64,000 bases of DNA from Bacteroidales bacterium (GTDB lineage Bacteria; Bacteroidota; Bacteroidia; Bacteroidales; P3), in contig JAFVCA010000050.1 of the NCBI GenBank assembly GCA_017479705.1, forward strand, positions 3,385 through 67,384. The letters run 5' to 3'. The notes beneath the pieces were generated by a model. That model was not told where the DNA came from. It made no database searches and saw only the letters and a list, made by a program, of their open reading frames with translations. Positions 1 to 64,000 of the stretch are shown here, piece by piece. A program made the position numbers and the translations under genes. Positions within the stretch are counted from its first letter, which is position 1, and every line of letters starts with the position of its first letter.

Positions 1-222
1 TGCCCGCCGTCGACCGAAGCCATGGCATCTCTTTCAGCATAGTCATTGCTGTGCAGCAAACTAAGGTGGGGGGGTAACGTTGAGGAATAATAAATATTGT
101 TAAATTGCAACCGGCGTGTAGTTAATGTTTTTTTTTTTCGTTAATATTATAGACGGGTTCCCTTGCCCCGATGAAGTAACAACAAGAAGTAACAATATAA
201 CTAATTAAAAAAAAGTACAATT

Positions 223-1077
223 ATGTCAAAAACAATTAGAAATCTGATGATGGCTCTGATGACGGTGACGACGGTTGCCTTTGTGAGCTGCAAAAAGGAA
301 GAGGTGACACCCAGCAATCCCGACACGGGAGGTGACAACACCGAGTTGACCACATTGAAGGGGACTTCATGGGTGGGTATTTACGATGATTCGTATCAGG
401 GTTATCCCGCCGAGCTTACCTATAGTCTCGACTTCACCAGCGAAACGGAAGGTTCGCTGATGGTAGAGCTCAAGGTGAACGGAGTGGACCAGACTCCGCA
501 GACGGTCAACTTCACCTACACATTCTCCGACAATGTGGCCATGTGCACAATCCCCAATGTCGGTCCCTTCTCGGTCACCTACGACCCGCAGACCAACACG
601 ATGACAGCATCGATTGCCCTCAGCACCGAGGATGGCGGGGCCATTGGTGGAGCCACGACATTCTATCCTCGCGGTACCGACCCCATTCCGCATAGTGGCG
701 ACGGCGGCAGCGGCGATAATCCCGGACAGGGTGAGTATACGGAGGATTTCCCTGCGGGTTCCTCGTGGACGGCCACCGAGGCTGCCACCTATCAGGGAAC
801 CCCGATTGACATCTACTACACCCTGACCTACGACAACTACCATGCAGGTACCATAGTCATCGACGTGCGTATGCAGGGCCAGAGCATCGGCGGCCAGACC
901 CTCAACCACACTTGGACCTACAATGCCGAAACGGCTCAGGGTGCCTTCATGCTGCAAGGTAATGGCATCAACTTCTTCTACGACGCTGCCGGCGACCACA
1001 TCACCACGTCGCTCCCCTTGGGTTTCAGCGAATCGGAGACCTTTGGCAGCGACCTTGTGTTTTCACGCATTCAATAA
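223..1077 (+). CDS. Lipoprotein of unknown function with two tandem ~110-aa repeats
   Basis: 284-aa ORF. Signal peptide plus lipobox (TVAFVSC). The two halves are internally similar (GTSWVGIYDDSYQGYPAELTYSL.. vs GSSWTATEAATYQGTPIDIYYTL..). Stops 6 nt before the C10 peptidase gene. Confidence 0.65.
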   Translation: MSKTIRNLMMALMTVTTVAFVSCKKEEVTPSNPDTGGDNTELTTLKGTSWVGIYDDSYQGYPAELTYSLDFTSETEGSLMVELKVNGVDQTPQTVNFTYTFSDNVAMCTIPNVGPFSVTYDPQTNTMTASIALSTEDGGAIGGATTFYPRGTDPIPHSGDGGSGDNPGQGEYTEDFPAGSSWTATEAATYQGTPIDIYYTLTYDNYHAGTIVIDVRMQGQSIGGQTLNHTWTYNAETAQGAFMLQGNGINFFYDAAGDHITTSLPLGFSESETFGSDLVFSRIQ

Positions 1078-1083
1078 GTCATT

Positions 1084-3033
1084 ATGAAAAAAGTATTGCT
1101 TTCAATGGTCATGCTGGCGTTTGCCGGCATGACCGTTGCTTTGCCGGTTGACAGTCTCCGCACGGCGGCTGTGGCGCAACACTTTTGGCAGCGGATGGGA
1201 GGCAAAGCCGACGCAAAGTTGGTCGCGACGCCCCTGCCATGGAGCAACCTGCGGCTCTATGTGTGCGAGCGGGGTGGGTACGTCATTGTCCCGGCCGACG
1301 ATGTGGCGCGGCCTGTGTTGGGCTATTCGCTTTCGTCGCCATTCTCGGTTGAGGAGATGCCACCGCAGTTGGAGTCGTGGCTGGCAGGCTACGATCACGA
1401 GATAGCGCGCGCCATAGCCCTCGGCTATCCGTCGGACAAAGGCTGGCATGCCGAAGGGGGTGCCCAGAAACAGAAATCGGCGCCATACGGGGCCGTAGGG
1501 CCGTTGCTGACCACGCAGTGGGATCAGGGTGCGCCCTACAATGGCCAGTGCCCCGCAGGCACGCCGGTGGGCTGTGCCGCCACGATGCAGGCGCAGATTA
1601 TGAAGTACTGGAACCATCCCGCTTTCGGCGAGGGGCATCACGGTTACAACAGTTCCAGTTACGGCTACCTGAGTGCCGACTTTGGACATACCCTCTATGA
1701 GTGGGATTTGATGCCGACCATGGCCCGCACCACCGACCCCGCAGCCATGCGGAAAGCGGTTGCCACGCTGTTTTTCCACATCGGAGTGTCGGTCAACATG
1801 GACTACAACAGGTCTGGCAGCGGCGCACAGGGCTTTGCCGGTTTCGACGGTGCCATCAGCACTGACAACGCACTCTACCATTTTTTCCACTACAAGAATA
1901 CCCTCGAGGTGAAGTTCCGCAACCAGTATGCCGACAGCACCTACACTGCCATCATCCTTGAGGAGTTGAGCCACCGCCGCCCTGTTGCTTTCCAGGGGGT
2001 GGACATGGCAGTGGGCGGCCACGCCTTTGTGTGCGACGGTAACGACACGACGGGTCTTCTGCACTTCAACTTCGGTTGGAGCGGAACGGGCGACGGCTAC
2101 TACGCCATCGGGGCTATCAACCCGGGCATCGGGGCGCAGGGCCAGCTGGGCGACTACCGTTTCAACAACGATGTGGGCATCATCATCAAGATAGAACCCG
2201 ACTATGCCATGCGGGTAAGCGATACCGTGGTGTCCATGGACCGTGCCGCCGGTGCAGACTCGGTGATTTTCTGTATAGACGAGACGGTGGATGCCGGTTG
2301 GAGCGTTGTCAGCGACGCTGCGTGGCTCACCGTAGAGGAACACCCCTTTGACCGTGCCGGCTGGGTGCCTTTCCGTGTCAGCGAAAACACTACGGGGGCT
2401 GAGCGTATAGGCACCTTGCGTTTTGTGCAGGGCGACGCTGTGCTGGAGGTACGTGTGGTGCAGAGCTTCATCGATAGTGCGTCGATGTGTCCCGTCACCG
2501 TGGTGATGGAAAGCACGCGCGGCAGCGGTTGGCAGAATGGGGCTTACCTGTCGCTCGAATCGGCATCGGGCTACATCTACGGCACCGCCACCCTGGCCAG
2601 CGGACAGAGAGGCGAGGCGACTATCTTGGTGCCAGAAGGCGAACTGCGCTCGGTGTGGCACACCGGTGGCGGGACGGACCGCAACATCAACTACGCCCTT
2701 CGTAACCAGTATGGCGAGGAGATGCTCCGCGTAGACTATGCCTTTGCCAACGGCGGGACCCACGCGGTTCCCAACCCTTGCGGACATGTGGGGATAGATG
2801 AGGTGGGGGATGTGAGGTCGGAGGTCAGAGTGTATCCCAATCCGGTGTGTGACTATGTGGAGATAGAGTCTGCCGAGCCTGTGCGACGGGTGACGATGCG
2901 AGACGCTATGGGCCGTGTGGTCTACGACGGCTGTTCATGCCATATAGCCATCGGTTCATGGCCTGCAGGCATTTATCTGGTTCAAGTGGTTACCGACAGT
3001 GGCACTGCTGTAAGACGGTTAATTAAACATTAA
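1084..3033 (+). CDS. C10 family (streptopain-like) cysteine peptidase with T9SS C-terminal sorting domain
   Basis: GCAATMQAQIMKYWNHP matches the SpeB catalytic-Cys context. VGGHAFVCDG matches the catalytic-His context. N-terminal signal peptide. C-terminal VYPNP...IYLVQVVTDSGTAVRRLIKH is typical of a Por/T9SS CTD. Confidence 0.85.
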   Translation: MKKVLLSMVMLAFAGMTVALPVDSLRTAAVAQHFWQRMGGKADAKLVATPLPWSNLRLYVCERGGYVIVPADDVARPVLGYSLSSPFSVEEMPPQLESWLAGYDHEIARAIALGYPSDKGWHAEGGAQKQKSAPYGAVGPLLTTQWDQGAPYNGQCPAGTPVGCAATMQAQIMKYWNHPAFGEGHHGYNSSSYGYLSADFGHTLYEWDLMPTMARTTDPAAMRKAVATLFFHIGVSVNMDYNRSGSGAQGFAGFDGAISTDNALYHFFHYKNTLEVKFRNQYADSTYTAIILEELSHRRPVAFQGVDMAVGGHAFVCDGNDTTGLLHFNFGWSGTGDGYYAIGAINPGIGAQGQLGDYRFNNDVGIIIKIEPDYAMRVSDTVVSMDRAAGADSVIFCIDETVDAGWSVVSDAAWLTVEEHPFDRAGWVPFRVSENTTGAERIGTLRFVQGDAVLEVRVVQSFIDSASMCPVTVVMESTRGSGWQNGAYLSLESASGYIYGTATLASGQRGEATILVPEGELRSVWHTGGGTDRNINYALRNQYGEEMLRVDYAFANGGTHAVPNPCGHVGIDEVGDVRSEVRVYPNPVCDYVEIESAEPVRRVTMRDAMGRVVYDGCSCHIAIGSWPAGIYLVQVVTDSGTAVRRLIKH

Positions 3034-3049
3034 GAGTAACAATGAGATA

Positions 3050-3084
3050 AGCGAGTGCTACCGCTGTCGGCAGCACTCGCTTTC
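3050..3084 (+). terminator. Hairpin downstream of the C10 peptidase gene
   Basis: agcgagtgctacc / ggcagcactcgct stem (13 bp with one mismatch) followed by ttcg. There is no long U tract. Confidence 0.45.
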
Positions 3085-3166
3085 GTCTCCTGAGCAGGAA
3101 AAGAGAAGGACGGCATTTATACCCTTATGGTCACGGACGACTTTCTTTTTCGGGCTGAATGGAGAT

Positions 3167-3200
3167 AAAAAAGGGTCTTCACACATGTGGAGACCCTTTT
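3167..3200 (-). terminator. Rho-independent terminator of the tRNA cluster
   Basis: On the minus strand: aaaagggtctccacatgtgtgaagaccc followed by tttttt, directly after the tRNA-Arg 3' end. Confidence 0.7.
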
Positions 3201-3210
3201 GCCGCAACAG

Positions 3211-3284
3211 TGATTCCGCTGCGATTCGAACGCAGGACCTACTGCTTAGAAGGCAGTTGCTCTATCCAGCTGAGCTACGGAACC
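3211..3284 (-). tRNA. tRNA-Arg (anticodon TCT)
   Basis: Reverse complement is GGTTCCGTAGCTCAGCTGGATAGAGCAACTGCCTTCTAAGCAGTAGGTCCTGCGTTCGAATCGCAGCGGAATCA. It folds as a cloverleaf with anticodon loop CTTCTAA and T-arm CTGCG-TTCGAAT-CGCAG. Confidence 0.9.
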
Positions 3285-3299
3285 ATTGTGTTCCTTCCG

Positions 3300-3374
3300 T
3301 CGGGATAGCCTGATTCGAACAGGCGATCTCCTGCTCCCAAAGCAGGCGCGCTAACCGGACTACGCCATATCCCG
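3300..3374 (-). tRNA. tRNA-Pro (anticodon TGG)
   Basis: Reverse complement is CGGGATATGGCGTAGTCCGGTTAGCGCGCCTGCTTTGGGAGCAGGAGATCGCCTGTTCGAATCAGGCTATCCCGA. Anticodon loop TTTGGGA. Acceptor stem CGGGATA/TATCCCG. Confidence 0.9.
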
Positions 3375-3421
3375 TTGCCTTTAAGAAAAAAGACGCCTCG
3401 TGGACGTCTCTCTCTCTTTCT

Positions 3422-3512
3422 TGGCGGAGAAGGGGGGATTCGAACCCCCGGTACCCTAATCGAGTACGACAGTTTAGCAAACTGTTGGTTTCAGCCACTC
3501 ACCCACCTCTCC
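3422..3512 (-). tRNA. tRNA-Ser (anticodon GCT), class II with long variable arm, CCA encoded
   Basis: Reverse complement is GGAGAGGTGGGTGAGTGGCTGAAACCAACAGTTTGCTAAACTGT...GGGGGTTCGAATCCCCCCTTCTCCGCCA. Anticodon loop TTGCTAA. Confidence 0.9.
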
Positions 3513-3563
3513 GTAGCTGCCATTTCTATGAAAACCTTTGTTTCCTTTCAGCGAAATCGGGTG

Positions 3564-3571
3564 CAAAAGTA
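3564..3571 (-). promoter_or_regulatory. Bacteroidetes -7 box (TActTTTG) upstream of the tRNA cluster
   Basis: The minus strand reads TACTTTTG about 50 nt upstream of the tRNA-Ser 5' end. This matches the TAnnTTTG consensus. Confidence 0.45.
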
Positions 3572-3629
3572 CGAACTTTTTTTGAATTGGACAAAACTTT
3601 TTTCGCTTTTTGCTCTTTTCAGCTCCAAA

Positions 3630-4376
3630 TTATTTCTTTTTTGCTTGATTCTTAACGCCTTCTATTTTGCGCTGAATTTCTTCTTGGTTGCCTAAATAGA
3701 AGTCATTTTTTAGGTTCATCTGGTCGTCAAATTCAAAAATGTAGGGTACGGCGGTGGGAATATTGAAGCCAACGATGTCGGCGTCGCTTATCCCTTTGAG
3801 GGTCTTGACAATACCGCGAAGGCTGTTGCCGTGGGCAACCACCATGACTTCGTCGTGCTGCTGAAAGGCGGGGAGTATGGTGCCCTCGTAGTAGGGCATG
3901 AGACGTGCGATGGTGTCGCAGAGGGCCTCGGTGGCGGGCAGCTCAGCGTCGCTGACGGCGTTGTAGCGGGGGTCCTTGCGGGGATTGCGCTTGTCGTCGA
4001 TGTCCAATGCGGGGGGCTGCACGTCGAAACTGCGGCGCCATTGCATCAGTTTTTCTTCGCCGTACTTCTTCAGGGTCTCGGCTTTGTTGGCTCCTTGCAG
4101 GGCTCCGTAGCTCTTCTCGTTGAGGCGCCAGCTCTTTTCCACAGGCAGGTAGTCCATGTCCATGGCGTCGAGAATCTGGTTGAGGGTTTTGACGGCGCGT
4201 TTCAGGTAGGAGGTGTAGCACATGGTGGGGCGGTAGCCTTCATCCTTCAGCAGACGACCGGCCATATAGGCCTCGCACATGCCGTAGGGGGTAAGGTCAA
4301 CGTCGGTCCAACCGGTAAAAAGATTCATTTTATTCCACTCGCTTTCGCCGTGGCGTACCAAGATGAGTTTTTTCAT
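3630..4376 (-). CDS. gpmA: 2,3-bisphosphoglycerate-dependent phosphoglycerate mutase
   Basis: 248 aa. LVRHGESEWNKMNLFTGWTDVDLT carries the RHG catalytic motif. Full-length dPGM architecture. Confidence 0.95.
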   Translation of the reverse strand: MKKLILVRHGESEWNKMNLFTGWTDVDLTPYGMCEAYMAGRLLKDEGYRPTMCYTSYLKRAVKTLNQILDAMDMDYLPVEKSWRLNEKSYGALQGANKAETLKKYGEEKLMQWRRSFDVQPPALDIDDKRNPRKDPRYNAVSDAELPATEALCDTIARLMPYYEGTILPAFQQHDEVMVVAHGNSLRGIVKTLKGISDADIVGFNIPTAVPYIFEFDDQMNLKNDFYLGNQEEIQRKIEGVKNQAKKK

Positions 4377-4390
4377 TTGTATTGCGATTA

Positions 4391-5254
4391 TTATTTCTTG
4401 TTGGGTTTATAGTCTGTTGTGCGGATGCCTTCTTTCAGCATGCCTTTGTGTGACAGGATGACCATCGCCACACCGGCCAGGATCATGGGGATGCTGAGCC
4501 ACTGCCCCATGTCGAGGGTCATGCCTTTCTCGAAGTCCACTTGCTCTTCCTTCACAAACTCCACTAAGAAGCGCACGCCCCAAAGGGCTATCATCCACCA
4601 CCCGAAGAGGCGGCCATTGTGCAGTTTGCCCCCTTTGCGGAGATAGGTGATGTAGCATGCGGCAAAAATGATGAGGTAGGAGAGGGCCTCGTAGATTTGT
4701 GTGGGATGCTTGGGCACTGTCTCGCCATTGCGCTCATAGATGAAGCCCCAGGGCAGGGAGGTCTCAACGCCGTAGATTTCGCTGTTGAAGAGATTGCCCA
4801 AACGGATAAAGGCACCGCCAAGGGCCACCACTATCACAAGGCGGTCCAAGAGCCACCATGCGTTGAACTTGTTCTTGCGGCAGTAGAGCCAGATGGTGAG
4901 CAGAATGGCTATTGCGGCACCGTGGCTGGCAAGCCCTTCGTATCCCGTGAAACGGCCTGTCGACAGGTCGAAGGGGAGGAATATTTCGGGCCAGTGGGAG
5001 GCGGTGAGGAAATAGTCGGGTTGATAGAACAGGCAATGGCCCAGACGGGCTCCCACCAGCGTGGCCACGAACATCCACAGCAGCAGGTTTTCTAAGTATT
5101 TGGAGTCTACCTTTTCGCGTTTGAACATGTTGGCGAAAATCAGGTATCCCAGCACAAAGGCAAACAGGAATCCCAGCGAATAGTATCGCACCGCAAACGA
5201 GCCGATGTGAAACATCACGGGGTCGACATTCCAGTGGATGAAATTAAGTAGCAT
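4391..5254 (-). CDS. lgt: Prolipoprotein diacylglyceryl transferase
   Basis: 287 aa, multi-pass membrane protein. GARLGHCLFY and HPTQIYEAL motifs are typical of Lgt. Confidence 0.9.
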   Translation of the reverse strand: MLLNFIHWNVDPVMFHIGSFAVRYYSLGFLFAFVLGYLIFANMFKREKVDSKYLENLLLWMFVATLVGARLGHCLFYQPDYFLTASHWPEIFLPFDLSTGRFTGYEGLASHGAAIAILLTIWLYCRKNKFNAWWLLDRLVIVVALGGAFIRLGNLFNSEIYGVETSLPWGFIYERNGETVPKHPTQIYEALSYLIIFAACYITYLRKGGKLHNGRLFGWWMIALWGVRFLVEFVKEEQVDFEKGMTLDMGQWLSIPMILAGVAMVILSHKGMLKEGIRTTDYKPNKK

Positions 5255-5342
5255 CTTTCTGCAAATTATGGGTTGAATGCAAGAATGTGTTAATTAGTCA
5301 GTCATGAGTTACACATTAGCACATTCTCGCATTTCAATAATT

Positions 5343-6884
5343 TTATTTTGCGTAGTTGACGGCGCGGGTTTCGCGGATGACGGTCACCTTGATTTGTCCG
5401 GGATAGGTCATCTCGTTCTGGATTTGGCGCGAGAGGTCGAAACTCAGTTTTGTGGCCTCGGCATCGCTCACCTTCTCGGCTCCCACAATCACGCGCAGTT
5501 CGCGGCCGGCCTGAATGGCGTAGGTCTTCACAACTCCGGGGTAGGTCATGGCCATGTCCTCAAGTTTCTTCAGGCGGTTGATGTAGGCCTCCACCACCTC
5601 GCGGCGGGCGCCGGGACGTGCACCGCTGATGGCGTCGCACACCTGTATGATGGGCGAAATCAGGTTGGTCATCTCGGTCTCGTCATGGTGTGCTCCGATG
5701 GCGTTGCACACGTCGGGGTGCTCCTTGTACTTCTCGGCCAGTTTCATGCCAAAGATTGCATGCGGCAGTTCGGGGTCGGTCTCAGGCACCTTGCCAATGT
5801 CGTGCAGCAGTCCGGCACGCTTGGCCAGTTTGGGGTTCAGGCCCAGCTCCGAGGCCATCGTGGCGGCCAGGTTGGCCACCTCGCGGCTGTGCTGCAGCAG
5901 GTTCTGGCCGTAGGACGAACGGTATTTCATGCGGCCCACCATGCGCATCAGCTCGTGGTTCATGTTGTTGATGCCAAGGTCTATGCAGGTGCGCTTGCCC
6001 ACCTCGGCAATCTCCTGCTCAATCTGGCGGCGGGTCTTGGCTACCACCTCCTCAATGCGGGCGGGATGGATACGGCCGTCGGTCACCAGTTTGTGCAGTG
6101 ACAGGCGTGCAATCTCGCGGCGCACGGGGTCAAAGCCGCTTATGATGATGGCATCCGGCGAGTCGTCGATGATGATTTCCACGCCCGTCAGGCTTTCTAA
6201 GGCGCGGATATTGCGGCCTTCGCGGCCAATGATGCGGCCTTTCACCTCCTCGTTCTCCAGGTTGAACACGCTGACGGTGTTCTCGATGGCGTTCTCGGTG
6301 GCGGTGCGCTGGATGGACTGGATGACAATCTTCTTGGCCTGTTCGTTGGCAGTGATTTTGGCCTCCTCCACAATGTCCATGATGTTGCTGGCAGCTTCGG
6401 ACTTGGCCTCGTCCGTCATCATCTCGATGAGGTGCTGTTTGGCCTCGTCGGCGGTCATGCCGGCAATGTGCTCCAGCTTCTCGATGCTCTCGTTGTAGAC
6501 TTTCTCCACTTCGGCCTGCCGTTTGCGGAGCACCTCTATCTGGCCGTTCAGGTTCTCGCTCACCTGTTTCAGCTCGTTGCTCTTCTTTTGCAGGTCTTCC
6601 ACCTTCTGGCTCAACGACTGCTCGCGCTGCTTCAGTTTCTGTTCCTGTTCGCGGATGGCGCTGTTCTTCTCGTTCACCTGTTTGTCGTGCTCGCTTTTCA
6701 GTTGCAGGAACTTCTCCTTGGCTTGCAGGATTTTGTCCTTCTTAATCATCTCGCCTTTTTCCTCGGCGTCTTTCAGCACCTGCTGGCTTTTGGCCAACAA
6801 GCGGTTGCGCAGTGTGTTGGTGGCCAGCCATACTCCAATGCCGCCGCCAACAATGATTCCGATAACGATTCCTATTACAATCAT
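5343..6884 (-). CDS. rny: Ribonuclease Y
   Basis: 513 aa. N-terminal TM, long coiled coil, KH domain ([15 protein letters not shown]) and HD domain (LLHDIGK). Confidence 0.95.
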
Positions 6885-6959
6885 AGTTAGTTGTTAAGTT
6901 GTTTTTGTTCGGGGAACGGCTTCCCGCCTGTGGGTCTTTCAGTTCAATCTTAGTCTTTT

Positions 6960-7118
6960 AAAAAAACCTGCACCGAATCCTCCGGGAGTTATGGTAAACT
7001 CTGAAACGTTAGGATTTGAGTGCCGGGTGTCTCAGCTATACAACCTACCCACCCCTGAGCTTACTCGGTTTGTAAATGGTGTTGAGTTTACAAACTGTTT
7101 CGGATTCGATGCAGGATT
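6960..7118 (-). ncRNA. Candidate structured sRNA, possibly 6S RNA (ssrS)
   Basis: No ORF. A 14-bp closing stem pairs 7102-7115 with 6967-6980 (one G-U) and is followed by a U7 tract on the minus strand. Internal helices are GUUUGUAAA/UUUACAAAC and GUAAACUC/GAGUUUAC. Lies immediately downstream of zapA, the same synteny as E. coli zapA-ssrS. Confidence 0.4.
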
Positions 7119-7190
7119 CTTCTCTGAATAGTTCATGTCCGTGGCCCATTCCCCTTTGCGGGTGCGGGGTTGGTGGGCTGTGGGCATGGC

Positions 7191-7475
7191 TCAATCAACG
7201 CTGTCGAGCAGTCGGTTTATCTCGGTGAGCCTGTCCTCCAGCCCTGTGTCCTCAAACCGTTGTGTGGTCTGCATCTTCAGGAACTGGGTAATCTGCGTCA
7301 GTGCCACCATTGCCAACAAATCCTGACGGTCATTATAGGCATACATCTTTGCGTAACTGTTGGCCTGCGAGTCTATCAATGCCGCAGCCTGGCGCAGATA
7401 CTGCTCGTCCTCTGCGTTGATTCTCATCCGGTATGGCCTTTCCATAATCCTTATTGTGGCCGGTAGTTCGCTCAT
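7191..7475 (-). CDS. zapA: Cell division protein ZapA
   Basis: 94 aa. The pattern RPYRMRINAEDEQYLRQAAALIDSQ...DRQDLLAMVAL is typical of Bacteroidetes ZapA. Confidence 0.7.
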   Translation of the reverse strand: MSELPATIRIMERPYRMRINAEDEQYLRQAAALIDSQANSYAKMYAYNDRQDLLAMVALTQITQFLKMQTTQRFEDTGLEDRLTEINRLLDSVD

Positions 7476-7503
7476 TGTTGTGCCTGTCGTGTTGCTTTGT
7501 TGA

Positions 7504-7797
7504 CTATTCAGTTTTGTTGATTAATGCCAAACTTTTATCTATGCTTCGTATCAGTTGGTTGATCTTCAGTTTAATCTCTACAGAATCGCCCTTTTGAGTC
7601 AGCGTGTTCCCTAATTTTAAATTATTGTTTTCTTCCTTTAAATTATTAATTACTATATTTTGTTTGTCCACTTGCTCTTGCAGCTGCCGGCACTGCTCGT
7701 TTGCCTTCTCCGCCTCCACTCGCAGCCGTTGATTCTCTCCAATCAACTTCCGAACCTTACGTTCTATCTCCACTACAGCAGCTTCAAAATCAAACAT
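7504..7797 (-). CDS. Small coiled-coil protein (ZapB-like position, upstream of zapA)
   Basis: 97 aa with heptad-rich sequence (LRVEAEKANEQCRQLQEQVDKQNIVINNLKEENNNLK). A TAtcTTTG box lies upstream on the minus strand near 7827-7834. Confidence 0.55.
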   Translation of the reverse strand: MFDFEAAVVEIERKVRKLIGENQRLRVEAEKANEQCRQLQEQVDKQNIVINNLKEENNNLKLGNTLTQKGDSVEIKLKINQLIRSIDKSLALINKTE

Positions 7798-8042
7798 AAC
7801 TATGCCAGTTTATACTACAAAAAGCGGTGCAAAGATACACTTTTTTCCGCATTCCGACAAAAAAACTTTTTTCTTCCACCCTGCAATTTCAGGCTATATA
7901 CCAGTTGTGTTGATGCATAACGCGCACAAACACAGCGCACCGCATTCATGGTTTTCAACACGCTCCGTTTGATAGAAAACACTTAATCCAGCTCTTTCTC
8001 ATTGCTCACGACAAGCAAAAAACTGCCGCAGGAGAACCTTTT

Positions 8043-8948
8043 TCAATGGCTTGAGTGCACGAACTTCCTGCTTGCCAATGTGCCGTCTTTCATCTGCACC
8101 ACCACAATATATACTCCGGATGTGAGGCCGTGCACTGCCAGTTCGACAACGTTGGTGCCGTCACTTTCTGTTGAGGACACCACCTTCCCGGTCATATCCA
8201 CCACCGTTGCACACGCAATTTCTCCAGTCTTGGCACGCACCAGCAGTTTTCCCACTATACGTTCAATCTCCACATCCGGCATGCCACTGGCTTCATTGAC
8301 AGACAACACACAATCCTCTTCGTGCAGTATCATCCCTACGCGCAACGGTAGGTCTGCAATGGTGCTGAGTGCACTCTCCGCCACCGTGACGCGGACCATC
8401 TCGTTCTGTCGTTGGTCTACTCCCGCCTCCATCGTAAAACGCACCCAGCCGTAATAGTAGCCGCTATCACCCCGGGCTGGCATGCGGACGGCGGCATAGT
8501 ATGTGCCAGACATCGGCTGTTCCGTGCCAGGCATAATGCAATCTGTCTTCCAGCTCCATATGGTTTCGGGCAGCATTTCTATCATATCGCCGTATGACAC
8601 GGCTCTGAGCCCGTTTACTGCATTACGCAGTGGGGGGTTGTTCAGCGATTGGGGATAGAATTCTGTATACTGCAGGTCTTTTGCTTTCAGTATGAAATGC
8701 AGATGCTTCCCAAAATGGTCCCAAAACGCTCCAAGATAGTAGTCATCCGTGCCGTCATTGTCAATGTCTATGTTGATCTGCAACCGTCCGCTGATGCATT
8801 TCCACCCCGGATTCCAGTCGGTGTCCGGGTTCACGAAAGCCATCCAGCAGCTGTCGTCATATTCTTTCACTATTAGACTGTCAGTTTGTCCTTGGGCTAC
8901 GATGCACCCCAGCATCGCTGCCAGAATCGTTAAAGCTATTTTATTCAT
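8043..8948 (-). CDS. Secreted protein with T9SS C-terminal sorting domain
   Basis: 301 aa. Signal peptide (MNKIALTILAAMLGCIVAQG). The C-terminal end GVYIVVVQMKDGTLASRKFVHSSH resembles a Por CTD. Confidence 0.65.
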   Translation of the reverse strand: MNKIALTILAAMLGCIVAQGQTDSLIVKEYDDSCWMAFVNPDTDWNPGWKCISGRLQINIDIDNDGTDDYYLGAFWDHFGKHLHFILKAKDLQYTEFYPQSLNNPPLRNAVNGLRAVSYGDMIEMLPETIWSWKTDCIMPGTEQPMSGTYYAAVRMPARGDSGYYYGWVRFTMEAGVDQRQNEMVRVTVAESALSTIADLPLRVGMILHEEDCVLSVNEASGMPDVEIERIVGKLLVRAKTGEIACATVVDMTGKVVSSTESDGTNVVELAVHGLTSGVYIVVVQMKDGTLASRKFVHSSH

Positions 8949-9187
8949 AATTGTTGTGTTGTTTTTTTCAATTGCAAAGATAAGATTTTTTTTAATGAGT
9001 TTTTTTTGAAAAAAATGAGTAGTTGCTGATTTTTAAATATATACTGTTATTGATTCCAAGTATAAGGAGCCATCCTGAGTACTAATTATGTTATCTTGTA
9101 CATGAAATTGTAGACTCCGAAAGCATTTTTTTTTGTAGAAGATTTTTTTAATGCATGTCGCATTGCAATTACGATGGTCTAAGAAAG

Positions 9188-9240
9188 CCCGTTCAACGCT
9201 CCTTCTATATTCATTCAATATAGAAGGAGCGTTGAACGGG
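9188..9240. repeat. Perfect 23-bp inverted repeat (hairpin) in a divergent intergenic region
   Basis: cccgttcaacgctccttctatat - tcattca - atatagaaggagcgttgaacggg. Confidence 0.9.
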
Positions 9241-9819
9241 GGTTGATGGGTTGTTTTAATCTTTTGATAACATGGTTTTTGTATTTTTTTATCCCCTGTT
9301 TTTCCGGGGCTAAAGATACAACCGCTTTGGGTGTTGCATACGGTTTGCCGCCTCCAGCGTGGCAACCTGTCGCAACCCGGCTCCGTCGCTCCCCACTCTT
9401 CGCCAACGCGCTTGTTCAACCCATGTCGGTCAATAGAAAATCGAAAACCCCTACGGAGTAATGGGTGGGAGAGCGTGATGCCTGCATTGGGCATTGTCCC
9501 GCAGGGACTTCCACTTAATAGCATATCAAGTTGATAGATGGTAAATTTCTTCGTTGGAGATTGCTATTCGGTACAATCCAATGACCGATTTGGGATTAAC
9601 TATGGCTAACTATGGCGGGTTTTGGCGTGCATTGGACATTTCTCATTTGGCGGTTTTGCCTTTGCAGGGCGTGTCCCGTTTCTCACCCGTCCACATAGGG
9701 CGATGCCCTATGCTAATTTTGTTTTGGTCTTTCAGGCCGCATTCGGGGCACACAATTACTTGTCAAACTTTAGTTATTGTTTTTTTTGTTCAGGATTGTT
9801 TTTGAATGAAAAAAAATCA

Positions 9820-9827
9820 TATATTTG
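9820..9827 (+). promoter_or_regulatory. -7 box TAtaTTTG upstream of the 9860 ORF
   Basis: Sequence tatatttg lies 33 nt upstream of the ATG at 9860. Confidence 0.4.
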
Positions 9828-9859
9828 CAATGGTTTATTAACCTTAAAAAAAGTAAAAA

Positions 9860-10624
9860 ATGAAGATTAATTATTTAAACAACAAAATGTTAAAGAAGTA
9901 TGTATTGTGGATGATGTTGGCCAGTGTGTGGGTGACATTTGTGGCGTGTAGAAGTGCCGAGAAAACCACTGCGAAGGATGAAAAGATATTTTTTGAAACG
10001 GAACAATATATTGTCAGTATCTCACCTGTCTCCGGCGATGCTGAAGATGTAGTTATGAAGGCTCAGTCAGCCGCTGAGAGGCAGACTCTTGATACCCTTG
10101 AATTTTATGGCACTCTTCCACTAACGGCATACAATTTAGTGATAGCTCAGAGTAGTGTGGATTCTACATTTGATGCCTTTTGTGGGCCAACATTATATGT
10201 TTGGCCTTCGAATCAAGAAGTAAGTCAACATTATAGGATTGTTATTGTAAACAAGAAACCTGATGCTTCACCTGATTTTTTACAGGTAGTAAGGGGAATG
10301 GTGGACAACAGCCCTTTGACAAGTGACACCTCGTATGAAAACATGTATGTGTTGAGTGTGAAAGATGAAAGCCAGTTTGCAAGCATGTATAGCAACGACG
10401 ATCATGCAACGGATGTCAGGGGATTCGTCATGTCATTAAGGGGCAGATACTCTTTGCCTGTTGTAAATGACAATGCTGTGAACACTGACTTCCCATTGTT
10501 ATATAGAATGGAGGAGACTATAGATATGGATTTAGAAGAGTATTTGACGTTGCTGAGAGACAAGTATGGTATTGAGGTGAGAAAACAAAATCACGCAAGA
10601 ATGCAGGTGATAAAGTTCAATTGA
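9860..10624 (+). CDS. Hypothetical lipoprotein (AT-rich gene)
   Basis: 254-aa ORF. Signal peptide plus lipobox (WVTFVACRS). An alternative start is the ATG at 9887. Composition is clearly more AT-rich than its neighbours. Confidence 0.55.
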   Translation: MKINYLNNKMLKKYVLWMMLASVWVTFVACRSAEKTTAKDEKIFFETEQYIVSISPVSGDAEDVVMKAQSAAERQTLDTLEFYGTLPLTAYNLVIAQSSVDSTFDAFCGPTLYVWPSNQEVSQHYRIVIVNKKPDASPDFLQVVRGMVDNSPLTSDTSYENMYVLSVKDESQFASMYSNDDHATDVRGFVMSLRGRYSLPVVNDNAVNTDFPLLYRMEETIDMDLEEYLTLLRDKYGIEVRKQNHARMQVIKFN

Positions 10625-10765
10625 TTCCGACAAACGTGGCGTTCCCGCGTCCTGCAACACTTAGGACCGGGATCACTGCTTTCGGTTGTTGCAGCCGCTA
10701 CAGTGCTACAGGTCGGTTCTCGGCTATCCTAAGGTTGAGACCTATCAAAACTGCAACTTTTTTGC

Positions 10766-10807
10766 AAAAAAAAGAGGGTGCCCCAAAACTTATGGGACAC
10801 CCTCTCT
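10766..10807 (-). terminator. Rho-independent terminator of creD
   Basis: On the minus strand: gagggtgtcccataagttttggggcaccctc followed by tttttttt. Confidence 0.7.
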
Positions 10808-10859
10808 GCATTGCCACAACAGCAAGTGGAGCATCACGCAGACGGAGGGTCAAAAGGGG

Positions 10860-12155
10860 TTAGTTTTTCTGATACCAGTTGATTTTTTGCGAGGCGTACA
10901 TGGCTGTGGCTACGATGGCGAAGACGCCCAGGCTGCCGACGAGGAGGGCGTAGCTTTCCAGCTGCATGATGACGTAGATGAAGGTGTAGAGCACCGCAAG
11001 CAGCGAGCCAATGATGAGGGCGGCGCGTGTGTTGCGGAGCAGGGCACGCACAAAGAGGGTGATGAGGCTGATGGTCATGACGGAGGCAATGAGGTAGGAG
11101 AGGAGGAAGGTGAGGTGCTCGGAGAAGGAGAGCAGCAGGGTGTAGAAGAGCATGAGGGCTATGCCTACAAGGGCGTATTGGACAGGGTGGACGGGTGTTT
11201 GGCGGCGGATTTCGACAAAGAAGACCACGGCAAAGGTGAGCAGGATGATGAGGTAGGCATATTTGATGCTGCGGGTGGTCTGCTGGTACTGCATGACGGG
11301 CACTTTGAGGTCCACGCCGAAGGGCTGTGCATTCCTGAGTTCGGAGTGTGAGCCGAGCACTTGGGCAAAGTCGCGGTTCAGTGCCAGCACCTTCCAGTCG
11401 GCGGTGAAGCCTTGGTCCGTCACCTCGCGCTGGGCGGGGAGATAGCGGCCGGTGAAGCTGGGTGTGACGCAGTCGGAGGCTAAGTGGACCGAGGTGGTGC
11501 GCCCCACGGGGAGGAAGTAGAGGTGGTCGGAACCTTTGAGGGGTACGTGGAGCTGATAGTTGAGGGTGCCGCCATTGAGGAGCGGGCTGATGTCGACGCC
11601 GCACGACAGGGCATCGCTGTTGCCTAAATGCAGGGCTTCGGCGGCGAGGTCTGCCGATTTGCCGTCCAAGGTGAGGGAGGGATTGTCCGTGAACCCGCGG
11701 AAGTCGCTGATGGCAAAGAGCAGTTTGGCACGGCCGGTGCGGAGACGTTTGAGGCGGTCGGCACTGAGCTCTTTGGGCAGGACGAAGTGGCCGGCAAGGT
11801 CGATACCGGTTTCGTAGACCGTGAAATCATAGATGCCGCGCTTCAGGGTGCGGGAGTTGATGTCGCCCTTGAGGTTCAGCTCTTCGGGCAGGAGGTAGAC
11901 GTTGGCGGCAGCGCTGTCGCCGGGAATGAAAAGCACGGGGCCTGTGAGGGTCTGCCCGTTGCCCCACTTTTCGCACACTTCGATGTCGGCTGTTTGCTCG
12001 GTGTTGCTGCGCTCATTCACCATGTTCATGATGATGGCTTGCGGAATGAGCAGCAGCAGACTGATGACGACGATGAGGGAGAGCTTGATGCCTAAGCGGA
12101 GGTTGTGGCGGTTCCCCGTGTCGGGGAGGGCGTTGGGATGATTGTTGTTTTGCAT
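10860..12155 (-). CDS. creD: Cell envelope integrity protein CreD family
   Basis: 431 aa. N-terminal TM, large periplasmic segment and a C-terminal cluster of TM helices. The N-terminal LGIKLSLIVVISLLLLIPQAIIMNMVNER is typical of CreD. Confidence 0.75.
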   Translation of the reverse strand: MQNNNHPNALPDTGNRHNLRLGIKLSLIVVISLLLLIPQAIIMNMVNERSNTEQTADIEVCEKWGNGQTLTGPVLFIPGDSAAANVYLLPEELNLKGDINSRTLKRGIYDFTVYETGIDLAGHFVLPKELSADRLKRLRTGRAKLLFAISDFRGFTDNPSLTLDGKSADLAAEALHLGNSDALSCGVDISPLLNGGTLNYQLHVPLKGSDHLYFLPVGRTTSVHLASDCVTPSFTGRYLPAQREVTDQGFTADWKVLALNRDFAQVLGSHSELRNAQPFGVDLKVPVMQYQQTTRSIKYAYLIILLTFAVVFFVEIRRQTPVHPVQYALVGIALMLFYTLLLSFSEHLTFLLSYLIASVMTISLITLFVRALLRNTRAALIIGSLLAVLYTFIYVIMQLESYALLVGSLGVFAIVATAMYASQKINWYQKN

Positions 12156-12239
12156 GATTGTTGTTTTTTAATGGGTTATTATCTTATTTGTTGTTATTCA
12201 AAAGAACTTTGGATTGCAAAGTATGGCGGTCAAAAAAAA

Positions 12240-12563
12240 TTATGACGAGGCGTGAGCCACAAACTGTTCGAGGGCTTTGAGATGGGCTTTGAAGGCTTGG
12301 CTGCCGGCCTGTGTGACGGAGAAGGAGGTGTTGGGTTTGCGGCCGATGAAACGTTTCTCGCACTGGATGTAGCCCAACTCCTCCAAGGCCCGCGTGTGGC
12401 TGGCCAGGTTGCCGTCGGTGAGGGCGAGGAGCTGTTTGAGGGTGGCAAAATCGGCGCTCTCGTTGACCATGAGCACGGACATGATGCCAAGGCGAGCTTT
12501 GCTTTCGAAGGCCTTGTTGAGGCCGTCGAGCGAGGGGAGAGTGTGTGGGCTGTTGGAGGGCAT
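12240..12563 (-). CDS. Winged-helix (ArsR/MarR-like) transcriptional regulator
   Basis: 107 aa: ARLGIMSVLMVNESADFATLKQLLALTDGNLASHTRALEELGYIQCEK. It is a paralog of the ORF at 51024-51314. Confidence 0.7.
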   Translation of the reverse strand: MPSNSPHTLPSLDGLNKAFESKARLGIMSVLMVNESADFATLKQLLALTDGNLASHTRALEELGYIQCEKRFIGRKPNTSFSVTQAGSQAFKAHLKALEQFVAHASS

Positions 12564-12568
12564 GGCGG

Positions 12569-13210
12569 TTAGGATTGGCGGCGGTTGCTAAGGGTGAAGA
12601 AGATGCCGAAGATGATGTGCCACAGGCCGAACCCTAAGAACCAGAAGAGAAGGCCCTGATTGACCACAAAGCAGTCGACAATGCCGAGCAGCAACTCGAC
12701 GTAGCCGAGGAGGGCAAGGCGGGAGGTGGTGTGGTGGGCGGAGTTGATGAGGGCAAGGCCGTAGAAGACCAGCATGAAGGAGGAGGTGATGCCGTAATGG
12801 CCCTGTTGCAGCATGGCGAGGCAGAGCAGTCCGCCCGTGGCAGCGGGGACGAAAAAAGCCCACAGGGAGCGGCGCACCGTCTGGTCGAAGACAAAACGCT
12901 GGTTGACGCGCTTGGTCTTGAAGTAGGACATGAGGCAGACGGTGCCGAACGACAGGACCAGCAGCACGAGGGCGCAAAGGATGGCGGCCCATGTGCGGCC
13001 CGGAGTGTTGAGGGCAAAGTCCGTGGCCCACGAGGGCAGCCAGCTGTAAGGCTCGTGATTGCCCAGCAGCAGCCATGCCCCAAACGAGACAATGGAGGCG
13101 TAAATCCCGATGATGATGATGGAAATTCCGCTGATGGTTTGGAAGCGGGAGGACTTTTGCATGAGGTCCTTTATCTCTCTGAGTGTGTCGATTGCGTCGT
13201 TGTTGTTCAT
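12569..13210 (-). CDS. Multi-pass membrane protein, unknown function
   Basis: 213 aa with about 5 hydrophobic helices. Stops 5 nt before the wHTH gene. Same architecture as 50385-51020. Confidence 0.65.
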   Translation of the reverse strand: MNNNDAIDTLREIKDLMQKSSRFQTISGISIIIIGIYASIVSFGAWLLLGNHEPYSWLPSWATDFALNTPGRTWAAILCALVLLVLSFGTVCLMSYFKTKRVNQRFVFDQTVRRSLWAFFVPAATGGLLCLAMLQQGHYGITSSFMLVFYGLALINSAHHTTSRLALLGYVELLLGIVDCFVVNQGLLFWFLGFGLWHIIFGIFFTLSNRRQS

Positions 13211-13465
13211 CTTGTTCTAAGAGTACTTTGAGTTGCAAAGTTACAAAGAAAAATTGAATACACAAGTTTTTTGTGATTTTTTTTGCAAGAAAGGCGCGCT
13301 GAGAGGCACCGGGACAAGCCCAAAGGAAACGCAACAAAAGGCCTGAAGAGATACAATAAAAGGCCAGAAGGGACGTTATCGGGGGGTAGTAGGATGTGGG
13401 CTTGCCCATGCTCCCTACTTGAAAAAATTCCCACGGATGGTAAACCCTAAAACAGACTGTACACA

Positions 13466-13771
13466 ATGATGCGGATAAAAGAGATGGAACAGTGCCTTGA
13501 CCAGGCCACCGCGGCCCTCGCCCAGACCGAGGCCGCTCTCGACGCCTATCAGGCCGCCCAGCCCGCCATAGCCATGCTGGCTGCCTATCTGGGCAGCGAC
13601 GACTGGCGCAAAGACCTTGCCGCCGACGAGCGCGGCCTCCTGCCCCTGGACCTGAAGCGAGGTGTGCTGAGCGAGGACGGGATATGGAACCTGCTGGAAC
13701 GCAACCGCGAGCTGCTGCAACAGATGCGTGACCTTGCCGCCCAAGGGACAGAACCCCTCCAGCAGCCGTGA
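13466..13771 (+). CDS. Small helical protein (DUF4298-like)
   Basis: 101 aa. MEQCLDQATAALAQTEAALDAYQAAQPAIAMLAAYLGSDDWRKD resembles the DUF4298 family from memory. Confidence 0.5.
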   Translation: MMRIKEMEQCLDQATAALAQTEAALDAYQAAQPAIAMLAAYLGSDDWRKDLAADERGLLPLDLKRGVLSEDGIWNLLERNRELLQQMRDLAAQGTEPLQQP

Positions 13772-13817
13772 ATCGATACAGATTAACGTAATAATGTAAT
13801 AATCCCCTAATTCCACA

Positions 13818-14549
13818 ATGAAAAACAAGACCCTTTTGCTGCTCCTGCTGCCATTGCTGGCCCTCCCGACAGCCCGCGGGCAGGAACAACCCGCCGGGAG
13901 CAGCCCCCTCACCCTGACAGGCTACGGCCTCTACGATTTCCACTACGCCACGGGCGGTCTCGGCGGCGGCGCCCTCCTGCTGGACTGGCAGGCTGCCCCC
14001 GCGTTCACCCTCAGTGTCGGGGCCGAATACGGCAGCAGCAACCGCATATCGGCCAAGCTCCGCGGGCAGGCCACGCTCTTCACCTCGCACGGTGGTGGAC
14101 GGCTGGCGTTGGAAAACAGTTACCTCTTCCGCCATTTCCCCTCGCTCAACTTGCAGGAGTTCACCGGCGCGTTGCAGGTGGCTTGGTATGCCCGCCACGT
14201 AAATATCCATTTGGGGCTCTGCAACCGCTACACCGCCGAGCTCGTCCAACGCAGCAACGGCGGTATGGGCACCGTGTTCGAACCCATGAACGTCATGTTT
14301 GCCGCCGAGGGTTGGTGGAACAACCAGCTTGGGGCCTCGCCGTGGAACGTAGGGCTGCGGTGGAGCAACTACAATGACTTTATCATTGAGCGTGTGGCCA
14401 ACTGGTTCTTCAGTGCCAAGGCCTCCTACCGTCTGCCCAACCGGACCACCTTCGTTGCCGAAGCGGGCATCCACCCCGTGGGGTCGCTGAACCTCACCGC
14501 CTCCTACGACGGCTGGTTCCTCCACCTCGGCGCAACAAAACAACTATAG
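13818..14549 (+). CDS. Secreted/outer-membrane protein, unknown function
   Basis: 243 aa. Signal peptide (LLLLLPLLALPTARGQ). Alternating beta-strand-like pattern rich in aromatic residues and Gly. Confidence 0.55.
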   Translation: MKNKTLLLLLLPLLALPTARGQEQPAGSSPLTLTGYGLYDFHYATGGLGGGALLLDWQAAPAFTLSVGAEYGSSNRISAKLRGQATLFTSHGGGRLALENSYLFRHFPSLNLQEFTGALQVAWYARHVNIHLGLCNRYTAELVQRSNGGMGTVFEPMNVMFAAEGWWNNQLGASPWNVGLRWSNYNDFIIERVANWFFSAKASYRLPNRTTFVAEAGIHPVGSLNLTASYDGWFLHLGATKQL

Positions 14550-14578
14550 TCTACAACCTTGTTTAAAACAGTATCCCG

Positions 14579-15445
14579 ATGAAATATAGACATATACTCA
14601 TTGTCCTCTCCCTCGTGGCGTTCACATCGTGCAACCGCCTTGACGTGGCTGGCATGTTCTTCTCCAGCGGCACACACACCGAGGACCGCGTGGCCGAATG
14701 GCTGGACTGGAACGAGAGCCATCCCGCCGTCGTCATCACCAATGCCCCGGACGATTACACCGTCTACGTCTGTTCCGACATCCATCTGGAAGGCAACACT
14801 GACCGCGTTGAGCGTTTTCTCCGCGCCGAGGGTTCCGACCCGCAGGGCCTTTTCAGCATCGTCAATGGCGACATCGCCAACGAGAGCGGTCCCCGTCCCT
14901 TCCGTCAGTTAGACAGCCTTATCCATTCCTCTGCCGCCGCCGACACCTGCTTTGTCACCATCGGCAACCACGACATCTACTTCGACTGCCAACAGTATTT
15001 CCAGCAGTATTTCCACACCTCCACCTATGCCGTCACCGTGCAGACCGTCGGCGGAGTGCGAGACCTCTTCATCTTCCTCGACAGCGGCAACGCCACCCAT
15101 GGCCGCCGCCAGCTGAGGTGGCTCCGCGACCTCTTGCAGCAGCGTGACCAGTACCGCCATGTGGTGGTCAACACCCACACCTGCCTCTTCCGCACCAGCT
15201 ATAACTACAGCACCACCCCCGCTGCCAACCTGCCGGAGGAGGAATACTACGAGTTGGTAGACCTTATGAGCAGCCATAACGTCAGCCTCTTCCTCATGGG
15301 GCACTTCCACCACAAAGAAGAGCACGCCCTTGGCGGCGTCCCCTACGTCATGACCGACAACCTCAACGACACGCACGATGCACCCTCATACCTCGTGGTG
15401 CGCTGCGCCGACAAAATATCCTACCGCTACGAAGACCTTTACTAA
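14579..15445 (+). CDS. Metallophosphoesterase (calcineurin-like) lipoprotein
   Basis: 288 aa. Lipobox (AFTSC). Motifs: CSDIHLE, NGDIANE, GNHDIYF, MGHFHH. Confidence 0.8.
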   Translation: MKYRHILIVLSLVAFTSCNRLDVAGMFFSSGTHTEDRVAEWLDWNESHPAVVITNAPDDYTVYVCSDIHLEGNTDRVERFLRAEGSDPQGLFSIVNGDIANESGPRPFRQLDSLIHSSAAADTCFVTIGNHDIYFDCQQYFQQYFHTSTYAVTVQTVGGVRDLFIFLDSGNATHGRRQLRWLRDLLQQRDQYRHVVVNTHTCLFRTSYNYSTTPAANLPEEEYYELVDLMSSHNVSLFLMGHFHHKEEHALGGVPYVMTDNLNDTHDAPSYLVVRCADKISYRYEDLY

Positions 15446-15840
15446 TCGAGTGATTGGATGGCCTCATAGAGTTGCGGGAAGCGCTGCGCCAAGACCACCG
15501 GCTTTCCCCCTTCAAGGAAACAGTGGACGCTGCGCCCCGTGCACACCACCTTGCCCTTCACCCGCATAGTGTAGGCAAAAGTAATCTTCAGCGCACTCAT
15601 CTCCGCCACCTTTACCTCCACCTCCACCACATCCTTGAACGTGGTGGAATGGCGGTATACGCACTCCACGCTCACCACGGGCGACACCACCCCCTCGGCC
15701 TCCATCCGGTCGAAGCCGTAGCCCAGCTGGTCCATCCAGTCCACGCGCGCCTCCTCCATAAAACGGACATAATTCGAATGGTGAGTAATCCCCATCCGAT
15801 CGCACTCATAATACTTTACCTCATGCTGATAACATTTCAT
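15442..15840 (-). CDS. Acyl-CoA thioesterase (4HBT/YbgC-like hot-dog fold)
   Basis: The ORF track extends to 15888. MKCYQHEVKYYECDRMGITHHSNYVRFMEEAR aligns with the usual N-terminus, so the start is taken at 15840. Confidence 0.75.
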   Translation of the reverse strand: MKCYQHEVKYYECDRMGITHHSNYVRFMEEARVDWMDQLGYGFDRMEAEGVVSPVVSVECVYRHSTTFKDVVEVEVKVAEMSALKITFAYTMRVKGKVVCTGRSVHCFLEGGKPVVLAQRFPQLYEAIQSLD

Positions 15841-15958
15841 ATTGCTGATGCGTATTGCTTTAAAAAAGAGCCATAATCCACTCTCCAAAACGCAACAACA
15901 GCCCTTTTATTGTGTTCCGCTGCCCCGTGTCATTCGTTCTCACCAAGTGGAAATAGTC

Positions 15959-15989
15959 TTTTCAATTTTCACCTTTCAATTTTCAATTC
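15959..15989 (+). repeat. Heptamer array (TTTTCAA-type), left flank of the AT-rich island
   Basis: ttttcaattttcacctttcaattttcaattc. It shares tttcaattttcacctttcaattttcaatt with 26529-26565. Confidence 0.9.
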
Positions 15990-16081
15990 AAAAAAGCTAT
16001 GATTCGCCCCCGCAACCCTCAGTCAAATACATGATAATAAATCAATAATAAAAAACCTTTTTTGGATTGGAATATTTTTTG

Positions 16082-16089
16082 TATTTTTG
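16082..16089 (+). promoter_or_regulatory. -7 box TAttTTTG with an upstream TTTG (16061-16064); candidate island promoter
   Basis: tatttttg lies 53 nt upstream of the ATG at 16142. A TTTG element sits about 20 nt further upstream, the expected spacing for the -33 element. Confidence 0.5.
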
Positions 16090-16141
16090 CAATTGCTTAT
16101 TGTATACAATACAGCACCGTAAAAGTAGATAACACACAACG

Positions 16142-17221
16142 ATGATGGACGGATTCAAAAACATAGAGATAAAGAATTTCAGGGGCATCGACCACCTGAA
16201 AATAGAGGATTTTGGGCGTGTCAACATCTTCCTCGGACAGAACAGTTCGGGCAAAAGCTCCGTATTGGAGGCTGTCAACCTCTCCTTGAACATGTCGAAT
16301 CCCGACATGCCGCAGGTAATAAACAATATTCGTGCCCGCAAGTCGTTCAGCACATTCTTGGATGCAAAATACCTTTTCCACAATCTGGACATGTCCAACC
16401 CTCCAGACCTGACGTTGGAGCAAACCGATGGCACGGTGCGGCATCTGACCCTGGGGATGACTTATGTCTTTGATGAATTGGCAGAGCCCAAGAATGAACC
16501 CATCCAGCAAGCGGGAACAATAGTCTATGTAAACACGCTGGAGATAACCTTCAGCACAACTGCCCAGGGGGAAAAGCAAGACTACAAAAGCTGGCTGCGC
16601 ATCAACCCTGCCGGTATTGTAGTCAACCGGAAGATTGCGGACAACTACTTAGAGAGACTGAGAGGGAGGGTGATTTCTGCTGATCTGACCTCCGACAACA
16701 CCGTATGGGATTTGGCTGAACTCTTTAAACGGAACCAGAAGAACATCGTTTTGTCCACATTGAAGCTATTCGATGCCCGGATCAATAGCATCGAAATCCT
16801 TAACGATGATGTATACATCGGTTTTGACGGCATGGCAGAGATGCTCCCATCGCGCATGACAGGCGACGGTCTGAGGCGATATCTGAGTATTGCCGCAAGC
16901 GCAGCCAACCCTATGATGCACATTATCATGCTGGATGAGATAGACAACGGCTTGCACTATTCTGCATACAAAAAACTCTGGGAAGCCCTTTTCATTCTGG
17001 CTGTAGGAACCAACAAACAGCTGTTCGTCACCACCCACAGCAAAGAGACACTATACAGTTTGAGCGAGATGCTGGAAGAACACGCCGAATATAGAAACGA
17101 GCTAAGCTTGTACACGCTGGAGCAGACAAAACTCAAAGGGCACCAGGCCTACAAGTACACCTACGAAGGCCTGTCGGGTGCTTGCGAGAATGATGTGGAA
17201 ATTAGAAGCATGGTTAAATAA
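16142..17221 (+). CDS. ABC-type / AAA_21-like ATPase (SMC/RecF-like, no nuclease domain visible)
   Basis: 359 aa. Walker A GQNSSGKSS, signature-like MTGDGLRR, Walker B IIMLDEIDNGLH, H-loop FVTTHSKE. Confidence 0.85.
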   Translation: MMDGFKNIEIKNFRGIDHLKIEDFGRVNIFLGQNSSGKSSVLEAVNLSLNMSNPDMPQVINNIRARKSFSTFLDAKYLFHNLDMSNPPDLTLEQTDGTVRHLTLGMTYVFDELAEPKNEPIQQAGTIVYVNTLEITFSTTAQGEKQDYKSWLRINPAGIVVNRKIADNYLERLRGRVISADLTSDNTVWDLAELFKRNQKNIVLSTLKLFDARINSIEILNDDVYIGFDGMAEMLPSRMTGDGLRRYLSIAASAANPMMHIIMLDEIDNGLHYSAYKKLWEALFILAVGTNKQLFVTTHSKETLYSLSEMLEEHAEYRNELSLYTLEQTKLKGHQAYKYTYEGLSGACENDVEIRSMVK

Positions 17222-17229
17222 TAACATGA

Positions 17230-18177
17230 ATGAAAACACAATCCTATTTTAACTATATTGAAGAACGCCTCACTTGGCTTTCAACTAGAATTACTTCGAG
17301 AGGGGCGCTAAACATGTATGACATCAATATACATTGCGAAGACTTCTATATGCGTTTGCTGAATCTTCTTTACGGATGGGATTTAGTAAATGCCAACACC
17401 ATTCAGCGGAATAATCCAGCCGTTGACTTGATTTATACGTCGGAAAATATAATCGTTCAGGTTTCATCGACAAACACTACCACTAAAATCCAGTCTTCAC
17501 TGGATAAATTAGATGCCAAATATACTGGCTGTAATTATAAATTTGTCTCTATTGCAAAGTCCACTGACAAACTTAAAGAACACAAGTTCAACACACCTTC
17601 AAATCTCAACATACAATTTAATGCACCCTATGATATCTATGATATTAATACTCTGTTGAATAAAATCAAATCTCTATCCGCAGCGGAAATGGAAGAGGTT
17701 TATAAGTTTATTAAACAAGAACTACATTTTGAAACAGATGAATTGAAACTTGAAACCGGACTTGCTCACGTAATAAACGAACTTTCAGAGATTAAATTAG
17801 AGAATAATGAAGAGAAGTTCGATACTGTTTCTTTCGATATTGATAATAAAATTATAAAAAACAATCTTGCTGTTTTTAAGGACATTATCGAACAATATGA
17901 TGTATATTTCTATGTTGTGCAAAGAATCTATGATGAGTTTGACACGATGGGGAATAATAAAAGTTACGCTGTCCTTCAGACTATCAGAAAAGAGTATTTA
18001 GAATTAAAAACGAAATTCTCTGGCGATGAATTGTATAAAGCCATTGCACAAAATGTCAAAGAAAAATTATCTTTGAGTGCGAATCTGAAACAGTTTTATG
18101 ATGATGATTTAGAATTATATGTTGATATCATTTTAGTTGATGCATTCATTGAATGCAAGATTTTCGAAAAACCCTAA
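17230..18177 (+). CDS. ABC-3C effector component, SMEK-like N-terminal domain
   Basis: 315 aa. FNYIEERLTWLSTRITSRGALNMYDINIHCEDFYMRLLNLLYGWDLVNANTIQRNNPAVDLIYTSENIIVQVSST matches my recollection of SMEK-domain proteins. Gene order is effector, small ORF, then DUF2326 ATPase. Confidence 0.6.
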   Translation: MKTQSYFNYIEERLTWLSTRITSRGALNMYDINIHCEDFYMRLLNLLYGWDLVNANTIQRNNPAVDLIYTSENIIVQVSSTNTTTKIQSSLDKLDAKYTGCNYKFVSIAKSTDKLKEHKFNTPSNLNIQFNAPYDIYDINTLLNKIKSLSAAEMEEVYKFIKQELHFETDELKLETGLAHVINELSEIKLENNEEKFDTVSFDIDNKIIKNNLAVFKDIIEQYDVYFYVVQRIYDEFDTMGNNKSYAVLQTIRKEYLELKTKFSGDELYKAIAQNVKEKLSLSANLKQFYDDDLELYVDIILVDAFIECKIFEKP

Positions 18178-18183
18178 TTAATC

Positions 18184-18408
18184 ATGCTATTGCCAGACAA
18201 TATTCGACCAGAGAACAGTGTATACTACAATGGGGCCTTTGTATTACAAGTACTCCAAAAATCGGGTGATATGCACATGTTTGATTTATACTCAAAAGTT
18301 TCTGAGATTGTACAAATTAGTTTTTCCTTATATTTACTATGTCTTGATTGGCTGTACTTAATCAATGTGGCAAAAATAGAAGGAGAGGAGGTCATATTAT
18401 GTTTATAA
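18184..18408 (+). CDS. ABC-3C middle component (small helical protein)
   Basis: 74 aa. Starts 6 nt after the effector stop and overlaps the ATPase start by 10 nt (ATGTTTATAA). Size and position fit the middle-component family. Confidence 0.55.
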   Translation: MLLPDNIRPENSVYYNGAFVLQVLQKSGDMHMFDLYSKVSEIVQISFSLYLLCLDWLYLINVAKIEGEEVILCL

Positions 18409-20102
18409 AATCATTAACCATTTACAATGACAATGGTGTTATTCGAGAAATTCCTTTTCACCAAGGTCTCAACCTCATTGTTGATAATACACCCAACGCC
18501 ACAACCGAAACTGGAAACAATGTCGGAAAAACAACGGTGCTAAAGTTAGTGGATTTTTGTTTGGGCAAAGATGCCGGTATAATTTATTCAGACCCTGCAA
18601 ATCCCAAAGTGGAACATAAAAATGTCAAGGAATTTCTGATTAATACAAATGTTGTCATTGAACTAATTCTAACAACTGATTTTGAAAGAAGAGATGTCGT
18701 TATTAAACGGAATTTCAAAAATCGCTCGAATGCTATTCGAGAGATAAATGGCGTTAATATTACAAATGAAGAAGATTATCCACAAGTTTTAGAACAAGCC
18801 ATTTGGGGGATTGAAAGTGACAAGCCTACATTCCGTCAAATCATTTCTCATAACATTCGCTATTCTGACCAAAATGTTTCGAATGTTTTAAAAACCCTGA
18901 ATCCATACACCTCTGATACAGAGTACGAATCTTTGTATCTATTCATGTTCGGTTGTAATTTCGAACATGGGAGTATCCGTCATCAAACATTGGAAAAACT
19001 AAAGGCTGACAAAAATTTCAAGACACGTCTGGAAAAAAGCAATAGCAAAAGTACCTATCTTTCACTTTTAGGACTTGTTGATGCTCGAATCGATGAGTTG
19101 CAAAAAAAGAAAGCCAAATTGAACATCAATCCGAACTTTGCAGCCGATATGGATGCTTTGAATGCCATAAAATATCAAATCAACAATCTAAGTTCTGAAA
19201 TCAGCACAACTCAATTGCGCCATGATATGATTCTTGAGGCGCAACGGGAATCGGAATCTCAAAAAGCAAACATTGACACCGCCCAACTAGCATTGATTTA
19301 CAAGCAAGCCAAAGTACTAATTCCAGATTTACAGCGCACTTTTGAAGAATTGGTCGCATACCACAACCAAATGCTTGACAACAAGGTGGGATTCATTTTG
19401 AAATCTTTGCCACGTATTAAGGAAAAACTTGATTCATTACAAAAAGAATTACGAAACCTGCTCATAAAAGAAGATGCTTTGACACAAAAAGTGGTTAAAT
19501 CCAATACGTATGACGAATTAGAAAATCTCATCAACGAATTAAATCAAAAACACCAAGAAAAGGGTGAATATGAGAATATTATCGAGCAAATAAACACAGT
19601 GGAGAATGAGATATTACAATCAGAAAACGAACTGAGAACCATTGATGACGACTTGTTTTCTGATTCATTTAAGAATCATGTTCAAGAGCAAGTTAACAAA
19701 TTCAATATTTTGTTTTCCCAGATATCCCGCCAAATCTATGACGAAGAATATGTCATTAGATTTGATTCTGTACTAAACAAAAAAACCGGAACTAATATCT
19801 ATAAGTTTTCTTCTTTTAATGCCAATCTTAGTACAGGAAAAAAAATGGGCGAAATATCTTGTTTCGACATTGCTTATACCATGTTCGCACGTCAAGAAAA
19901 CATTCCCCATTTGGATTTTATTTTGAACGATAAGAAAGAATTAATGAGCGACAACCAACTTATCCGTATCTCGAAAATAGTTGAAGAACAAAACATACAA
20001 TTTGTTGCTTCCATATTAAAAGACAAACTTCCTTCTGAAATCAATCAACCTAGACTATTTGTGGTGGAATTATCTCAGGACGACAAACTATTTAGAATCT
20101 AA
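18399..20102 (+). CDS. ABC-3C ABC ATPase (DUF2326 / YydD-like, coiled-coil insert)
   Basis: Start moved to the ATG at 18399 (MFIKSLTIYN), which is preceded by aggagaggagg. Walker A TGNNVGKTT, long central coiled coil, signature-like LSTGKK, Walker B-like LDFILND. Confidence 0.7.
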   Translation: MFIKSLTIYNDNGVIREIPFHQGLNLIVDNTPNATTETGNNVGKTTVLKLVDFCLGKDAGIIYSDPANPKVEHKNVKEFLINTNVVIELILTTDFERRDVVIKRNFKNRSNAIREINGVNITNEEDYPQVLEQAIWGIESDKPTFRQIISHNIRYSDQNVSNVLKTLNPYTSDTEYESLYLFMFGCNFEHGSIRHQTLEKLKADKNFKTRLEKSNSKSTYLSLLGLVDARIDELQKKKAKLNINPNFAADMDALNAIKYQINNLSSEISTTQLRHDMILEAQRESESQKANIDTAQLALIYKQAKVLIPDLQRTFEELVAYHNQMLDNKVGFILKSLPRIKEKLDSLQKELRNLLIKEDALTQKVVKSNTYDELENLINELNQKHQEKGEYENIIEQINTVENEILQSENELRTIDDDLFSDSFKNHVQEQVNKFNILFSQISRQIYDEEYVIRFDSVLNKKTGTNIYKFSSFNANLSTGKKMGEISCFDIAYTMFARQENIPHLDFILNDKKELMSDNQLIRISKIVEEQNIQFVASILKDKLPSEINQPRLFVVELSQDDKLFRI

Positions 20103-20116
20103 ATGAAGAAGTATTT

Positions 20117-21154
20117 ATGGCAGAGGAATATAAATATAAGGGTATCGACCTATTCTGTGGGATTGGAGGATTCCGTTTAGCGATGGAGGATAATAATGTT
20201 GACTGTGTCTTTTCGTCCGATATTGACCAATTTGCACAGCAAACATATCAAGCTAATTTTGGAGAAATCCCCGCTGGAGATATCACAAAAATTAGGGCTG
20301 CGGATATTCCAAAGTTTGATATTCTGGCAGCAGGTTTTCCTTGCCAGCCATTCAGCTATGCAGGACTTGGAAAAGGTTTCGAAGACAAGACACGAGGCAC
20401 ACTTTTCTTTGAAATATGCCGGATTTTGTCTTATCATAAACCCAAAATGTTTTTTTTGGAAAATGTGAAAGGGCTTGTTTCTCATAGAAACGGGGAAACC
20501 CTTTCTACTATTCTCTCATCGTTACAAGAGTTAGGATATGATGTTCATTGGAAAGTATTAAGCTCTTTAGATTATGGACTTCCTCAAAAAAGAGAACGTT
20601 GGTACTGTGTCGGTTTTGACAAGAAAACGACATTCCAATGGCCTGATAAAGTAAAGGGCAATCCAACTTTAAGAGATATTATTGATTTATCAGATGATAA
20701 CAAATCACTCAAACTTAGCAAGTTTGAAATGGACCGCATTGAATACCACTTTGCACATTGCAAGCAACAAGAAAGAGTACAACATGATAATTCAAAATAC
20801 AAACCTAATACAAAAAAAGGAAAATATGGTATCTTTTCATTCCAAAAACCTGACGGCTCATTGAGATTTCATGTAGGAGATGTGGCAAAAACCCAAATAC
20901 AAGAAGCATTCTATGCATGTTTAGACACATATGCACCAACCATAATAGCCGGAAGAACTCCTAAACTCTGGGATATTGGCAGAAAGCTTTCTATTCTTGA
21001 AGCAAAACGCTTACAGGGCTTCCCCGATGACTTTGTTATGCCGGTTTCCGATGTACAGGCATATAAGCAACTGGGGAACTCCGTCAGCGTGCCTATCATC
21101 AAGAAAATTATGAAAAATATGATTAAGGCATACGAAAATACAAACGAGAAATGA
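20117..21154 (+). CDS. dcm: DNA (cytosine-5)-methyltransferase
   Basis: 345 aa. Motif I DLFCGIGGF, motif IV GFPCQPFS, motif VI ENVKGL, motif VIII QKRERWYCVG, motif X GNSVSVP. Confidence 0.95.
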   Translation: MAEEYKYKGIDLFCGIGGFRLAMEDNNVDCVFSSDIDQFAQQTYQANFGEIPAGDITKIRAADIPKFDILAAGFPCQPFSYAGLGKGFEDKTRGTLFFEICRILSYHKPKMFFLENVKGLVSHRNGETLSTILSSLQELGYDVHWKVLSSLDYGLPQKRERWYCVGFDKKTTFQWPDKVKGNPTLRDIIDLSDDNKSLKLSKFEMDRIEYHFAHCKQQERVQHDNSKYKPNTKKGKYGIFSFQKPDGSLRFHVGDVAKTQIQEAFYACLDTYAPTIIAGRTPKLWDIGRKLSILEAKRLQGFPDDFVMPVSDVQAYKQLGNSVSVPIIKKIMKNMIKAYENTNEK

Positions 21155-22941
21155 AGTATTTTGATGTTAAAACTGTAGTAAATGCATACAATGGCTTTCA
21201 AGATTGTATGACAAATAAATCTTGGGGTTATCTTGCTCTACTAAAAGGAAGTAAAAGTAGTGTCCACCCTTCAACCCCATACGAAGTTGACTTGAATATA
21301 GTTTCCAACTTCTTAGAAGATATATTCAATTTGTCCCAATCAAAAAAAGAATATGAAGGAGGACGATTTCTATACGTAGTCTTTTCAAACAAATGGGACA
21401 AATATTTTAATGACCAAGGTAAATATATTCCTAATATTTATGATATAATTGTTTGGGCTTATCGTAGAAGAAGTTTTCCTGATAGTATCACTGAAGACCA
21501 TCTCCTTAATTTATTTTCGAACGATTTTAATATACCAACCAATGTAATACAAAATAGTTTCAACACAAAAAAGAAGTTTCTGTCTTTTGCTGACTCATTA
21601 TATTCAGAGAATGATTTAAAATCAGAATTAGGGAGAATTGGGGTTGACGTTTCTAAGAATAATATTGATGCAAAAAAACAAGCCATTGTTGCTGCTCCCG
21701 GAGAAATAAGCAGAGGGCCTTTTATTCAAACATTGTATGCGGGATTGGATATAACAGATTATGTAATAATATTACAATCAAACTACTATTCCCTATATGG
21801 TGCTGAAGAGACAAAAAGTAGTGATAAGAAAAAATACTCGACAGACAATACTCTTACTAGTTTATTTCTGACAAATGAAGTCTTTTCTTCAATCAAGTCT
21901 ACCGGTCTCATATATTCTGATACTCTTATCAAGCGCCTTGCCTTTTCGCTGATGGCTAAGCCTTTTGTTATCCTGAGTGGTTTGGCTGGGTCCGGGAAGA
22001 CGCAGTTGGCGTTGGCTTTTGCCAAATGTATGAGCAAGAATATTGAGGAGCAGGTTTGCACGGTTTCCATCGGGGCGGATTGGACGAACCGCGAGCCATT
22101 GCTGGGTTATCCCAATGCATTGAGAAGCGGCGAGTATGTGATGCCGGAAAGTGGCGTACTGCAATTGCTGATGCGTGCTGAATACGATCCCGCCAAGCCC
22201 TATTTCCTGATTCTTGACGAGATGAACCTCAGCGTGGTGGAACGTTACTTTGCCGATTTCCTCAGCGCTATGGAGTCAGGGGAGAAAATCAAACTCTGGG
22301 ATGGTGGTGAGGAGGTCCCTTCAGAAATATCGCTCCCCAAGAATGTTTTTGTCATCGGCACTATCAATGTGGACGAAACCACTTATATGTTCAGCCCCAA
22401 GGTGCTCGACCGCGCCAATGTGATTGAGTTCAAGATTGCACCAGAGGAGATGGAGCATTATCTAAACGAGAAGAAAGACATCCACCTTGAAAAGGCCTAC
22501 TCGGCCTGCGCTGATATGGCTGTGGATTTTGTGGAGAAAGCAAAGACCCAGATTGAGATAAAGAATGAAGGGGAAAAAGAAATTCTGCTCTCGTTCTTCA
22601 AGGAATTGAAACAGGTCAATGCTGAGTTTGGCTACCGCACGGTGAATGAAATATGCCGTTACCTCCACTTTGCTGGTGAAGATAAGGACGGACTACAGAG
22701 TGACGAAGCCATTGACACCGCCATCTTGCAAAAACTACTCCCCAAGCTGCATGGTTCCCGGAAGAAACAGGTGCCCGTGCTAACTGCCATGTGGAAACTT
22801 TGCCTGAAAGACGGCGCTGCCAAAGAAATAGATGCTGAGTATGACGTGACCGATTTCAAATATCCTGAGTCGGCCGAGAAGATTCAACGAATGTACCACG
22901 CTGTGGTGGACAACGGATTTACCAGTTTTGCAGAAGCTTAA
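21151..22941 (+). CDS. McrB-like AAA+ (AAA_5) GTPase/ATPase restriction subunit with unassigned N-terminal domain
   Basis: 596 aa. ATGA overlap with the dcm stop. Walker A GLAGSGKT, Walker B YFLILDEMN, GTINVDETT...LDRANVIEF is typical of the McrB/LlaJI.R1 family. Residues 1 to ~270 are unrecognised. Confidence 0.8.
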   Translation: MKYFDVKTVVNAYNGFQDCMTNKSWGYLALLKGSKSSVHPSTPYEVDLNIVSNFLEDIFNLSQSKKEYEGGRFLYVVFSNKWDKYFNDQGKYIPNIYDIIVWAYRRRSFPDSITEDHLLNLFSNDFNIPTNVIQNSFNTKKKFLSFADSLYSENDLKSELGRIGVDVSKNNIDAKKQAIVAAPGEISRGPFIQTLYAGLDITDYVIILQSNYYSLYGAEETKSSDKKKYSTDNTLTSLFLTNEVFSSIKSTGLIYSDTLIKRLAFSLMAKPFVILSGLAGSGKTQLALAFAKCMSKNIEEQVCTVSIGADWTNREPLLGYPNALRSGEYVMPESGVLQLLMRAEYDPAKPYFLILDEMNLSVVERYFADFLSAMESGEKIKLWDGGEEVPSEISLPKNVFVIGTINVDETTYMFSPKVLDRANVIEFKIAPEEMEHYLNEKKDIHLEKAYSACADMAVDFVEKAKTQIEIKNEGEKEILLSFFKELKQVNAEFGYRTVNEICRYLHFAGEDKDGLQSDEAIDTAILQKLLPKLHGSRKKQVPVLTAMWKLCLKDGAAKEIDAEYDVTDFKYPESAEKIQRMYHAVVDNGFTSFAEA

Positions 22942-22955
22942 TAACCGATTGGAGT

Positions 22956-23324
22956 ATGGCAAATGAAATAGTGAAAAAAGAGGTTGCGTTGCCAGATTCG
23001 GAACTGCTGACTCTTGCCGATAGGATTGTACGAGTGATTGAAGAAAGCAGATTGGCCTTAGCCATCAGCATCAATGAGACCATGAAGACAACCTATTGGA
23101 GAATAGGGCAGCATATTGTGGAATTTGAGCAGCAAGGCAATGCCCGCGCCAAATATGGGACATCGCTATTGACTAATCTTGCCAGAATACTCAGGGCAGA
23201 AGTGGGACGCGGATACAGTCGACCCAATCTGAACAATATGCGTAAGTTTTACCTGATGTATCCAAATTTTCAGACATCTGACAAATCCGATTCAATATGT
23301 CAGATGTCTGACAAATTAACCTGA
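22956..23324 (+). CDS. DUF1016_N-only ORF (N-terminal fragment of a YhcG-like PDDEXK nuclease)
   Basis: 122 aa. TYWRIGQHIVEFEQQGNARAKYGTSLLTNLARIL...YSRPNLNNMRKFYLMYP is typical of the YhcG N-terminal domain. The C-terminal PD-(D/E)XK half is absent. Confidence 0.6.
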   Translation: MANEIVKKEVALPDSELLTLADRIVRVIEESRLALAISINETMKTTYWRIGQHIVEFEQQGNARAKYGTSLLTNLARILRAEVGRGYSRPNLNNMRKFYLMYPNFQTSDKSDSICQMSDKLT

Positions 23325-23358
23325 TTACGCAAAATGGTGAAGACGATACTGATGTAGT

Positions 23359-25695
23359 ATGGATAAACCTCTTGAAATACCCATCAACAAACCGGAAGGT
23401 GTAAAACTGATAATATACCCTCTGTCATCGAATGCGAAAGTGTTTGAGGAGGAGCAGGCTGATGATTTGGGTGAAGCGAGATGGCAGCTGGTTGAGGGGG
23501 AGGATTATGAGTATGAGTTTCAAGGTGAGCATGGGCCAGCAGTAGGGTACTACTTTAAAGAGCATGAACTTGTTCGCCCATCAAAAAGTACTCCTTCGCG
23601 AGGGTTGATTAAGACAGGCATCTATGTTGGCTGCCTGACTTTGCCTGTTGCCAATCAATCGGGCTTTGAAACGGAAGTGAGCTTTGAGGTGCGTTCCGTA
23701 AAAGTGGATTACAGGGAGGATTATCGAAGCATGCTTCACGACATCACCAGACACTTTACGGATTTGGTAATGATGCAAGGTGCACCTGTCACACAACGGT
23801 TTGAAGTGGATGTCAATGAAGACGGAAAGACGCTATACCAGCAATTTGCATTTATGAGGTCCTTGGTGGACAGCGAAGGGTTTGAAGAAGCCCTGAACAA
23901 GATATTCTACAATCCTATCCATAAGTGGACAGGGACGACCGTAGAGAAAGACATCTGTGCAGTAAAAAGGCTTGGCCGACACGAAATAAAACAGATTGCA
24001 TCCAGCAAGAACCGACTGCCATTAAGTGATGGCCAGGGTATTGAGAGTGTACCACGCAGACTGAATGTTTCCTATAAGAAAGACACTGTCGATGTAGCTG
24101 AAAACCGTTTCGTAAAATATGTATTGCAATCGTTTGTTTCGTTTTGCAGCACCATCCAGCAATGCGACAACGCCAGCCCGAGACTGAAAAACGAGGCTGA
24201 GCTAACAGCCAAGAAACTGACAGGATGGCTTAGCCGCAGTTTCTTCCTTGAGGTGGCTAACCTGCAGGTCATGACACTGAACAGTCCTGCATTGCAAAGG
24301 AAAGACGGCTACAGGGAAGTGTTACAAGCCTGGATGATGTCAAAACTGGCAGCACATATAACGTGGAAAGGCGGCGACAATGTTTATCGGGCTGGAATGC
24401 GTAATGTGGCTGCACTATACGAGTATTGGGTATTCTTCAAGTTGCTTGACATAGTCAAAGAGGCATTCCATCTGGAACTAACAGAAGCAGATGAGAAGAA
24501 GTTGGTAAAAACCGACAAGGACAACATCAATCTTGAACTCAGACAAGGCCGCATGACAATGGTAGGTGGGGAGTTCCATGAAGCCTCCCGCACATTGAAA
24601 GTCAAACTGTATTATAATAGAACTTTCAAGGGGTCAAGTCAGTTATATGGTAGCGGTTCATGGACGACCGACATGCGGCCAGACTACACTTTATCAATTT
24701 GGCCTGGAAATATCAAAGAGACCGAAGCAGAAGAACAAGACCTCATCGTTCATATACATTTTGACGCAAAGTACAAGTTGGACAGAATTCTGCTTAATGA
24801 CAAAGACATCGATGAAATTCATACTTTCAATGATAGTGACGATGAAGACCTGACCGAAGATGAGCTGATTATGAATCAAGAGAAACTTGAGGCGGAAAAA
24901 GGCATTTACAAACGGGTAGATCTGCTTAAGATGCATGCTTACAAAGATGCAATCCGTCGCACCAGCGGGGCATACATTCTTTATCCCGGCACAGAAAACA
25001 AAAGACTCAGAGGTTTTCATGAAGTGTTACCTGGATTGGGAGCGTTCTGTCTCAGTCCAGACAGATTTGAACAAGATTCAAAGGAGATAGAACACTTCTT
25101 GCATGACATATTAGAGCACATGCTCAACAGAGCATCACAGCGTGAGCGTATGGCATATCATACTTATGAAATCCTCAAAGATGAGCCTTTGATGGTTTGT
25201 GAATCCTTGCCAGAGCCATATGGTGATAATCGTAATTTAATTCCGGAGGAGACTTTTGTGTTAATGGGTTCATTTCGCGACGAGAATCATTTGAAGTGGA
25301 TACTCAAAAACAAGATCTATAATACCAGAACAGGGACAAAGAACGGCTCCTTGAGATTGAAACAAGAAATCACAACAGCGAAATATGTCTTACTTCATAG
25401 TGATAGTAAACAACTCATGCTGAGGTTGGGCAACAAAGGTCCTCGAGTGATGTCGAAAGCGGTCTTGGAAAAAATGCCTTATTCTAGTTTGTACTCTCCA
25501 AACTCGGACTATTATGTTGTTTTTGATATCGCTAACGCAGAACCTGAAAAAGAGTTTAAGAATGTCCAATGGAATATCTACAAAATGGGTCAGGACGGGA
25601 TAATAAAACAAGGCCCTTTGAGTGCCGAGCCAGTAGGAGTGTCCTTGGCAACTTTAATGAAATACGTAATAAAAGAATACCCAAACACAGAATAA
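23359..25695 (+). CDS. McrC-like / DUF2357 PD-(D/E)XK restriction nuclease subunit with C-terminal extension
   Basis: 778 aa. Nuclease core MRPDYTLSIW ... HIHFDAKYK ... MHAYKDAIRRTSGAYILYPG follows the McrC-type D..(D/E)xK pattern. The last ~190 aa are unassigned. Confidence 0.7.
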   Translation: MDKPLEIPINKPEGVKLIIYPLSSNAKVFEEEQADDLGEARWQLVEGEDYEYEFQGEHGPAVGYYFKEHELVRPSKSTPSRGLIKTGIYVGCLTLPVANQSGFETEVSFEVRSVKVDYREDYRSMLHDITRHFTDLVMMQGAPVTQRFEVDVNEDGKTLYQQFAFMRSLVDSEGFEEALNKIFYNPIHKWTGTTVEKDICAVKRLGRHEIKQIASSKNRLPLSDGQGIESVPRRLNVSYKKDTVDVAENRFVKYVLQSFVSFCSTIQQCDNASPRLKNEAELTAKKLTGWLSRSFFLEVANLQVMTLNSPALQRKDGYREVLQAWMMSKLAAHITWKGGDNVYRAGMRNVAALYEYWVFFKLLDIVKEAFHLELTEADEKKLVKTDKDNINLELRQGRMTMVGGEFHEASRTLKVKLYYNRTFKGSSQLYGSGSWTTDMRPDYTLSIWPGNIKETEAEEQDLIVHIHFDAKYKLDRILLNDKDIDEIHTFNDSDDEDLTEDELIMNQEKLEAEKGIYKRVDLLKMHAYKDAIRRTSGAYILYPGTENKRLRGFHEVLPGLGAFCLSPDRFEQDSKEIEHFLHDILEHMLNRASQRERMAYHTYEILKDEPLMVCESLPEPYGDNRNLIPEETFVLMGSFRDENHLKWILKNKIYNTRTGTKNGSLRLKQEITTAKYVLLHSDSKQLMLRLGNKGPRVMSKAVLEKMPYSSLYSPNSDYYVVFDIANAEPEKEFKNVQWNIYKMGQDGIIKQGPLSAEPVGVSLATLMKYVIKEYPNTE

Positions 25696-25774
25696 CTATC
25701 AATATGGAGGCTTTTCCCCTTAGACAATTATTATTAGAGGTGTTTGATGAAACAATTCATAAAGGAACAATCCC

Positions 25775-26392
25775 ATGACCGACACGATGACACCGGAGCA
25801 GCGGCATCGCTGCATGTCGCACATACGCAGCCGCGACACCAAGCCTGAGCTGCGGGTGCGGCGTTGGCTGTGGAGCCATGGCTACCGCTACCGGCTGAAT
25901 GTGAAGAGCGTGCCGGGCAAGCCGGACATCGTCATGCGGCCTTATCGCACGGCGATATTTGTCAACGGATGCTTTTGGCATGGGCACGGCGTGGAAATTG
26001 AAAATTCAAAATTGAAAAGTGAAAAGGTTGTGGACTCCAGTGCTGCACAGATTGAGAACTCCGCATGCTGCAAGATTCCACAGACCAACCGGGAGTTCTG
26101 GCTCTCGAAGATCAGACGCAACCAGCAGCGCGACCAGCGCAACTATCGCCTTTTGCAGGAGAACGGTTGGCAGGTCATCGTGGTGTGGGAGTGCCAGCTT
26201 ACGCCCTCTACGATAGAACATACCATGCGCGGCGTGGAGCTGTTGCTCAACGAGAATATGCTCGCCCTCTACAGGCACACTCCCGCCACCTACACCCTTG
26301 CTGACGAGCCTCTCCCCCTCGCCGCTGAAGAAATTGAGCGGAGAACCTCCGCGGGTATTAATCTTAATGACTATCCGCATCATTCCGAATAG
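25775..26392 (+). CDS. vsr: Very short patch repair endonuclease Vsr, carrying an in-frame repeat insertion
   Basis: SRDTKPELRVRRWL, FVNGCFWHGH, IPQTNREFWLSKIRRNQQRD, IVVWECQL. GC-rich like the backbone. Confidence 0.9.
   Translation: MTDTMTPEQRHRCMSHIRSRDTKPELRVRRWLWSHGYRYRLNVKSVPGKPDIVMRPYRTAIFVNGCFWHGHGVEIENSKLKSEKVVDSSAAQIENSACCKIPQTNREFWLSKIRRNQQRDQRNYRLLQENGWQVIVVWECQLTPSTIEHTMRGVELLLNENMLALYRHTPATYTLADEPLPLAAEEIERRTSAGINLNDYPHHSE
25994..26026 (+). repeat. Heptamer array (TTGAAAA orientation) inside vsr
   Basis: gaaattgaaaattcaaaattgaaaagtgaaaag, translated as EIENSKLKSEK. Confidence 0.85.
26338..26352 (+). repeat. 15-nt GC hairpin repeat GCGGAGAACCTCCGC (inside the vsr 3' end)
   Basis: Exact copy. 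Translated as ERRTSAG, the same peptide as at the PnuC C-terminus. Confidence 0.9.
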
Positions 26393-26418
26393 GCCTTGGA
26401 GAGGCTTAATCCTATTAA

Positions 26419-26457
26419 CCCCAGAGTGCGAAAATCTCCGATTTTCGCACTCTGGGG
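26419..26457 (+). terminator. 18-bp perfect hairpin downstream of vsr
   Basis: ccccagagtgcgaaaatc-tcc-gattttcgcactctgggg. Confidence 0.6.
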
Positions 26458-26528
26458 CTAAGACAGCTATACCATTCGGCGTCCCGGAGAGACGCGACTT
26501 TAACACTTCGGTTCCTTGCGGATAATCG

Positions 26529-26565
26529 TTTCAATTTTCAATTTTCACCTTTCAATTTTCAATTG
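26529..26565 (+). repeat. Heptamer array (TTTTCAA-type), right flank of island + vsr
   Basis: tttcaattttcaattttcacctttcaattttcaattg. Confidence 0.9.
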
Positions 26566-26743
26566 AACCGCCCTTCTTCTGTAGATGTTCTCTCTGTATA
26601 TTGCTGTTCAGAGACAATGCAGAGTCGAAGTGGAAAGTAAGCAGAAAAAAAGTAGAAAGAATGACGGGAGGCCGATACTGGTTTTCCGTAATTTGTGTAG
26701 TTTTTCCCGCAAAATGTACAAGCGTTGATTGCAGGGTTTTGTG

Positions 26744-26751
26744 TAATTTTG
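26744..26751 (+). promoter_or_regulatory. -7 box TAatTTTG upstream of the cupin/CMD gene
   Basis: taattttg lies 61 nt upstream of the ATG at 26812. Confidence 0.4.
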
Positions 26752-26811
26752 CAATTTGGAATAATGTTCCTTGCACCAATTGTAACGTATTGAAATTAAC
26801 GAAATAGACAG

Positions 26812-28050
26812 ATGAAAAAAAGTAGAATAACAATACTCGTAGCAGCTATGCTGATGGCTGTGGGAATGAATGTAAAAGCACAAGTTATGAACGTCGATTT
26901 CAATGTATGGCCCAAAGGGGTATCCAACACCAATTATGCCCAGTACTTTGTGGGCGAGAGTTTTGTGGCTGGTCTTGATGACCAGAATGGCGGTCCCGTC
27001 AATGTGACTTTCGAGCCGCGTTGCCGCAACAATTGGCACATCCACCACCGCTCAGTGCAGGTGCTTATCTGCGTGGCCGGTCACGGCTGGTATGTGGAGG
27101 AAGGCAAGAAGCCTGTGGAGATGCACCCTGGGACTGTCGTTGCCATCCCCGCCGAGGCGAAACACTGGCACGGGGCTGCACGCGACTCGTGGTTCCAGCA
27201 TCTCACTTACATGACGCGCGTGGAGGAGGGCTCTTCGACCGAGTGGTTGGAGCCCGTCACCGACGAGCTGTATGACCAGCTGCCAGGCCTGGCCACCCCG
27301 GCGGGGCAGGTCGGCGATTTGCAGAAGGACTACAAGCCGGACCTCAGAAGGACAGACCCCGAATATATGGAGCGTTTTGCTGCTTTCGCCTTTGGCGAGG
27401 TGACGGCGCAGACCAGCACCCGCTTGGACGACCGCACGCGCTATATCGGTTACTTGGCCACGCTGCTGGGTTGCCAGGGCATTGACGAGTACCGCTCTGT
27501 GTTGCCCATGGCCTTGAATGCTGGCGTGACGCCTGTCGAGGTGAAGGAAATAGTCTATCAGGCAACGGCCTATTTGGGTATGGGGCGCGTGGCACCTTTC
27601 CTGAAGGCTACCAACGAAATCTTCGAGGGACGTGGCATTGCACTGCCGATGGCCTCACAGGCGCAGACCACCATGGGAAGCCGCCGCGAGGCCGGCACAC
27701 AGGCTCAGGTGGACTGTTTCGGCGAGCAGATGCGGGACTTCTGGAAGTCGGGCCCGGAGGAGAGCCGCCATATCAACCTTTGGCTGGCCGACAATTGCTT
27801 TGGCGACTACTATACCCGCACGGGGCTGGATCTGCGGATGCGCGAGTTGATCACCTTCTGTTTCCTTGCCGCGCAGGGTGGCTGCGAGCCGCAACTGAAG
27901 GGCCACATTGCGGGCAACTATCATGTGGGCAACGACAGGGAGCTCCTCATCGCCGTCCTTTCCAGCAATCTCCCATTCATCGGCTACCCCCGCACACTGA
28001 ACGCCCTCAACTGCATCCGCGAAGTGGCGGAGCCTGGCAAGAAAAAATAG
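26812..28050 (+). CDS. Cupin domain + carboxymuconolactone decarboxylase (CMD/AhpD-like) fusion protein with signal peptide
   Basis: 412 aa. Signal MKKSRITILVAAMLMAVGMNVKAQ. Cupin core NNWHIHHRSVQVLICVAGHGWY...IPAEAKHWHGA. Two CMD-like halves in the C-terminal region (ELITFCFLAAQGGCEPQLKGHI). Confidence 0.7.
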   Translation: MKKSRITILVAAMLMAVGMNVKAQVMNVDFNVWPKGVSNTNYAQYFVGESFVAGLDDQNGGPVNVTFEPRCRNNWHIHHRSVQVLICVAGHGWYVEEGKKPVEMHPGTVVAIPAEAKHWHGAARDSWFQHLTYMTRVEEGSSTEWLEPVTDELYDQLPGLATPAGQVGDLQKDYKPDLRRTDPEYMERFAAFAFGEVTAQTSTRLDDRTRYIGYLATLLGCQGIDEYRSVLPMALNAGVTPVEVKEIVYQATAYLGMGRVAPFLKATNEIFEGRGIALPMASQAQTTMGSRREAGTQAQVDCFGEQMRDFWKSGPEESRHINLWLADNCFGDYYTRTGLDLRMRELITFCFLAAQGGCEPQLKGHIAGNYHVGNDRELLIAVLSSNLPFIGYPRTLNALNCIREVAEPGKKK

Positions 28051-28192
28051 ATCTCAAAAAGATTAAGAGGACTTCAACAAATCACCCGGCATGGGTGAGG
28101 AGGTCAGCCGTGCCATACAGGCACAGGCGCATCCGCAGTGAGTGTCAACAGCCCAAGCCGTTGCCTCCTGAAGAGTCGCGAGAATGAATAGA

Positions 28193-28564
28193 CTATCGGG
28201 GCAGCTCCACTGCGCTGAAAGCGTTCTCGATGTGCACTATTTTGTGGCCAGTAGGGGAGAGGGTGACGGAAATGATGTCGAACCGTACCTCCTCCTCGCG
28301 CTGGTGCTTGATGACGTAGGCGTCGGCCATGCGGATGTAGGCCCGCTGCTTGTCGCGGTTCACAAACTCTTCGGGGTTGCCGTGTTCGGTCTCGCTGCGT
28401 GTCTTCACCTCGGCAAACACTATCAGCCCCTCGCGGTAGGCAATGATGTCCACCTCGTGTTTCCCCCTGCGCCAGTTGGTCTCCACGATGGCGAAGCCTT
28501 GCTCCTCCAAGTGTCGGCGTGCCAACAGCTCGCCCTCTTTCCCAGTGTTGTTGTGTTCAGCCAT
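28193..28564 (-). CDS. YraN family (UPF0102) endonuclease-like protein
   Basis: GKEGELLARRHLEEQGFAIVETNWRRGKHEVDIIA...VFAEVKTR. Start taken at MAEHNN. A TAccTTTG box lies just upstream. Confidence 0.8.
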   Translation of the reverse strand: MAEHNNTGKEGELLARRHLEEQGFAIVETNWRRGKHEVDIIAYREGLIVFAEVKTRSETEHGNPEEFVNRDKQRAYIRMADAYVIKHQREEEVRFDIISVTLSPTGHKIVHIENAFSAVELPR

Positions 28565-28631
28565 AACGGCTGCAAAGGTACATATTTTCTCCGACATGGC
28601 ACACAAAAATTTGTAGTTTCAAAAAAAGTTG

Positions 28632-28639
28632 TATCTTTG
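28632..28639 (+). promoter_or_regulatory. -7 box TAtcTTTG upstream of the TPP riboswitch
   Basis: tatctttg lies about 25 nt before the riboswitch. Confidence 0.5.
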
Positions 28640-28661
28640 CACCATCGTTCCGAGCGGAGGA

Positions 28662-28738
28662 ACTCGTTTAGGGGTGCTGCAACTTGTTGTGGCTGAGATT
28701 ACACCCTCGAACCTGATCCGGATAATGCCGGCGGAGGA
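28662..28738 (+). promoter_or_regulatory. TPP (THI-box) riboswitch
   Basis: AGGGGTGC...GGCTGAGATTACACCCTCGAACCTGATCCGGATAATGCCGGCGGAGGAA matches the TPP aptamer consensus (CUGAGA, ACCUGAUCyGGAUAAUGCCrGCG). Confidence 0.9.
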
Positions 28739-28745
28739 AAAGACT

Positions 28746-31001
28746 ATGAGAACAAACAAATACCTTTGTGGCCGCTATCAATACCGGGCCACCCGTCCCA
28801 ATGCCAAGCAGATGATAGCCTGCTGTGCATTGTCAGCAACCCTATTGTGTGGCATCAGTGCCAATGCTCAGTCGCGTGACACCACGCGCACCCTTGATGA
28901 GGTGATTGTGCAGGATGTGCGCGTCAGCAACAAAGCGCCCCTCACCACCACCACCGTCACTGCCGACCAGCTGCAAGATGCCCGTGGCAGCGTGAGTATC
29001 CCCTACATCCTCGAGACCCAGCCCTCAGTGGTGGCTTCGGGCGAGAACGGCACCGTGGGAGCTACCTCGTTGCGCATCCGTGGTGTGGATGCCAGCCGTA
29101 TTAACGTCAACATCAACGGCATCACACTCAACGACCCTGAAAGCCAGGAGGTCTTCTGGTACAATATCCCCAACCTTGGCGGCATGGCTCACAGCTTCCA
29201 GATTCAGCGCGGTGTGGGTTCGTCCACAGGCGGCAGCCCTGCTTTCGGTGCCGCCATCAACATGCAGACGCTCAACGCCAAGGGCAAACCCTACGGCAGT
29301 GCCGACTTGGGTTTTGGCAGCTGGAACACCCGCCAGTATAGCATCAGCGGCGGGACGGGCATCATGAAGAGTGGCCTCAGTTTCGACTTTGCCTACAGCG
29401 GCTTGAACAGCGACGGCTATGTGCGCGGCGGCGGTGCCGACCAGCAGAGTCTCTTCGGCAGCCTGTCGTGGTATGGCGAAAGAACCCTCATCAAACTCCT
29501 TGCCATCGTCGGCAGTCAGACCACAGGTATCACCTGGGACGGTGCCGACAGCGCACAGCTCAATGCCGACCCCACCTACAACCCCTCCGGCGAGTACTAC
29601 ATGGACGGCAACGTGATGTACTACCCCAAAGAGACCGACAACTACTGGCAGCAGCACTACCAGCTCTACCTCTCCCACCTGCTCACCGACCGCTGGAGCA
29701 TCAAGGGCATTGTCAACTTCACCCACGGCGACGGCTACTATGAGCAGTACAAAGCCGAAAAGAAATACTCCAAGTATGGCATTGAGCAAAGCGGCAAGAC
29801 CGACTTCGTCACCCGTAAGTTGATGGACAACAACAGCATCACCGCCAATCTGGCCGCCAACTACAATGGCGAGAAACTCACCCTCTCGTTCGGCGACAAT
29901 ATGCTTTACTTCAACGGCTACCACTTTGGCAACGTCATCTGGGTGCGCGACACTGCTTGCCACCTCCCCAAGACCTTTGAGTGGTACCGCTACCAAGGCA
30001 CCAAGACGGACAACAGTGTTTACGCCAAGGCCACGTATGACTTCAACCCCAGCCTCAACGCCTATGCCGACCTCCAGCTGCGCACCGTAAACTACAAACT
30101 GCGCGGCATTACGGACGACCTCGACAACCTCGACTTCAACGAGAACTACCTCTTCTTCAACCCCAAGGCCGGTATCAACTACCGCATTGACGACCACCAG
30201 CGCACCTACTTTGTGGCCGGCATCAGCAACCGCGAACCCACCCGCAGCGACATCAAGGATGCCCTTGCCCACGGCGACACCGTCAAGGCCGAGACCATGC
30301 TCGACTTAGAGCTGGGCTACCAGATTGCCCGCAACCGCTGGAGTTTCTCCGCCAACCTCTATGCCATGCTCTACAAAGACCAGCTCACCCCCAACGGCCG
30401 CATCAGCTCCAGTGGCTACTCCCTTATGGAGAACGTGGACCGCAGCTACCGTCTCGGCATCGAGCTGCAAGGCGGCTACCAGATCGCCCGCTGGTTCCGC
30501 ATGGATGCCAACCTCACCCTCAGCACCAACAAGGTGCTCAATTACACCTACAGCCTCTTCAACGACGGCGACAGCGTCGTCCTCAACCCCGACGGCACCT
30601 GGAGCACCCTCGATGTCACCGCCAACACACCGTTAGCCTTCTCGCCCTCCGTCATTGGAGCTGCCATCGCCACCTTCACCCCCTTCAGCGGGGCCAAGTT
30701 GCAGCTCATCGGCAAATATGTAGGCAAGCAGTATGCCGACAACACCGGCCGCGAGTGCTACGCCCTCAACCCCTACTTCCTCCTCAACCTGCGCGCCTCC
30801 TACACCTGGAACCTCCGCAGCGGCAACCAAATCGAGGCCCAGCTCACCGTCAACAACCTGTTAGACCACCGCTACCGCCTCAGCGCCTGGGTGGGCGACT
30901 GGTATGACGAAACCGAAACAGCCCAATACTACTACCACAGCAGAGGCTGGCTCCAGCAGCCCGGCCGCAACTTCATGGCCCGGCTGATCTACAGCTTCTA
31001 A
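28746..31001 (+). CDS. TonB-dependent outer-membrane receptor (thiamine-regulated)
   Basis: The ORF track start at 28629 would read through the riboswitch, so the ATG at 28746 (MRTNKYL) is used. Plug region DEVIVQD...TADQL. Terminal ...ARLIYSF. Confidence 0.85.
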   Translation: MRTNKYLCGRYQYRATRPNAKQMIACCALSATLLCGISANAQSRDTTRTLDEVIVQDVRVSNKAPLTTTTVTADQLQDARGSVSIPYILETQPSVVASGENGTVGATSLRIRGVDASRINVNINGITLNDPESQEVFWYNIPNLGGMAHSFQIQRGVGSSTGGSPAFGAAINMQTLNAKGKPYGSADLGFGSWNTRQYSISGGTGIMKSGLSFDFAYSGLNSDGYVRGGGADQQSLFGSLSWYGERTLIKLLAIVGSQTTGITWDGADSAQLNADPTYNPSGEYYMDGNVMYYPKETDNYWQQHYQLYLSHLLTDRWSIKGIVNFTHGDGYYEQYKAEKKYSKYGIEQSGKTDFVTRKLMDNNSITANLAANYNGEKLTLSFGDNMLYFNGYHFGNVIWVRDTACHLPKTFEWYRYQGTKTDNSVYAKATYDFNPSLNAYADLQLRTVNYKLRGITDDLDNLDFNENYLFFNPKAGINYRIDDHQRTYFVAGISNREPTRSDIKDALAHGDTVKAETMLDLELGYQIARNRWSFSANLYAMLYKDQLTPNGRISSSGYSLMENVDRSYRLGIELQGGYQIARWFRMDANLTLSTNKVLNYTYSLFNDGDSVVLNPDGTWSTLDVTANTPLAFSPSVIGAAIATFTPFSGAKLQLIGKYVGKQYADNTGRECYALNPYFLLNLRASYTWNLRSGNQIEAQLTVNNLLDHRYRLSAWVGDWYDETETAQYYYHSRGWLQQPGRNFMARLIYSF

Positions 31002-31008
31002 TCAAACT

Positions 31009-31073
31009 GAAAGGTGAAAATTGGAATCAGGTTTGCACACGCATTCCAATTTTCACCTTTCACCTTTCACTTT
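31009..31073. repeat. Inverted pair of heptamer-type repeats (hairpin)
   Basis: gaaaggtgaaaattggaat (31009-31027) and attccaattttcacctttc (31043-31061) are exact reverse complements. They are followed by acctttcacttt. Confidence 0.9.
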
Positions 31074-31088
31074 GCGGAGAACCTCCGC
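31074..31088 (+). repeat. GC hairpin repeat GCGGAGAACCTCCGC
   Basis: Exact copy. Confidence 0.9.
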
Positions 31089-31090
31089 GG

Positions 31091-31141
31091 ATGTTATTCG
31101 TGAATATGTTAATGTGTAAATTCGCTAATATGTTAATGTGT
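31091..31141 (-). repeat. Octamer array (TAACACAT/TCACGAAT family, reverse orientation)
   Basis: atgttattcgtgaatatgttaatgtgtaaattcgctaatatgttaatgtgt. Confidence 0.85.
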
Positions 31142-31780
31142 GCGCCCTTAATTACCTGCGGCGGTGCGCCGTTTTCAATTTTCAATTTTCAATTCTCAGT
31201 TTTCAATATTCTTGAAATCATTGGGGCCGTCATAGGTCTTGCCTACATCATCAGCGAATACCGTGCCGACCGTTTCTTCTGGCCGCTCAGCATCCTCATG
31301 TCGCTCTTCTACATCGTCATCGACTTCACCTCCGGCATCTATGCCAACGGGGCCATCTGCTGCTACAACCTGCTCATGTCCATCTATGGGCTATTAGTGT
31401 GGCGCGGGATTGTGCAGAGCAAAGAGCGCGCCGAGCGTCCCGTGGGCTCCTGCCCCCGGCACTATTGGCCCTTCATCGGGGCCGCTGTGGCTGTGCTCTC
31501 CGTGGTGCTGTGGTGGCTGCTCGGCACCCTTGGCGAGAGCCAGTTCCCCTGGTTAGACGGCATCTCCTCAGCCCTCTCCATCGTGGCCATGTGGATGCTC
31601 TCGCAGAAGTATTGGCAGCAATGGATACTCTGGCTCGTGGTCGAACCCCTCATGATACTCCTGTTCTACATCACCGGCAACTACGCCTCGGCGCTCCTCT
31701 ACGTCGTCTTCGAAGTCTTCTGTGTGCTCGGCATCATCCGCTGGCGTCGCCTCGAGCGGAGAACCTCCGCAGGTGTTTAA
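31091..31780 (+). CDS. PnuC/PnuT family vitamin transporter (likely thiamine, given the riboswitch operon)
   Basis: LEIIGAVIGLAYIISEYRADRFFWPLSILMSLFYIVIDFTSGIYANG is typical of PnuC. All candidate ATGs (31091-31136) lie inside repeats, so the start is uncertain. The C-terminal ERRTSAGV comes from the GC hairpin repeat at 31756-31770. Confidence 0.75.
   Translation: MLFVNMLMCKFANMLMCAPLITCGGAPFSIFNFQFSVFNILEIIGAVIGLAYIISEYRADRFFWPLSILMSLFYIVIDFTSGIYANGAICCYNLLMSIYGLLVWRGIVQSKERAERPVGSCPRHYWPFIGAAVAVLSVVLWWLLGTLGESQFPWLDGISSALSIVAMWMLSQKYWQQWILWLVVEPLMILLFYITGNYASALLYVVFEVFCVLGIIRWRRLERRTSAGV
31142..31208 (+). repeat. GC box (gcgcccttaattacctgcggcggtgcgcc) + heptamer array
   Basis: The same GC box + array combination recurs at 45197-45251 and, reversed, at 39893-39940. 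Confidence 0.85.
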
Positions 31781-31798
31781 TTCTTAATCTTTAATTTC

Positions 31799-33109
31799 TC
31801 AGACCAGCATCTTCAGCAAGTCCTGCCCTATGTCGTGGCGGTAGTAGCAGCCCTCCCACTTCACATTCTCCAGCTCCTGATAGGCCGCCAGCATAGCCGT
31901 GGGCATCGAGTCCGCCATCGCCGTCACGCACAGCACGCGGCCTCCAGCCGTCAGCAGCGTCCCGTCGGCACTCAAAGCCGTGCCCGCGTGGAACACCTTG
32001 CACCCCTTCACATCCTCCACACCCACAATCGGCTTGCCCTTCTCGTAATGCTCCGGGTATCCGCCCGAAACCATCATCACGCACGCTGCAGCCCGCGGGT
32101 CCACATCTAACGGCACCTGCTGCAACGTCCCCTGCCACGTGTGCTGGAACAGCTCCACCACATCGCTCTTTATGCGGGGGAAGACGCACTCCGTCTCCGG
32201 GTCGCCCATGCGAGCGTTATATTCAATCACATACGGGTTCATCACTCCGTTCTCGTCCGGCACAGCCATCAGCCCCACAAAGATGAAACCCTTGTATCGG
32301 ATGCCCTCAGCATGCAGCCCCTTCACCGTTGGCACCACAATGCGCTCCTCCACCTTCTGCATGAAAGCCTTGTCGGCAAAATGCACCGGGCTCACCGAGC
32401 CCATGCCGCCCGTGTTCAGGCCCGTGTCGCCCTCGCCAATGCGCTTGTAATCCTTCGCTGTGGGCAATATCTTATAGTGCTTGCCGTCCGTCAGCACAAA
32501 CACGCTCAACTCCACGCCGCTCAGAAACTCCTCCACCACAACCCGAGCCGACGCTGCGCCAAACTTTCCGTCCACCAGCATCTCCCTCAGCTCGTGCTCC
32601 GCCTCCTCCAGCTTGTCCACAATCAGCACCCCCTTGCCGGCAGCCAGGCCGTCCGCCTTCAGCACGTAGGGGGCTTTCAGCGTGCGCAGGAACGCCACGC
32701 CCTCCTCCACCTCGTCGGCCGCAAACGTGCGGTACGCCGCCGTAGGCACACCGTGCCGACCCATAAACTGTTTGGCAAAATCCTTGCTCCCCTCCAGCTG
32801 GGCGCCCTCGCGGCCCGGCCCTATCACCATCACATGCCGCAAATCACTCTCCGTGGCGAAAAAGTCCGCCACCCCGCCCACAAGCGGAGCTTCCGGCCCC
32901 ACAACCACCATCCGCACATCGTGCTCCTTCACCAACCGGCGCAACGCCTCAAAATCCATAGGGTTCACATCCACATTGCGACACTTCCGTTCGCGTGCCG
33001 TACCCGCGTTGCCGGGTGCAACAAAAAGAGTGGTACACTGCTCGCTTTCGGCTATTTTACAGGCAATAGCATGCTCGCGACCACCCGATCCAAGAAGAAG
33101 AATATTCAT
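31799..33109 (-). CDS. purD: Phosphoribosylamine--glycine ligase
   Basis: 436 aa. MNILLLGSGGREHAIACK. ATP-grasp architecture. Confidence 0.95.
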   Translation of the reverse strand: MNILLLGSGGREHAIACKIAESEQCTTLFVAPGNAGTARERKCRNVDVNPMDFEALRRLVKEHDVRMVVVGPEAPLVGGVADFFATESDLRHVMVIGPGREGAQLEGSKDFAKQFMGRHGVPTAAYRTFAADEVEEGVAFLRTLKAPYVLKADGLAAGKGVLIVDKLEEAEHELREMLVDGKFGAASARVVVEEFLSGVELSVFVLTDGKHYKILPTAKDYKRIGEGDTGLNTGGMGSVSPVHFADKAFMQKVEERIVVPTVKGLHAEGIRYKGFIFVGLMAVPDENGVMNPYVIEYNARMGDPETECVFPRIKSDVVELFQHTWQGTLQQVPLDVDPRAAACVMMVSGGYPEHYEKGKPIVGVEDVKGCKVFHAGTALSADGTLLTAGGRVLCVTAMADSMPTAMLAAYQELENVKWEGCYYRHDIGQDLLKMLV

Positions 33110-33135
33110 ATATCACTTAGTTTAGAATTAAAATG

Positions 33136-33143
33136 CAAAGATA
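33136..33143 (-). promoter_or_regulatory. -7 box TAtcTTTG upstream of purD
   Basis: The minus strand reads TATCTTTG 27 nt upstream of the ATG at 33109. Confidence 0.45.
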
Positions 33144-33151
33144 CGACTTTA

Positions 33152-33222
33152 TTTTTGAATTAAAAATTAAAAATTAAAAATTAACACCAGCGGGGGTTCT
33201 CCGCCCTGCGGAGGTTCTCCGC
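33152..33222. repeat. (AAAAATT)n array + two reverse-orientation GC hairpin repeats
   Basis: tttttgaattaaaaattaaaaattaaaaatt, then gcgggggttctccgc (33190-33204) and gcggaggttctccgc (33208-33222). Confidence 0.85.
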
Positions 33223-33498
33223 CTGCCCGTGCCGCCCCTTGCTGCGAACGCATTTTGCACACCATATACTTTCTATTTTGATTCCATTTTCCTTCTTGAT
33301 TATTTCTCCGCAAGAAAGTAAATACCGTGGAAAAAGGGAGAAAGCGCCGGGGAATGTGCAAAGCGCCCATTGTGCTGTGCCGAGGCTCCCGCGGAGCAGT
33401 TCATTCCATCCCCTATAACTATATTTATATGTTGCCCTGCAACCAAAAACCCCGTAATTCAAAAAAAGTTTGTAACTTTGCAGACTGGACAAAAATAT

Positions 33499-34119
33499 AT
33501 GGGAATTATAAAAAAACTGTTTTCGCGCTGTAAATCAGCCGACGACATTGATTATAGCATGAAATATCTAATCGCGGGATTGGGCAATGTGGGTGCTGAA
33601 TACGAAGGCACCCGCCACAACGTTGGCTTTATGGTGGTCGACGAGATGGCTCGTAAAGCCGAAGCCCGCTGGAGCCTCGAACGCCGTGCCTACCGCGCCG
33701 AACTCAAAATCAAAGGGCGCACCCTCATACTCATCAAACCCACCACCTACATGAACCTCAGCGGCGAAGCCGTGCGCTACTGGCTGCAGACCGAGAAAGT
33801 GCCGTTGGAGAACCTCCTCGTGGTGGTGGACGACATCGCCCTCCCCCTCGGCACCCTCCGCATGCGCAAACAAGGCAGCGGCGGCGGCCACAACGGCCTC
33901 CGCAACATCGAAGCCCTGCTGGGCCGCAATGACTACTGCCGCCTGCGCATAGGGGTTGGCAACAACTTTGGCCGCGGCGGGCAGATTGACTACGTCCTCG
34001 GCCCCTTCAGCAGCGAAGAGCAAGCCGACCTCGCCCCCACACTCGAGAAAGCCTGTCAGGCCGTCGGCTGCTTCGCCACACAAGGACCCGACCGGGCCAT
34101 GAACCTCTACAACAAATGA
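33499..34119 (+). CDS. pth: Peptidyl-tRNA hydrolase
   Basis: GLGNVGAEYEGTRHNVGF. A TAacTTTG box at 33473-33480 favours the ATG at 33499 (MGIIKKLFS...). The alternative ATG at 33559 (MKYLIAGLGN) is also possible. Confidence 0.85.
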   Translation: MGIIKKLFSRCKSADDIDYSMKYLIAGLGNVGAEYEGTRHNVGFMVVDEMARKAEARWSLERRAYRAELKIKGRTLILIKPTTYMNLSGEAVRYWLQTEKVPLENLLVVVDDIALPLGTLRMRKQGSGGGHNGLRNIEALLGRNDYCRLRIGVGNNFGRGGQIDYVLGPFSSEEQADLAPTLEKACQAVGCFATQGPDRAMNLYNK

Positions 34120-34841
34120 ATCTGACACTCGACATAGGCAACACACGCATCAAGTGGGCACTCTTCGACGGGCCTCGGCTCGCCGACAGCGGAGTCACCG
34201 ACGCCCCCTCCCTTGCAGCCCTTGCCCGTCGCCTGTCTTGGAGCCGAGCCGCCGTCTGTGCCTCCGGCCACGCCGACCTCAGCCCCCTCCTCGCCACCGG
34301 GCGCCCCGTCCACCGCCTCACCGCTGCCTCACCGCTCCCCATCGCCCTCGACTACGCCACCCCCCAAACCCTCGGCCCCGACCGCATTGCCGCAGCCTGT
34401 GGGGCTTGGGCACTCTTCCCCGGCACCGACTGCATCATCATCGACGCCGGCACCTGCATCACAATTGACCACCTCGACGCCACAGGCACCTACCGCGGCG
34501 GGGCAATCCTCCCCGGCATCGAAATGAAATTCCATGCCCTGCATACTTTTACAGCCCGTTTGCCGTTATTGGAACAGATTGACGGCGCTGCCTCCCCCGT
34601 CACGGGCCGCACCACCTCCGAGAGCATCGTTGCCGGTGTCCTCACCGCCACGCGCTTTGCTGTCGAAGGTTTTGTGCAACACTACCGCTCGCGCTGTGCC
34701 ACAGCCCGGGTGCTCCTCACAGGCGGCGATGCCGCGCGCCTCACCGCCGCAGGAGTCTCCGCACTGCAACACGCCGAACGGCTGCCCCACCTCGTCATGA
34801 CAGGGTTGAACAACATACTGACAGAATTAAATATACAATAA
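34116..34841 (+). CDS. coaX: Type III pantothenate kinase
   Basis: 241 aa. MNLTLDIGNTRIKWALF. ATGA overlap with the pth stop. Confidence 0.9.
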   Translation: MNLTLDIGNTRIKWALFDGPRLADSGVTDAPSLAALARRLSWSRAAVCASGHADLSPLLATGRPVHRLTAASPLPIALDYATPQTLGPDRIAAACGAWALFPGTDCIIIDAGTCITIDHLDATGTYRGGAILPGIEMKFHALHTFTARLPLLEQIDGAASPVTGRTTSESIVAGVLTATRFAVEGFVQHYRSRCATARVLLTGGDAARLTAAGVSALQHAERLPHLVMTGLNNILTELNIQ

Positions 34842-34859
34842 AACAGCATATTGAACTAA

Positions 34860-36197
34860 ATGAAAAATAGACACACACTCATCCTCGCCTTGGCCCTCAT
34901 AGCCGCGGCAAGCCCTGTGAGCCTCCGGGCACAGAACGGGTTCAACATCCCCTTCTCCCAATACGGCATCGGCCTCACCGACCAGCCCTACAACATGCCC
35001 ACAGCCTTCGGCATGGGAGGCGCCGTCTACAGCCGCTCCGCGCGCAACACCATCAACCCCTTCAACCCCGCCTCCTACGCCGCCATCGAACCCGAAAGCT
35101 TCGTCTTCGACATCGGCATCAACATCCAGAGCTGCGTGCTCCGCAACGACGTCAACCACCTTACCGACGCCGACGGCAACCTGGCCTACCTTGCCATCGC
35201 CTTCCCCATCACTCGCTGGTGGAAAACATCGGCCGGACTGCTCCCCTACAGCAGCGTCAACTACGAGTCCGTCCAGACCCGCCTTGGCACCTCGTTGGGC
35301 GACGTCCAGACCATCTATGCCGGCAATGGCGGTGTGTCGCAAATCTACTGGGGCAACGGCTTCAACATAGGCTCACGCCTCTCCTTAGGTTTCAATGTCA
35401 ACTTCCTCTACGGCAACATCACACGTGCCATCACATACAAATTCCTTGGCAACGACACCACCTACGCTGTCAACTCCCGCCGCCAGAAGAACACCCTTGT
35501 CCGCAACCTCCTCTTCGACCTTGGCATCCAGTACCGCCAGCCTCTTGGCAGCCGCTACACCCTCCGCCTCGGAGCCACCCTCCGTCTGCCCCGCACCATG
35601 AACGTCAGCGACCAGGCCCTCTCCTACACCCTGTATGGCAGCACCACCAGCGAGTATCTCCTCGACACCATCTTCCCCGCCCGCGGACAGAGCGACACCT
35701 ACACCTCCACCCTCCGCCAGCCCATAGCCGTAGGCCTCGGCCTCGCATTGGAACGCAACGAGCGGTGGGAAATAGACCTTGACGGCTACTACTCGCCCCT
35801 CAGCGGACTGGAATATAGTGAAGACCCCCAATACAACCTCTTTGGCGTCTCAGCTTTGCAAAACGCCCCCAACTACCGTATCGCCCTCGGCGGCGAATGG
35901 AAAGGCAACCCCTCCTCCACCTCCTACTGGGGCCGCATAGGCATCACAGCAGGACTCTATCACAACCGCTCCAAGCTCAACCTCCAGATTAATGGCACCG
36001 CTGATGCCACAGCCATCAACGAGACCGGCTGCGGTCTGGCCTTCAAGCTGCCCATGCGCAAAGGACGCTCGCTCCTCACCCTTGGCATCGGCTACTCCTC
36101 CATCGGCACTGCCGACCTCCTGCGCCGCGATGTCCTCACCTTTGGCATCTCCATCGGCTCCTGCGAGCGCTGGTTCGTCAAGCGCAAATACGATTAA
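34860..36197 (+). CDS. Outer-membrane beta-barrel protein, unknown function
   Basis: 445 aa. Signal peptide (LALALIAAASPVSLRAQ). Alternating beta-strand pattern rich in Gly/Tyr/Asn. Confidence 0.55.
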   Translation: MKNRHTLILALALIAAASPVSLRAQNGFNIPFSQYGIGLTDQPYNMPTAFGMGGAVYSRSARNTINPFNPASYAAIEPESFVFDIGINIQSCVLRNDVNHLTDADGNLAYLAIAFPITRWWKTSAGLLPYSSVNYESVQTRLGTSLGDVQTIYAGNGGVSQIYWGNGFNIGSRLSLGFNVNFLYGNITRAITYKFLGNDTTYAVNSRRQKNTLVRNLLFDLGIQYRQPLGSRYTLRLGATLRLPRTMNVSDQALSYTLYGSTTSEYLLDTIFPARGQSDTYTSTLRQPIAVGLGLALERNERWEIDLDGYYSPLSGLEYSEDPQYNLFGVSALQNAPNYRIALGGEWKGNPSSTSYWGRIGITAGLYHNRSKLNLQINGTADATAINETGCGLAFKLPMRKGRSLLTLGIGYSSIGTADLLRRDVLTFGISIGSCERWFVKRKYD

Positions 36198-36246
36198 GTC
36201 TGCAATAAAACAAGAAAAAACAATACTAATTCACAAAACACCGATT

Positions 36247-36329
36247 AAATTGAAACACGACTCACACATTAACACAATCAAGCATTAACACATTCAAACA
36301 TTCACGAATTAACACATTCAAATAACATT
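36247..36329 (+). repeat. Heptamer remnant + octamer array (intercistronic cassette)
   Basis: aaattgaaacacgactcacacattaacacaatcaagcattaacacattcaaacattcacgaattaacacattcaaataacatt. Confidence 0.85.
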
Positions 36330-36337
36330 TATAAGAG

Positions 36338-37669
36338 ATGAAAACACTGAAAAATGTCCTTATCGTGGCAGCAGCCCTCAGCATCAGCCTGGCCGCTGGC
36401 GCACAGAGCAAATGGGGCGAAACGCCCGAAGACAGCGTTGCCTGCATCAGCAATGTATCCCTCTATCAGGAATTCTACAAGCAGAAAAGCTACACGGACT
36501 GCTACGAGCCGTGGCGCCAAATCCTTCTCCACTGCCCCCGTTTCAGCAAAACCGTCTACCAGCGCGGCTCCACCATCATCAAATCCATGATCAATGTTGC
36601 ACAGACCGCCGCAGAGCGTGATGCCTACATCGACGAACTCATGAAGATGTATGACCAGCGCATCCAGTACTTCGGCGAAGAGGCCAAAGTCAAAGCCATG
36701 AAGGCACAGGACCTCAGTTCGCTCCGCCCCAAGGATGTCAAAGCCATCTATGAGAACTATGCCGACGCCATCCGTGTGGGAGCCCACGAGCTTGACGAGA
36801 ACTACGTCACCCTCTTCTTCAAAGCCACTGTGGACTACGTCCAGGCGGGCCTTGCCGACCCCACGCTCGTTGTCGACAACTACGACATCGCTTCCGACCT
36901 CCTCGACTCGCTCCTCACCCTCAATGTTGAGGCCGACGACAGCGTCAACGCTGCCAAAATCCGCACCTACATCGCCAGCGTCGAGTCCGTCTTCTCGCCA
37001 TACGCCTCCTGCGAGCAGCTGAACGAGATCTATCAGAAGAAATTCGAGGCTGACCCCAACAATATCGCCCTCCTCAAAAAAATCACAGGCATCATGATCA
37101 AGAAGGGCTGCACCGAGGACAACAAACTCTTCTTCGACGCCACCGAGAAGCTCTACGAGCTTGAACCCTCGCCCAGCACCGCCATGCGCATGGGCCAGAT
37201 GTGCTGGAGCAAAAAGCAGTACGGCAAAGCTGTCGAGTATGTGCAGGATGCCCTCAAGAGCCTTACTGACAAGAAAGACCGCTACCGCGCCTACATCATC
37301 CTCGGCCTCTCCTACTCCGGCCAAGGCAGCTACGGCGCAGCCCGCACCGCCTTCCTCAACGCCGCCGAGACCGACCGCACCAAGGGCGAGCCCTACCTGC
37401 AGCTCTCACAGGCCTACGCCAAGAGCAGCCGCACCATCGACGACGGCATGGGTGGACGCTCCGCCTACTGGGTGGCTGTTGACGAGGCTCGTCACGCCAA
37501 GCAAGTTGAACCCACCGAGGAAATCATCAATTTCGCCGACAAACTCATAGGCACCTACTCCGCCTACTTCCCCAAGAAGAACGACGCCTTTATGCTTGAC
37601 CTTATCGACGGCCACAGCTACACCGTCCCCGGATGGATTGGACGCTCCACCATTGTGAGAACCCGCTAA
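36338..37669 (+). CDS. Tetratricopeptide-repeat protein (secreted)
   Basis: 443 aa. Signal peptide, then helical repeat composition (YRAYIILGLSYSGQGSYGAARTAFLNA). Confidence 0.65.
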   Translation: MKTLKNVLIVAAALSISLAAGAQSKWGETPEDSVACISNVSLYQEFYKQKSYTDCYEPWRQILLHCPRFSKTVYQRGSTIIKSMINVAQTAAERDAYIDELMKMYDQRIQYFGEEAKVKAMKAQDLSSLRPKDVKAIYENYADAIRVGAHELDENYVTLFFKATVDYVQAGLADPTLVVDNYDIASDLLDSLLTLNVEADDSVNAAKIRTYIASVESVFSPYASCEQLNEIYQKKFEADPNNIALLKKITGIMIKKGCTEDNKLFFDATEKLYELEPSPSTAMRMGQMCWSKKQYGKAVEYVQDALKSLTDKKDRYRAYIILGLSYSGQGSYGAARTAFLNAAETDRTKGEPYLQLSQAYAKSSRTIDDGMGGRSAYWVAVDEARHAKQVEPTEEIINFADKLIGTYSAYFPKKNDAFMLDLIDGHSYTVPGWIGRSTIVRTR

Positions 37670-37681
37670 CCCCCCTCCGGG

Positions 37682-38254
37682 ATGTATAGAGCAAAACCTT
37701 CTCAGATCATCCTCAAGGCAAGAAGCAGGGCAGCAACCCTGCTTCTTGCCTGTCTCCTGTTGTCCTGTGGAAATGATATTGAGAAGACCCGTATCTTTGA
37801 ACCCCACAACCTGCCCGCCAGCACCATCGTCAACGCCCACATACGCCGCAGCGAGAACGGCAGTCTGCAACTGCTCATGGAAGCCCCCATCGTGCGCCAA
37901 TATGGCGACCCTGAATCCAAGACCGTCTATCCCAAAGGGGTGCGGATGCGCTTCTACGATGGCGAAGACCGCCCTACGGGCATCCTCACCGCCAACTATG
38001 CTGTGCAGTATGACAAACGCCAGATTGTCATGGTACGCGACAGCGTGGTCATCATCGACCTCCAAAACGGCGATACCGTCTATCTCAAAGACCTCATTTG
38101 GCGACAGGCGGAGCACCGCATCTTTAGCAATAATCCGTTGCGGTCCAAGAATGGACCCCGCATCACCCTTGGCGACCGCTTTGAGAGCGACGACGCTTTT
38201 AAGCAGCCCCACATCATTCACCAAAGAGGCACACTGGAATGGAAGGAGGAATGA
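37682..38254 (+). CDS. lptC: LPS export periplasmic protein LptC-like
   Basis: 190 aa. N-terminal anchor/lipobox (LLSCGND). The beta-jellyroll-like repeat pattern and the gene size fit Bacteroidetes LptC. Confidence 0.55.
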   Translation: MYRAKPSQIILKARSRAATLLLACLLLSCGNDIEKTRIFEPHNLPASTIVNAHIRRSENGSLQLLMEAPIVRQYGDPESKTVYPKGVRMRFYDGEDRPTGILTANYAVQYDKRQIVMVRDSVVIIDLQNGDTVYLKDLIWRQAEHRIFSNNPLRSKNGPRITLGDRFESDDAFKQPHIIHQRGTLEWKEE

Positions 38255-38922
38255 CGCGCCGACGCGGCTACCTATGGCTGAGCATAGTGCTGCTGGCCGC
38301 CACGGCAGGGCTTTTAGCCCTGCAGCCCGGAGAGCGGGAAATACCCGCCGACAATAAAGCCGTCAGCCAGTCACGCCAACAAGCGAGCATTCCACCTCCT
38401 TCAGATGCTTTGACAGGCATCCAGTACTCGTCATCACAATCACATTTCGCACGGCACAGTGGTTATGCCAACGCTTCGGGCCAGTATCCCATCAGGAAGA
38501 AAAGTCCGCTTGTGTTCGAGCTGAATGAGGCCGACAGCATGGACCTTGTCCAGCTCTACAACATCGGGCCAACGATGGCTCGTCGCATACTGCGCTACCG
38601 TGCCATGCTGGGAGGCTATTGCAGGTTGGAACAGCTCAAAGAGGTGTACGGGATGGACTCGGCTCGTTATGCCGACATCACACCCCACCTTACCGTCAAT
38701 CCCTCCCTTGTGGTCCAGTTGGACATCAACACTGCAAGCGTTGACCAGCTGAAGCGCCACCCCTATCTTGATTATTACCAGGCTAAGGCCATAGTCCGTC
38801 AGCGCGACGTGTCCGGGTTCTACACCGGGGTGGCCGACCTGTTGAATATACCCATCATTGATAACGAAACCTATAATCTCATAGAACCTTACTTGATATG
38901 CAATTTACAGCCAAACAAATAG
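38239..38922 (+). CDS. ComEA-like helix-hairpin-helix DNA-binding protein
   Basis: 227 aa. N-terminal TM. Two HhH units ([27 protein letters not shown] and [27 protein letters not shown]). Confidence 0.75.
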
Positions 38923-39914
38923 CCCAGAAACTGAAGGGCACGGTGGAGGGCGACGAGAATGCCCTGATATGGAAGCCTTGCCGTATTGAGGAGGTGGACG
39001 AGGGCGGCATCACCTTCCTTGCCAACCCCAAGTATACACACTTTATCTATGAACGCAAGGCCGCAGCAATCCTCATCAGCCGCGACTTTGTGCTGGAGCA
39101 TCCGGTGGACGCCACTTTGATTCGTGTGGATAACCCTTACCTCTGTGTGGCCAAGGTGCTGCACATGTTCAATTCTGCCGACCGTCCCAAGCGTGGCCGC
39201 AGCATGCGCAGCAGCATCGACCGCACGGCACGGCTGGGCAAGGGCTGCTATGTGGGGGCCTTCGCAGTGATAGGCCGCAATGTACGCATTGGCAACAATG
39301 TGCAGATTTATCCGCAGGTGTATATCGGCGACCATTGCCAGATTGGCGACAACACTATCCTGTATCCGGGTGTGAAGATTTACCGCGAGTGCCAGGTGGG
39401 GCAGAACTGCATCCTGCACGCGGGTGTGGTGGTGGGAGCCGACGGCTTCGGTTTCGCCCCCAAGGGGGACGGCTCGTACAGCAAGATTGACCAGATAGGC
39501 AATGTGGTGATTGAGGACGATGTGGAGATTGGGGCCAACACGTGTGTGGACCGCGCGACGATGGGTTCCACCATCATCCACCGCGGAGCCAAGATTGACA
39601 ATCTCTGCCAGATAGCCCACAATGTCTCCTTTGGCAGCAACACGGTGATGGCCTCGCAGTCCGGCTGCGCGGGCAGCGGCAAGGTGGGCAACAACTGCGT
39701 CATTGCCGGCCAGGTGGGCATTGTGGGACATATCAAGGTGGGCGACCGGGTGACGATTGCCGCGCAGTCCGGCGTGACGCGCAATGTGGGCGACGACTCC
39801 ACGGTGCTCGGCTCCCCCGCTATGCCAGCCGACAGGCAGAAGAAAATCTTTGTGCTGCAACGCAAGCTGGAGGAGATGTATAATGACATTCAGAAATTGA
39901 AAAGTGAAAAGTGA
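38898..39914 (+). CDS. lpxD: UDP-3-O-acylglucosamine N-acyltransferase
   Basis: 338 aa. Hexapeptide left-handed beta-helix repeats. N-terminal LpxD domain ([12 protein letters not shown]). The last codons KLKSEK and the stop lie in a heptamer array. Confidence 0.9.
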
Positions 39915-39989
39915 AAGCGGCGCACCGCCGCTGGTAATAAAACTCACACATTAACACATTCAAACATTCCCACATTCACAAACACATTC
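39893..39989 (+). repeat. Composite cassette: heptamer array + reversed GC box + octamer array
   Basis: gaaattgaaaagtgaaaagtgaaa / gcggcgcaccgccgctggtaataa / ctcacacattaacacattcaaacattcccacattcacaaacacattc. It ends at the ATG at 39990. Confidence 0.9.
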
Positions 39990-41420
39990 ATGAAGTCTTG
40001 GAAGGTCTTATTGTTTATGGCTGCTGTGATAGCGTTGCTTGCGGGAGTGTGCTATGTATTCCCGCAGGGGCGTGCCAACATCGGCTCCTTGAATCTCAGG
40101 TTTCCCACACTTGCCAAGGTGCTTAATCCACAGCATGAGTTGGATGTGGAGGCGTATCTGAGGGAGCAGGATTCGTTGGCTTCGTTGCTCGATTCGTTGC
40201 AGGATTCGATGGATTGCTATCAACGGCAGTTGGACAGTAGCGATATTCGTTTCTGGTTCCCGAATGATGATGATTCTTTCTTCGACTCTCTTTTTGCCCA
40301 GTTGGAGCGGACGGCCGCAACGGGTCGCACGATACGCATTGTCCACTATGGCGACTCGCAGATTGAGATGGACCGCATGTCCGATCGGCTGCGGTCGCGC
40401 ATGCAGGAGCGTTTCGGCGGCGGGGGTCCGGGGCTGGTGCCGTTCGCCACGCTTATTGCCTCCTATTCGGTCAGCACCCACGGTGTGGGGGCTTTGGTGC
40501 GGCAGTCGCCGTTCGGTGACAGCTTGGTGGTGCGTGCGGAGGGCAATTACGGCCCCATGGTGCAGGATTTCCATGTGTCAGGGGCGGCGACAAGCACTAT
40601 CAGGGCCACGGCACACAGGAACCGCGACGGCCGTCTGCGGCAGTTGCGGCGGGTGAGGCTGCTGTTCTGCAACCGTCCGGGCCCGTTGGAGGCCACGCTG
40701 ACGGCGGGCTCCTACGCGCAGCAGCAGCGGGAGGAGGCGGAGGGGGTGCACCTGTTCGACTGGCGGTTAGACTCGGCGGCTGCGGAGGTGCGCATTGCCG
40801 TGCAGGGGGCGGCGGACCTCTACGGCGTGATGGTGGACGGCGGTCCCGGCGTGGCGGTGGACAATGTCCCTATGCGGGGCTGTTCGGGTCACCAGTTCAC
40901 CCAAATCAACCGCGACCAGTTGGCCAAGGCTTACAGCCTGATGGATGTGGGGCTGATTATCATGCAGTTTGGCGGCAATTCGGTGCCGTACCTGTCCGGC
41001 GACCGCGCTATTGATGGTTATTGCCGGAGCATGGGGGCGCAGATTGACCGTCTGCACCAGTGCTGCCCCAATGCCCGGATTCTCTTTATCGGCCCGTCGG
41101 ACATGAGCAAGCGCACGGAGGAGGGGGACTTGCGTTCCTACCCCTGGATTCCGAAGGTGGTGGAGGGGCTGCGCAGGGAGGTGTGTGCCCACGGGGCTGC
41201 CTACTGGAGCATCTACCACGCTATGGGGGGTGCCAACGCTATGTCCGCCTGGGTGGAGCAGGGTTTGGGCAGCGGCGATTACGTTCATTTTTCACAGCGG
41301 GGCGCCGACGTGATGGGCGACCGCTTAGCTAATGCTTTCGACAATATGTACAGACTTTACAGGATGCGGCAGCAGACGGCCGCCAAGACAACGGGATTGG
41401 AGGTGGCGGATGCGGAATAG
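39990..41420 (+). CDS. SGNH/GDSL-like hydrolase or acyltransferase (AlgX/PatB-like role possible)
   Basis: 476 aa. N-terminal TM. Block I VHYGDSQIE, block III QFGGNS, block V GDYVHFS. Confidence 0.6.
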   Translation: MKSWKVLLFMAAVIALLAGVCYVFPQGRANIGSLNLRFPTLAKVLNPQHELDVEAYLREQDSLASLLDSLQDSMDCYQRQLDSSDIRFWFPNDDDSFFDSLFAQLERTAATGRTIRIVHYGDSQIEMDRMSDRLRSRMQERFGGGGPGLVPFATLIASYSVSTHGVGALVRQSPFGDSLVVRAEGNYGPMVQDFHVSGAATSTIRATAHRNRDGRLRQLRRVRLLFCNRPGPLEATLTAGSYAQQQREEAEGVHLFDWRLDSAAAEVRIAVQGAADLYGVMVDGGPGVAVDNVPMRGCSGHQFTQINRDQLAKAYSLMDVGLIIMQFGGNSVPYLSGDRAIDGYCRSMGAQIDRLHQCCPNARILFIGPSDMSKRTEEGDLRSYPWIPKVVEGLRREVCAHGAAYWSIYHAMGGANAMSAWVEQGLGSGDYVHFSQRGADVMGDRLANAFDNMYRLYRMRQQTAAKTTGLEVADAE

Positions 41421-42654
41421 GATAATGGCCTTTTTGCTGCTGTCGGCAGCCGTGGGGACAGTCAGCTGCCACGGCCAGAACATTAATTCGCCCGACACGA
41501 AGGGGTACCCTTTTGTGCGCTACGAGAGCAACGAGCTGCGCTACGACAGCACGTCCGCTGCCATGCGCTACCTGCTGAACAAGATGCGGCGGGTGGCCAC
41601 GACGGGGCAGGGGACGGTGAACATTGTGCACATAGGGGGCTCGCATGTGCAGGCCGGCGTGTTCCCCAACCAGGTGCGCGTCCGCATGATGCAGCGGTGG
41701 CCTCAGGCCGTGGGTGGCCGCGGGATGGTTTTCCCCTATTCGGCGGCGGCTAAGTGCAACAATCCCGACGACTACAGGGTGCACTGCAAGGAGAAGGTCG
41801 TCCTGACGCGCAATGTGTACAAGGAGCCCGAATATCCATTGGGACTCTGCGGCATCTCCGTCACGGCCAAGGATGTCCCCACCCGCATACAGATGCTCCT
41901 TACCGACAAGAGCGTCGACTACCGCGTGCAGCACATCGTGGTGCTGGGCTATTCGCCCCAAGGGGTGCTGCCCACACTGGGTTTTGACGGGAACGAGATG
42001 GAGCCCTCATACGTCGACACGGCTACCCACCGCTATGTGTTCAACCTGCTGCAGCCCGTCGACTCTTTCGACATTGTGCTGCCCTGTTCCGAGGGGCAGA
42101 CTTTCACCCTGACGGGTGTCTGTTTAGGCAACCGCCGACCGGGGTTCTCGTATCATTCCATCGGTGTGAACGGTGCTGCGGTGCCGGACTACCTGAAGTG
42201 CAACCTCACCTCCGACCTCCGGCTGCTGCGGCCCGACCTGGTCATCTTCGGCATAGGCATTAACGATGCCCACGAGAAGACTTTCGACACCGTGGTCTTC
42301 AAGAATAATTACCTTGCCCTCTGCGACTCTATCCGCAAGGTCAACCCCAAGTGCGCCTTCATCTTTGTCACCAACAACGACAGCTATCGCAAGACGGGTC
42401 GCCGCCGCTATGCCGTCAACACCAACGGCCCGTTGGCCCGCGATGTGTTCTATCGTCTGGCGGAGCTGACGGGTGGAGCCGTCTGGGACCAGTTTGAGAT
42501 TATGGGTGGTCTCAAATCCATGGAGAAGTGGCAGAAGGCGGGGCTTGCCCAGAAGGACAAAGTCCACTTTACCCGCGCGGGCTACCGCCTAATGGGCGAC
42601 CTCTTCTTCAATGCACTCTACAAGGAACTTTATAAATTGAAAATCGAAAATTGA
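41410..42654 (+). CDS. SGNH-like protein, second copy with degenerate block I
   Basis: Start taken at MRNRIMAFLLL, overlapping the upstream stop. VHIGGSHVQ, FGIGINDAH, DKVHFTRAGY. The C-terminal KLKIEN and the stop lie in a heptamer array. Confidence 0.55.
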   Translation: MRNRIMAFLLLSAAVGTVSCHGQNINSPDTKGYPFVRYESNELRYDSTSAAMRYLLNKMRRVATTGQGTVNIVHIGGSHVQAGVFPNQVRVRMMQRWPQAVGGRGMVFPYSAAAKCNNPDDYRVHCKEKVVLTRNVYKEPEYPLGLCGISVTAKDVPTRIQMLLTDKSVDYRVQHIVVLGYSPQGVLPTLGFDGNEMEPSYVDTATHRYVFNLLQPVDSFDIVLPCSEGQTFTLTGVCLGNRRPGFSYHSIGVNGAAVPDYLKCNLTSDLRLLRPDLVIFGIGINDAHEKTFDTVVFKNNYLALCDSIRKVNPKCAFIFVTNNDSYRKTGRRRYAVNTNGPLARDVFYRLAELTGGAVWDQFEIMGGLKSMEKWQKAGLAQKDKVHFTRAGYRLMGDLFFNALYKELYKLKIEN

Positions 42655-42697
42655 AACACGACTAACACATTCACACATTCACGAATTAACACATTCA
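42634..42697 (+). repeat. Composite cassette: heptamer array + octamer array
   Basis: aaattgaaaatcgaaaattgaaacacgactaacacattcacacattcacgaattaacacattca. Confidence 0.9.
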
Positions 42698-42712
42698 AAA
42701 TAGACTCCCACA

Positions 42713-44584
42713 GTGTCTGACCTCCTCACATACCTCTCCCGACTCTTTGCCTTCGACATGGAACATCCGCTGCTCTTCACTCAGTTCCATTTCTGGGCTT
42801 TCTTCTTCATTGTCTACACTCTCTTTTGCCTCATCGTGTCGGTGGGGCGTCGGGGCAGGGGCATGAGCCGTGGGCGTCGCTTGTGGCGCAACGGCTATCT
42901 TTTTTTGGTGAGCCTCTTTTTCTATTACAAGACCTCCGGGCGGTTCGTGGTGCTGCTGCTTTTTGCCACTGTGGTGGGCTATTTCCTTGGCCTTAGTTTC
43001 GACCGGTTAGCGCGGCGCGAGGAGCAAACGGGCGGCACTAAGCGTCGGCGCCATGCCTTGATGGTGGCGGGCGTGGTGGTGAACCTCGGCGTGCTCTGCT
43101 ACTTCAAGTATGCCTATTTCTTCACGGACATCTTCAACACCATTGCGTCCACCCATTTCTCCATTGCCAATGCCATCGTCCTGCCCGTGGGCATCAGCTT
43201 TTTCACGTTCCAGAACATCAGCTATATCGTCGATGTCTACAAGGGGAGGGTGCGCCATGCGGACAATATTTTAGATTTCGGCTTCTACACCACCTTTTTC
43301 CCGCAGTTGGTGGCGGGTCCCATTGTGCGGGCGGACCAGTTCATTCCGCAGCTCTACAGGCCTTTCTTTCTCTCCCGCCGCCAGTTTGGAATCGCCGTGT
43401 TTTGGATTCTCAACGGCCTGTGCAAAAAACTTATCCTCAGCGACTGGTTGGCCGTCTCCTTTGTGGACCGAGTCTTCGAGAATCCGTTGCTTTACACCTC
43501 GTTCGAGAATTTTGCTGCCCTGTTGCTCTATTCCCTGCAAGTCTATGCCGACTTCTCCGGCTATACGGACATTGCCATCGGTGTGGCCATGCTGATGGGC
43601 TTCTACCTGCCGCTGAACTTCAACTCGCCCTACAAGGCCACCAACGCCGCGGGCTTCTGGAAGCGGTGGCACATCTCCCTCAGCAACTGGCTGAAGGACT
43701 ATCTCTACATCCCCCTTGGCGGCAACCGCAATGCGACGGCGGCCACATGGGTCATCCCCGCCGTGATGCTGACGGTGGTGCTGCTTATGGCCAAGAGCCT
43801 GTGGCTCACCTTGGCGGCGGCCTTTGTGGTGAGCCTGCTGGTGCTCATCTATGCAGCCTTCCCCGAGGGGCGGCGCGATTTCGCCACCAACATGAACAAC
43901 TTCGACACCATGCTGTTGGGCGGCATGTGGCACGGAGCCTCCTTCAACTTCATCACCTGGGGTGCGCTGAACGGCTTGGGCATACTGGTGTACAAGTGGT
44001 GGAAGAAGCGCAGCCCTGTAGGGCGTATTGTGGCGGCGGCGATGGTCTACTTGGCCGTCAAGTGCGCCTACCACCTCTTCCCCGTGCCGGTGCTGAGCAT
44101 GTTCCATTTCGCCTTCCTTGTGGTGGCGGTGGCCATCGTGCTGCTCAACGTTGTTCCGGCCCTGTGGGGCAGCCGCTACCGCCAGTCTGCTTTCAAGGGT
44201 GGTCTGCTGACGGTGTGGAACACTCTGCTCACCTTTGTCTTCATCAGCTTCACCCGCCTGTTCTTCCGTTCGGGCTCCAACCTGGATCCTGCCGAAGCCA
44301 ACGAGACCGCCTGGCGCACCGCCACGCAGATGGTGGAGCGCATCGGAGGGCAGTGGAACTGGGAACAGGTGCCCGCCATAGTAGAGGCCTATGCACCCGT
44401 GTTTATCGTCTTCCTGTTGGGCATGATAATCCACTGGCTGCCCGACCGCCTCAAACGGCGCTACCGCCTGTGGTTTGCAGCCATGCCGCTGTGGCTGATG
44501 GCCCTTGTGGTGGTGGCCACCGTCTTTGTGGTCTACCAGTTCATCACCGCCGACCTCCAGCCCTTCATATACTTTCAGTTCTGA
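42713..44584 (+). CDS. MBOAT family O-acyltransferase (AlgI/DltB/PatA-like)
   Basis: 623 aa (GTG start in the track; the ATG at 42758 is an alternative). FFTFQNISYIVDVYKG, WKRWHISLSNWLKDYLYIPLGGNR, MWHGASFNF. Confidence 0.9.
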   Translation: MSDLLTYLSRLFAFDMEHPLLFTQFHFWAFFFIVYTLFCLIVSVGRRGRGMSRGRRLWRNGYLFLVSLFFYYKTSGRFVVLLLFATVVGYFLGLSFDRLARREEQTGGTKRRRHALMVAGVVVNLGVLCYFKYAYFFTDIFNTIASTHFSIANAIVLPVGISFFTFQNISYIVDVYKGRVRHADNILDFGFYTTFFPQLVAGPIVRADQFIPQLYRPFFLSRRQFGIAVFWILNGLCKKLILSDWLAVSFVDRVFENPLLYTSFENFAALLLYSLQVYADFSGYTDIAIGVAMLMGFYLPLNFNSPYKATNAAGFWKRWHISLSNWLKDYLYIPLGGNRNATAATWVIPAVMLTVVLLMAKSLWLTLAAAFVVSLLVLIYAAFPEGRRDFATNMNNFDTMLLGGMWHGASFNFITWGALNGLGILVYKWWKKRSPVGRIVAAAMVYLAVKCAYHLFPVPVLSMFHFAFLVVAVAIVLLNVVPALWGSRYRQSAFKGGLLTVWNTLLTFVFISFTRLFFRSGSNLDPAEANETAWRTATQMVERIGGQWNWEQVPAIVEAYAPVFIVFLLGMIIHWLPDRLKRRYRLWFAAMPLWLMALVVVATVFVVYQFITADLQPFIYFQF

Positions 44585-44687
44585 GAAAATTAAAAATAAA
44601 AACTGACTAACACATTAACACATTCACGAATTAACACATTCACGAATTGACTAACACATTAACACATTCACGAATTAACACATTCAC
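44585..44687 (+). repeat. Longest octamer array in the window, preceded by an A-rich heptamer-like stretch
   Basis: gaaaattaaaaataaaaactgactaacacattaacacattcacgaattaacacattcacgaattgactaacacattaacacattcacgaattaacacattcac. Confidence 0.9.
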
Positions 44688-45196
44688 CCTCCTCCTCTCC
44701 CTTCTTTGGAATGTGTTGCTGGTCTATCTGCTCTACATGCTGTGCCGGGTGGTATACGTGTGGGAGTTTTGGGACCTCTATGCCGACGGGTGGAGCAACC
44801 TCTCCCTCGGCAACCTCATTGCGGGCGGGCTGCGCTTCGACACCTCCGCCATCCTCTACACCAACACCCTCTACATCCTGCTTGTGCTGCTTCCCCTTCC
44901 GCGCCGTCTCACCGCCTCGCGCCCCTGGCGCATGGCTCTGAAGACACTCTTTGTGGTGGTCAATGCTCTGATGCTCATCCTCAACCTGGTGGACACCGTC
45001 TACTCCCGCTACACCGGGCGGCGCACCACCTGGACCTTCTTCTCCGAGTTCAGCAATGAGGGCAACCTCGGTGACATTGTGGGTGTGGAGCTGCTGAACC
45101 ACTGGTACCTCGTCCTCATCGGGCTTGCCTTCATCGCAGCCCTCATCCTCCTCTACCGCCACCCCCTCACCCCAAGACCGGAATCGGAATCACGCT

Positions 45197-45251
45197 GCGC
45201 CCGTAATCACTACCGGCGGTGCACCCTATTTCAATTTTCAATTTTCAATTT
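45197..45251 (+). repeat. GC box + heptamer array at the LTA-synthase frame break
   Basis: gcgcccgtaatcactaccggcggtgcaccctatttcaattttcaattttcaattt. Compare 31142-31208. Confidence 0.85.
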
Positions 45252-45498
45252 AATAAGTTCCTCGCCCTGCTCGTCTACATCCCCTTAGCCGTTATCGGCA
45301 TGCGCGGGGGAGCCTCCACCGCCATCCGACCCATCACCATCAGCAACGCCAACCAGTACGTCAACCAGCCCTCCGAGGCCGCCATCGTGCTCAACACCCC
45401 CTTCAGCCTGCTGCGCACCATGGGGAAGACCACCTTCGCCGACCCCTGCTACATGCCGGATGCCGAGATGGAAGCCCTCTTCACCCCCCTCCACACCG

Positions 45499-45560
45499 GC
45501 GGAGAACCCCACCAGACAACGACTAACACAATCAAACAATCAAACAATCAAACATTAAAC
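45499..45560 (+). repeat. GC-hairpin-like + octamer-like array, in-frame inside the LTA-synthase linker
   Basis: gcggagaaccccaccagacaacgactaacacaatcaaacaatcaaacaatcaaacattaaac encodes GGEPHQTTTNTIKQSNNQTLN. Confidence 0.75.
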
Positions 45561-46838
45561 ATAGTAGTCCTCATCCTCGAAAGCTTCGGGCAGGAATATA
45601 TCGGAGCCTACAATGACTACCCCGGCTACACCCCCTTCCTCGACTCCCTCATCGCCCACAGCCTCACCTTCCGCCACTCCTACGCCAACGGGCGCAAAAG
45701 CATCGACGGCATGCCCTCCATCCTCTCCGGCATACCCATGTTCGTCGAACCCTTCTTCGTCACCTCCTACTCCCTCAACAACGTCAGCGGCATAGCCGGG
45801 CAGCTGGGCAGCGAAGGCTACACCACCGCCTTCTTCCACGGCGCGGAAAACGGCTCCATGGGCTTCCAAGCCTTTGCCCGCACCACCGGCTTCTCCCACT
45901 ACTACGGCCGCACCGAGTACGAAGCCGACAGCCGCTTTGGCGGCAGTGCCGACTTCGACGGCACATGGGCCATCTGGGACGAAGAGTTCCTCCAATTCTT
46001 CGCTGCCACCATGGAGCAGATGCCCCAACCCTTCATGACTGCCCTCTTCACCGCCACCTCCCACCACCCCTTCGTCGTGCCGGAGCGCTACCGCGACAGC
46101 CTCCACGCCGACGGCCACCCCCTGCACACCTGCATCCGCTACACCGACCACGCCCTGCGCCGCTTCTTTGCCGCCGCACGGCGCATGCCGTGGTATCAGA
46201 ACACCCTCTTCGTCATCACCGCGGACCACACCAACATCAACTCGCAGCCCGCCTACAACACTCCCCTCGGCACCTTCAGCGTCCCCATCATCTTCTACTC
46301 CCCTGCGGGACTGCTGCCCGTCGGCATCTCCGACGCCGTGGCCCAGCAGACCGACATCATGCCCACCCTCCTCGCCCTCACCGGCAGCCGCCGCCCCTAC
46401 ATAGCCTACGGCTGCGACCTCCTCCACACCCCCGACAGCCTCACCTGGGCCATACACTACAACAGCGGCGTATACCAATACGTGCAGAACGGCCGCCTCC
46501 TCCTCTTTGACGGGGAGCAGGCCACCGGCTGGTACGACATCGAGGCCGACCCCGCGCTCCGCAACAACCTCATCGACAGCCACAGCGTGGGCCCCGCCGC
46601 CGCCGACCCCGCCTTCACCCACCACCTTGCGCGCACTAAAGCTATCATCCAGTCCTACATGCAGCGCATGGTAGGCAACCACCTGGTCCCTTAATGCCCC
46701 GCTCCTTACGCCATCCCTCGGTCTCCCTTCGAGGCTCCCTCCCCAACCACCCATTGGAGAACGAAAAGAGAACAGACCTTGAAGGAGCCCCCGTCGGGCG
46801 AAGCAACACCGCATTTGGCACGGAAGTTGAACGCAGCC

Positions 46839-47408
46839 ATGGAAGAAACAACAACGAAACCCCAACACATGGACAAACAACGAATGACATTCGCGGCAGA
46901 CCGCCGCACCGTGACCGAAGGCGACGTAGTGGAACTGACGTGGGACTGCACAGGCAGCGAGCGGACGGAGCTGACCATCGACAATGGCTTCCGCGCCACA
47001 CAGATACCCTTGGAAGCTGTGGGCACGAAACGTTTCCGCCTCAACCGCTCAAAGGGGCGCACACACCTCACCATCGCCGCCACGGTGGAAGGGAAGACCT
47101 ACCGCAAAAAAATAGATGTGCGGGTAAAGAAGATGCCCACCGTCCGCGCCGAGACCATTGACCACCGGGGCCGCAAGGTGGGTGCCGTGGGGCAGTGGTG
47201 GCAGGGCGTGGTGACAAAATGGCATGACCTGCGCACCAAACTCCGCATGGCCATGCAGGCATTGCCGGAACGGAAGCAGATGGCCGTCAAACTGCTGGCC
47301 ATCATCGGGGTGGCAATGATGGTGAGTGCTTTCTGGCCCAAGGCAATGGGCATCGGGCTGATGCTCGTCATGGTCTATTTAGTCGTTGTGCTGATGCGCC
47401 GCAATTGA
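46839..47408 (+). CDS. Hypothetical protein with C-terminal TM anchor
   Basis: ORF 46779-47408. Start uncertain (MEETTT at 46839 or MDKQ at 46869). Beta-rich domain (VVELTWDCTGSERTELTIDNG) and a C-terminal hydrophobic segment. Confidence 0.45.
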   Translation: MEETTTKPQHMDKQRMTFAADRRTVTEGDVVELTWDCTGSERTELTIDNGFRATQIPLEAVGTKRFRLNRSKGRTHLTIAATVEGKTYRKKIDVRVKKMPTVRAETIDHRGRKVGAVGQWWQGVVTKWHDLRTKLRMAMQALPERKQMAVKLLAIIGVAMMVSAFWPKAMGIGLMLVMVYLVVVLMRRN

Positions 47409-47502
47409 AAGGCGATAATCATTGAAAGGTGAAAATTGAAAATTGAAATGTGGCTACCATACTGGCGACCCGTTTCAATTTTCAATTTTCACTTTTCAAT
47501 TT
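47405..47502. repeat. Inverted pair of heptamer arrays between convergent genes
   Basis: attgaaaggtgaaaattgaaaattgaaa (47421-47448) pairs with tttcaattttcaattttcacttttcaattt (47473-47502) across a 24-nt spacer. Both flanking stop codons lie in the arrays. Confidence 0.9.
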
Positions 47503-49425
47503 GACGGTGTCCTCCCCGAAACGGAGCACTCCGCCGCAGAGCGAGCAGCGGCCATCGCTGTAGGTGGTGTCCGCGGGGAGCAGGGTGGTGCTGAGCGTGC
47601 GGTGGTACAGCACTGCCCCTTCGCGGAAGAATTTTATGAGGTCGGGGTTGCGGGCTGTGGCCGTGTCGCAGACCAAGTAGCTGTGCCGCCCGTCGAAACA
47701 TTCAATCGCCATCCGCTTGTCGGCATCGTATACCACAATCTCATGTTGCTTTGTGGCCCGCAGGTTGACGGCCGTGAGGTAGACCACGGCTGCCAGCAAG
47801 GCACCCGAAGCCGCGGGCAGCGCCCACTGCAAGCGGCTGTGCAGAAAGAGGGTGAGGAGCAGCAGGGCGGCATAGAGCAACAGCAGCATAGGGGGGTCGC
47901 AATAGAGGTTGCCGAATACGGCGCAGGGGAGAGTTCCCACCCACGCCGTGAGGCCTTCGGCAAAGCCCAGTTCCGTCTGCAAAAGCCACACCGCTGCGTT
48001 GCCTAACACGGGGGCGGCGGTTAGCAACAGTACCGCCACGGCTGTGCCAAGCAACAACCCGGCAAAGGGCACTACAAGCAGATTGGCAATGAGGAACCAG
48101 GTGTAGACTTGGTGGAAATAGAAGATTTGTAGCGGGAGGATAAAGGCTTGGGCAGAGAGCGAGAGGCGTATCAGTTTCCATACATAGTGAGTAAGACCTG
48201 TCCACCATCGTTCAGGAGGATTACTATCGGGATGTCTGAGAGGCTCTCGCCATGCCAGAATGCCCGCTACGGCAGTGTATGAGAATTGGAATCCCACATC
48301 GAAGAGGAGGTTGGGATTGATGATCAGTAGCAGCAGGGCAGAGGTGCATAGGTTGTTGAACGGTAGGGGTTGCTCTTGCAGCATGTTGCCAATAATCAAT
48401 AGGGAGAACATCACGGCGGCACGGAGGGTGGAGGGTGCCAAGCCGGTGATGAAAGCAAAGACCCAGACGGCCAACAGCTGGACGGAGCCTTTCACCACCC
48501 GTTGCCACCGCAGTCGACCCATAAAGAGGAAGAGCAGCCCCGCCATCCAGGCAATGATACCCACATGCAAGCCGGAGACGCAGAGCAGATGGGCAATGCC
48601 GGCTTGCCGGAAGTGGAGGAGGGTAAGGTCGTCGAGGGCGTCGCGCCAACCCAGCAGCAGGGCTGCTGCGATGCCTTTGTGGCGCGGCGAGAGGGTGGTG
48701 GCCTGCAGTCGGTCCACCAGCTCCCGTTGCACGCGCTTGGACCATGCTTTCAGCCCCGAATGACGGGCAAGGCTGTCGGGAAGGAGCTGCCATGCGTCGG
48801 CGGGCACGTAGCCCTGCCACGCGATGCCTTTGCGCAGCAGGTGGCGGCGATAGTCGAACTGGTGGGGGTTGCGGCTGCTGTCCGGCAGTTGGGGTTGGGT
48901 GCGGATGGTGAGGCGGTCGCCATAGCGCAGGGCGGCAGCGGAGCTGTCCTTGTGGAAGTAGAGGAGGATGGGACAGGAGGCCGGGAGCCACTCGTCGCCC
49001 CGCCAGATGCCCTCGACGTGGGCCGTAACCTTGTAGGAGCGTCGGGACTGGTGTGGCGAGTCGTCGAGGCGGATCTGAAGGATGGTCGCGGCACGACCTT
49101 GTGTTCCCCAGCCCCCGGACGGGAGCCCGTCGGCGGGAGTGGTGCGGTGGAGGTTGGCCAACAGGATGCCAAACACGATGAAGAATGCCCAAAGGGAGGC
49201 GAGGAAGGGGAGCGAGGACCAGCGGACACGGGTAAAAGCGGCAAGAGCCATCGGCACCACGGCAACGGCCATGAGCAGCAGCAGGGGTGTGGCACCCACA
49301 GTGGGCAGGAGGTCGGCACAGGCTATGCCCAAGGCAAAGGGCGTCACCACCCACAGCATGGGTGCCCGAACCATAAGCCGGGACAGGGTATGGGAGAGTG
49401 ACAGGGGCTGTTTGTTGCGGTGCAT
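47482..49425 (-). CDS. comEC: ComEC/Rec2 family competence (DNA internalisation) protein
   Basis: 647 aa, polytopic. FRQAGIAHLLCVSGLHVGIIA is the competence-domain motif. Ends in KLKSEN within the heptamer array. Confidence 0.85.
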   Translation of the reverse strand: MHRNKQPLSLSHTLSRLMVRAPMLWVVTPFALGIACADLLPTVGATPLLLLMAVAVVPMALAAFTRVRWSSLPFLASLWAFFIVFGILLANLHRTTPADGLPSGGWGTQGRAATILQIRLDDSPHQSRRSYKVTAHVEGIWRGDEWLPASCPILLYFHKDSSAAALRYGDRLTIRTQPQLPDSSRNPHQFDYRRHLLRKGIAWQGYVPADAWQLLPDSLARHSGLKAWSKRVQRELVDRLQATTLSPRHKGIAAALLLGWRDALDDLTLLHFRQAGIAHLLCVSGLHVGIIAWMAGLLFLFMGRLRWQRVVKGSVQLLAVWVFAFITGLAPSTLRAAVMFSLLIIGNMLQEQPLPFNNLCTSALLLLIINPNLLFDVGFQFSYTAVAGILAWREPLRHPDSNPPERWWTGLTHYVWKLIRLSLSAQAFILPLQIFYFHQVYTWFLIANLLVVPFAGLLLGTAVAVLLLTAAPVLGNAAVWLLQTELGFAEGLTAWVGTLPCAVFGNLYCDPPMLLLLYAALLLLTLFLHSRLQWALPAASGALLAAVVYLTAVNLRATKQHEIVVYDADKRMAIECFDGRHSYLVCDTATARNPDLIKFFREGAVLYHRTLSTTLLPADTTYSDGRCSLCGGVLRFGEDTVKLKSEN

Positions 49426-49535
49426 GGATGGATTTTACCTACTGAATAAGAGTGCGTTGCTGAGGGTTTGTACGGCGTGCATGAATCCGTTTCAGGATGC
49501 AAATGTACAGAAAAAAATTTGTTTAGCGAACTTCT

Positions 49536-49654
49536 ATAAATCACTTCGGGGAGGTGAGCCTACTCATAACACTTTACAGGCCGAAGGCGCAGAGTGTTGA
49601 CATTCAGAAAAGAGCAAGCGCGTCCCGAAGGGACGCAACAATGAAAACAAATAG
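49536..49654 (+). repeat. ~120-bp leader-like element, copy A (orphan, mini-ORF MKTNS)
   Basis: About three quarters of positions are identical by eye to 59665-59785, including ggggaggtgag, the hairpin gcgtcccgaagggacgc and acaatgaaaacaaatag. Confidence 0.8.
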
Positions 49655-49808
49655 TTAGAAACAGTTTTTGGGGTATGCTGAAAGTGGTGTGCGGGCAGAG
49701 GTTGTACAATAGGAATTCTCTTTCAGCAGGTTATTGAGAGTCAGAATCTATTGCGACGATTGTTTCCTGAGGGGGATATCTGGTTGTTTATGTGTTGAGA
49801 AAAAGTTG

Positions 49809-49816
49809 TATTTTTG
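49809..49816 (+). promoter_or_regulatory. -7 box TAttTTTG upstream of the DUF1294 gene
   Basis: tatttttg lies 27 nt upstream of the ATG at 49843. Confidence 0.45.
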
Positions 49817-49842
49817 CATATTGAAACAATGATTTTGACTAT

Positions 49843-50127
49843 ATGAAGAGCGGTGTGCTGCATGCAATTGTGCTGTATATTGTGGTAGTGAATGTGGTGA
49901 CATTCATCGTCTATGGCGTTGACAAATGGAGGGCGCGGCACGGGAAATGGCGTGTGCCGGAGCATACCCTGTTGGGATTGGCGGCCGTGGGTGGCAGCAT
50001 CGGTGCCTGGGCGGCGATGCGCTGTTTCCGCCACAAGACACTCCATAACAAGTTCCGTATCGGGGTTCCCGTTATCCTGTTGGTGCAGCTGGTCATCGCT
50101 GTATTTATAGCAGCTAAGAGGGGTTAA
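49843..50127 (+). CDS. DUF1294 family membrane protein
   Basis: 94 aa. YGVDKWRARHGKWRVPEHTLLGLAAVGGSIGAWAAMRCFRHKT is typical of DUF1294. Confidence 0.8.
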   Translation: MKSGVLHAIVLYIVVVNVVTFIVYGVDKWRARHGKWRVPEHTLLGLAAVGGSIGAWAAMRCFRHKTLHNKFRIGVPVILLVQLVIAVFIAAKRG

Positions 50128-50312
50128 AAAATGCTTTCATAACCAGTTTTTCTGCAAAAAAACGGAGGTTGATAGCATCTGTGTGTAAAATTATAGTGCT
50201 GATATATAGTGTAGTGTAAAATATTTTTCTTCGAAATCTTGTTTGTATTATAAAGTTGTTTATCTTTGCAGCGTGATTCTGAAATGCTGCGCAGCTTTGG
50301 AGGATATCACGA

Positions 50313-50345
50313 GCGGAGAACCTTCGCTGGGCGGAGAACCTCCGC
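50313..50345 (+). repeat. Two tandem GC hairpin repeats in the 5' leader of the 50385 gene
   Basis: gcggagaaccttcgc (50313-50327) and gcggagaacctccgc (50331-50345), downstream of a TAtcTTTG box at 50261-50268. Confidence 0.85.
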
Positions 50346-50384
50346 TGGTATTAAAGTTGTTGAACATATTAAATTTTTAAAGAA

Positions 50385-51020
50385 ATGGAACAGAACAAGG
50401 AAATGACGGCTCAGGAGAGCCTGTCGCTCATCACGGAGACGCTGAACAGCAGCCGCAAAGAGATTACGCGCCGCAGTGCAAAATACTACATCCTGTGGGG
50501 TACGTTGCTTACGGTCTTCTCGTTGATAATCTACTTCCTATGGAAATCTACGGACAAGGCGGCTTGGAACTGCCTGTGGTTTGCCATGCCCGTGATAGGA
50601 TACTTAGTGGCTTGGGTAGGGCTGGGCAAAAAGCAGGAGGAAAGGGTGAGCAACGATGTGAGCCGCATCACAAGCGGCATTTGGTCGACCTTCGGCATCT
50701 TCGCTTGCGCCGTGGCGGCCTTCACAATTATCTTTTCCCATGTGCATGTGGGTACAGACAATATTGGCGGGGCCGTCCGCGCCTTGATAGCACTTGGAAG
50801 TCTCACGGGGGAGATTGTGCTGATATTTGGATTGGCCGAAAGTGCCTGTGGCGTGGCCCTGAAGAACTGGGTCATGAAGATTGCCGGATTTGTGACGGGC
50901 ATCGGCGGCCTGTGCAGCTACTACATCACCGGAGCCAGCCACGATCAGATGCTCATCTTCACTTTTGCTGGATTGGTATTGGTAGCCACGGGCCTGATTG
51001 TCAAACATCAATACAAGTAA
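50385..51020 (+). CDS. Multi-pass membrane protein, paralogous architecture to 12569-13210
   Basis: 211 aa with about 5 TM helices. Followed 3 nt later by a wHTH gene. Confidence 0.65.
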   Translation: MEQNKEMTAQESLSLITETLNSSRKEITRRSAKYYILWGTLLTVFSLIIYFLWKSTDKAAWNCLWFAMPVIGYLVAWVGLGKKQEERVSNDVSRITSGIWSTFGIFACAVAAFTIIFSHVHVGTDNIGGAVRALIALGSLTGEIVLIFGLAESACGVALKNWVMKIAGFVTGIGGLCSYYITGASHDQMLIFTFAGLVLVATGLIVKHQYK

Positions 51021-51023
51021 GCC

Positions 51024-51314
51024 ATGCTGCCCAAATTAGATCCGCTTTTGCACTCGGAGCTGCGGTTAGCCATCATGTCGATACTGGCCGGCGTGGAGGA
51101 GGCCGACTTCAACTACCTGAAGGAGCAGACTGGTGCCACGTCGGGCAACCTGAGCGTGCAGATAGACAAACTGGCTGAGGCTGGATATATAGCCGTGGAG
51201 AAAGGCTTCAAAGGGAAAAAGCCGTGCACCACCTGCCGCATAACGCCCACTGGGACAGAAGCCTTCCGCAACTACGTCAAAGCGTTGAAGAGGTATATCT
51301 CCGCTGGGAAATGA
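51024..51314 (+). CDS. Winged-helix transcriptional regulator (paralog of 12240-12563)
   Basis: 96 aa. LRLAIMSILAGVEEADFNYLKEQTGATSGNLSVQIDKLAEAGYIAVEK parallels ARLGIMSVLMVNESADFATLKQLLALTDGNLASHTRALEELGYIQCEK. Confidence 0.7.
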   Translation: MLPKLDPLLHSELRLAIMSILAGVEEADFNYLKEQTGATSGNLSVQIDKLAEAGYIAVEKGFKGKKPCTTCRITPTGTEAFRNYVKALKRYISAGK

Positions 51315-51530
51315 CGGCAGGAGCTTTGTTGAATGTTTGGTTGTGAGAATCAAACAATCTCACAATCAAAGGTCACTTCTAAAAATTATTGTTGAACACG
51401 AATTACACTAATCTAACGAATTATTATTCGGGCTATTTGTGTTATTCGTGTTTGTCAGAATGAATAATTAGTGGTTGTCCAAACGTTCTTTTTCTGGTAT
51501 GTCGGAGTTTTTTTGTATTTTTGCAAACGC

Positions 51531-51602
51531 AAATTGAATGTGTTAATTCGTGAATGTGTTAATGTGTTAGTCGATTTGAATGTGTTAATTCGTGAATGTG
51601 TT
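51531..51602 (-). repeat. Octamer array (reverse orientation) in the leader of the HAD gene
   Basis: aaattgaatgtgttaattcgtgaatgtgttaatgtgttagtcgatttgaatgtgttaattcgtgaatgtgtt. Lies downstream of a TAttTTTG box at 51516-51523. Confidence 0.85.
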
Positions 51603-51702
51603 CTGAGGGCAAGCCGAATGGGGGCGAGTAGGCCCGTAGTGGTGAGACGAGGAAATGGCTGTTGGAATTTGACAAACTTTTTTATTAACTAAAAACAGTA
51701 TT

Positions 51703-52767
51703 ATGATGAAACAACGTTTATTGATTGTCGCGTTTGCCGTGATGGCGGTCTTTGCGGGCTGCGGCAAGGAGGACACGACTGTAATCCAGCAGAAGAATTA
51801 CTTCCCTTCGTGGAACAACTGCGAGGCGCTGCAGGCACTGCAGGAGTATGTCACTGACGTGACGGACCCCAAGTCGCCCAACTACATCCGCAAGGAGGAC
51901 CGTATTGCCACCTTCGACATGGACGGAACGTTTGTGGGTGAGCTGTATCCTACCTATTTCGAGTATAATCTGTTGGAGTATCGTGCATTGGACGATGCTT
52001 CGTACAGTGCCCCGGAGTCGGTACGCGAGACGGCTCAGGAGATTCGTGACTTTGTGCGCAACGGTGCTCCGCTGCCGGACCATTTCGACATGAAGCATGC
52101 ACAGGCGGCAGCCACGGCCTACGCGGGCATGACGCTTGCGGAGTTCCGCAACTATGTGCTGACGTATGCTGCCAAGCCCGCCAACGGTTTCATTGGCATG
52201 ACTTATGCGCAGAGTTTCTACAAGCCGATTTTGGAGGTGTTCGACTATTTGGAGGACAACGGATTCACCTATTATGTGGTTTCGGGTTCCGACCGCTTTA
52301 TCTGCCGCGCTTTGGTGGAGTCGCTGGGCATTGAGCCCAACCGCGTGATTGGCATGGATGTGAAGTTGAAGACCACCGGCCAAGGCGAGGAGGCAGGTGT
52401 GAACTACACGATGGGAAGGGAGGAGAACATTGTGCGTACGGATGAGTTGATTATTAAGAACTTGAAGACTAACAAGGTGCTCCAGATTTCGCAGGAGATT
52501 GGCAAGGTGCCGGTGCTGTCATTCGGCAACAGCGGCGGCGACTGCGCGATGCACAATTACTGTCTGAGCAGCACGCACCGCAGTGCAGCATTCATGCTCA
52601 TTGCCGACGACGAGGCCCGTGACCATGCCAACCGCGAGAAGGCTCTGCGGCTGGGCGAGCAGTGGCGCGAGGCGGGATACCACGTCATCTCGATGCGCGA
52701 CGATTTCAAGACTATCTACGGCGAAGGGGTGCTGAAGACGGCGTTCACCTTCCCTGCCAGCAAGTAG
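51703..52767 (+). CDS. HAD superfamily hydrolase lipoprotein
   Basis: 354 aa. Lipobox (VFAGCG). Motif I FDMDGTF. VVSGSDRF. FGNSGGD. Confidence 0.7.
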   Translation: MMKQRLLIVAFAVMAVFAGCGKEDTTVIQQKNYFPSWNNCEALQALQEYVTDVTDPKSPNYIRKEDRIATFDMDGTFVGELYPTYFEYNLLEYRALDDASYSAPESVRETAQEIRDFVRNGAPLPDHFDMKHAQAAATAYAGMTLAEFRNYVLTYAAKPANGFIGMTYAQSFYKPILEVFDYLEDNGFTYYVVSGSDRFICRALVESLGIEPNRVIGMDVKLKTTGQGEEAGVNYTMGREENIVRTDELIIKNLKTNKVLQISQEIGKVPVLSFGNSGGDCAMHNYCLSSTHRSAAFMLIADDEARDHANREKALRLGEQWREAGYHVISMRDDFKTIYGEGVLKTAFTFPASK

Positions 52768-52853
52768 CAGCTTTGTAATTTACGAAAAAAGGAAGAGAGG
52801 GTACCCACTTGGGATACCCTCTCTTATTATATTATACAGCGGGCAGACGTTGT

Positions 52854-53903
52854 TTAGTCGACGTCGGCGCGGGCCATGGAGTCTTTGTAGTACTTCTGGT
52901 TGATGAAGACGTCCTCTTTGTAGGGGTTAATGTGGCGCTTCTTGGAGACGGCGATGATGTAGCAGATGGCAATGATGTTGGTGATGAGTGCCAAGGCACT
53001 GATGACGGTCATGGCGGTGGGGTTGGCGTTGGCAGTGCCGCCCTCGACGATGCCGTTCAGTGTGCCGTCGGCGTAGGTGGTGGGCAGGGCCACCCAGTTG
53101 AATTTGTGGAAACCGTCATGGAAGGTCTCTTGGAACAGGGGGAACACTTGTGCAAACATGCACCAGATGGCCAGGGTGTTGGCGCGGTTCTGAATCCAGC
53201 CGCCGCGGTTCCAGAGCAGGGCAGCCACGGTGGGGGCCAGCAGCAGGGCGATGCCGCAGAACCAGCTGTGGGTGGGCAGGCAGTTGTAGGTGTAGGCAAA
53301 GTTCCAGATGTCGTAGATGACGATGTAGACCCAGGTCATGTCGGCCCAAATCATGTCTTTCTTGTCCTTGGAGGAGTAGACGTTCCACCAGGCGGTCATG
53401 CAGAAGATGTTGATGATGCCGGCAATGCCGTTCATGACGTTGTGCCAGCCACCATACAGCCACACGCCTTCGCTGCTGAGCCACCAGCAGTTCCAGCCTT
53501 TGATGGCACTCTCGAAGTCGGAGGCCACGGCGATGAGGATATTGATGGCAACGATGACGAAGGGGAAGGGTTTGAACCAATGCTTGGCACCGATGCCCCA
53601 TTTGTATTTGATCATCATGAAGCCGATGCAGCCGGTGAGGGCGGCATAGAGCTTGGCGTAGTGGAACCAGCCGTTCATGTAGAGGTGGGTCTGGTTGTTG
53701 AGAGCCCATTCGGCCCCGGTGCGGGCACCGATGGCGATGGCCACGAAGTAGGCTGTCAGAGCCAACGGGATGGCAAGGAAGGTGATGAGACCGCCCGTCT
53801 TGGTGCGACGGGCAAATTCGTTCCAGAGGATGAGGCCAGCCAGTACTACCAGCATCATTCCCCATTGCAGGAGGGCGTGTTCGCCGTAAACATGGAAAAA
53901 CAT
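52854..53903 (-). CDS. Polytopic membrane protein, unknown function
   Basis: 349 aa, about 9-10 TM helices, Trp-rich. A TAtaTTTG box lies upstream on the minus strand near 53975-53990. Confidence 0.65.
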   Translation of the reverse strand: MFFHVYGEHALLQWGMMLVVLAGLILWNEFARRTKTGGLITFLAIPLALTAYFVAIAIGARTGAEWALNNQTHLYMNGWFHYAKLYAALTGCIGFMMIKYKWGIGAKHWFKPFPFVIVAINILIAVASDFESAIKGWNCWWLSSEGVWLYGGWHNVMNGIAGIINIFCMTAWWNVYSSKDKKDMIWADMTWVYIVIYDIWNFAYTYNCLPTHSWFCGIALLLAPTVAALLWNRGGWIQNRANTLAIWCMFAQVFPLFQETFHDGFHKFNWVALPTTYADGTLNGIVEGGTANANPTAMTVISALALITNIIAICYIIAVSKKRHINPYKEDVFINQKYYKDSMARADVD

Positions 53904-54038
53904 AATCTTTGAGTATTTGTTAATATGATATTATTGCCTTGATTGCCTTTAATGTATAATGTTTGCATAGGTGTCTTTCACCTATGCAAATATACATAAA
54001 TTTCTTAAACCAGCAAGTGTTTTAATGGTTTCCCGCAT

Positions 54039-55160
54039 TCAGAAAGCGAAGATGACACCTATTTGGTGGATGCCTTCCAAGGGTCCGCGAAGATAGGAGG
54101 GCAGGAGGTCGGCGGTGAAGCTGATGCTGTTGAGTGCCCCTTTGGGGAGGGTGAGGCCGAGCCCGGCGGTGAATTTCCAGGGGTTGAGGCCGTGGAGGGT
54201 GGCGGTGCCACGGTGGGTGGTGACGGGTGTAAGGGTGTGGCCGGGTGTGAGGGTGAGCTGCATGCCTGTTTTGTCGCGCCCGCGGGGGTAGAGGTCGAAG
54301 GTGAGGGGGAGGGTGACGTACAGACCAAGGGTAGGATAGTACCATCCGAAGGTCTCGAGAAGCTCTTGGTCCGACTGATACGACCCTTGGCCGTGGAAAT
54401 TCTCGGTTCCATCGATGGAATTGAAGTGGGTGTTGTCGCTGCTTTTCGATTGTGGCAGGGGAACATTGATGTAGCCGTCGACCCCTACGCCGATGTTTAC
54501 CTCATAGTTTGAGGAGGAGGCAAGGGCTACGTTCAGTCCCACGCTGGCTGTGAGCAGGGGTGCGGCATCGCCATGGGTGCTGAACGGGGCTATGGCTCCT
54601 ATGGTGGCGACGAGTGTGTGCCGTTTGGAGGTGTTGGTGTGTGGGTTGTTGAGCGGCCTGTCTGCCAGTGCTGCGGTTATGCCTTCAGGCATCTTGGGGT
54701 TCATAATCTGTGTCTCGCGCAGGTTGCCGGTGTTGTCCATGTAGCTTGGGGTGCCGGTGTGTAGGGGCGGCAGTTGGTCAGCAGTGATTGCCGAGGCAAT
54801 TCCTGCCGTAGGTTTTTCTGCTTGCTTGGGTGTGCTCTTTTGCCGATGGGATGGGTTGATTTGTGGTGGTGTTGTTTGGTCAGGGGTTGGGGCGTGGGCG
54901 ATAGGGGCGTAGTCCTGTTCGCATATCGCTACATTCCCACGGGTGTTGGCGGGTGATGTCGGCAGGGTGAGGGGCTTTAGCAGCAGGGGTACTGCTCCGC
55001 CGGTGAGCAGGAGCAGCAATGCTGCAACTACGGCTCTGCGGGTGTGCCGTTGGTGCCGTTCCATGGCGCGCAGCTTGTCGGCGGTGGCCTGTTGGGCGCG
55101 GCGGTCGTCGGCGTATTGTTGCAGCAGGTGCTCTATGTCTTGGTTGGGGTTGGGGGTCAT
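54039..55160 (-). CDS. Membrane-anchored protein in anti-sigma position
   Basis: 373 aa. Overlaps the sigma gene stop by 4 nt. Short cytoplasmic N-terminus, one TM (AVVAALLLLLTGGAVPLLL), Pro/Thr-rich linker and a beta-rich C-terminal domain. Confidence 0.5.
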   Translation of the reverse strand: MTPNPNQDIEHLLQQYADDRRAQQATADKLRAMERHQRHTRRAVVAALLLLLTGGAVPLLLKPLTLPTSPANTRGNVAICEQDYAPIAHAPTPDQTTPPQINPSHRQKSTPKQAEKPTAGIASAITADQLPPLHTGTPSYMDNTGNLRETQIMNPKMPEGITAALADRPLNNPHTNTSKRHTLVATIGAIAPFSTHGDAAPLLTASVGLNVALASSSNYEVNIGVGVDGYINVPLPQSKSSDNTHFNSIDGTENFHGQGSYQSDQELLETFGWYYPTLGLYVTLPLTFDLYPRGRDKTGMQLTLTPGHTLTPVTTHRGTATLHGLNPWKFTAGLGLTLPKGALNSISFTADLLPSYLRGPLEGIHQIGVIFAF

Positions 55161-55633
55161 TGCATTTTTTGTTTAAGGAGGGCGTAGGTGCGGCTCATGA
55201 TGGTGTCGATGTTGGAGGGTGTGAGGCCGGTGAGGGCGGCAATCTCGCGTGTGGAGTGTCCTTCCATGTATTTGAGGTTGATGAGTTGTTGCTGTAGGGG
55301 CGTGAGGGTGGCTATGGCCTGTTCGAGCCGCTGGTAGCGGCTCTCGGCTTCTTCGGCTTCGGTGTTGTCGGCAAGGCTGTCGGCCAGTGTGTCGGGGTCC
55401 ACTGTGGGGCGTTGCTTGCGGAGAAGGTCTATGCAGTGGTTGCGCAGGGCGCGGAGGCTGTAGCCCTGCGGGTCGTCGGTTTTACCGAGTTTGCGCCGTT
55501 TGGACCAAAGGCGTGTGAGGGTCTCCTGCACGGCGTCGTCGGCAAGGGCTTTGTCGTGCAGCAGCTGCTGGGCCATGCGCCGCATGGCGGGTTGCAGAGG
55601 TATGATGTCGCGTATGAACTCCTCTGTGGTCAA
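55157..55633 (-). CDS. RNA polymerase ECF-type sigma-70 factor
   Basis: 158 aa. Region 2 (ADDAVQETLTRLW) and region 4 HTH (YMEGHSTREIAALTGLTPSNIDTIMSR). Confidence 0.9.
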   Translation of the reverse strand: MTTEEFIRDIIPLQPAMRRMAQQLLHDKALADDAVQETLTRLWSKRRKLGKTDDPQGYSLRALRNHCIDLLRKQRPTVDPDTLADSLADNTEAEEAESRYQRLEQAIATLTPLQQQLINLKYMEGHSTREIAALTGLTPSNIDTIMSRTYALLKQKMQ

Positions 55634-55638
55634 ACAGA

Positions 55639-56397
55639 TTAGAAGTTGTAGGTGAGGCCTAAGCGTATGGAGGGAGTCATCATTCCTGAGGTTGGACTAT
55701 CCTCGAAGAAATACATTCCGTATAAGGGCTGCTGGCCGAAGATGAGGGAGTTGAGCGTCTGGACGGTGGAGCGACTTGCCTTGTTCCAGTTTTGCATATA
55801 GGCTATCTTCAGGATGTCGAGCCATAGCTCTGCGGTCCAGTGGCTGTCGAAACGGTATGCCACGCCGGGTGTGATGTCGGCGTTGAAACCCAGTACTTGG
55901 TGGGAGGCATTGCCGTACTGTGTGGTTTCTCTATGGCGGGTCTCCATCTGTTGGGTTTGTGAGTTGTAGAATGATTCGTCGACCACTCTGCGCTGGTGGT
56001 CGCTTCCGCCGGCAAGGTTGAGGTGGGCAAAGAGCAGCAGGTGTTCGGTCAGCGGCAGGTCGTACCGCAGCCAAATCCCTGCCCGCCAGCTGAGGTACTG
56101 CATGGCATCCTTTTCAGTCTCTTTGTACTGGTCGTACAAAGCGGGCACGGCGTTCGAAATCCGGTACTTTGTAGTTGAGGTAGCATAATTCACGCTGGCA
56201 GACACACCTGTCGAGAGGTGCGCCCCGATGCGGTACCCCACGTCCAATGTAGGTGTGAGGGTGTAAAAGTAGTTAATGCTGTTGCGCTGATTGCGCTCGT
56301 TGCCAAAGCGATTGAAGGAGGCGTTGGCACCGACAAGCCACTGCCCTTGCGCTGCAAAGCTGGCAGTGGTGAGGAGGAGAATAAGAATCTTTTTCAT
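55639..56397 (-). CDS. Outer-membrane beta-barrel (porin family) protein
   Basis: 252 aa. Signal peptide (MKKILILLLTTASFAAQGQ). Terminal ...LGLTYNF. Confidence 0.65.
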   Translation of the reverse strand: MKKILILLLTTASFAAQGQWLVGANASFNRFGNERNQRNSINYFYTLTPTLDVGYRIGAHLSTGVSASVNYATSTTKYRISNAVPALYDQYKETEKDAMQYLSWRAGIWLRYDLPLTEHLLLFAHLNLAGGSDHQRRVVDESFYNSQTQQMETRHRETTQYGNASHQVLGFNADITPGVAYRFDSHWTAELWLDILKIAYMQNWNKASRSTVQTLNSLIFGQQPLYGMYFFEDSPTSGMMTPSIRLGLTYNF

Positions 56398-56697
56398 GAT
56401 ATTTGTGTTGTTTGTTTTGAAATAATGACGTGCAAGGTGCGGAAATCTTACAGCTTTCTTTGTTAAAAATACTAAACAGGGGTCCCTGCTTCTGGCTAAT
56501 AATTGAATGTTAATCCGTTGCCAGCCCCATCAGCAGTCCCGAAGTTGTTTCGACAATGCAAAGGTACGCATTTTTTTCAATCTAACCGCACTAACCCCCT
56601 ATCCAATCTATAATCTCTATAAAATCTATAAATCCCCCCCAAGGCAATAAAAGCGGCAACCAGCCGTTATGGAATGAAACATTAATCCCCACGTAAG

Positions 56698-58260
56698 ATG
56701 AAAAGGATAGCCCTCGTAATATTGTTTGTGCTGGCCGCCGCCGCGGCCACGGCGCAGTACACCGTCGACAACCGCAAGGCGGTGGCCGAGTTCGAGAAGG
56801 GGCAGTCGCTGCTGTCCGCCAACCCCGCCAAGGCCTTTGAGCATTTCGAGAAAGCCCTGAAGGCGGAGCCCTCTTTTGCCGAAGTACATCTGACCATGGC
56901 CGCCTGGCTGCTGGACCACGACAGCCTGGACCGCGCCGAGGAGCACCTCCGCACTTTCCTCCGCACCGACAAGGGCAAGCACAAACGCTGGGGTGCCGGT
57001 GCCGAGCACGACCTGGAGTGCATCGCCTTCCGCCGTGAAGCTATGGCCAACCCCGTGCCCTTCACCCCGGTGAACCTGGGACCTGCCGTCAACAGCACCG
57101 ACGACGAATACCTGCCCACCCTCACCGCCGACGGCCGCACGCTCCTCTTCACCCGCTACAACCGCGAATACATGGAGGAGGATTTCTACTACTGCCGTTG
57201 GGTGGATGGCAAATGGAGCCGTGCCGTGCGCATGGCGGAACCCCTGAACAGTGGCGACAACGAGGGTGCCGGCTGCATATCGCAGGATGGACGCATACTC
57301 TACTTTACCGCCTGTGGCCGTCCCGACGGTGCCGGACGGTGCGACCTCTACATCTCCTACCGCAAGGCGGGCGGGTGGAGCCAGCCGCAGAACCTCGGAC
57401 CCGCCATCAACACCGGCGGCTGGGAGTCGCAGCCCTGCCTCTCCATCGACGGCCGGACCCTCTATTTTGTGAGCGACCGCAAGGACGGCTACGGCGGCAT
57501 GGACATCTGGCGCAGCACCTTGGTGGAAGGCCGTTGGAGCAAACCCGTCAATATGGGTCCCACCATCAATACCAAGGGCGACGAGAAAAGCCCCTTCATC
57601 TCGTTCGACAACCAGACGCTCTACTTCTCCAGCAATGGCCATGTGGGCATGGGCGGCATGGATCTCTTCGTCTGCCGTCGCACGGGCGACACCACCTGGA
57701 GCACCCCGCAAAACCTCGGCTACCCCATCAATACCCGCAGCGACGAGAGCTCGCTCATTGTCAGCCCCGACGGGCGCACGGCCTTCTTCTCCTCCGACAA
57801 GTTCGGCGGCGAGGGGAAGCTCGACCTCTACACCTTCGACCTGCCCGAAACCGTCCGCCCCGAACCAGTGGTCTATAAGGAGGAAATCACCGAGGTGGCC
57901 CCGGAACTCAAAGTCGGCGAAAGCATCACGCTGAAGAACGTCTTCTTCCAGACCGGCAAATACACGCTCCTCGACATCTCCATCGTCGAGCTGGACAAGG
58001 TGGTGGAAATGATGCAGCAGCATCCCACCCTGCGCATCGAACTGGGCGGCCACACCGACAACGTGGGCAGCGAAGCCTCCAACCAGAAACTTTCCGAGCA
58101 GCGCGCCAAGGCAGTGTACGACTATCTGGTGCAGCACGGCGTGCCCTCCGACCGCCTCGCCTACAAGGGCTACGGCCAGAGCCAGCCCGTGGCCGACAAC
58201 AGCACCCCCGAAGGCCGCAGTCTGAACCGGCGCACGGTGTTCACCATCATAGCGAAATAA
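56698..58260 (+). CDS. OmpA family protein with TPR and TolB-like (PD40) repeats
   Basis: 520 aa. Repeated DE..P..S.DG..LYF units. C-terminal OmpA-like domain (IELGGHTDNVGSEASNQKLSEQRAKAVYDYL...NRRTVF). Confidence 0.85.
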   Translation: MKRIALVILFVLAAAAATAQYTVDNRKAVAEFEKGQSLLSANPAKAFEHFEKALKAEPSFAEVHLTMAAWLLDHDSLDRAEEHLRTFLRTDKGKHKRWGAGAEHDLECIAFRREAMANPVPFTPVNLGPAVNSTDDEYLPTLTADGRTLLFTRYNREYMEEDFYYCRWVDGKWSRAVRMAEPLNSGDNEGAGCISQDGRILYFTACGRPDGAGRCDLYISYRKAGGWSQPQNLGPAINTGGWESQPCLSIDGRTLYFVSDRKDGYGGMDIWRSTLVEGRWSKPVNMGPTINTKGDEKSPFISFDNQTLYFSSNGHVGMGGMDLFVCRRTGDTTWSTPQNLGYPINTRSDESSLIVSPDGRTAFFSSDKFGGEGKLDLYTFDLPETVRPEPVVYKEEITEVAPELKVGESITLKNVFFQTGKYTLLDISIVELDKVVEMMQQHPTLRIELGGHTDNVGSEASNQKLSEQRAKAVYDYLVQHGVPSDRLAYKGYGQSQPVADNSTPEGRSLNRRTVFTIIAK

Positions 58261-58708
58261 CCTGCGCTGCGCCCCCTCCCCTCCGCCTCCGGCCCCCTTC
58301 CGGCAGGGAGTATCTCCGCCCGTCCCTGTTCGGCAGTCGCTCATTTAGGGGCGCATTTGTCCCTTGCCGTCGGGCAAAATAAACGGGAAGGAATGAGGAG
58401 ACGGTCCGCAAAGAGCGGACAGACAGCGGACCGCCGACCACGACGCGACGAGCAAAGGCAGAAGGACCATAGACATCATGCCGGTAAGACGTGGTTGATT
58501 GGTTGCTTCGAAGCCACGCTGAGGGGATTGGCGGCATTGGGCGGCAGCACGGATGCACGGCTGGCAAAGCGACGCCTCTGCCACAGGACACAGAGGAAGC
58601 GGTCCCGCTATGGCGCGCCGACATTGTTTGTGCCACAGGGGGTGGCGATAGTACCCTTTTTTGAATAGAGCCATACGTCATTAGTCTTGTCAAGTCGTCG
58701 AAGTTTTG

Positions 58709-58716
58709 TATCTTTG
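58709..58716 (+). promoter_or_regulatory. -7 box TAtcTTTG upstream of the BRO-N gene
   Basis: tatctttg lies 77 nt upstream of the ATG at 58793. Confidence 0.45.
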
Positions 58717-58792
58717 TAGAGCCGTACGATTGGTAAAACATAGTGCAGTATAGTGATTTTTAAAGTGGTAGTAGTTAAACAGACTTATTCAG

Positions 58793-59668
58793 ATGGAAAA
58801 AGTTCAGATATTTCAAGGCAAGAAGGTGCGCACCCATTGGGACGCGGAAAAGGAGGAATGGTACTTTTCGGTAGTGGACGTCGTCGGGGTGTTGACGGAT
58901 TCGATAAATCCGACGGATTATCTTAAGAAGATGCGCAAGCGTGATTCTGAGCTCGCTGCGTTCATGGGGACAAATTGTCCCCAGGTAGAAATGCTGACAG
59001 AAACAGGCAAACGACGAAAGACACTTGCAGCTGACAGCAAGGCGGTCTTCCGTATCATTCAGTCTATCCCGTCGCCGAAGGCTGAGCCGTTCAAGCAATG
59101 GTTGGCGCAGGTGGGAGCCGAGCGTCTGGACGAGATTGCCGACCCGGAGAAAGCCATTGTTCGTGGAGCTGATTTCTATCGTGCAAAGGGCTACAGCGAG
59201 GGATGGATTAATCAACGATTGCAATCAATAGAGATGCGCAAGGAGCTGACTGATGAGTGGAAAGCCCGTGGTATAGAGCAAGAGAGGGACTATGCAATAT
59301 TGACAAATGAGATGACTCGTGCGTGGAGCGGTCTCACGGTGCGAGACTACAAAGAGGTGAAGGGACTGAAGAAAGAGAATCTGAGAGATAACATGACCAA
59401 TCTTGAGTTGGTGCTCAATATGTTGGCTGAAGTTACTACCACTGCCATATCCCGCAGCCGCCAACCAGAGTCGTTTGCGGAGAGTAGGAGTATAGCCATT
59501 GAGGGTGGCAATGTGGCAGGCTCTGCCCGTCGCGAGATAGAGCAGCGTACAGGCCAACCCGTTGTCAGCCCCCTCAACGCAACTGACAAACTCGCCCTCG
59601 ACACAACCATAGAAGATGTGAAACAGATAGAACCGAATGAGAGCACGGATAAAAGGGAACTTCCATAA
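58793..59668 (+). CDS. BRO-N domain protein with DinD-like C-terminal region
   Basis: 291 aa. N-terminal IFQGKKVRTHWDAEKEEWYFSVVDVVGVL is BRO-N-like. KGLKKENLRDNMTNLELVLNMLAEVTT parallels E. coli DinD KGLKKNQKILDHMGSTELAANLF. Confidence 0.7.
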   Translation: MEKVQIFQGKKVRTHWDAEKEEWYFSVVDVVGVLTDSINPTDYLKKMRKRDSELAAFMGTNCPQVEMLTETGKRRKTLAADSKAVFRIIQSIPSPKAEPFKQWLAQVGAERLDEIADPEKAIVRGADFYRAKGYSEGWINQRLQSIEMRKELTDEWKARGIEQERDYAILTNEMTRAWSGLTVRDYKEVKGLKKENLRDNMTNLELVLNMLAEVTTTAISRSRQPESFAESRSIAIEGGNVAGSARREIEQRTGQPVVSPLNATDKLALDTTIEDVKQIEPNESTDKRELP

Positions 59669-59785
59669 AACACCTTGGGGGAGGTGAGACGACTTATAAC
59701 ACCGTACAAACCGGAGACGCAGTGCGTCGGTATTTAGAAAAAACTAAATGCGTCCCGAAGGAACGCGACAATGAAAACAAATAGA
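59665..59785 (+). repeat. ~120-bp leader-like element, copy B (contains the start codon of the 792-aa ORF)
   Basis: See copy A at 49536-49654. Here the element's acaatgaaaacaaatag continues as the ORF MKTNRRKP... Confidence 0.8.
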
Positions 59786-62149
59786 AGAAAACCGCTTATA
59801 ATGACAAATAAACCCCATAAAACGCTACTCTGTCTGATTGCCATCCTGGCAATCGGGGCTGCGGGGGTGTTGCTTTTGTGGCGGACGGGGGTGGAGGAGA
59901 GCGTGAAGCGGGAGAGTGCGCGGTTGTTTGATTATGAGTACATCCCCAACCAGAACGTGGACATGGATCGGTGCGAGGCGGCGAGGATGTCGGACTCCAT
60001 TTACAAGGACTTTCGGAAGAAATACCGTTTCCACTACCAAACGGTCGGGATGGCCTCGTTCTCAGACAGCAGCCGCATGATTCTGCTGAGCGATATACCG
60101 CCGCATTTCGAGACGGATTCCATCGCACCCATCTTTGCCGAGTTCACGCACAGGACAGAGCTGCGCAAGCATCCAATAGGCTATGACGGCTACACTACCG
60201 ATATGCTCATCTTGCTCGGCAATGCCACACAGGAGAATTGCGACAGGTTGTTACGGCGACTGAATAGGGAGCTCTTTTTCAGTGAATACAAGCCTACGGT
60301 GATGACATTGCCCGCGGAAGAGAAGCGACGCTATTTCGCCCAAGAGAATATCGACTACCAGATAACGCTGAACGAGTTCAACACCTGGTTTATGGAAGAG
60401 GGCGAGGGGTTTATCCATCTCGACGACACTAACAAGGTTATGACCGTCAGTGACCTTTTCGAGGCTCAGGCACGGGGCGTCTATTTCAGCCAGCAGCCGG
60501 GCTTTGTGGCTTGGGCGGTGGCTAAGAATACGGACATCGCCGCACAGGTGGGCGACATAAGGCAGTTCACCTTGGACGCCGACCTGATACTGGGAGCTTT
60601 GGCCGACAGCAGCACGCTGGTAATTATTGGTCGAGAACGGCAGTCGCCGCTGAATGAACTACCTCCGCTGCAGATAGAAAGCATCTTGTTGTTGGCCTCA
60701 ACTACCGAGAAGGAGCTGTCGCAAAGCTTGGACATCAACGACCTGATGGCCGGCAAGATGAACAACGGGCGCGACTGGTGCCCCACGTACCTGAGCAAGG
60801 AACTGGAGAACACCGAGTTTGGCGACCTGATGACTATCACCGACGTGCTGCTGAAGGACTGGTCGGAACGCGGCACCATACAGGAGGGCTACTACCGCTA
60901 CCCCGAGCCGGGCTACTATCCCTTCGACAAGCCGTTATTCAAGAAGTTAGGGCTGAACGAGCTGGTCTATAATTGGAACACCGCTGGTGCCATGTACGCG
61001 ATTGATTGCAAGAAAAACGATGTCTCCAACACTCAAACATTAACACATTCAAGCAATAACACATTCACCATCTACACCTTAGGCCGCACGGGGTCGCTGC
61101 CGGTGAGCTACTTCAACTCGCAGGAGCGCAGCCAGTCGATAGGCTACCGCTACGAGAGCCAGGCGTATCACTATTTCGCCACCCTCGGCAACACGGACCT
61201 GGCGCGTGTGGTGCAGTACACGGCGCTGTACCAGCTATTTATCGACAACAACATCAGCTATTCGGGCAACACCTATCCTTCCTTCCCGAAAAACAAGCCG
61301 TTCTTACTGTATAAGCCTACCGTTGAATTGCTTGACAAAATTCGTCAGCTGAACGGGGAGGAGATTGACCGATTGGCAGACAGCCTTTCCCGGCGCAGCT
61401 TCATAAACTATCAGAAAGAGAATATCGACAAGCAACTGCGAGAGAATGAGCAGCGGCACAACATCTCTTACACAGAGGAGAATATCGATGCTATCTATCG
61501 CAATGTGTGCCGCGACACCAAGGCAGGTATCGGCAGGAGCATACAAGAGGTCAAGGATATGTTGGGTGGACTCAACGAAGAACAATTCAAGCAGTTGGCA
61601 CGGTATCTTTCTTATCCTCGCGGGGTGAAAATACATGATCGTGAGAGTTACAACACCATGCTTCGCGGACGAAAGGTGAACCAGCTGATGCGCGGGGTGG
61701 GCAAGAATAATCTGGACTTGTTGGGAATGGATTTGAAGGATGTGAAAAACTGGTTTGCCGCCAACCTGAAAGGCAATGCAGGACGATACTTGAAGACCTC
61801 GTCGCTCATCATCACTTACGCAGACCTGTTGACAACTGGCGGGCACAACCTTTCGTCCCGCATCAGTCGCGTGAACTCGATGACTAACTACAAGCGCAGT
61901 CGGGGCAACTATACTCCTACCGACTACGATAGCCCCGCCCAACCGGTTCCGACAGAGGCAAAACCCGTACCGACGACACCTGAAACCACGGGGAAGCCCT
62001 TGGGGAAGAGGACGAGCAAACCAGCTGTGAAACCGACAGGAAAGAGAAAGCCGGCAAGCTCCGCCTCGTCGGGTAAGCCAGCAAGCAACAGTATCCGCCC
62101 CCGAGGCTCAGTCATTTCTTCCGCTCCCCGCAGGACAAGAGGGCTATGA
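59771..62149 (+). CDS. Large membrane-anchored protein of unknown function with basic Pro/Lys-rich tail
   Basis: 792 aa. One N-terminal TM (LLCLIAILAIGAAGVLLLW). No recognisable catalytic motif. C-terminal low-complexity PVPTEAKPVPTTPETTGKPLGKRTSKP. Contains an in-frame octamer repeat. Confidence 0.55.
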   Translation: MKTNRRKPLIMTNKPHKTLLCLIAILAIGAAGVLLLWRTGVEESVKRESARLFDYEYIPNQNVDMDRCEAARMSDSIYKDFRKKYRFHYQTVGMASFSDSSRMILLSDIPPHFETDSIAPIFAEFTHRTELRKHPIGYDGYTTDMLILLGNATQENCDRLLRRLNRELFFSEYKPTVMTLPAEEKRRYFAQENIDYQITLNEFNTWFMEEGEGFIHLDDTNKVMTVSDLFEAQARGVYFSQQPGFVAWAVAKNTDIAAQVGDIRQFTLDADLILGALADSSTLVIIGRERQSPLNELPPLQIESILLLASTTEKELSQSLDINDLMAGKMNNGRDWCPTYLSKELENTEFGDLMTITDVLLKDWSERGTIQEGYYRYPEPGYYPFDKPLFKKLGLNELVYNWNTAGAMYAIDCKKNDVSNTQTLTHSSNNTFTIYTLGRTGSLPVSYFNSQERSQSIGYRYESQAYHYFATLGNTDLARVVQYTALYQLFIDNNISYSGNTYPSFPKNKPFLLYKPTVELLDKIRQLNGEEIDRLADSLSRRSFINYQKENIDKQLRENEQRHNISYTEENIDAIYRNVCRDTKAGIGRSIQEVKDMLGGLNEEQFKQLARYLSYPRGVKIHDRESYNTMLRGRKVNQLMRGVGKNNLDLLGMDLKDVKNWFAANLKGNAGRYLKTSSLIITYADLLTTGGHNLSSRISRVNSMTNYKRSRGNYTPTDYDSPAQPVPTEAKPVPTTPETTGKPLGKRTSKPAVKPTGKRKPASSASSGKPASNSIRPRGSVISSAPRRTRGL
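61028..61068 (+). repeat. Octamer array in-frame inside the 792-aa ORF
   Basis: aacactcaaacattaacacattcaagcaataacacattcac encodes NTQTLTHSSNNTFT. Confidence 0.8.
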
Positions 62150-62179
62150 GATGGTAACATTTTTGCAAAATAGCGCATT

Positions 62180-62857
62180 ATGAAAAAAGCAACATTTATC
62201 ATTATCTTTCTCATCATGACATTCTCTGGTTTTTCACAAGACGATTGGTTTGGCTTTAACCGTTACAAGTCCGACAATGAGCGTATTATCGTGAGTATGG
62301 ATTTCCCCGAGGTGGTGTTTATGGGGAACTCCATCACCGATAATTGGGCCTACTACCATCCCGATTTCTTCAGCAGTCACAACTATTGCGGCAGGGGCAT
62401 CGGCGGACAGACCTCGGCACAGATGTTGATGCGTTTTACGTCGGATGTTATCGACCTGCACCCCAAGGCAGTGGTCATCATGGCGGGCACTAACGATGTG
62501 GCACACAACACTTATTGGGTGGAGCCCGACAGGGTGGTCGACAACATTGTGGCGATGTGCCATCTGGCTCGTGCCAACGGCATTGTGCCTATCATCAGTT
62601 CTATTCCTCCGTGTGCTGCCTTTCGATGGCATCCTGAGATTAAGAACGCTGCCCAGACCATCGTCGATATCAACAAGCGCCTAAGGGCATACGCCGAAGC
62701 CAACAACATCGTATATGTGGACTACCACGCAGCCCTCGCCGACAAGCAGAACGGCTTTTTGAAGCAGCTGAGCGACGACGGCTGTCACCCCAACCCCGAT
62801 ACCTACTACATCATGGAGGAGCTGGTGCTGAAAGCGATAAGCGAGGCGGTGAAGTAA
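62180..62857 (+). CDS. SGNH/GDSL hydrolase family protein
   Basis: 225 aa. Signal peptide. Block I VVFMGNSITDNW, block II GRGIGGQTS, block III MAGTND, block V DDGCHP. Confidence 0.8.
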   Translation: MKKATFIIIFLIMTFSGFSQDDWFGFNRYKSDNERIIVSMDFPEVVFMGNSITDNWAYYHPDFFSSHNYCGRGIGGQTSAQMLMRFTSDVIDLHPKAVVIMAGTNDVAHNTYWVEPDRVVDNIVAMCHLARANGIVPIISSIPPCAAFRWHPEIKNAAQTIVDINKRLRAYAEANNIVYVDYHAALADKQNGFLKQLSDDGCHPNPDTYYIMEELVLKAISEAVK

Positions 62858-62905
62858 AGTCAGCACTAATTTTGCTGTTTTTTTCTCCACTCCAAATTAT
62901 TTTCG

Positions 62906-62913
62906 TATTTTTG
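62906..62913 (+). promoter_or_regulatory. -7 box TAttTTTG upstream of the ORF6N gene
   Basis: tatttttg lies 67 nt upstream of the ATG at 62980. Confidence 0.4.
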
Positions 62914-62979
62914 TAACTTCACGTGTGGTGTTCCATGTGATGTATTGTTGTCGTTATTAGAAGATTACAAGTCCTGCCA

Positions 62980-63516
62980 ATGAGTAGCAAGAATGAAATA
63001 ACAACTACTGAGACTTCCGAGGTGGAGGTTGTTAAGCACCGCATATATGAGGTGCGTAGCTTGCGTGAGATACATGACCGCGACTTGGCAGAGCTGTATG
63101 GCGTGGAGACCCGCCGAGTGAATGAAGCTGTCAGAAATAATCCCGACAAGTTTCCTCTCGACTATATGTTTGAACTGACAACAAATGAATTACGCACTTT
63201 GCGGTCGAAAATTTCGACCACAAAAGTGTCAGTCAAAAGCCGCTCTGCAACCAAAGTCTTCACCAAAAAGGTTTATATGCTGGCTACTATTCTGAAAAGT
63301 GAGAGGGCTACTACTGCGACATTTGCCATCATCGAGACCTTTGCTAAAGTGCGAGGATTGAAGCGCGAACTGGTCGAACTGCACAAAGAGACCGACAAGG
63401 GTGTCCAAGAGAAGAAGATGCACTACTTCGGCGAAGTGCTGACCGACATAGTGATGCCCGACCTCAAAACCTCCGAAACGGAATCATCATTGGAGATAAA
63501 CTTTAATAATAGGTAA
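62980..63516 (+). CDS. ORF6N (KilA-N-like) domain protein
   Basis: 178 aa. IYEVRSLREIHDRDLAELYGVETRRVNEAVRNNPDKFPLDYMFELT is typical of ORF6N. Confidence 0.8.
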   Translation: MSSKNEITTTETSEVEVVKHRIYEVRSLREIHDRDLAELYGVETRRVNEAVRNNPDKFPLDYMFELTTNELRTLRSKISTTKVSVKSRSATKVFTKKVYMLATILKSERATTATFAIIETFAKVRGLKRELVELHKETDKGVQEKKMHYFGEVLTDIVMPDLKTSETESSLEINFNNR

Positions 63517-63620
63517 AATTAAACATACAGTAAAACGGGTAAGAAAAGGCGACGGCCAATGACCGCGCTGAAAGAAGTGGGAAATAGGAAACTGCTGAAA
63601 TAAATCAAACACACAAAAAC

Positions 63621-64000
63621 ATGAATACGATAATCATCTTCTCTATATGTGCTGCACTACTTGGTGCGTTAATAACTTTTCTGCTGATGAGAATAAAGAC
63701 ATCTTCAATCATAGAAGGAGGGAAGCACCATTCAGCAGAAATAGAGAACCTTTCCAAACAGTTGAATGAAAAGAATGAAGAATTGACATCATTATCTGAG
63801 AATTTGCAGAAAGCGACTATCGAAAAAAATACAATCCAAAGAGAGTTGGAACTCAAGGAGGACTCTTTGAAAGAGAAAGAGCATGACTTATCAGTTCTTC
63901 AAAACAAGTTAGAGCAGCGGATACACGAAACAGGAAGTGTAAAGGCTGATTATGAAAGCTTAAAGAAGGAAATAGAGCTCACTAAAGAGTACAACACAAA
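63621..64000 (+). CDS. Partial ORF running off the window: N-terminal TM + coiled coil, RmuC-like
   Basis: Not in the ORF track because it has no stop in the window. The ATG at 63621 gives MNTIIIFSICAALLGALITFLLM followed by a long heptad region (EIENLSKQLNEKNEELTSLSENLQKA...). ORF6N-rmuC adjacency is common in Bacteroidales, from memory. Confidence 0.4.
   Translation, partial: MNTIIIFSICAALLGALITFLLMRIKTSSIIEGGKHHSAEIENLSKQLNEKNEELTSLSENLQKATIEKNTIQRELELKEDSLKEKEHDLSVLQNKLEQRIHETGSVKADYESLKKEIELTKEYNT

Follow-up and report, generated by a model that had tools for sequence, protein, structure and literature searches.

A conserved chromosomal defence frame with exchanged cassettes as the likely origin of an AT-rich locus in an uncultured rumen Bacteroidales

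Composition and gene content of the locus

An AT-rich string of defence-like genes lies between two near-identical heptamer arrays in the 64-kb stretch of Bacteroidales DNA analysed here (hereafter the window), raising the question of how the string came to be there. Rather than a mobile island inserted between two arrays, the locus would be one version of a gene frame conserved in the clade. On homology and gene context, we consider it likely to be a chromosomal defence frame of an uncultured rumen Bacteroidales, within which cassettes have been swapped and in which the arrays play no part. The anti-phage defence island is genuine but fairly unremarkable, every part of it belonging to an already-known kind of system.

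A sequence-only reading had described an AT-rich block with GC-rich flanks. Measured G+C is indeed 39.9% in the island (16050–25770) versus 57.9% in the left flank (11.0–15.95 kb) and 58.0% in the right flank (26.8–36 kb). The island itself is uneven: 46% in the ATPase segment, 34% in the Lamassu segment, 35% in the methyltransferase (MTase) plus McrB N-domain, 45% from McrB GTPase to McrC and 56.5% in vsr. Codon usage follows, with a GC3 of 0.25–0.63 in the island versus 0.73–0.80 in backbone genes. The eight tightly spaced plus-strand ORFs of the same reading were also recovered, with 6–34 nt between them and two overlaps, one of 10 nt at 18399 and one at 21151 (ATGA); vsr, after a gap of 79 nt, is the ninth gene of the string. 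Pfam, PADLOC, NCBIfam and PDB searches upheld all the family calls (AAA_21 ATPase, ABC-3C triad, m5C MTase, McrB-like, McrC-like and Vsr). The features are as follows.

15442–15840, minus strand: left backbone gene, 4HBT-type thioesterase (Pfam 4HBT_2 2.7e-17)
15958–15989, plus strand: left heptamer array of TTTCAAT/TTTCACC units, member of a dispersed intergenic repeat family
16061–16089, plus strand: Bacteroidetes-type promoter match, TTTG-N17-TAttTTTG, 53 nt upstream of the first ATG
16142–17221, plus strand: AAA_15/AAA_21 ABC-type ATPase of AbiLi / PDC-M38A type (PADLOC, Pfam)
17230–18177, plus strand: predicted Lamassu effector (LmuA-like), SMEK N-domain and ABC-3C C-terminal domain 10 (CTD10)
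18184–18408, plus strand: predicted Lamassu middle component (LmuC-like), ABC-3C MC6 (Pfam MC6 1.4e-22)
18399–20102, plus strand: predicted Lamassu SMC/Rad50-like ABC ATPase (LmuB-like), C-terminal DUF2326
20117–21154, plus strand: cytosine-5 DNA MTase (Pfam DNA_methylase 1.2e-94; TIGR00675 dcm 311 bits)
21151–21897, plus strand: N-terminal domain (~249 aa) of the McrB-like protein (whole ORF 21151–22941)
21898–22941, plus strand: McrB-type AAA+ GTPase domain of the NxD branch (GTINVDE)
22956–23324, plus strand: truncated YhcG, 122-aa ORF with the DUF1016_N domain only (Pfam DUF1016_N 2.4e-24; PADLOC PDC-S02)
23359–25695, plus strand: McrC-like subunit, DUF2357 and PDDEXK_7 nuclease (Pfam 4e-38 and 1e-28)
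25775–26392, plus strand: Vsr very-short-patch-repair endonuclease (TIGR00632; Pfam Vsr 4.5e-33)
26415–26461, plus strand: perfect inverted repeat, 22-bp-arm hairpin, 23 nt past the vsr stop
26526–26565, plus strand: right heptamer array, between terminator hairpin and cupin promoter
26812–28050, plus strand: right backbone gene, cupin_2 and carboxymuconolactone-decarboxylase family (Pfam CMD 6.5e-23, Cupin_2 7.7e-8)

Several parts matched in PADLOC only as candidate systems (PDC-M26A/B, PDC-M68B). Three features had been overlooked: the missing usual partner of the ATPase, the nature of the 122-aa ORF as a truncated YhcG nuclease, and a conserved frame whose cassettes can be exchanged.

The promoter proposed from sequence at 16082 was borne out: its TAttTTTG (16082–16089) has a TTTG partner at 16061. 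Together the two elements are found at 10 places in the window, where chance predicts 1.4, and the match at 16061–16089 is the only one well placed for the gene string. Downstream of vsr, the hairpin folds at −33.2 kcal/mol (z −9.6) and is probably the transcription terminator of the string. Judging only from spacing and motifs, the genes are probably read as one transcript, from the promoter at 16.06–16.09 kb to the hairpin at 26.42–26.46 kb. The reported lack of mobility functions also held: no tRNA was found nearer than 3.5 kb of the window, and a Pfam scan of the neighbouring genes (~9 to 33 kb) detected no integrase or transposase domains.

The arrays are a dispersed repeat family

The 29-nt string TTTCAATTTTCACCTTTCAATTTTCAATT, reported as common to both flanks, is present in exact plus-strand copies at 15960–15988 and 26536–26564, and the direct repeat lengthens to 33 nt at 97%. 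The arrays had accordingly been raised as possible boundaries, or as possible hotspots of recombination or insertion. As att-like or recombination-prone sites, they would have let the whole 10.6-kb block including vsr be inserted or exchanged between them, a reading that draws on the exact direct repeat on both sides and on the fact that array-holding spacers are not conserved among relatives. However, about 10 arrays of the same heptamers occur in the 64-kb window, and a 12-mer search returned 26 matches versus 0.34 expected. Approximately 7 of the ~31 intergenic gaps, about a quarter, hold one. A third copy at 47421–47448 has 28 exact bases in common with the right-hand array, and another lies within vsr itself (25991–26026, minus strand, in-frame). 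Array density is 1.56 per 10 kb in the window versus 0.17 per 10 kb in related loci, and the left array is not predicted to form a structure by itself (−1.7 kcal/mol, z −0.4).

Junctions in relatives (numbered L loci below) point the same way. No array was found at the junctions of relatives with different cargo, and the right array, which is not at any homology breakpoint, is missing from the orthologous spacer in L048 and L173. Every mapped breakpoint falls outside the arrays, and elsewhere in the window, for example around 31 kb, arrays occupy spacers of an otherwise collinear backbone. Moreover, vsr lies inside the supposed bracket, yet its composition is close to that of the backbone (GC3 0.71) and it is kept beside the cupin gene in L048 and L173. 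With arrays dispersed, junctions array-free, breakpoints elsewhere and the surrounding backbone collinear, insertion between arrays is not supported; we regard it as very improbable and largely refuted. The arrays are a lineage-specific dispersed intergenic repeat family with no part in assembling the island.

Homology breakpoints outline a conserved frame

The sequence-only reading had also asked whether relatives hold different cargo, and this was found beside the same thioesterase and the same vsr-cupin pair. Identity of the cupin gene is 92% with L048 and, at the nucleotide level, 87% with L173. At the same chromosomal place, L173 carries ATPase-DUF3226-MTase-GHKL-X-MTase-McrB-YhcG-McrC-Vsr-cupin-TonB, whereas L048 has vsr-cupin with two MTases and a LlaJI-like pair; L081, L083, L104 and L125 adjoin the thioesterase. 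The comparison yielded neither a relative without the island nor a strain-level variant within the species; the one contig from the same species is 100% identical. Junctions had been considered possible within the arrays, but the relatives' homology ends at six other sites: the thioesterase start, the ATPase end (17208–17211), 20100–20128, 21891–21898 inside mcrB, the vsr start (25774) and the vsr end (26331). Homology to all syntenic relatives stops at the thioesterase start codon (blastn breakpoints 15841–15845), and homology with the relatives' ATPase modules begins at 16032 or 16081. The steps at 17208–17211, 20100–20128, 21891–21898 and 25774 are sharp and recur in many independent relatives.

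These blocks recur in relatives as ATPase, variable slot, MTase plus McrB N-domain, and McrB GTPase-YhcG-McrC-Vsr. The frame would thus comprise an AbiLi/PDC-M38A-type ATPase, a variable middle slot, an m5C MTase in register (ATGA) with the McrB-like gene, a second small slot, the McrC-like nuclease and Vsr. We propose that exchange proceeds by homologous recombination within the conserved coding sequences on either side of a cassette: the ATPase gene at the left end and, at the right, the part of mcrB that encodes the GTPase. The locus resembles chromosomal defence hotspots such as the P. aeruginosa pheT hotspot holding MADS, which share its conserved boundary genes, lineage-specific defence cargo and lack of an integrase. 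Unlike in those hotspots, much of the window's "hotspot" is itself a conserved defence frame, and its points of exchange fall within defence genes as well as at housekeeping boundaries.

The whole string might alternatively be one integrated multi-protein system, like MADS or methylation-linked supersystems, in which the ATPase, the MTase and the McrBC-like motor-nuclease cooperate and Lamassu is simply embedded. Consistent with this, ATPase, MTase, McrB and McrC recur together and tightly packed in L081, L083, L164–167, L171 and L173, with frequent stop/start codon overlaps, and the ATPase weakly matches MAD3 (PADLOC 9e-15; NCBIfam 2.4e-8) while McrB gives a marginal mad8 match. However, the ATPase and DUF3226 pair fits a separate two-gene candidate system (PDC-M38A/B), and L161, L168–170 and L048 have the McrBC unit but not the ATPase. 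In addition, the mandatory MAD6 or MAD7 was not matched, MADS uses an N6 MTase, and the segments differ in age and history. An integrated system is therefore a minor possibility beside a frame with exchanged cassettes.

An orphan AbiLi-type ATPase precedes a type II Lamassu cassette

The ATPase that heads the conserved frame matches PADLOC AbiLi (3.6e-60) and PDC-M38A (4e-42) as well as Pfam AAA_15 and AAA_21, and its Walker A, Walker B and H-loop are all intact. In these respects it resembles the first gene of the two-gene AbiL / PDC-M38 systems, which pair an AAA_21 ATPase with a partner. In contrast, the second gene (DUF3226 / PDC-M38B) gave no match in the window (tblastn, E≤1), although it is kept in L081, L083, L104, L138, L171 and L173. 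The AbiL / PDC-M38 system is thus incomplete here. We propose that the middle slot, together with the usual DUF3226 partner, was replaced by a type II Lamassu cassette.

Homology searches confirmed the triad at 17230–20102 as a predicted type II Lamassu (ABC-3C) with a SMEK nuclease effector. The effector matches Pfam SMEK_N (1.6e-38), CTD10 (1.9e-20) and PADLOC Aga_REase (6.7e-29), and its N-terminal SMEK domain has a restriction-endonuclease fold; SMEK has been named as a nuclease domain (PMC10810196). The LmuB-like ATPase, with Walker A GNNVGKT, matches Pfam DUF2326 (2.8e-17) and PADLOC PDC-M68B (2e-33) and LmuB (3.4e-13). The cassette at 17209–20128 has 96–97% nucleotide identity to L125, versus only 74% for the L125 backbone.

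ABC-3C systems correspond to type II Lamassu, in which DNA ends trigger effector release (PMC10586767; bioRxiv 10.1101/2025.06.23.660979). After that work, the system would sense foreign DNA ends or replication intermediates and then free its nuclease effector. The window triad has the gene order of type II Lamassu (LmuA-LmuC-LmuB; e.g. Vibrio cholerae DdmABC), that is, effector, middle component and SMC-like ABC ATPase, and the matching parts: an effector with ABC-3C CTD10, an MC6 middle component and a DUF2326 ATPase matching LmuB. By analogy, it would be expected to sense DNA ends, after which the effector would be released and would oligomerise. It differs in its effector N-domain (SMEK versus the Cap4 nuclease of studied systems), in having CTD10/MC6 versus CTD7/MC3 in V. 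cholerae, and in that its ATPase best matches the PADLOC candidate family PDC-M68B, not LmuB.

MTase and McrB N-domain co-vary on a constant chassis

The MTase stop overlaps the mcrB-like start (ATGA at 21151), and within mcrB GC3 jumps from 0.245 in the N-domain to 0.58 in the GTPase domain, at the breakpoint. Chassis homology to L165, L168, L171, L173 and L175 begins at 21891–21898, inside the gene. The GTPase domain aligns with E. coli McrB structures 6hz4, 6ut6 and 7vsr (6e-7) and matches PADLOC PDC-M26A (2.6e-49) and, below the cut-off, NCBIfam McrB (5.5e-6). Among the 120 closest McrB relatives, at least 17 N-domain groups, unrelated to one another, sit on the same chassis. MTase and N-domain co-vary, while the chassis stays constant at 92–95% identity across lineages. 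Compared with L161, the MTase is 77% and the N-domain 63% identical; between N-domain types, MTases are 24–44% identical and N-domains unrelated. Furthermore, an IMG/VR contig with a 79% identical MTase also encodes a homologue of the N-domain (28%, E 7e-23), there attached to another motor, an AAA_5. A low-GC cassette of MTase plus the first ~249 mcrB codons would thus have become linked to a far older and strongly conserved McrB GTPase-YhcG-McrC chassis.

The N-domain showed no recognisable domain or fold (AlphaFold model pLDDT 41), and for that reason we infer both the site it would target and a preference for unmethylated DNA from the co-variation alone. It appears to be a DNA-specificity module exchanged together with the MTase. 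The co-variation on a constant chassis fits a LlaJI-like restriction-modification enzyme; LlaJI restricts unmethylated DNA via the R1 N-domain (PMC1459862, PMC12707154). As in LlaJI, the MTase would mark the host's own sites with m5C, the N-domain would bind the MTase's site when unmethylated, and the GTPase hexamer with McrC would translocate, after which DNA is cut. Like Lactococcus lactis LlaJI (M1/M2 m5C MTases, R1 McrB-like GTPase, R2 McrC-like nuclease), the window has an m5C MTase co-oriented with a McrB-like GTPase, a unique and putatively specificity-determining N-terminal half and a PD-(D/E)xK partner, and its co-variation fits restriction of unmethylated sites. Unlike LlaJI, it has one MTase instead of two, a GTPase of the NxD branch, a DUF2357 and PDDEXK_7 nuclease with no match to the RE_LlaJI family, an extra slot (the YhcG remnant) between the subunits and an attached Vsr. 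The sister genome L048 carries an RE_LlaJI-like protein and two MTases at the same locus.

Alternatively, the McrB-like/McrC-like pair could be an ordinary Type IV (modification-dependent) enzyme, with the adjacent MTase functionally unrelated or an orphan. The pair is homologous to E. coli McrBC, and the same chassis bears an MrcB_N (DUF3578) N-domain with no adjacent MTase in L168–170 and lacks an MTase in L175 and L125. Yet MTase and mcrB share the ATGA overlap, and their types co-vary strictly (four types, two different motors). If one operon encoded both the MTase and an m5C-dependent nuclease, the self-methylating host might well cleave its own DNA, and LlaJI offers a precedent. We therefore consider a Type IV enzyme unlikely and favour a LlaJI-like one. 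With E. coli McrBC (Type IV), the window shares AAA+ GTPase homology to solved McrB structures and the DUF2357-PD-(D/E)xK architecture of McrC; in contrast, its McrB-like protein lacks a modified-base-reading N-domain and is paired with an MTase, and for the latter reason is likely blocked by methylation, not dependent on it. Published work describes the roles of McrB and McrC and notes a frequent link between MTases and McrB clades of the NxD type (PMC11090510). The MTase-associated clade of that study (Bell et al. 2024), which has not been characterised experimentally, shares the NxD motif and the GHKL or two-component genes seen in relatives at the locus.

A YhcG remnant, the McrC-like nuclease and Vsr complete the string

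The DUF2357 of the McrC-like subunit is a McrB-activating domain (PMC11090510); besides it and PDDEXK_7, the subunit has ~230 more C-terminal residues. Between mcrB and mcrC, the variable slot holds the 122-aa ORF. L168–L175 carry full-length YhcG (339–396 aa) at the same position, and the deletion is marked by a 13-nt overlap of homology blocks at 23328–23341. As judged by these alignments, the ORF is what remains of a YhcG-type PD-(D/E)xK nuclease gene after loss of the ~640 nt that encode YhcG_C. Of the nuclease in this second slot, only the N-terminal 122 residues would thus be left.

An ATPase without its partner and a shortened YhcG mean that some of the string may be inactive. The locus could even be largely a decaying remnant instead of a working defence set, given the orphan ATPase without DUF3226, the deleted YhcG_C and a chimeric mcrB; a split Lamassu effector in L175 indicates that decay does occur in this slot. 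We regard this as quite unlikely. All nine ORFs are intact, Walker and NxD motifs are present in the sequences read, Vsr scores above its curated family cut-off, and the chassis is 92–95% conserved across lineages. Even the 111–122-aa DUF1016_N form has been retained, at 96% identity, by L164–167.

Vsr would repair T:G mismatches arising from m5C deamination. It scores 146.6 bits against TIGR00632 (cut-off 97.85), its protein is 82% identical to the L048 Vsr, which adjoins the same cupin gene, and vsr is contiguous with mcrC in L171 and L173. Similar to the Dcm-Vsr pairing, vsr shares a gene string with an m5C MTase and passes the curated cut-off. It differs in that three genes separate it from the MTase, it stays put while upstream MTases are swapped, and it carries an in-frame repeat insert. 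Compared by eye with E. coli Vsr, the insert spans roughly 25 residues, contains the array at 25991–26026 and falls in the loop that corresponds to the zinc-binding loop of E. coli Vsr.

Composition and gene content of the defence locus

The block at 16050–25770 has a G+C content of 39.9%, compared with 57.9% and 58.0% in its two flanks, and holds eight plus-strand ORFs with gaps of 6–34 nt and two stop/start overlaps (ATGTTTATAA at 18399 and ATGA at 21151), as the sequence-only reading had described; vsr follows 79 nt after the eighth ORF. Promoters were sought with a Bacteroidetes motif, a sigma-70 scan being uninformative for Bacteroidetes. The promoter proposed for the string was recovered as a Bacteroidetes-type TTTG-N17-TAttTTTG match at 16061–16089, 53 nt 5′ of the first ATG; this motif has 10 matches in the window (1.4 expected), placed upstream of genes. 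A hairpin with perfect 22-bp arms begins 23 nt past the vsr stop (−33.2 kcal/mol, z −9.6). Profile and structure searches (Pfam, PADLOC, NCBIfam and PDB) gave the assignments listed below, and the family calls of the sequence-only reading were therefore correct for all modules.

Genes of the defence locus (all on the plus strand) and the matches that assign them
16142–17221: AAA_15/AAA_21 ATPase of the AbiLi/PDC-M38A type, motifs intact (PADLOC AbiLi 3.6e-60, PDC-M38A 4.2e-42)
17230–18177: SMEK_N + CTD10 effector (Pfam SMEK_N 1.6e-38, CTD10 1.9e-20)
18184–18408: MC6 middle component (Pfam MC6 1.4e-22)
18399–20102: DUF2326/LmuB-like ATPase (Pfam DUF2326 2.8e-17; PADLOC LmuB 3.4e-13, PDC-M68B 2e-33)
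20117–21154: cytosine-5 methyltransferase, MTase (Pfam DNA_methylase 1.2e-94)
21151–22941: McrB-like protein (PDB McrB 5.9e-7)
22956–23324: 122-aa ORF with DUF1016_N only (Pfam, PADLOC)
23359–25695: DUF2357 + PDDEXK_7, McrC architecture (Pfam DUF2357 4e-38, PDDEXK_7 1e-28)
25775–26392: Vsr (TIGR00632, 146.6 bits against a curated cut-off of 97.85)

By domain content, every module is assignable to a described kind: type II Lamassu, LlaJI-like MTase-linked NxD McrBC, incomplete AbiL/PDC-M38 and Vsr. Because each belongs to a described family, the locus is modest as a discovery. What our comparison adds to the first reading is a conserved frame, cassette boundaries at base resolution, and a co-swap of MTase and McrB N-domain on an almost invariant motor-nuclease.

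The genes at 17230–20102 are classified as an ABC-3C triad; ABC-3C and type II Lamassu are two names for one kind of system (PMC10586767; bioRxiv 10.1101/2025.06.23.660979). Like type II Lamassu, the predicted system has an SMC/Rad50-like ABC ATPase (LmuB) with Walker A, a small middle component between effector and ATPase (order A-C-B, its gene overlapping that of the ATPase by 10 nt), and an effector joining an enzymatic N-terminal domain (SMEK_N) to an ABC-3C C-terminal docking domain (CTD10). The literature regards SMEK as a nuclease domain (PMC10810196). As a type II Lamassu, the predicted system would protect against phages or plasmids when set off by DNA ends or palindromes. Viral contig scans returned no relatives of the Lamassu ATPase. 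At 4106–4970 of the related locus L175, a Lamassu in the same slot has its effector split into a 192-aa SMEK_N ORF and a 76-aa CTD10 ORF, and no MC6 gene was called; judging from these ORFs, this cassette looks to be decaying. The leading ATPase resembles AbiL/PDC-M38 in being of the AAA_21 type, but the adjoining second gene (AbiLii/PDC-M38B; DUF3226 in relatives) is missing and the next gene is the Lamassu effector. Consistently, the DUF3226 proteins of relatives gave no tblastn match in the window at E ≤ 1.

Residues 254–412 of the McrB-like protein align to solved E. coli McrB structures (6e-7, PDB search), with the signature INVDE aligned to E. coli NTADR. This signature assigns the putative GTPase to the NxD branch of Bell et al., who flagged, without yet describing it, an MTase-linked NxD McrBC clade (PMC11090510). 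As in Type IV McrBC, a GTPase with an NxxD/NxD signature is accompanied by McrC (DUF2357 and PD-(D/E)xK nuclease); Pfam found no modified-base reader (MrcB_N/DUF3578, SRA, EVE or YTH) in the window McrB-like protein, and a PDB sequence search with the McrC-like protein returned no match at E ≤ 1. As in LlaJI, an m5C methyltransferase lies in the same putative operon, its stop overlapping the mcrB-like gene (ATGA), and, as in LlaJI R1, the C-terminal half is a McrB-type GTPase while the N-terminal half is unique, with ~250 aa that have no Pfam match. Unlike LlaJI, the locus has no R2 of the RE_LlaJI family: the window nuclease shows only DUF2357 and PDDEXK_7 in the Pfam scan, whereas RE_LlaJI is matched by a protein of L048, the locus of a rumen metagenome-assembled genome (MAG). 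An AlphaFold2 model of the N-domain, built on a 6-sequence alignment, was unusable (pLDDT 40.8, pTM 0.44).

Membership in MADS, raised by mad3/mad8 matches and by GHKL genes in relatives, was rejected. MAD6, MAD7 and MAD8 are mandatory in the definition of MADS (bioRxiv 10.1101/2023.03.30.534895); neither the window nor the related locus L173 has mad6 or mad7, the mad8 match is marginal (0.0015) and accompanied by one mad3 match, and the MTase class differs.

Heptamer arrays form a dispersed family

The tandem TTTCAAT/TTTCACC-type heptamer arrays at both island ends had been proposed as recombination or insertion hotspots. Their common 29-nt string is indeed exact, at 15960–15988 and 26536–26564. 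The arrays proved to be a dispersed family that is missing from the orthologous spacers of relatives. The hotspot proposal fails, which removes the tempting but wrong notion of short repeat arrays as island boundaries. Where chance would give 0.34 copies of the repeat 12-mer, the window contains 26, in about ten arrays (15958, 25991 inside vsr on the opposite strand, 26526, 31015/31044, 31168, 39893, 42630, 45225 and 47420/47469), several with the common internal order CAAT-CAAT-CACC-CAAT. The copy at 47421–47448 is also identical to the right-hand array over 28 bases; the 29-nt identity of the two flanking arrays therefore reflects a family consensus. Arrays lie in roughly 7 of the ~31 intergenic gaps of the window, and almost any 3–10-kb stretch of it is therefore "bracketed". 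In related loci they are about ten times rarer (0.17 per 10 kb, compared with 1.56 in the window); the orthologous spacers of L048 have none, and the vsr–cupin spacer of L173 has a different, TAATGTGT-type array.

Each of the two flanking arrays stands alone and, on folding, shows no structure. Inverted arrays form long hairpins at 31008–31062 (−27.8 kcal/mol, z −7.0), directly after the TonB-receptor gene stop, and at 47421–47500 (−41.1 kcal/mol, z −8.7), between two convergent genes; these could possibly be terminators or REP-like elements. No Rfam family was found at the heptamer arrays.

We also considered whether the block is a mobile genomic island of the integrative type and rejected this. 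The neighbouring ORFs scanned with Pfam (~9–33 kb) contain no integrase or transposase domain and the nearest tRNAs in the window lie at 3.2–3.5 kb, both in line with the sequence-only reading, and the flanking repeats belong to the dispersed family.

Relatives share a conserved frame with variable cargo

Comparison with related genomes agreed with the expectation of different cargo at one site: conserved flanking genes carry differing defence genes both on the thioesterase side (L081, L083, L089/90, L095, L104, L125 and L164–167) and on the vsr–cupin side (L048 and L173). The locus is thereby a chromosomal defence hotspot without mobility genes.

On the vsr–cupin side, a search with the cupin/CMD protein found a sister genome, the rumen Bacteroidales MAG RUG360 (L048, 92% identity). 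DNA homology to it sets in precisely where vsr starts (25774 in the window) and runs through cupin and TonB receptor onward; the cargo upstream of vsr differs and comprises two m5C MTases, an AAA_5 protein, a LlaJI-like nuclease and DUF3843. L173 occupies the same chromosomal site: on its right follow vsr, cupin/CMD and the TonB receptor, 87% identical in nucleotides. On the other side, a metagenome scan with the thioesterase found a dozen syntenic loci, in which backbone homology stops at the thioesterase start (15841–15845) and the adjoining cargo differs.

Cargo adjoining the thioesterase in syntenic loci
L081: ATPase + DUF3226, then MTase, GHKL, McrB
L083 and L104: ATPase + DUF3226, then GHKL + HNH, then MTase + McrB + McrC
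L095: Schlafen-type helicase, DUF3843, vsr
L125: ATPase + Lamassu, then a different McrBC

Most syntenic relatives (L081, L082, L092, L095, L098, L102, L104, L124 and L125) have a MatE efflux gene (444–464 aa) between thioesterase and defence genes; the window lacks MatE altogether (no tblastn match at E ≤ 1). An exact-protein look-up gave no match for cupin/CMD; for the thioesterase it gave a single contig, which matches the window at 100% identity over 14.7 kb and so offers no strain-level variation to compare. Because more distant thioesterase loci (69–78% identity) are not syntenic, no true empty site is definable.

Look-ups of McrB relatives, on which the frame comparison rests, showed an ATPase, a variable middle slot, the MTase with the McrB N-domain, and McrB GTPase–YhcG–McrC–Vsr. 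In L173 the order is ATPase, DUF3226, MTase, GHKL, X, MTase, McrB, full-length YhcG, McrC, Vsr. The middle slot holds MTase, GHKL and two small genes in L164–167, and Lamassu in L175 and L125, as in the window. In L171/L172 (2319–5881) it holds HD-CE, an ORC/CDC6-like ATPase and a 295-aa protein matching CARF-family models (9e-33), a three-gene set that corresponds to no named system in PADLOC. Variation extends to the slot between mcrB and mcrC, which carries a full YhcG (339–396 aa), a DUF1016_N-only ORF (111–122 aa) or a Schlafen-AlbA_2 protein.

In L164–L167 the thioesterase and defence frame lie left of DUF4298-hyp-metallophos, while in the window (13466–15840) those three lie left of the thioesterase. 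With 83% identity to that of the window, against 59–66% for the DUF4298-hyp-metallophos neighbours, the thioesterase may move together with the frame.

The locus is a mosaic of five segments

Sliding identity and blastn delimited five segments with sharp steps.

Segments of the locus and their identity to relatives
A, 16032/16081–17208: ATPase; 77–82% nt to relatives, about backbone level
B, 17209–20128: Lamassu; 96–97% to L125, whose backbone is 74%
C, 20129–21897: MTase + McrB N-domain; type found only in L161, 72%
D, 21898–25679: GTPase, DUF1016_N, McrC; 91.6% to L165, L171 and L173
E, 25774–26331: vsr; contiguous with segment D in L171 and L173

GC3 values agree with this mosaic: 0.63 in the ATPase, 0.33 in both Lamassu and MTase, 0.245 in the McrB N-domain, 0.58 in the McrB GTPase, 0.46 in McrC and 0.71 in vsr, with 0.73–0.80 in backbone genes. 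As GC3 jumps within one gene at 21898, mcrB is chimeric, and the breakpoint (21891–21898) was found again in five independent relatives. The 122-aa DUF1016_N ORF is what remains of a YhcG gene after the loss of about 640 nt; at 23328–23341 the blocks of homology to L173 meet and overlap by 13 nt.

A shared 16-nt motif (TCTGACAAAT core) at 21864 and 23304, near two breakpoints, was weighed as a recombination signal. It is only a two-copy short family and was hence treated as a chance or linker match.

MTase and McrB N-domain are exchanged together

Across the 120 closest McrB cluster representatives, identity to the window's C-terminal part is 80–94%, whereas the N-terminal 120–390 residues make up at least 17 groups, between which no similarity is detectable. 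The largest group is MrcB_N/DUF3578, carried by relatives that have the window's McrB chassis. The type of MTase directly upstream of mcrB tracks the N-domain type, not the chassis: against L161, the MTase is 77%, the N-domain (first ~249 residues) 63% and the C-part 84% identical, whereas against L165/L171/L173 the MTase is 25–36% identical, the N-domain unrelated and the C-part 92–95% identical. An IMG/VR contig, the one contig found in the viral scans with the MTase, combines a 79%-identical MTase with an N-domain that is homologous (28%, E 7e-23) and sits on a different AAA_5 motor. Cassettes appear to have been swapped by recombination within conserved defence genes, including a domain-level mcrB swap that brings the matching MTase.

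Because MTase and N-domain types co-vary, we infer that the N-domain recognises the target of the MTase and that the enzyme would cut unmethylated DNA, as shown for LlaJI (PMC1459862, PMC12707154). A further, more novel reading, to which we give slightly less than an even chance, is that the highly conserved NxD-McrB GTPase/YhcG/McrC/Vsr chassis of rumen Bacteroidales is a re-targetable restriction platform. Specificity would be set by an exchangeable cassette of m5C MTase and McrB N-domain, recombined at a fixed N-domain/GTPase junction, and the chassis would have a second, methylation-dependent mode in which it carries an MrcB_N reader and lacks an adjacent MTase. The ATPase gene and the GTPase-coding sequence would double as homology arms, through which whole unrelated cassettes (Lamassu, GHKL, HD-CE/ORC/CARF modules) would be traded between lineages. 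If the MTase and N-domain pair sets specificity, there would be many natural GTP-driven LlaJI-like variants with differing sites on a near-invariant motor, which, if true, would help the understanding and possibly the engineering of McrBC-type enzymes. The comparison of loci itself gives a testable picture of defence-locus diversification in an abundant, uncultured group of rumen bacteria.

The vsr insert, spacer arrays and the neighbouring operon

The Vsr match to TIGR00632 comes in two stretches separated by an insert, placed between FWHGH and CC in what is presumably the Vsr zinc-binding loop. The heptamer array at 25991–26026 (minus strand) lies in frame here and encodes ..EIENSKLKSEK.. 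within the roughly 25-residue insert. In-frame arrays also occur in vsr genes of at least two other lineages (L095/L098, 2720–2755; L171/L172, near 12415), and a different insert occupies this position in the L048 vsr. Directly after vsr, L095 (644–2596) and L171 (12818–14446) carry a fusion of WYL, IS200-type Y1 transposase and WCX (542–650 aa), possibly a domesticated transposase or a regulator tied to the locus.

A second dispersed repeat, the small hairpin GCGGAGAACCTCCGC, has seven copies in the window against 0 expected (26338, 31074, 31756, 33190/33208 and 50313/50331); the copy at 26338 lies just past 26331, where vsr homology stops, within the extended 3′ end of the window vsr ORF. 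A third, intergenic family of tandem arrays has periods of 8, 16, 24 and 44 nt and units ACACATTA/TAATGTGT, and often adjoins heptamer arrays (31096, 36262, 39944, 42665, 44604, 45528, 51535 and 61029; L173 12590–12680). The vsr–cupin spacer holds an array of this ACACATTA/TAATGTGT type in L173 and a heptamer array in the window, and intergenic spacers of the clade seem to turn over through tandem arrays.

Further right, the TonB-dependent receptor is preceded by a TPP riboswitch (28660–28757, plus strand; Rfam RF00059, 60.5 bits) and followed, at about 31.2–31.8 kb, by an NMN/Pnu-type transporter; together these likely make up a thiamine-uptake operon. Given the position of the riboswitch, the TTG codon at 28629 listed as the start of the receptor ORF is too far upstream.

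Follow-up and report, generated by a model that had tools for sequence, protein, structure and literature searches.

Three adjacent genes on the + strand of a contig from an uncultured Bacteroidales bacterium, at positions 17230-20102 of the window (the whole stretch of 64,000 nucleotides that was analysed), raise the question of what system they encode and whether this system is intact. The first-pass annotation had taken them for an ABC-3C-type conflict system made of an effector, a small middle component and a DUF2326 ATPase; the ABC three-component architecture was reportedly predicted computationally by Krishnan, Burroughs, Iyer and Aravind in 2020. We consider it highly likely that the trio is an intact 'short' type II Lamassu (= ABC-3C) operon of the SMEK-CTD10/MC6/DUF2326 subtype, i.e. 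an already catalogued anti-phage/anti-plasmid system, and that it works as described in the section on the proposed mechanism; this likelihood applies to the identity and the mechanism jointly.

Organization of the operon

In the ORF listing of the window the effector gene occupies positions 17230-18177, the gene of the middle component 18184-18408 and the ATPase gene 18399-20102, all on the + strand. The first two ORFs are separated by 6 nt (18178-18183); the second and the third overlap by 10 nt, the stop of the MC6 gene and the start of the ATPase gene sharing positions 18399-18408 (ATGTTTATAA). The positions, the gap and the overlap are exactly those given in the first-pass annotation, where the genes were described as looking translationally coupled. 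We observed an in-frame start at the 10-nt overlap in all 78 related loci compared across phyla (ATG in 76 loci, GTG in two), a pattern consistent with translational coupling of the MC6 and ATPase genes. The ORF listing also contains a longer version of the ATPase gene, with a TTG start at 18348; as ATG or GTG was present at the overlap in 78 loci out of 78, we assigned the start to the ATG at 18399, which gives a protein of 567 aa. In most relatives (64 loci) the effector and MC genes overlap by 14 nt, and the 6-nt gap seen here is clade-specific. No Rfam family was found in the operon region, and a scan for sigma-70 promoters and terminators was uninformative, the host being a member of Bacteroidota.

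The effector

The first gene (17230-18177, + strand) encodes a LmuA-like effector of 315 aa. The ENA annotation gives 287 aa; we preferred the longer product because conservation among homologs begins at M1. The SMEK_N domain at the N-terminus (residues 9-147, positions 17254-17670) matched the Pfam model with E-value 1.6e-38 and the NCBIfam model with 4.1e-32, while CTD10 at the C-terminus (residues 178-313, positions 17761-18168) matched its Pfam model with 1.9e-20 (74.2 bits versus a cut-off of 28.1). In the AF2 model (mean pLDDT 86.6) the head is alpha/beta and the C-terminal domain consists of helices only, those of CTD10 being predicted at residues 177-307.

A profile of the effector family, used in a search of the PDB, matched 26bh_D over residues 2-164 (E = 2.7e-24), an entry described as 'Mrr domain from Kordia jejudonensis Mrr-APAZ pAgo', and the effector matched the PADLOC model 'Aga_REase-PNTD1-PNTD2' with 6.7e-29. 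Thus, the SMEK head is homologous to a solved nuclease domain. Earlier, the activity of SMEK had been described as unknown; this needs correction, as the domain figures in the literature as a nuclease domain and the SMEK-APAZ/pAgo system of K. jejudonensis was reported to cleave DNA. We regard the head as a putative PD-(D/E)XK/Mrr-like DNase.

In 51 homologs, with identity down to 30%, residues E37, D66, Q77 and K86 were invariant and V78 and S79 were at least 90% conserved; the E, D, QxS and K columns were conserved in the alignment to 26bh_D as well. Judging by this conservation, E37, D66, Q77-V78-S79 and K86 (positions 17338-17487) are candidates for the catalytic core. PD-(D/E)XK nucleases carry acidic residues and a Lys on an alpha-beta-beta-beta-alpha core; the order of elements predicted here by the AF2 model is a helix (residues 30-48), two strands (67-69 and 74-79) and a helix (84-92). 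The strand motif is QxS as against the canonical (D/E)xK, with the Lys shifted to the next helix.

Foldseek produced no significant match for the full-length effector model: the best one was YydB (E = 0.039), REase-fold nucleases appeared weakly (E from 0.5 to 3), and solved LmuA chains as well as 26bh were absent from the PDB matches. Combining two domains in one model probably dilutes the score. One could argue, from the motif, from this Foldseek result and from the weak activity reported for the Kordia system, that the architecture is the same and the chemistry of the effector is another, with SMEK acting on RNA or on a specific structure, or only binding, and not being a non-specific DNase. 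We consider such a variant improbable; the putative metal-binding residues E37 and D66, along with K86, are invariant, the domain is regarded as an Mrr-type nuclease both in the 26bh deposition and in papers on pAgo, and SMEK sits where other LmuA proteins have a Cap4, Mrr or HNH DNase head.

No PADLOC LmuA model matched the effector, and the C-terminal domains of solved LmuA proteins had no detectable sequence similarity to CTD10. By analogy with the role of those domains in solved Lamassu complexes, CTD10 may serve for docking and oligomerisation. In other proteins the SMEK head occurs in fusion with NACHT and NB-ARC/TPR STAND sensors and with CTD6 and CTD12, which fits a portable immune effector.

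The middle component

The second gene (18184-18408, + strand), overlooked on this contig by the ENA gene caller, encodes a LmuC-like protein of 74 aa. It matched the Pfam model of middle component 6 (MC6) with E-value 1.4e-22 and 79.9 bits, with the cut-off being at 27.2. A homolog of 74-76 aa directly follows the effector gene in 79 out of 80 loci, and the RefSeq name of the homolog from Clostridium botulinum plasmid pCLJ is 'ABC-three component system middle component 6'. Solved LmuC proteins showed no sequence similarity to MC6; the sole PDB match was 1tbx (E = 0.012). In type II Lamassu, LmuC bridges the C-terminal domain of LmuA and the coiled coils of LmuB and contacts DNA. The size of MC6 and the position of its gene, between those of the effector and the ATPase, fit LmuC. 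We infer from position, size and the Pfam/Krishnan classification that CTD10 and MC6 are the equivalents of the LmuA C-terminal domain and of LmuC.

The ATPase

The third gene (18399-20102, + strand) encodes a LmuB-like Rad50/SMC-type ABC ATPase of 567 aa, a member of the DUF2326/YydD family. The DUF2326 domain was found at the C-terminus (Pfam, 2.6e-17), and two PADLOC models, PDC-M68B (1.8e-33) and LmuB (8.5e-13, over residues 1-508), matched the protein. In the AF2 model the head is split by a long helical insertion; ∼260 residues of predicted long helices separate Walker A (residues 39-46) from the stretch with the signature and Walker B (477-514). The best Foldseek match was YydD (9a6c_A, 4.6e-20, TM 0.55); Salmonella LmuB (9hqx_B, 9hqu_A and 9hqx_f, 1.7-4.3e-9), SMC, Rad50 and JetC were matched too, and the fold resembles the heads of Rad50 and SbcC. 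PDB searches with the plain sequence and with a profile returned nothing or coiled-coil noise, and LmuB was not among the matches, so the homology to LmuB is remote. The PADLOC profile and the fold comparison were needed to see this relationship.

The ATP-binding motifs were examined in an alignment of 36 diverse homologs. In Walker A (G39-N-N-V-G-K44-T-T46, positions 18513-18536) residues G39, N40, G43, K44, T45 and T46 were invariant. At the ABC signature (L477-S-T-G-K-K482, positions 19827-19844) N476, G480 and K482 were invariant, S478 and K481 were at least 90% conserved, and residue 477 varied between L, F, M and H. The Q-loop is invariant across the family. Walker B (F507-I-L-N-D511-K512-K513-E514, positions 19917-19940) is deviant; D511, K512, K513 and E514 were invariant, with a predicted strand (507-511) ending at D511, and a Lys stands in the position of the catalytic Glu, where published LmuB proteins have Gln. 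The family alignment revealed neither an H-loop His nor a CxxC zinc hook, the latter being present in Salmonella LmuB. Given these absences and the Lys in Walker B, ATP handling and contacts at the coiled-coil apex may differ from those of the LmuB proteins studied so far.

Conservation and distribution

The ABC-3C reading of the first-pass annotation withstood both checks that had been proposed for it: profile searches gave significant Pfam/NCBIfam matches to SMEK, to the ABC-3C middle component and to DUF2326, and the order effector-MC-ATPase was kept in 78-79 out of 80 loci. These loci come from Bacteroidota, Planctomycetota, Pseudomonadota, Bacillota, Acidobacteriota and methanogenic archaea. 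With four Pfam models scoring above curated cut-offs and the gene order recurring in 78-79 of 80 independent genomes, the three-gene assembly is far beyond chance. The pairwise divergence of effectors follows that of ATPases (rho = 0.92, 2701 locus pairs); the three genes are co-inherited. RefSeq already annotates the same trio, with the genes in this order on C. botulinum pCLJ.

We observed 249 matches in a scan of one genome per species (185,579 species), several plasmids being among them; the effector superfamily comprises 2,342 representative clusters. Such patchy, horizontally transferred spread is relevant to the suggestion that the genes serve housekeeping DNA repair, in the way of Rad50/SbcCD-like end processing, rather than immunity. 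The suggestion draws on the likeness of the ATPase fold to the heads of Rad50 and SbcC and on the proposal that Lamassu was derived from SbcCD. However, in addition to this spread, the operon has restriction and abortive-infection genes around it in a low-GC island, a Mre11/SbcD-like phosphoesterase is absent, and STAND and pAgo immune proteins carry this effector head as well; a repair function is, in our view, hardly credible.

Genomic neighbourhood

The operon lies within a low-GC island that also carries genes of an AbiLi-like ATPase, a Dcm methylase, a McrB-like protein, DUF2357/PDDEXK_7 proteins and Vsr; this location is a defence island. A DUF1016_N fragment lies within the McrBC-like pair, and there is an in-frame insert in vsr.

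The AbiLi-like AAA_15/AAA_21 ATPase gene (16142-17221, + strand) matches the AbiLi model along its full length (3.6e-60), is followed after 8 nt by the effector gene on the same strand and is not accompanied by the usual AbiLii partner. This arrangement makes one ask whether the system has four genes, with the AbiLi-like ATPase as a functional partner, e.g. a second sensor. The same abutting arrangement was observed in locus L006, and an AAA_15/21 ATPase gene is situated upstream of the SMEK trio in two gut contigs (L112 and L113). Still, homologs of the AbiLi-like ATPase were present in just four of the 80 loci, with adjacency on the same strand in L006 only. The L037 homolog, on the opposite strand, has an AbiLii-like partner of its own; in L112 and L113 the ATPase keeps a partner of 224 aa, and two transposase genes separate it from the trio. 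The trio stands alone in L110, as it does on C. botulinum pCLJ. Because of its rarity in the 80 loci and of the arrangements in L037, L112 and L113, we rejected the AbiLi-like ATPase as a fourth component; a four-gene system is very unlikely.

Some related loci are decaying: the ATPase gene is in pieces in L021 and L078 and absent in L023, while the effector gene is split in L006. The neighbours of the operon are eroded as well (the AbiLi-like gene without its partner, the DUF1016_N fragment, the insert in vsr), so that one might see the trio as a decaying or silent remnant, non-functional in its host. Yet the three ORFs are of full length, the overlap and the start codon are intact, and all the invariant residues checked are in place (E37, D66, Q77, K86, Walker A, the signature and DKKE). 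To the reading as a remnant we give little credence, and we continue with the trio as an intact operon.

Direct repeats of 30 nt bracket the island and were considered as att sites. The motif is heptad-periodic and was present on 27 unrelated metagenome contigs, among which we found neither shared flanks nor an empty site; the att-site reading is therefore unsupported.

Relation to described systems

The trio has the features by which ABC-3C systems are recognized: the gene order, one of the C-terminal domains CTD1-12 behind a variable head, a protein from one of the families MC1-8 and an ABC ATPase with a coiled-coil insertion. The classification proposed at first pass is thus confirmed, with SMEK_N and CTD10 in the effector, MC6 in the middle and a DUF2326 coiled-coil ABC ATPase with intact Walker A at the end, the genes being tightly coupled and their synteny conserved. 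What had to be revised is the view that experimental work on this class is scarce. In the literature ABC-3C is equated with type II Lamassu (LmuA-LmuC-LmuB, DdmABC), for which phage and plasmid assays, several cryo-EM structures of 2025 and a described mechanism are available.

Haudiquet et al. 2025 (bioRxiv 10.1101/2025.04.02.646746; PNAS) listed SMEK among the effector domains of LmuA that are specific to short Lamassu, in which LmuB is of ∼600 aa; the operon falls into this group, and we know of no difference from it. The ATPase agrees with what is required of a type II LmuB (∼600 aa, SMC/Rad50-like, homologous to LmuB). According to Li et al., CTD6-12 together with MC2-8 and a LmuB of ∼600 aa make up the short sub-family, into which CTD10, MC6 and an ATPase of ∼570 aa fit.

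Type II Lamassu LmuACB/DdmABC systems of Vibrio cholerae and Salmonella enterica (Cap4-CTD7-MC3) have the same order of effector, small gene and ∼600-aa ATPase, likewise a nuclease head and a helical C-terminal domain in the effector, and a deviant Walker B. In comparison with them the operon has SMEK in place of Cap4, CTD10 in place of CTD7, the 74-aa MC6 in place of MC3 and, within Walker B, Lys in place of Gln. Lamassu-Mrr from E. coli O150:H5 SE15, validated by Millman et al. 2022, gave an abortive-infection phenotype and depended on the ATPase site, the effector site and lmuC alike; its head is a PD-(D/E)XK-type (Mrr) nuclease, as SMEK would be, although Mrr and SMEK are separate effector classes in Haudiquet et al.

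YydD from Bacillus subtilis, known in complex with YydB from an integrative cross-linking/AI model (PDB 9a6c), ranks first among the structural matches of the ATPase and belongs to the same DUF2326/YydD family, but the sequence identity is only 17%. YydB, with 481 aa against 315 aa of the effector, differs in size and presumably in its head too. DUF2326 membership and the YydD-YydB complex model suggest that YydB/YydD is an ABC-3C system.

The SMEK(Mrr)-APAZ/short pAgo system of K. jejudonensis ('SPARMA') shares the homologous nuclease head; a DNase activity described as weak was reported for the Kordia system. In SPARMA and, by our reading, in the operon a sensor holds the head, which would become active once foreign DNA is detected. 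In SPARMA, however, the sensor is a guide-RNA-loaded Argonaute with APAZ, and there is no CTD10, middle component or SMC-like ATPase. Rad50-Mre11/SbcCD, from which Lamassu was proposed to derive (Haudiquet et al. 2025), resembles Lamassu in that a coiled coil is inserted into the ABC head and DNA ends are recognized; the operon has no Mre11/SbcD nuclease, a much shorter coiled coil and no zinc hook, and in Lamassu the nuclease is released, while in Rad50-Mre11/SbcCD it is kept at the DNA end.

Proposed mechanism

The published mechanism of Lamassu comprises sequestration of the effector, sensing of DNA ends and formation of a LmuA tetramer. Transferring to the operon what is known of Cap4-CTD7-MC3 Lamassu, we propose that a dimer of the ∼570-aa ATPase together with the 74-aa MC6 would bind CTD10 and sequester the effector, so that the SMEK nuclease, Mrr-like and of the PD-(D/E)XK type, would be kept monomeric and inactive. 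The trigger would be aberrant DNA arising in phage or plasmid replication, e.g. free ends or hairpins. ATP-dependent engagement of the heads would then open the complex and release the effector, which would oligomerise via CTD10 and degrade DNA indiscriminately; the infection would be aborted at the cost of the cell. The stoichiometry, the sequestration, the DNA-end trigger, the oligomerisation and the abortive outcome are all taken by analogy from the Cap4-CTD7-MC3 systems. A search of the accessible literature for experiments on any SMEK-CTD10-MC6 system found none, and defence activity of this subtype is assumed here.

A more specific version of the mechanism is possible, though we lean against it: the ATPase may be an essentially non-hydrolysing, single-use ATP switch, and MC6 and CTD10 may fire SMEK through a geometry or oligomeric state unlike the Cap4 tetramer. 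The first part is suggested by the invariant Lys in Walker B (D-K-K-E) and by the lack of an H-loop His and of a zinc hook; the second, by the lack of detectable similarity of MC6 and CTD10 to MC3 and CTD7. If true, this would be a mechanistic variant within Lamassu and not a new kind of system.

In terms of the question raised above, the operon is an ordinary, already known one and opens no new question. The result is mainly one of annotation: a Lamassu-family abortive-infection system is assigned to a defence island in the genome of an uncultured member of Bacteroidota from a metagenome sample, on a contig where automated gene calling lost the essential 74-aa middle gene and cut the start of the effector short. 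SMEK-CTD10-MC6 systems are widespread, and with them one could reasonably ask if sequestration and release extend past Cap4-CTD7-MC3 and what role is played by the Lys-type Walker B.

Finally, we had expected ATPase homologs of ∼57% identity to come with different effector heads, as a sign of modularity. At this distance we had homologs from three places (L110, L111 and L112), which represent two homologs, and all of them were combined with SMEK-CTD10 and MC6, so this proposal was dropped; swapping of effector heads was seen at greater distance only.

Composition and layout of the three-gene system

Three co-directional genes on the forward strand, at 17230–20102, were assigned by Pfam matches that were all well over the curated cut-offs. 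The effector gene, ORF1 (17230–18177, +, 315 aa), carries SMEK_N in residues 9–147 (1.6e-38, confirmed also by NCBIfam) and CTD10 of ABC three-component (ABC-3C) systems in residues 178–313 (1.9e-20); ORF2 (18184–18408, +, 74 aa) is ABC-3C middle component 6, MC6 (1.4e-22), and ORF3 (18399–20102, +, 567 aa counted from the ATG), the ATPase, has DUF2326 at its C-terminus (2.6e-17). Among PADLOC models ORF3 matched PDC-M68B (1.8e-33) and, in residues 1–508, the Lamassu ATPase LmuB (8.5e-13), while the SMEK head matched an Argonaute-associated ‘REase’ model (6.7e-29). The first-pass annotation had proposed an ABC-3C system at exactly these coordinates; the SMEK, middle component and DUF2326 matches that it anticipated were obtained, and the classification is correct, given the SMEK_N-CTD10, MC6 and DUF2326 domains as well as the synteny. 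The trio belongs to an already described, routinely annotated kind of system.

The ORF listing confirmed the claimed 6-nt gap between ORF1 and ORF2 and the 10-nt overlap of ORF2 with ORF3. It also offered a longer ORF3 starting at TTG 18348. We take 18399 as the true start, since an in-frame start codon at the overlap position is kept in 78 of 78 related loci (ATG in 76, GTG in 2). In a public scaffold identical in sequence to the window region (ENA ERZ28654847 scaffold_329), the gene call omits the 74-aa MC6 gene and begins the effector at an internal Met, giving 287 aa instead of 315 aa; unlike this call, effector homologs are conserved at the N-terminus from M1.

Conservation of the trio

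A pattern scan in which each species was represented by one genome produced 249 loci encoding a relative, and the best 80 of the 249 were compared. These came from Bacteroidota, Planctomycetota, Pseudomonadota, Bacillota, Acidobacteriota, Nitrospinota, Chloroflexota and methanogenic archaea. An MC6 homolog of 74–76 aa directly follows the effector in 79 of the 80 best loci (the exception stops at a contig edge), and the ATPase comes next in 78. Thus, the gene order that the first-pass annotation expected to be shared by other genomes is indeed shared, and both the parts list of the trio and its conservation are direct observations. The MC6/ATPase junction is a 10-nt overlap in 78 of 78 loci; at the effector/MC6 junction, 64 loci have an overlap of 14 nt, and a 3–6-nt gap is found only in close relatives of the window. 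Pairwise divergences of the effector and the ATPase were correlated with rho 0.92 over 2701 locus pairs, and those of MC6 with either protein with rho 0.65–0.70; as the divergences of the three proteins correlate, the trio is inherited as a unit.

Human-gut and other metagenomes also contain ATPase homologs of 57% identity, again located behind SMEK-CTD10 and MC6. Full-length relatives are carried by plasmids, e.g. Clostridium botulinum pCLJ, where RefSeq names the products ‘ABC-three component system protein’, ‘ABC-three component system middle component 6’ and ‘DUF2326 domain-containing protein’; a search of a phage collection gave no full-length copy. Some related cassettes are in decay: the ATPase is in pieces in loci L021 (7174–8890) and L078 (7174–8885), it is absent from L023, where the middle gene is also disrupted, and in L006 the effector gene is broken into two ORFs (3905–4853).

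Neighboring genes and limits of the system

The trio is situated in a stretch of 34–46% GC, about 16.0–26.5 kb, between flanks of roughly 55–60% GC. An AbiLi-like AAA_15/AAA_21 ATPase gene (16142–17221, +) ends 8 nt ahead of ORF1; its product is full length and matches PADLOC AbiLi (3.6e-60) and PDC-M38A (4.2e-42), with no trace of the AbiLii/PDC-M38B partner anywhere in the window. We considered this ATPase as a conserved partner of the trio and rejected the idea: only L006 has the same arrangement of a partner-less AbiLi-like ATPase abutting the trio, and the homolog in L037 is on the opposite strand with its own AbiLii/PDC-M38B-like partner (219 aa). L112 and L113 also have an AbiLi-type ATPase with a partner, and transposase genes lie between this pair and the trio.

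Downstream, a Dcm-type m5C methyltransferase gene (20117–21154, +) overlaps by 4 nt a gene for a McrB-like AAA_5 protein (21151–22941, +; PDC-M26A, 2.6e-49), and a DUF2357 + PDDEXK_7 protein is encoded at 23359–25695 (+); these three genes (20117–25695) resemble a McrBC-like restriction module with a linked methylase. Placed between the latter two genes is a 122-aa ORF (22956–23324, +) with DUF1016_N only (PDC-S02, 7.2e-33), ending in a 23-nt inverted repeat (23264–23317). A Vsr homolog of 205 aa follows at 25775–26392. Homologs of the genes from Dcm to Vsr were seen beside the trio in just one or two other loci. As neither upstream nor downstream neighbors are conserved with the trio, we consider the system to be the three genes at 17230–20102, lodged in a defense island, in agreement with the limits first proposed.

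The SMEK head as a putative nuclease

In an alignment of 51 effector homologs (down to 30% identity) the head positions N28, E37, N45, N56, D66, Q77 and K86 are invariant, and V78 and S79 are ≥90% conserved. In the effector model (pLDDT 86.6) the conserved residues fall on helix 30–48, strands 67–69 and 74–79 and helix 84–92; as modeled, the order of these elements appears to be that expected for a PD-(D/E)XK core, except that the third element carries QxS and the Lys is displaced to the helix that follows. E37, D66, Q77-V78-S79 and K86 are candidate catalytic residues. The family profile strongly matched one solved structure, 26bh_D (‘the Mrr domain from Kordia jejudonensis Mrr-APAZ pAgo’), over residues 2–164 with E = 2.7e-24 and the conserved head columns retained, which makes the Kordia nuclease domain a homolog of the window effector head. 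The Kordia SMEK-APAZ/pAgo heterodimer is reported to cleave DNA, by guided target cleavage in one account and with weak collateral activity against both dsDNA and ssDNA in another; other authors name the domain Mrr and the system SPARMA. The earlier statement that SMEK activity is unknown is thus out of date. A Foldseek search with the two-domain effector model returned no significant match (the best was YydB of a YydD-YydB model, E = 0.039; REase-fold nucleases appeared only at E 0.5–3), and the evidence for a nuclease is therefore sequence homology together with published work.

An exhaustive search of representative proteins with the SMEK head gave 2342 clusters at E ≤ 1e-3. Most top matches were SMEK-CTD10 proteins of ∼320 aa; the head is also joined to CTD6 and CTD12 and fused to NACHT or to NB-ARC or AAA_16 + TPR STAND modules (e.g. 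P0322, P0342, P0329, P0349 and P0311). The SMEK head is a portable module. In a single case (P0346, 599 aa) the head, a coiled coil and a C-terminal DUF2326 half are in one polypeptide, possibly an effector-ATPase fusion or a mis-joined gene.

The ATPase

Among 36 ATPase homologs taken from the fetched loci, Walker A (G39-N-N-V-G-K44-T-T46) is invariant, and the alignment places the Q-loop glutamine at Q147. The signature reads L477-S-x-G-K-K482 in the window protein, with position 477 variable across the family. The Walker B strand ends at D511 and is followed by invariant K512-K513-E514 in place of the catalytic Glu; the alignment has neither a His at the H-loop position nor a CxxC zinc hook. 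In the AlphaFold2 model (pLDDT 76) the alpha/beta head is split, its two parts being separated by long helices totaling ∼260 residues. The best PDB match of this model by Foldseek was Bacillus subtilis YydD (9a6c_A, 4.6e-20, TM 0.55), followed by an SMC head with coiled coil, Salmonella LmuB (9hqx_B, 9hqu_A and 9hqx_f, 1.7–4.3e-9) and, below these, Rad50, condensin, cohesin, Smc5/6, MukB and JetC. Pure sequence searches of the PDB gave nothing; hence the relation to LmuB of known structure is consistent but distant. In PHROG a full-length match was observed to one family of unknown function.

Relation to Lamassu

According to reviews and structural papers, ABC-3C, type II Lamassu (LmuA-LmuC-LmuB: effector, small middle protein and SMC/Rad50-like ATPase) and V. 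cholerae DdmABC form one superfamily. In the catalog of Haudiquet et al., SMEK, like HNH and lipase, is an effector domain found specifically in ‘short’ Lamassu, where LmuB has about 600 aa; Li et al. define a short diverged sub-family by LmuA CTD6-12, LmuC MC2-8 and a smaller LmuB, a definition that CTD10, MC6 and the 567-aa ATPase of the window fit. Millman et al. showed that several Lamassu-family operons, one of them Mrr-headed, defend with an abortive infection phenotype, the ATPase site, effector site and lmuC each being needed. In cryo-EM of Salmonella, Vibrio and Bacillus systems an LmuB dimer with LmuC sequesters the LmuA C-terminal domain and binds DNA ends; the freed LmuA tetramer is the active nuclease. 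With these assays and structures, the view that the class has little experimental characterization no longer holds. For SMEK-CTD10-MC6 systems, our literature search turned up no experiment.

By analogy, the ATPase-MC6 complex would sequester the effector, sensing of DNA ends would release it, and the freed nuclease would oligomerize, with infection aborted as a result; we infer stoichiometry, trigger, oligomerization and outcome for the trio from its studied relatives. The subtype may differ at several points: published LmuB proteins have Gln at the Walker B catalytic position, whereas the window ATPase has Lys; the H-loop His and zinc hook are missing; and CTD10 and MC6 have no detectable sequence similarity to their solved counterparts, CTD7 and MC3. 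That the trio is a mechanistic variant within Lamassu seems to us conceivable, if rather doubtful.

Island-flanking repeat and other features

The low-GC island is flanked by a direct repeat, TTTTCAATTTTCACCTTTCAATTTTCAATT, at 15959–15991 and 26535–26567 (30 nt exact, 33 nt at 32/33), where chance would be expected to give none. The motif has heptad periodicity, and a related inverted copy is present at about 25992–26029. The reading of the repeat as an att site is not supported: the exact 30-mer occurs on 27 unrelated metagenome contigs with flanks not shared, no empty site was found and the island interior is without integrase. The repeat resembles a short dispersed element instead. The inverted copy encodes an in-frame insert in vsr, ‘VEIENSKLKSEKVVDSSAAQIENSA’ (around 25990–26060), which separates the conserved segments CFWHGH and CKIPQTN. 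Just downstream of vsr there is a near-perfect 22-nt hairpin (26415–26461, 95% complementary, 3-nt loop) without a T-run. Ordinary features of the window include a tRNA-Arg(TCT)/Pro(TGG)/Ser(GCT) cluster (3210–3512, −) and a TPP riboswitch (28660–28757, +, 60.5 bits) upstream of an ORF starting near 28629–31001.

Follow-up and report, generated by a model that had tools for sequence, protein, structure and literature searches.

Among the repeats described from within protein-coding genes, the Rickettsia RPEs come closest to the case treated here. According to PMC10969869, these elements (Ogata et al. 2000) are dispersed selfish repeats that reside between genes as well as in frame within unrelated genes, are translated within the gene product and were judged compatible with the fold of the protein. 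In sequence type, the nearest known repeats are the TAACTGA heptamers (MacGregor 2015, PMC4679880), which are abundant, lie mostly between genes and occur in marine Beggiatoaceae, in cyanobacteria and in a few Bacteroidetes. In forward orientation these repeats hold stops in every frame and overlap the ends of genes only slightly, and their insertion into a coding sequence is predicted to terminate translation (PMC4679880).

Here we describe a vsr gene in which small selfish repeats appear to be writing new and tolerated protein sequence, as they appear to do with different fillers in about 130 related loci. The gene resides in a stretch of 64,000 nucleotides (the window, to which all positions refer unless stated otherwise) from the metagenome-assembled genome of an uncultured rumen bacterium (G000; 2.1 Mb, 53 contigs, 75% complete). 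Vsr enzymes bind zinc and, at the site of the cognate methylase, nick DNA on the 5' side of the mismatched T of a T:G pair. Our reading of the locus, to which we assign a probability of roughly 0.7, is that vsr is a working gene whose product contains a tolerated, translated loop derived from selfish repeats.

The vsr gene and its enlarged zinc-site loop

The vsr coding sequence occupies positions 25775 to 26392 of the forward strand and specifies a protein of 205 aa. Both family models recognize the product well above their cut-offs, PF03852 with 4.5e-33 and 113 bits (cut-off 27) and TIGR00632 with 146.6 bits (cut-off 97.85). The predicted structure is likewise that of a Vsr enzyme, as the best Foldseek matches of the AlphaFold model in the PDB are 1cw0_A (E 9.9e-10, TMt 0.70) and 1vsr (TMt 0.73). 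The gene is the sole vsr match in the assembly, which also contains at least five genes for C5-methyltransferases. A C5 cytosine methyltransferase (PF00145 at 1.2e-94) is encoded at 20117-21154, 4.6 kb upstream of vsr on the same strand, and is the likely source of the T:G mismatches repaired by Vsr. The gene order methyltransferase, 596-aa ORF, DUF2357/PD-(D/E)XK nuclease and Vsr recurs in relatives, with insert-bearing and insert-less vsr alike.

For E. coli Vsr, we take Asp51 and His69 to be the catalytic residues and Cys66, His71, Cys73 and Cys117 to be the zinc ligands. The CFWHGH motif at 25970-25987 (forward strand), placed by alignment to E. coli Vsr (1cw0), provides the equivalents of the zinc ligands Cys66 and His71, of the catalytic His69 and of the intercalating residues Phe67 and Trp68 (1VSR/1CW0). 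One residue of the pair Cys98-Cys99 (26066-26071, forward strand) is the Cys73-equivalent zinc ligand according to the E. coli alignment and to a family alignment termed A1. A1 shows no variation at D51, F67, W68, H69 and G70 and hardly any at C66, H71 and C140, the equivalent of C117. All catalytic, intercalating and zinc-ligand residues are kept in the window Vsr.

Between CFWHGH and CCKIP the gene carries 26 in-frame codons (GVEIEN...IENSA; 25988-26065, forward strand) that are absent from the orthologues L011-L015. They translate as GVEIENSKLKSEKVVDSSAAQIENSA and are followed by CCKIPQTN. In the phmmer alignment with E. coli Vsr, query residues 9-72 correspond to residues 8-71 and query residues 99-143 to residues 75-119, and the 26 window residues stand in place of C-Y-L. 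The insert also splits the TIGR00632 match into two stretches; the same model covers the insert-less orthologue L012 in one unbroken stretch (1-119 of 119). These alignments show that the segment is a genuine insertion with respect to the Vsr family, which confirms the 26 extra codons that had been claimed for this place in a first-pass annotation. The E. coli motif quoted there, CFWHGHHC, has to be corrected, because the aligned E. coli protein reads CFWHHHHC. Relative to insert-less relatives with H-EG-C the net gain amounts to 24 codons, and relative to the shortest CCKIP-type relatives, whose loop corresponds to that of L012 plus 9 residues, it amounts to about 15 codons. In E. coli numbering (1VSR/1CW0), the insert separates His71 from Cys73, both of them zinc ligands, and starts four residues past the DNA-intercalating Phe67/Trp68 and the catalytic His69.

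In the AlphaFold2 model of the window Vsr, which contains neither zinc nor DNA and whose confident core therefore says nothing about a defect in metal or DNA binding, pLDDT exceeds 90 in the core and falls below 50 in residues 77-95, which form coil. A relative with an insert of 73 aa gave the same picture (core above 90, residues 77-140 below 50). In the models, the insert is looped out as a disordered coil from a Vsr core that is modelled with confidence. By prediction, the insert is thus a disordered, charged loop, with the Vsr core, the catalytic residues and the four zinc ligands intact.

Repeats that contribute to the gene

The first 33 nucleotides of the insert are a copy of the GAAAATT heptamer array of this genome. 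TRF delineates an array of about five imperfect units in sense orientation at 25991-26026 (forward strand), and many BLAST matches to this array are found throughout the genome. When one mismatch is allowed, the motif GAAAATTGAAAA is matched 25 times in the window, where 0.34 matches would be expected. The stretch from 25995 to 26025 is identical in 30 of 31 positions to an intergenic array of the same assembly (G000 C45:23552-23582). The heptamer array proposed earlier for the insert is borne out by the repeat finder, the motif count and this identity.

The sole mismatch between the two arrays, at position 26007, is a G>C exchange that turns the only in-frame TGA of the array consensus into a TCA codon for serine (26006-26008, forward strand). 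The TGA form, AAAATTGAAAATTG, is present in 49 copies in the genome, or 111 when G/T variants are counted, and the TCA form, AAAATTCAAAATTG, occurs once in the 2.1-Mb assembly, inside vsr. Asn-Ser (AAT TCA) is retained at the same place in orthologues. Lineages differ in their solution for the in-frame TGA, which became TCA in the window, L002, L003, L008, L022 and L066, and GGA in L004. The whole assembly contains 64 GAAAATT arrays of at least three units. Thirty-three of these lie in sense orientation next to the 3' terminus of a long ORF and supply tails such as KLKIEN-stop, 29 are intergenic or otherwise placed and one lies antisense within an ORF. The vsr array is the only one of the 64 that is located inside an ORF in sense orientation.

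Dispersal through the genome, as it characterizes RPE-type repeats, was found for the heptamer half of the insert and not for positions 26027-26065, for which BLAST against the whole genome returned only chance 11-14-mers in ordinary coding DNA. The earlier claim that this part resembles half of the GC hairpin GCGGAGAACCTCCGC found no support in the formal genome search. Sequence comparison with orthologues rather suggests that this half goes back to a hairpin/spacer module that has since decayed, with the remnant unit ATTGAGAAC behind it. The spacer GTTGTGGACTCCAGTGCTGCACAG (VVDSSAAQ; 26027-26050, forward strand), with matching modules in L066, L003 and L022, is probably a decayed copy of a small GTGC...GCAC hairpin module that is intact in relatives. 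The right edge ATTGAGAACTCCGCA (IENSA; 26051-26065, forward strand) may be an old heptamer unit in which TGA was changed to TCN, or it may consist of native loop residues; most Vsr proteins of the CCKIP type have an (I)ENS edge.

Hairpins in the inserts of relatives are structured above shuffled sequences (z -2.2 to -2.4). The RNA of the window insert is no more structured than its shuffles (z +0.53), and a regulatory RNA structure in the window copy was rejected on this ground. In principle, the segment could be removed before the protein matures, by a mini-intein, by excision at the RNA level or by translational bypassing; the cysteine right after the insert and the hairpins at the 5' edge in relatives could be read in this way. 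However, removal needs neither avoidance of stops nor maintenance of the frame, yet both are strictly observed, as described below, and the RNA of the window copy is unstructured. Inteins comprise at least about 130 aa and have an N-terminal Cys or Ser and a C-terminal His-Asn. The segment in the window, with 26 aa, a Gly-Val start and a Ser-Ala end, is far too short and lacks intein motifs, and an intein or another self-splicing element was rejected. Removal of the segment by any of these routes is thus highly improbable.

A second repeat-derived piece is located at the end of vsr (26331-26395, forward strand) and has BLAST copies with 91-100% identity elsewhere in the genome. This dispersed element is composed of AAATTGA, the hairpin GCGGAGAACCTCCGC, GGTATTAAT... 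and ...CATCATTCCGAATAGGCC, and it supplies the last ~20 codons of vsr (IERRTSAGINLNDYPHHSE) together with the stop. Such a tail is absent from all other aligned Vsr proteins, including relatives with a whole-protein identity of 82-85%. The genome also encodes a single RAYT-like Y1 transposase (G000 C41:7395-7848).

Fillers and reading frames in related loci

The locus was compared with 40 other genomes, 24 of them from the same genus, the taxonomy labels of metagenome-assembled genomes (MAGs) being approximate. Ten same-genus species carry in-frame fillers at exactly this position, with 42-81 net nucleotides. Five species have the canonical H-EG-C, and L012 among them combines the CCKIP context with absence of a filler. 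In each of the same-genus fillers, a tandem array comes after a small hairpin. The hairpins include GTGCGGCC-GGA-GGCCGCAC and GTGGC-GGA-GCCAC, and the arrays consist of GAAAATT in some species and of AGTTAAG, ATTCAAG or AATTGAA in others. Octamer fillers, AATG(C/T)GTG, are present in G013 and G017. Among the best 120 protein matches, whose whole-protein identity is 67-85%, there are 90 different fillers. They measure 26-73 aa and are made up of one to three tandem modules of 18 or 21 residues each. A module consists of IENSKLK(S/I/N)EK plus either AVDYGAAQ or DVCSEDSLAAQ, and L066 shows such a module at the DNA level.

More distant CCKIP-type Vsr proteins from Prevotella, other Bacteroidales MAGs and two organisms not labelled as MAGs have loops of 21-72 residues, if the count starts at His71, takes in CCKIPxxNxx and runs up to the FW anchor downstream. 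Further unit types (GGTTCAA, AGTTGAG, GGAATTA and AGTTAGA) occur here, and GC hairpins in these fillers translate to LTPNPSPKGEG and GRDARRAS peptides. No repeats were found in the shortest CCKIP-type loops, i.e., those with nine residues more than L012. The segment may have evolved in two steps, an old loop extension with the conserved edges x-V and (E)NS-x-CC and a subsequent colonization by repeats. The first-pass annotation had named, as an observation that would speak against its reading, orthologues with segments of similar length that are unrelated to the repeat. Orthologues do carry segments at this place, but these are repeat-derived themselves and differ by lineage. The insert is consequently not a private event of the window lineage and, as far as these sequences tell, is one state of an old and fast-turning expansion segment.

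A link between the content of the filler and the repeats of the respective genome is partly shown by sequence counts. Species do not share the same repeat families. AGTTAAG arrays are matched about 150-160 times in G002 and in G010 but not at all in G000, G014, G021 and G007. The octamer family reaches its highest count, 133 matches, in G017, whose Vsr filler is of the octamer type, and is absent from G005, whose Vsr filler is non-repetitive. A genome-wide search with the ATTCAAG unit of G010 yielded three matches, two of them inside the vsr insert itself, and revealed no genome-wide family, so that not every filler mirrors an abundant family. When k-mers of the inserts were compared with the 12-kb flanks of the same locus, which are a small sample, the test was positive for L071, L089, L026 and L050 and zero for most others; at some loci, e.g., L071 and L026, filler and flanks share units. 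Period-7/8 arrays in the flanks had a density of 0.56 per 10 kb at loci without an insert and of 1.0-1.7 per 10 kb at loci with one, which is a trend only. In protein trees built on a 127-column core (15 and 83 rows), which are largely unresolved, at least three changes by gain or loss fall on well-supported branches; this fits one origin plus losses as well as several gains. The RUG360 Vsr (L021) groups with the window Vsr in the core tree, yet its filler is of the octamer type and that of the window is made of heptamers. The content of the segment is thus replaced quickly while its edges stay.

In a scan that sought two flanking motifs in any frame, the segment was in frame and free of stops in all 69 insert-bearing loci of species-representative genomes and in all 61 from metagenome contigs; note that the loci were retrieved by tblastn, which favours recognizable genes, and that the frame test itself is frame-agnostic. 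The 130 loci span 24 distinct lengths and 118 distinct peptides. As the period of the units is 7 or 8 and TGA is found in the three forward frames of the heptamers, these findings require that translation through the segment be under purifying selection. They also agree with the earlier statement that the insert keeps the reading frame, the 205-aa ORF of the window being open like the frame of all other loci. An assembly or binning artefact might be considered for a MAG that is 75% complete and consists of 53 contigs, since repeats can mis-assemble. However, the same architecture recurs, always in frame, in assemblies that are independent, stem from different studies and number well above one hundred, and we give this possibility practically no weight.

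A period-7 array inside a coding sequence has the classic anatomy of a contingency locus, and the number of units in related arrays differs between genomes. Gain or loss of one 7-base unit would shift the frame and switch Vsr off or on, which would create a reversible local mutator at methylated cytosines. Contingency loci, phase-variable genes known from host-adapted bacteria, have long, near-perfect tracts, of which natural populations hold on alleles as well as frame-shifted off alleles. The vsr array has only about five imperfect units, out-of-frame loci number 0 of 130 and close relatives differ by whole modules of 54 or 63 nt, not by single units. Unit number and frame speak against a phase-variable contingency locus, and a switch of this kind is quite improbable.

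Whether the gene with its insert is still under selection was assessed for nine insert-bearing same-genus orthologues. With the insert left out (core of 127 codons), the median dN/dS of the 36 pairs was 0.12 and none of them exceeded 0.19; for the eight pairs that involve the vsr gene of the window, dS was 0.8-1.5. The insertion between two metal ligands and the replacement of the native C-terminus by a second repeat could be taken as marks of an inactivated relic that is intact in looks only. Against this stand a dN/dS of about 0.12 at near-saturating dS, a frame that is open in 130 of 130 loci, the complete set of catalytic and zinc-binding residues and the presence of this single vsr alongside several C5-methyltransferases in the genome. 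On this evidence, vsr with the insert is not a relic, and inactivation is a very improbable explanation. Of the two alternatives offered by the first-pass annotation, the tolerated 26-aa loop stands (low dN/dS, open frames, TGA changed to TCA, kept fold) and the inactivated relic falls. We infer from sequence that the window Vsr is active.

A working enzyme with an additional loop could, on the other hand, also mean that the loop has been co-opted for a selected role, such as tuning of DNA binding, contact to a partner like MutL or escape from an inhibitor, with the repeats serving as raw material. An insert of at least nine residues is present in nearly every CCKIP-type Vsr (among them 38 of 41 rows of a Prevotella-rich clade), the edges x-V and (E)NS-x-CC are conserved among proteins that are only 47-50% identical and the variable acidic/basic segment directly follows CFWHGH, beside the DNA-intercalating wedge. 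However, content and length are hypervariable (21-72 residues, 118 distinct peptides), the variation between S, I and N tracks the DNA units GAAAAGT, GAAAATT and GAAAAAT and not protein constraints, the segment is predicted to be disordered and the CCKIP-type L012 and L099 do without an insert. Co-option is thus unlikely, although it deserves more credit than the switch or the relic.

Under the favoured reading of a tolerated repeat-derived loop, the insert would have been built from intergenic mini-repeats, a GAAAATT array first, then a decayed hairpin/spacer module and then the IENS edge. Selection would only keep the loop open and in frame, by the change from TGA to TCA and by fixation of length changes in multiples of three. 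The site would be an old, permissive expansion segment of the CCKIP-type Vsr subfamily in rumen and gut Bacteroidales, in which the filler is repeatedly overwritten by the hairpin, heptamer and octamer cassettes of each lineage and which lengthens when modules of 18 or 21 codons are duplicated in tandem. Turnover may proceed by replication slippage, by unequal recombination between modules in steps of 54 or 63 nt and by gene conversion with intergenic cassettes. A more specific version, in which the loop between His71 and Cys73 of CCKIP-type Vsr is a repeatedly used landing site for an undescribed family of modular mini-cassettes (small hairpin plus 7-/8-nt array) from rumen and gut Bacteroidales, moved possibly by the RAYT-like Y1 transposase, is doubtful. 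If it were true, the filler of each lineage would represent a fresh site-directed integration or conversion and not drift of one old insert, and vsr would be a natural reporter of cassette movement. The hairpin-recognizing machinery of the transposase is a possible agent of such movement.

Comparison with known systems

If the loop is indeed a tolerated product of selfish repeats, short tandem repeats with stops in every frame can be absorbed into the metal-binding loop of an enzyme with an essential fold, and absorbed repeats supply new protein sequence that evolves fast. The concept of protein-coding genes that harbour selfish DNA would thereby be extended from the Rickettsia RPEs to a different type of repeat and a different phylum. 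The 130 loci with their 24 lengths amount to a natural experiment on the tolerance of a zinc-site loop, and the vsr loop offers a fixed, alignable site at which the turnover of abundant, undescribed mini-repeat cassettes of rumen Bacteroidales can be followed. For annotation pipelines the case is a warning, as such inserts split matches to family models without signalling pseudogenes.

With E. coli Vsr (1VSR, 1CW0) the window protein shares the family, the fold, the catalytic residues and the Cys-His-Cys-Cys zinc ligands. The difference resides in the loop, where a single residue lies between His71 and Cys73 in E. coli, compared with 26 in the window and up to 73 in relatives. Like a contingency locus, vsr holds a short-period tandem repeat within the coding sequence, with a period that is not a multiple of three; in contrast to such loci, the array is short and imperfect, is out of frame in 0 of 130 cases and varies by whole in-frame modules. 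The TAACTGA repeats resemble the GAAAATT arrays in that both are tandem heptamers with forward stops in every frame. Unlike them, the vsr array is based on the unit GAAAATT, lies in forward orientation inside a coding sequence, has been made readable by a point change and belongs to a rumen Bacteroidales host.

No terminal inverted repeats and no direct repeat spanning both junctions, as would be expected for a MITE, were detected at the insert, and no target-site duplication became apparent when the filled site was set against the empty one of L012. The likeness to RPEs goes further: the vsr insert stems, in its heptamer half, from a dispersed repeat, resides in frame in a conserved gene, leaves this gene unbroken and occupies a loop position. 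RPEs, however, are palindromic units of ~100-150 bp with a conserved peptide, whereas the vsr insert is a 78-nt mosaic without significant fold, and the vsr filler consists of tandem arrays of 7 or 8 nt and tiny hairpins that are swapped between lineages at one fixed site. A further difference follows from the stops in all three frames of the forward heptamer strand, due to which a stop had to be mutated away in vsr. The vsr insert falls outside the structural definitions of both RPEs and MITEs and yet works in the way that an RPE does.

Repeats in the Vsr loop and their suggested turnover among species

The repeats found in the Vsr loop, i.e., between the zinc ligands His71 and Cys73 (E. coli numbering), differ between lineages. 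In the vsr loci L055, L087, L098, L034, L036 and L182 of relatives, the loop carries GC-rich hairpin repeats translated as LTPNPSPKGEG, and in locus L023 ones translated as GRDARRAS. Unrelated repeat classes therefore reach one and the same site. Both peptides are frequent in spurious small ORFs of Bacteroidota.

Genome-wide, 33 of the 64 GAAAATT arrays of at least three units are located at the 3' ends of long ORFs in sense orientation, where they provide the final codons and a TGA stop, resulting in tails such as KLKSEK, KLKIEN and KLKSEN. Arrays of this kind in the window reside at 39894-39916, 42634-42656, 45229-45251 (-) and 47473-47502 (-). The load of heptamer and octamer families proved species-specific (genomes G002, G004, G010, G014, G017 and G018). 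AGTTAAG has about 150-160 matches in G002 and G010 and none in the window's own genome (G000), a GAATTGA-type heptamer has 159 in G004, and GAACTTA occurs in G014 only (66 matches). AATG(C/T)GT(G/T) octamers are present 133 times in G017, 87 times in G000 and not at all in G005. Because of this specificity, the sequences suggest that the mini-repeats turn over in concert, lineage by lineage.

Genomic surroundings of vsr

Upstream of vsr (20117-25695) lie genes for a C5-methyltransferase, a 596-aa ORF without a Pfam match and a DUF2357/PD-(D/E)XK nuclease. The same string, ending in Vsr, was found in several relatives (L031, L032, L079, L062, L050, L044). Identity is 72-83% for the L031 and L032 versions of the 596-aa and DUF2357 proteins. 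The closest species (L021) has a cupin/CMD gene of 92% identity downstream of vsr, and none of the upstream-island genes was found there within 6 kb. The methyltransferase gene is preceded, inside the AT-rich island, by an ABC-3C-type defence module (16142-20102) encoding an AAA_15/AAA_21 ATPase, a SMEK + CTD10 protein and a DUF2326 protein.

Directly downstream of vsr, at 26408-26457, ATCCTATTAACCCC is followed by a long hairpin with perfectly matching arms (CCCCAGAGTGCGAAAATC / GATTTTCGCACTCTGGGG). The GGGGTTAATAGGAT motif recurs, together with CCCCACACT...AGTGTGGGG hairpins, on either side of the only Y1 transposase gene in G000 (C41:7395-7848; PF01797, 81 bits; region C41:7100-8010). Transposase and GGGGTTAATAGGAT/hairpin repeats look like a RAYT/REP pair.

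The C-terminal end of Vsr

In vsr, the final ~20 codons and the stop codon (IERRTSAGINLNDYPHHSE-TAG) derive from a second dispersed element (26331-26395). This element is built from AAATTGA, the hairpin GCGGAGAACCTCCGC and GGTATTAAT..., followed by ...CATCATTCCGAATAGGCC, and further copies reside on contigs C16, C21, C43, C47 and C2 (91-100% identity). This tail looks recent, since it is missing from all other aligned Vsr proteins. Immediately before it, the motif LP(L/M)AAE(D/E) (26320-26330, residues 183-185) contains A183, A184 and E185, which are invariant in 42/42 proteins of the Vsr alignment, including same-genus paralogue-like ones at only 39% identity. E. coli Vsr lacks a tail of this kind. 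The motif may be a partner-binding peptide.
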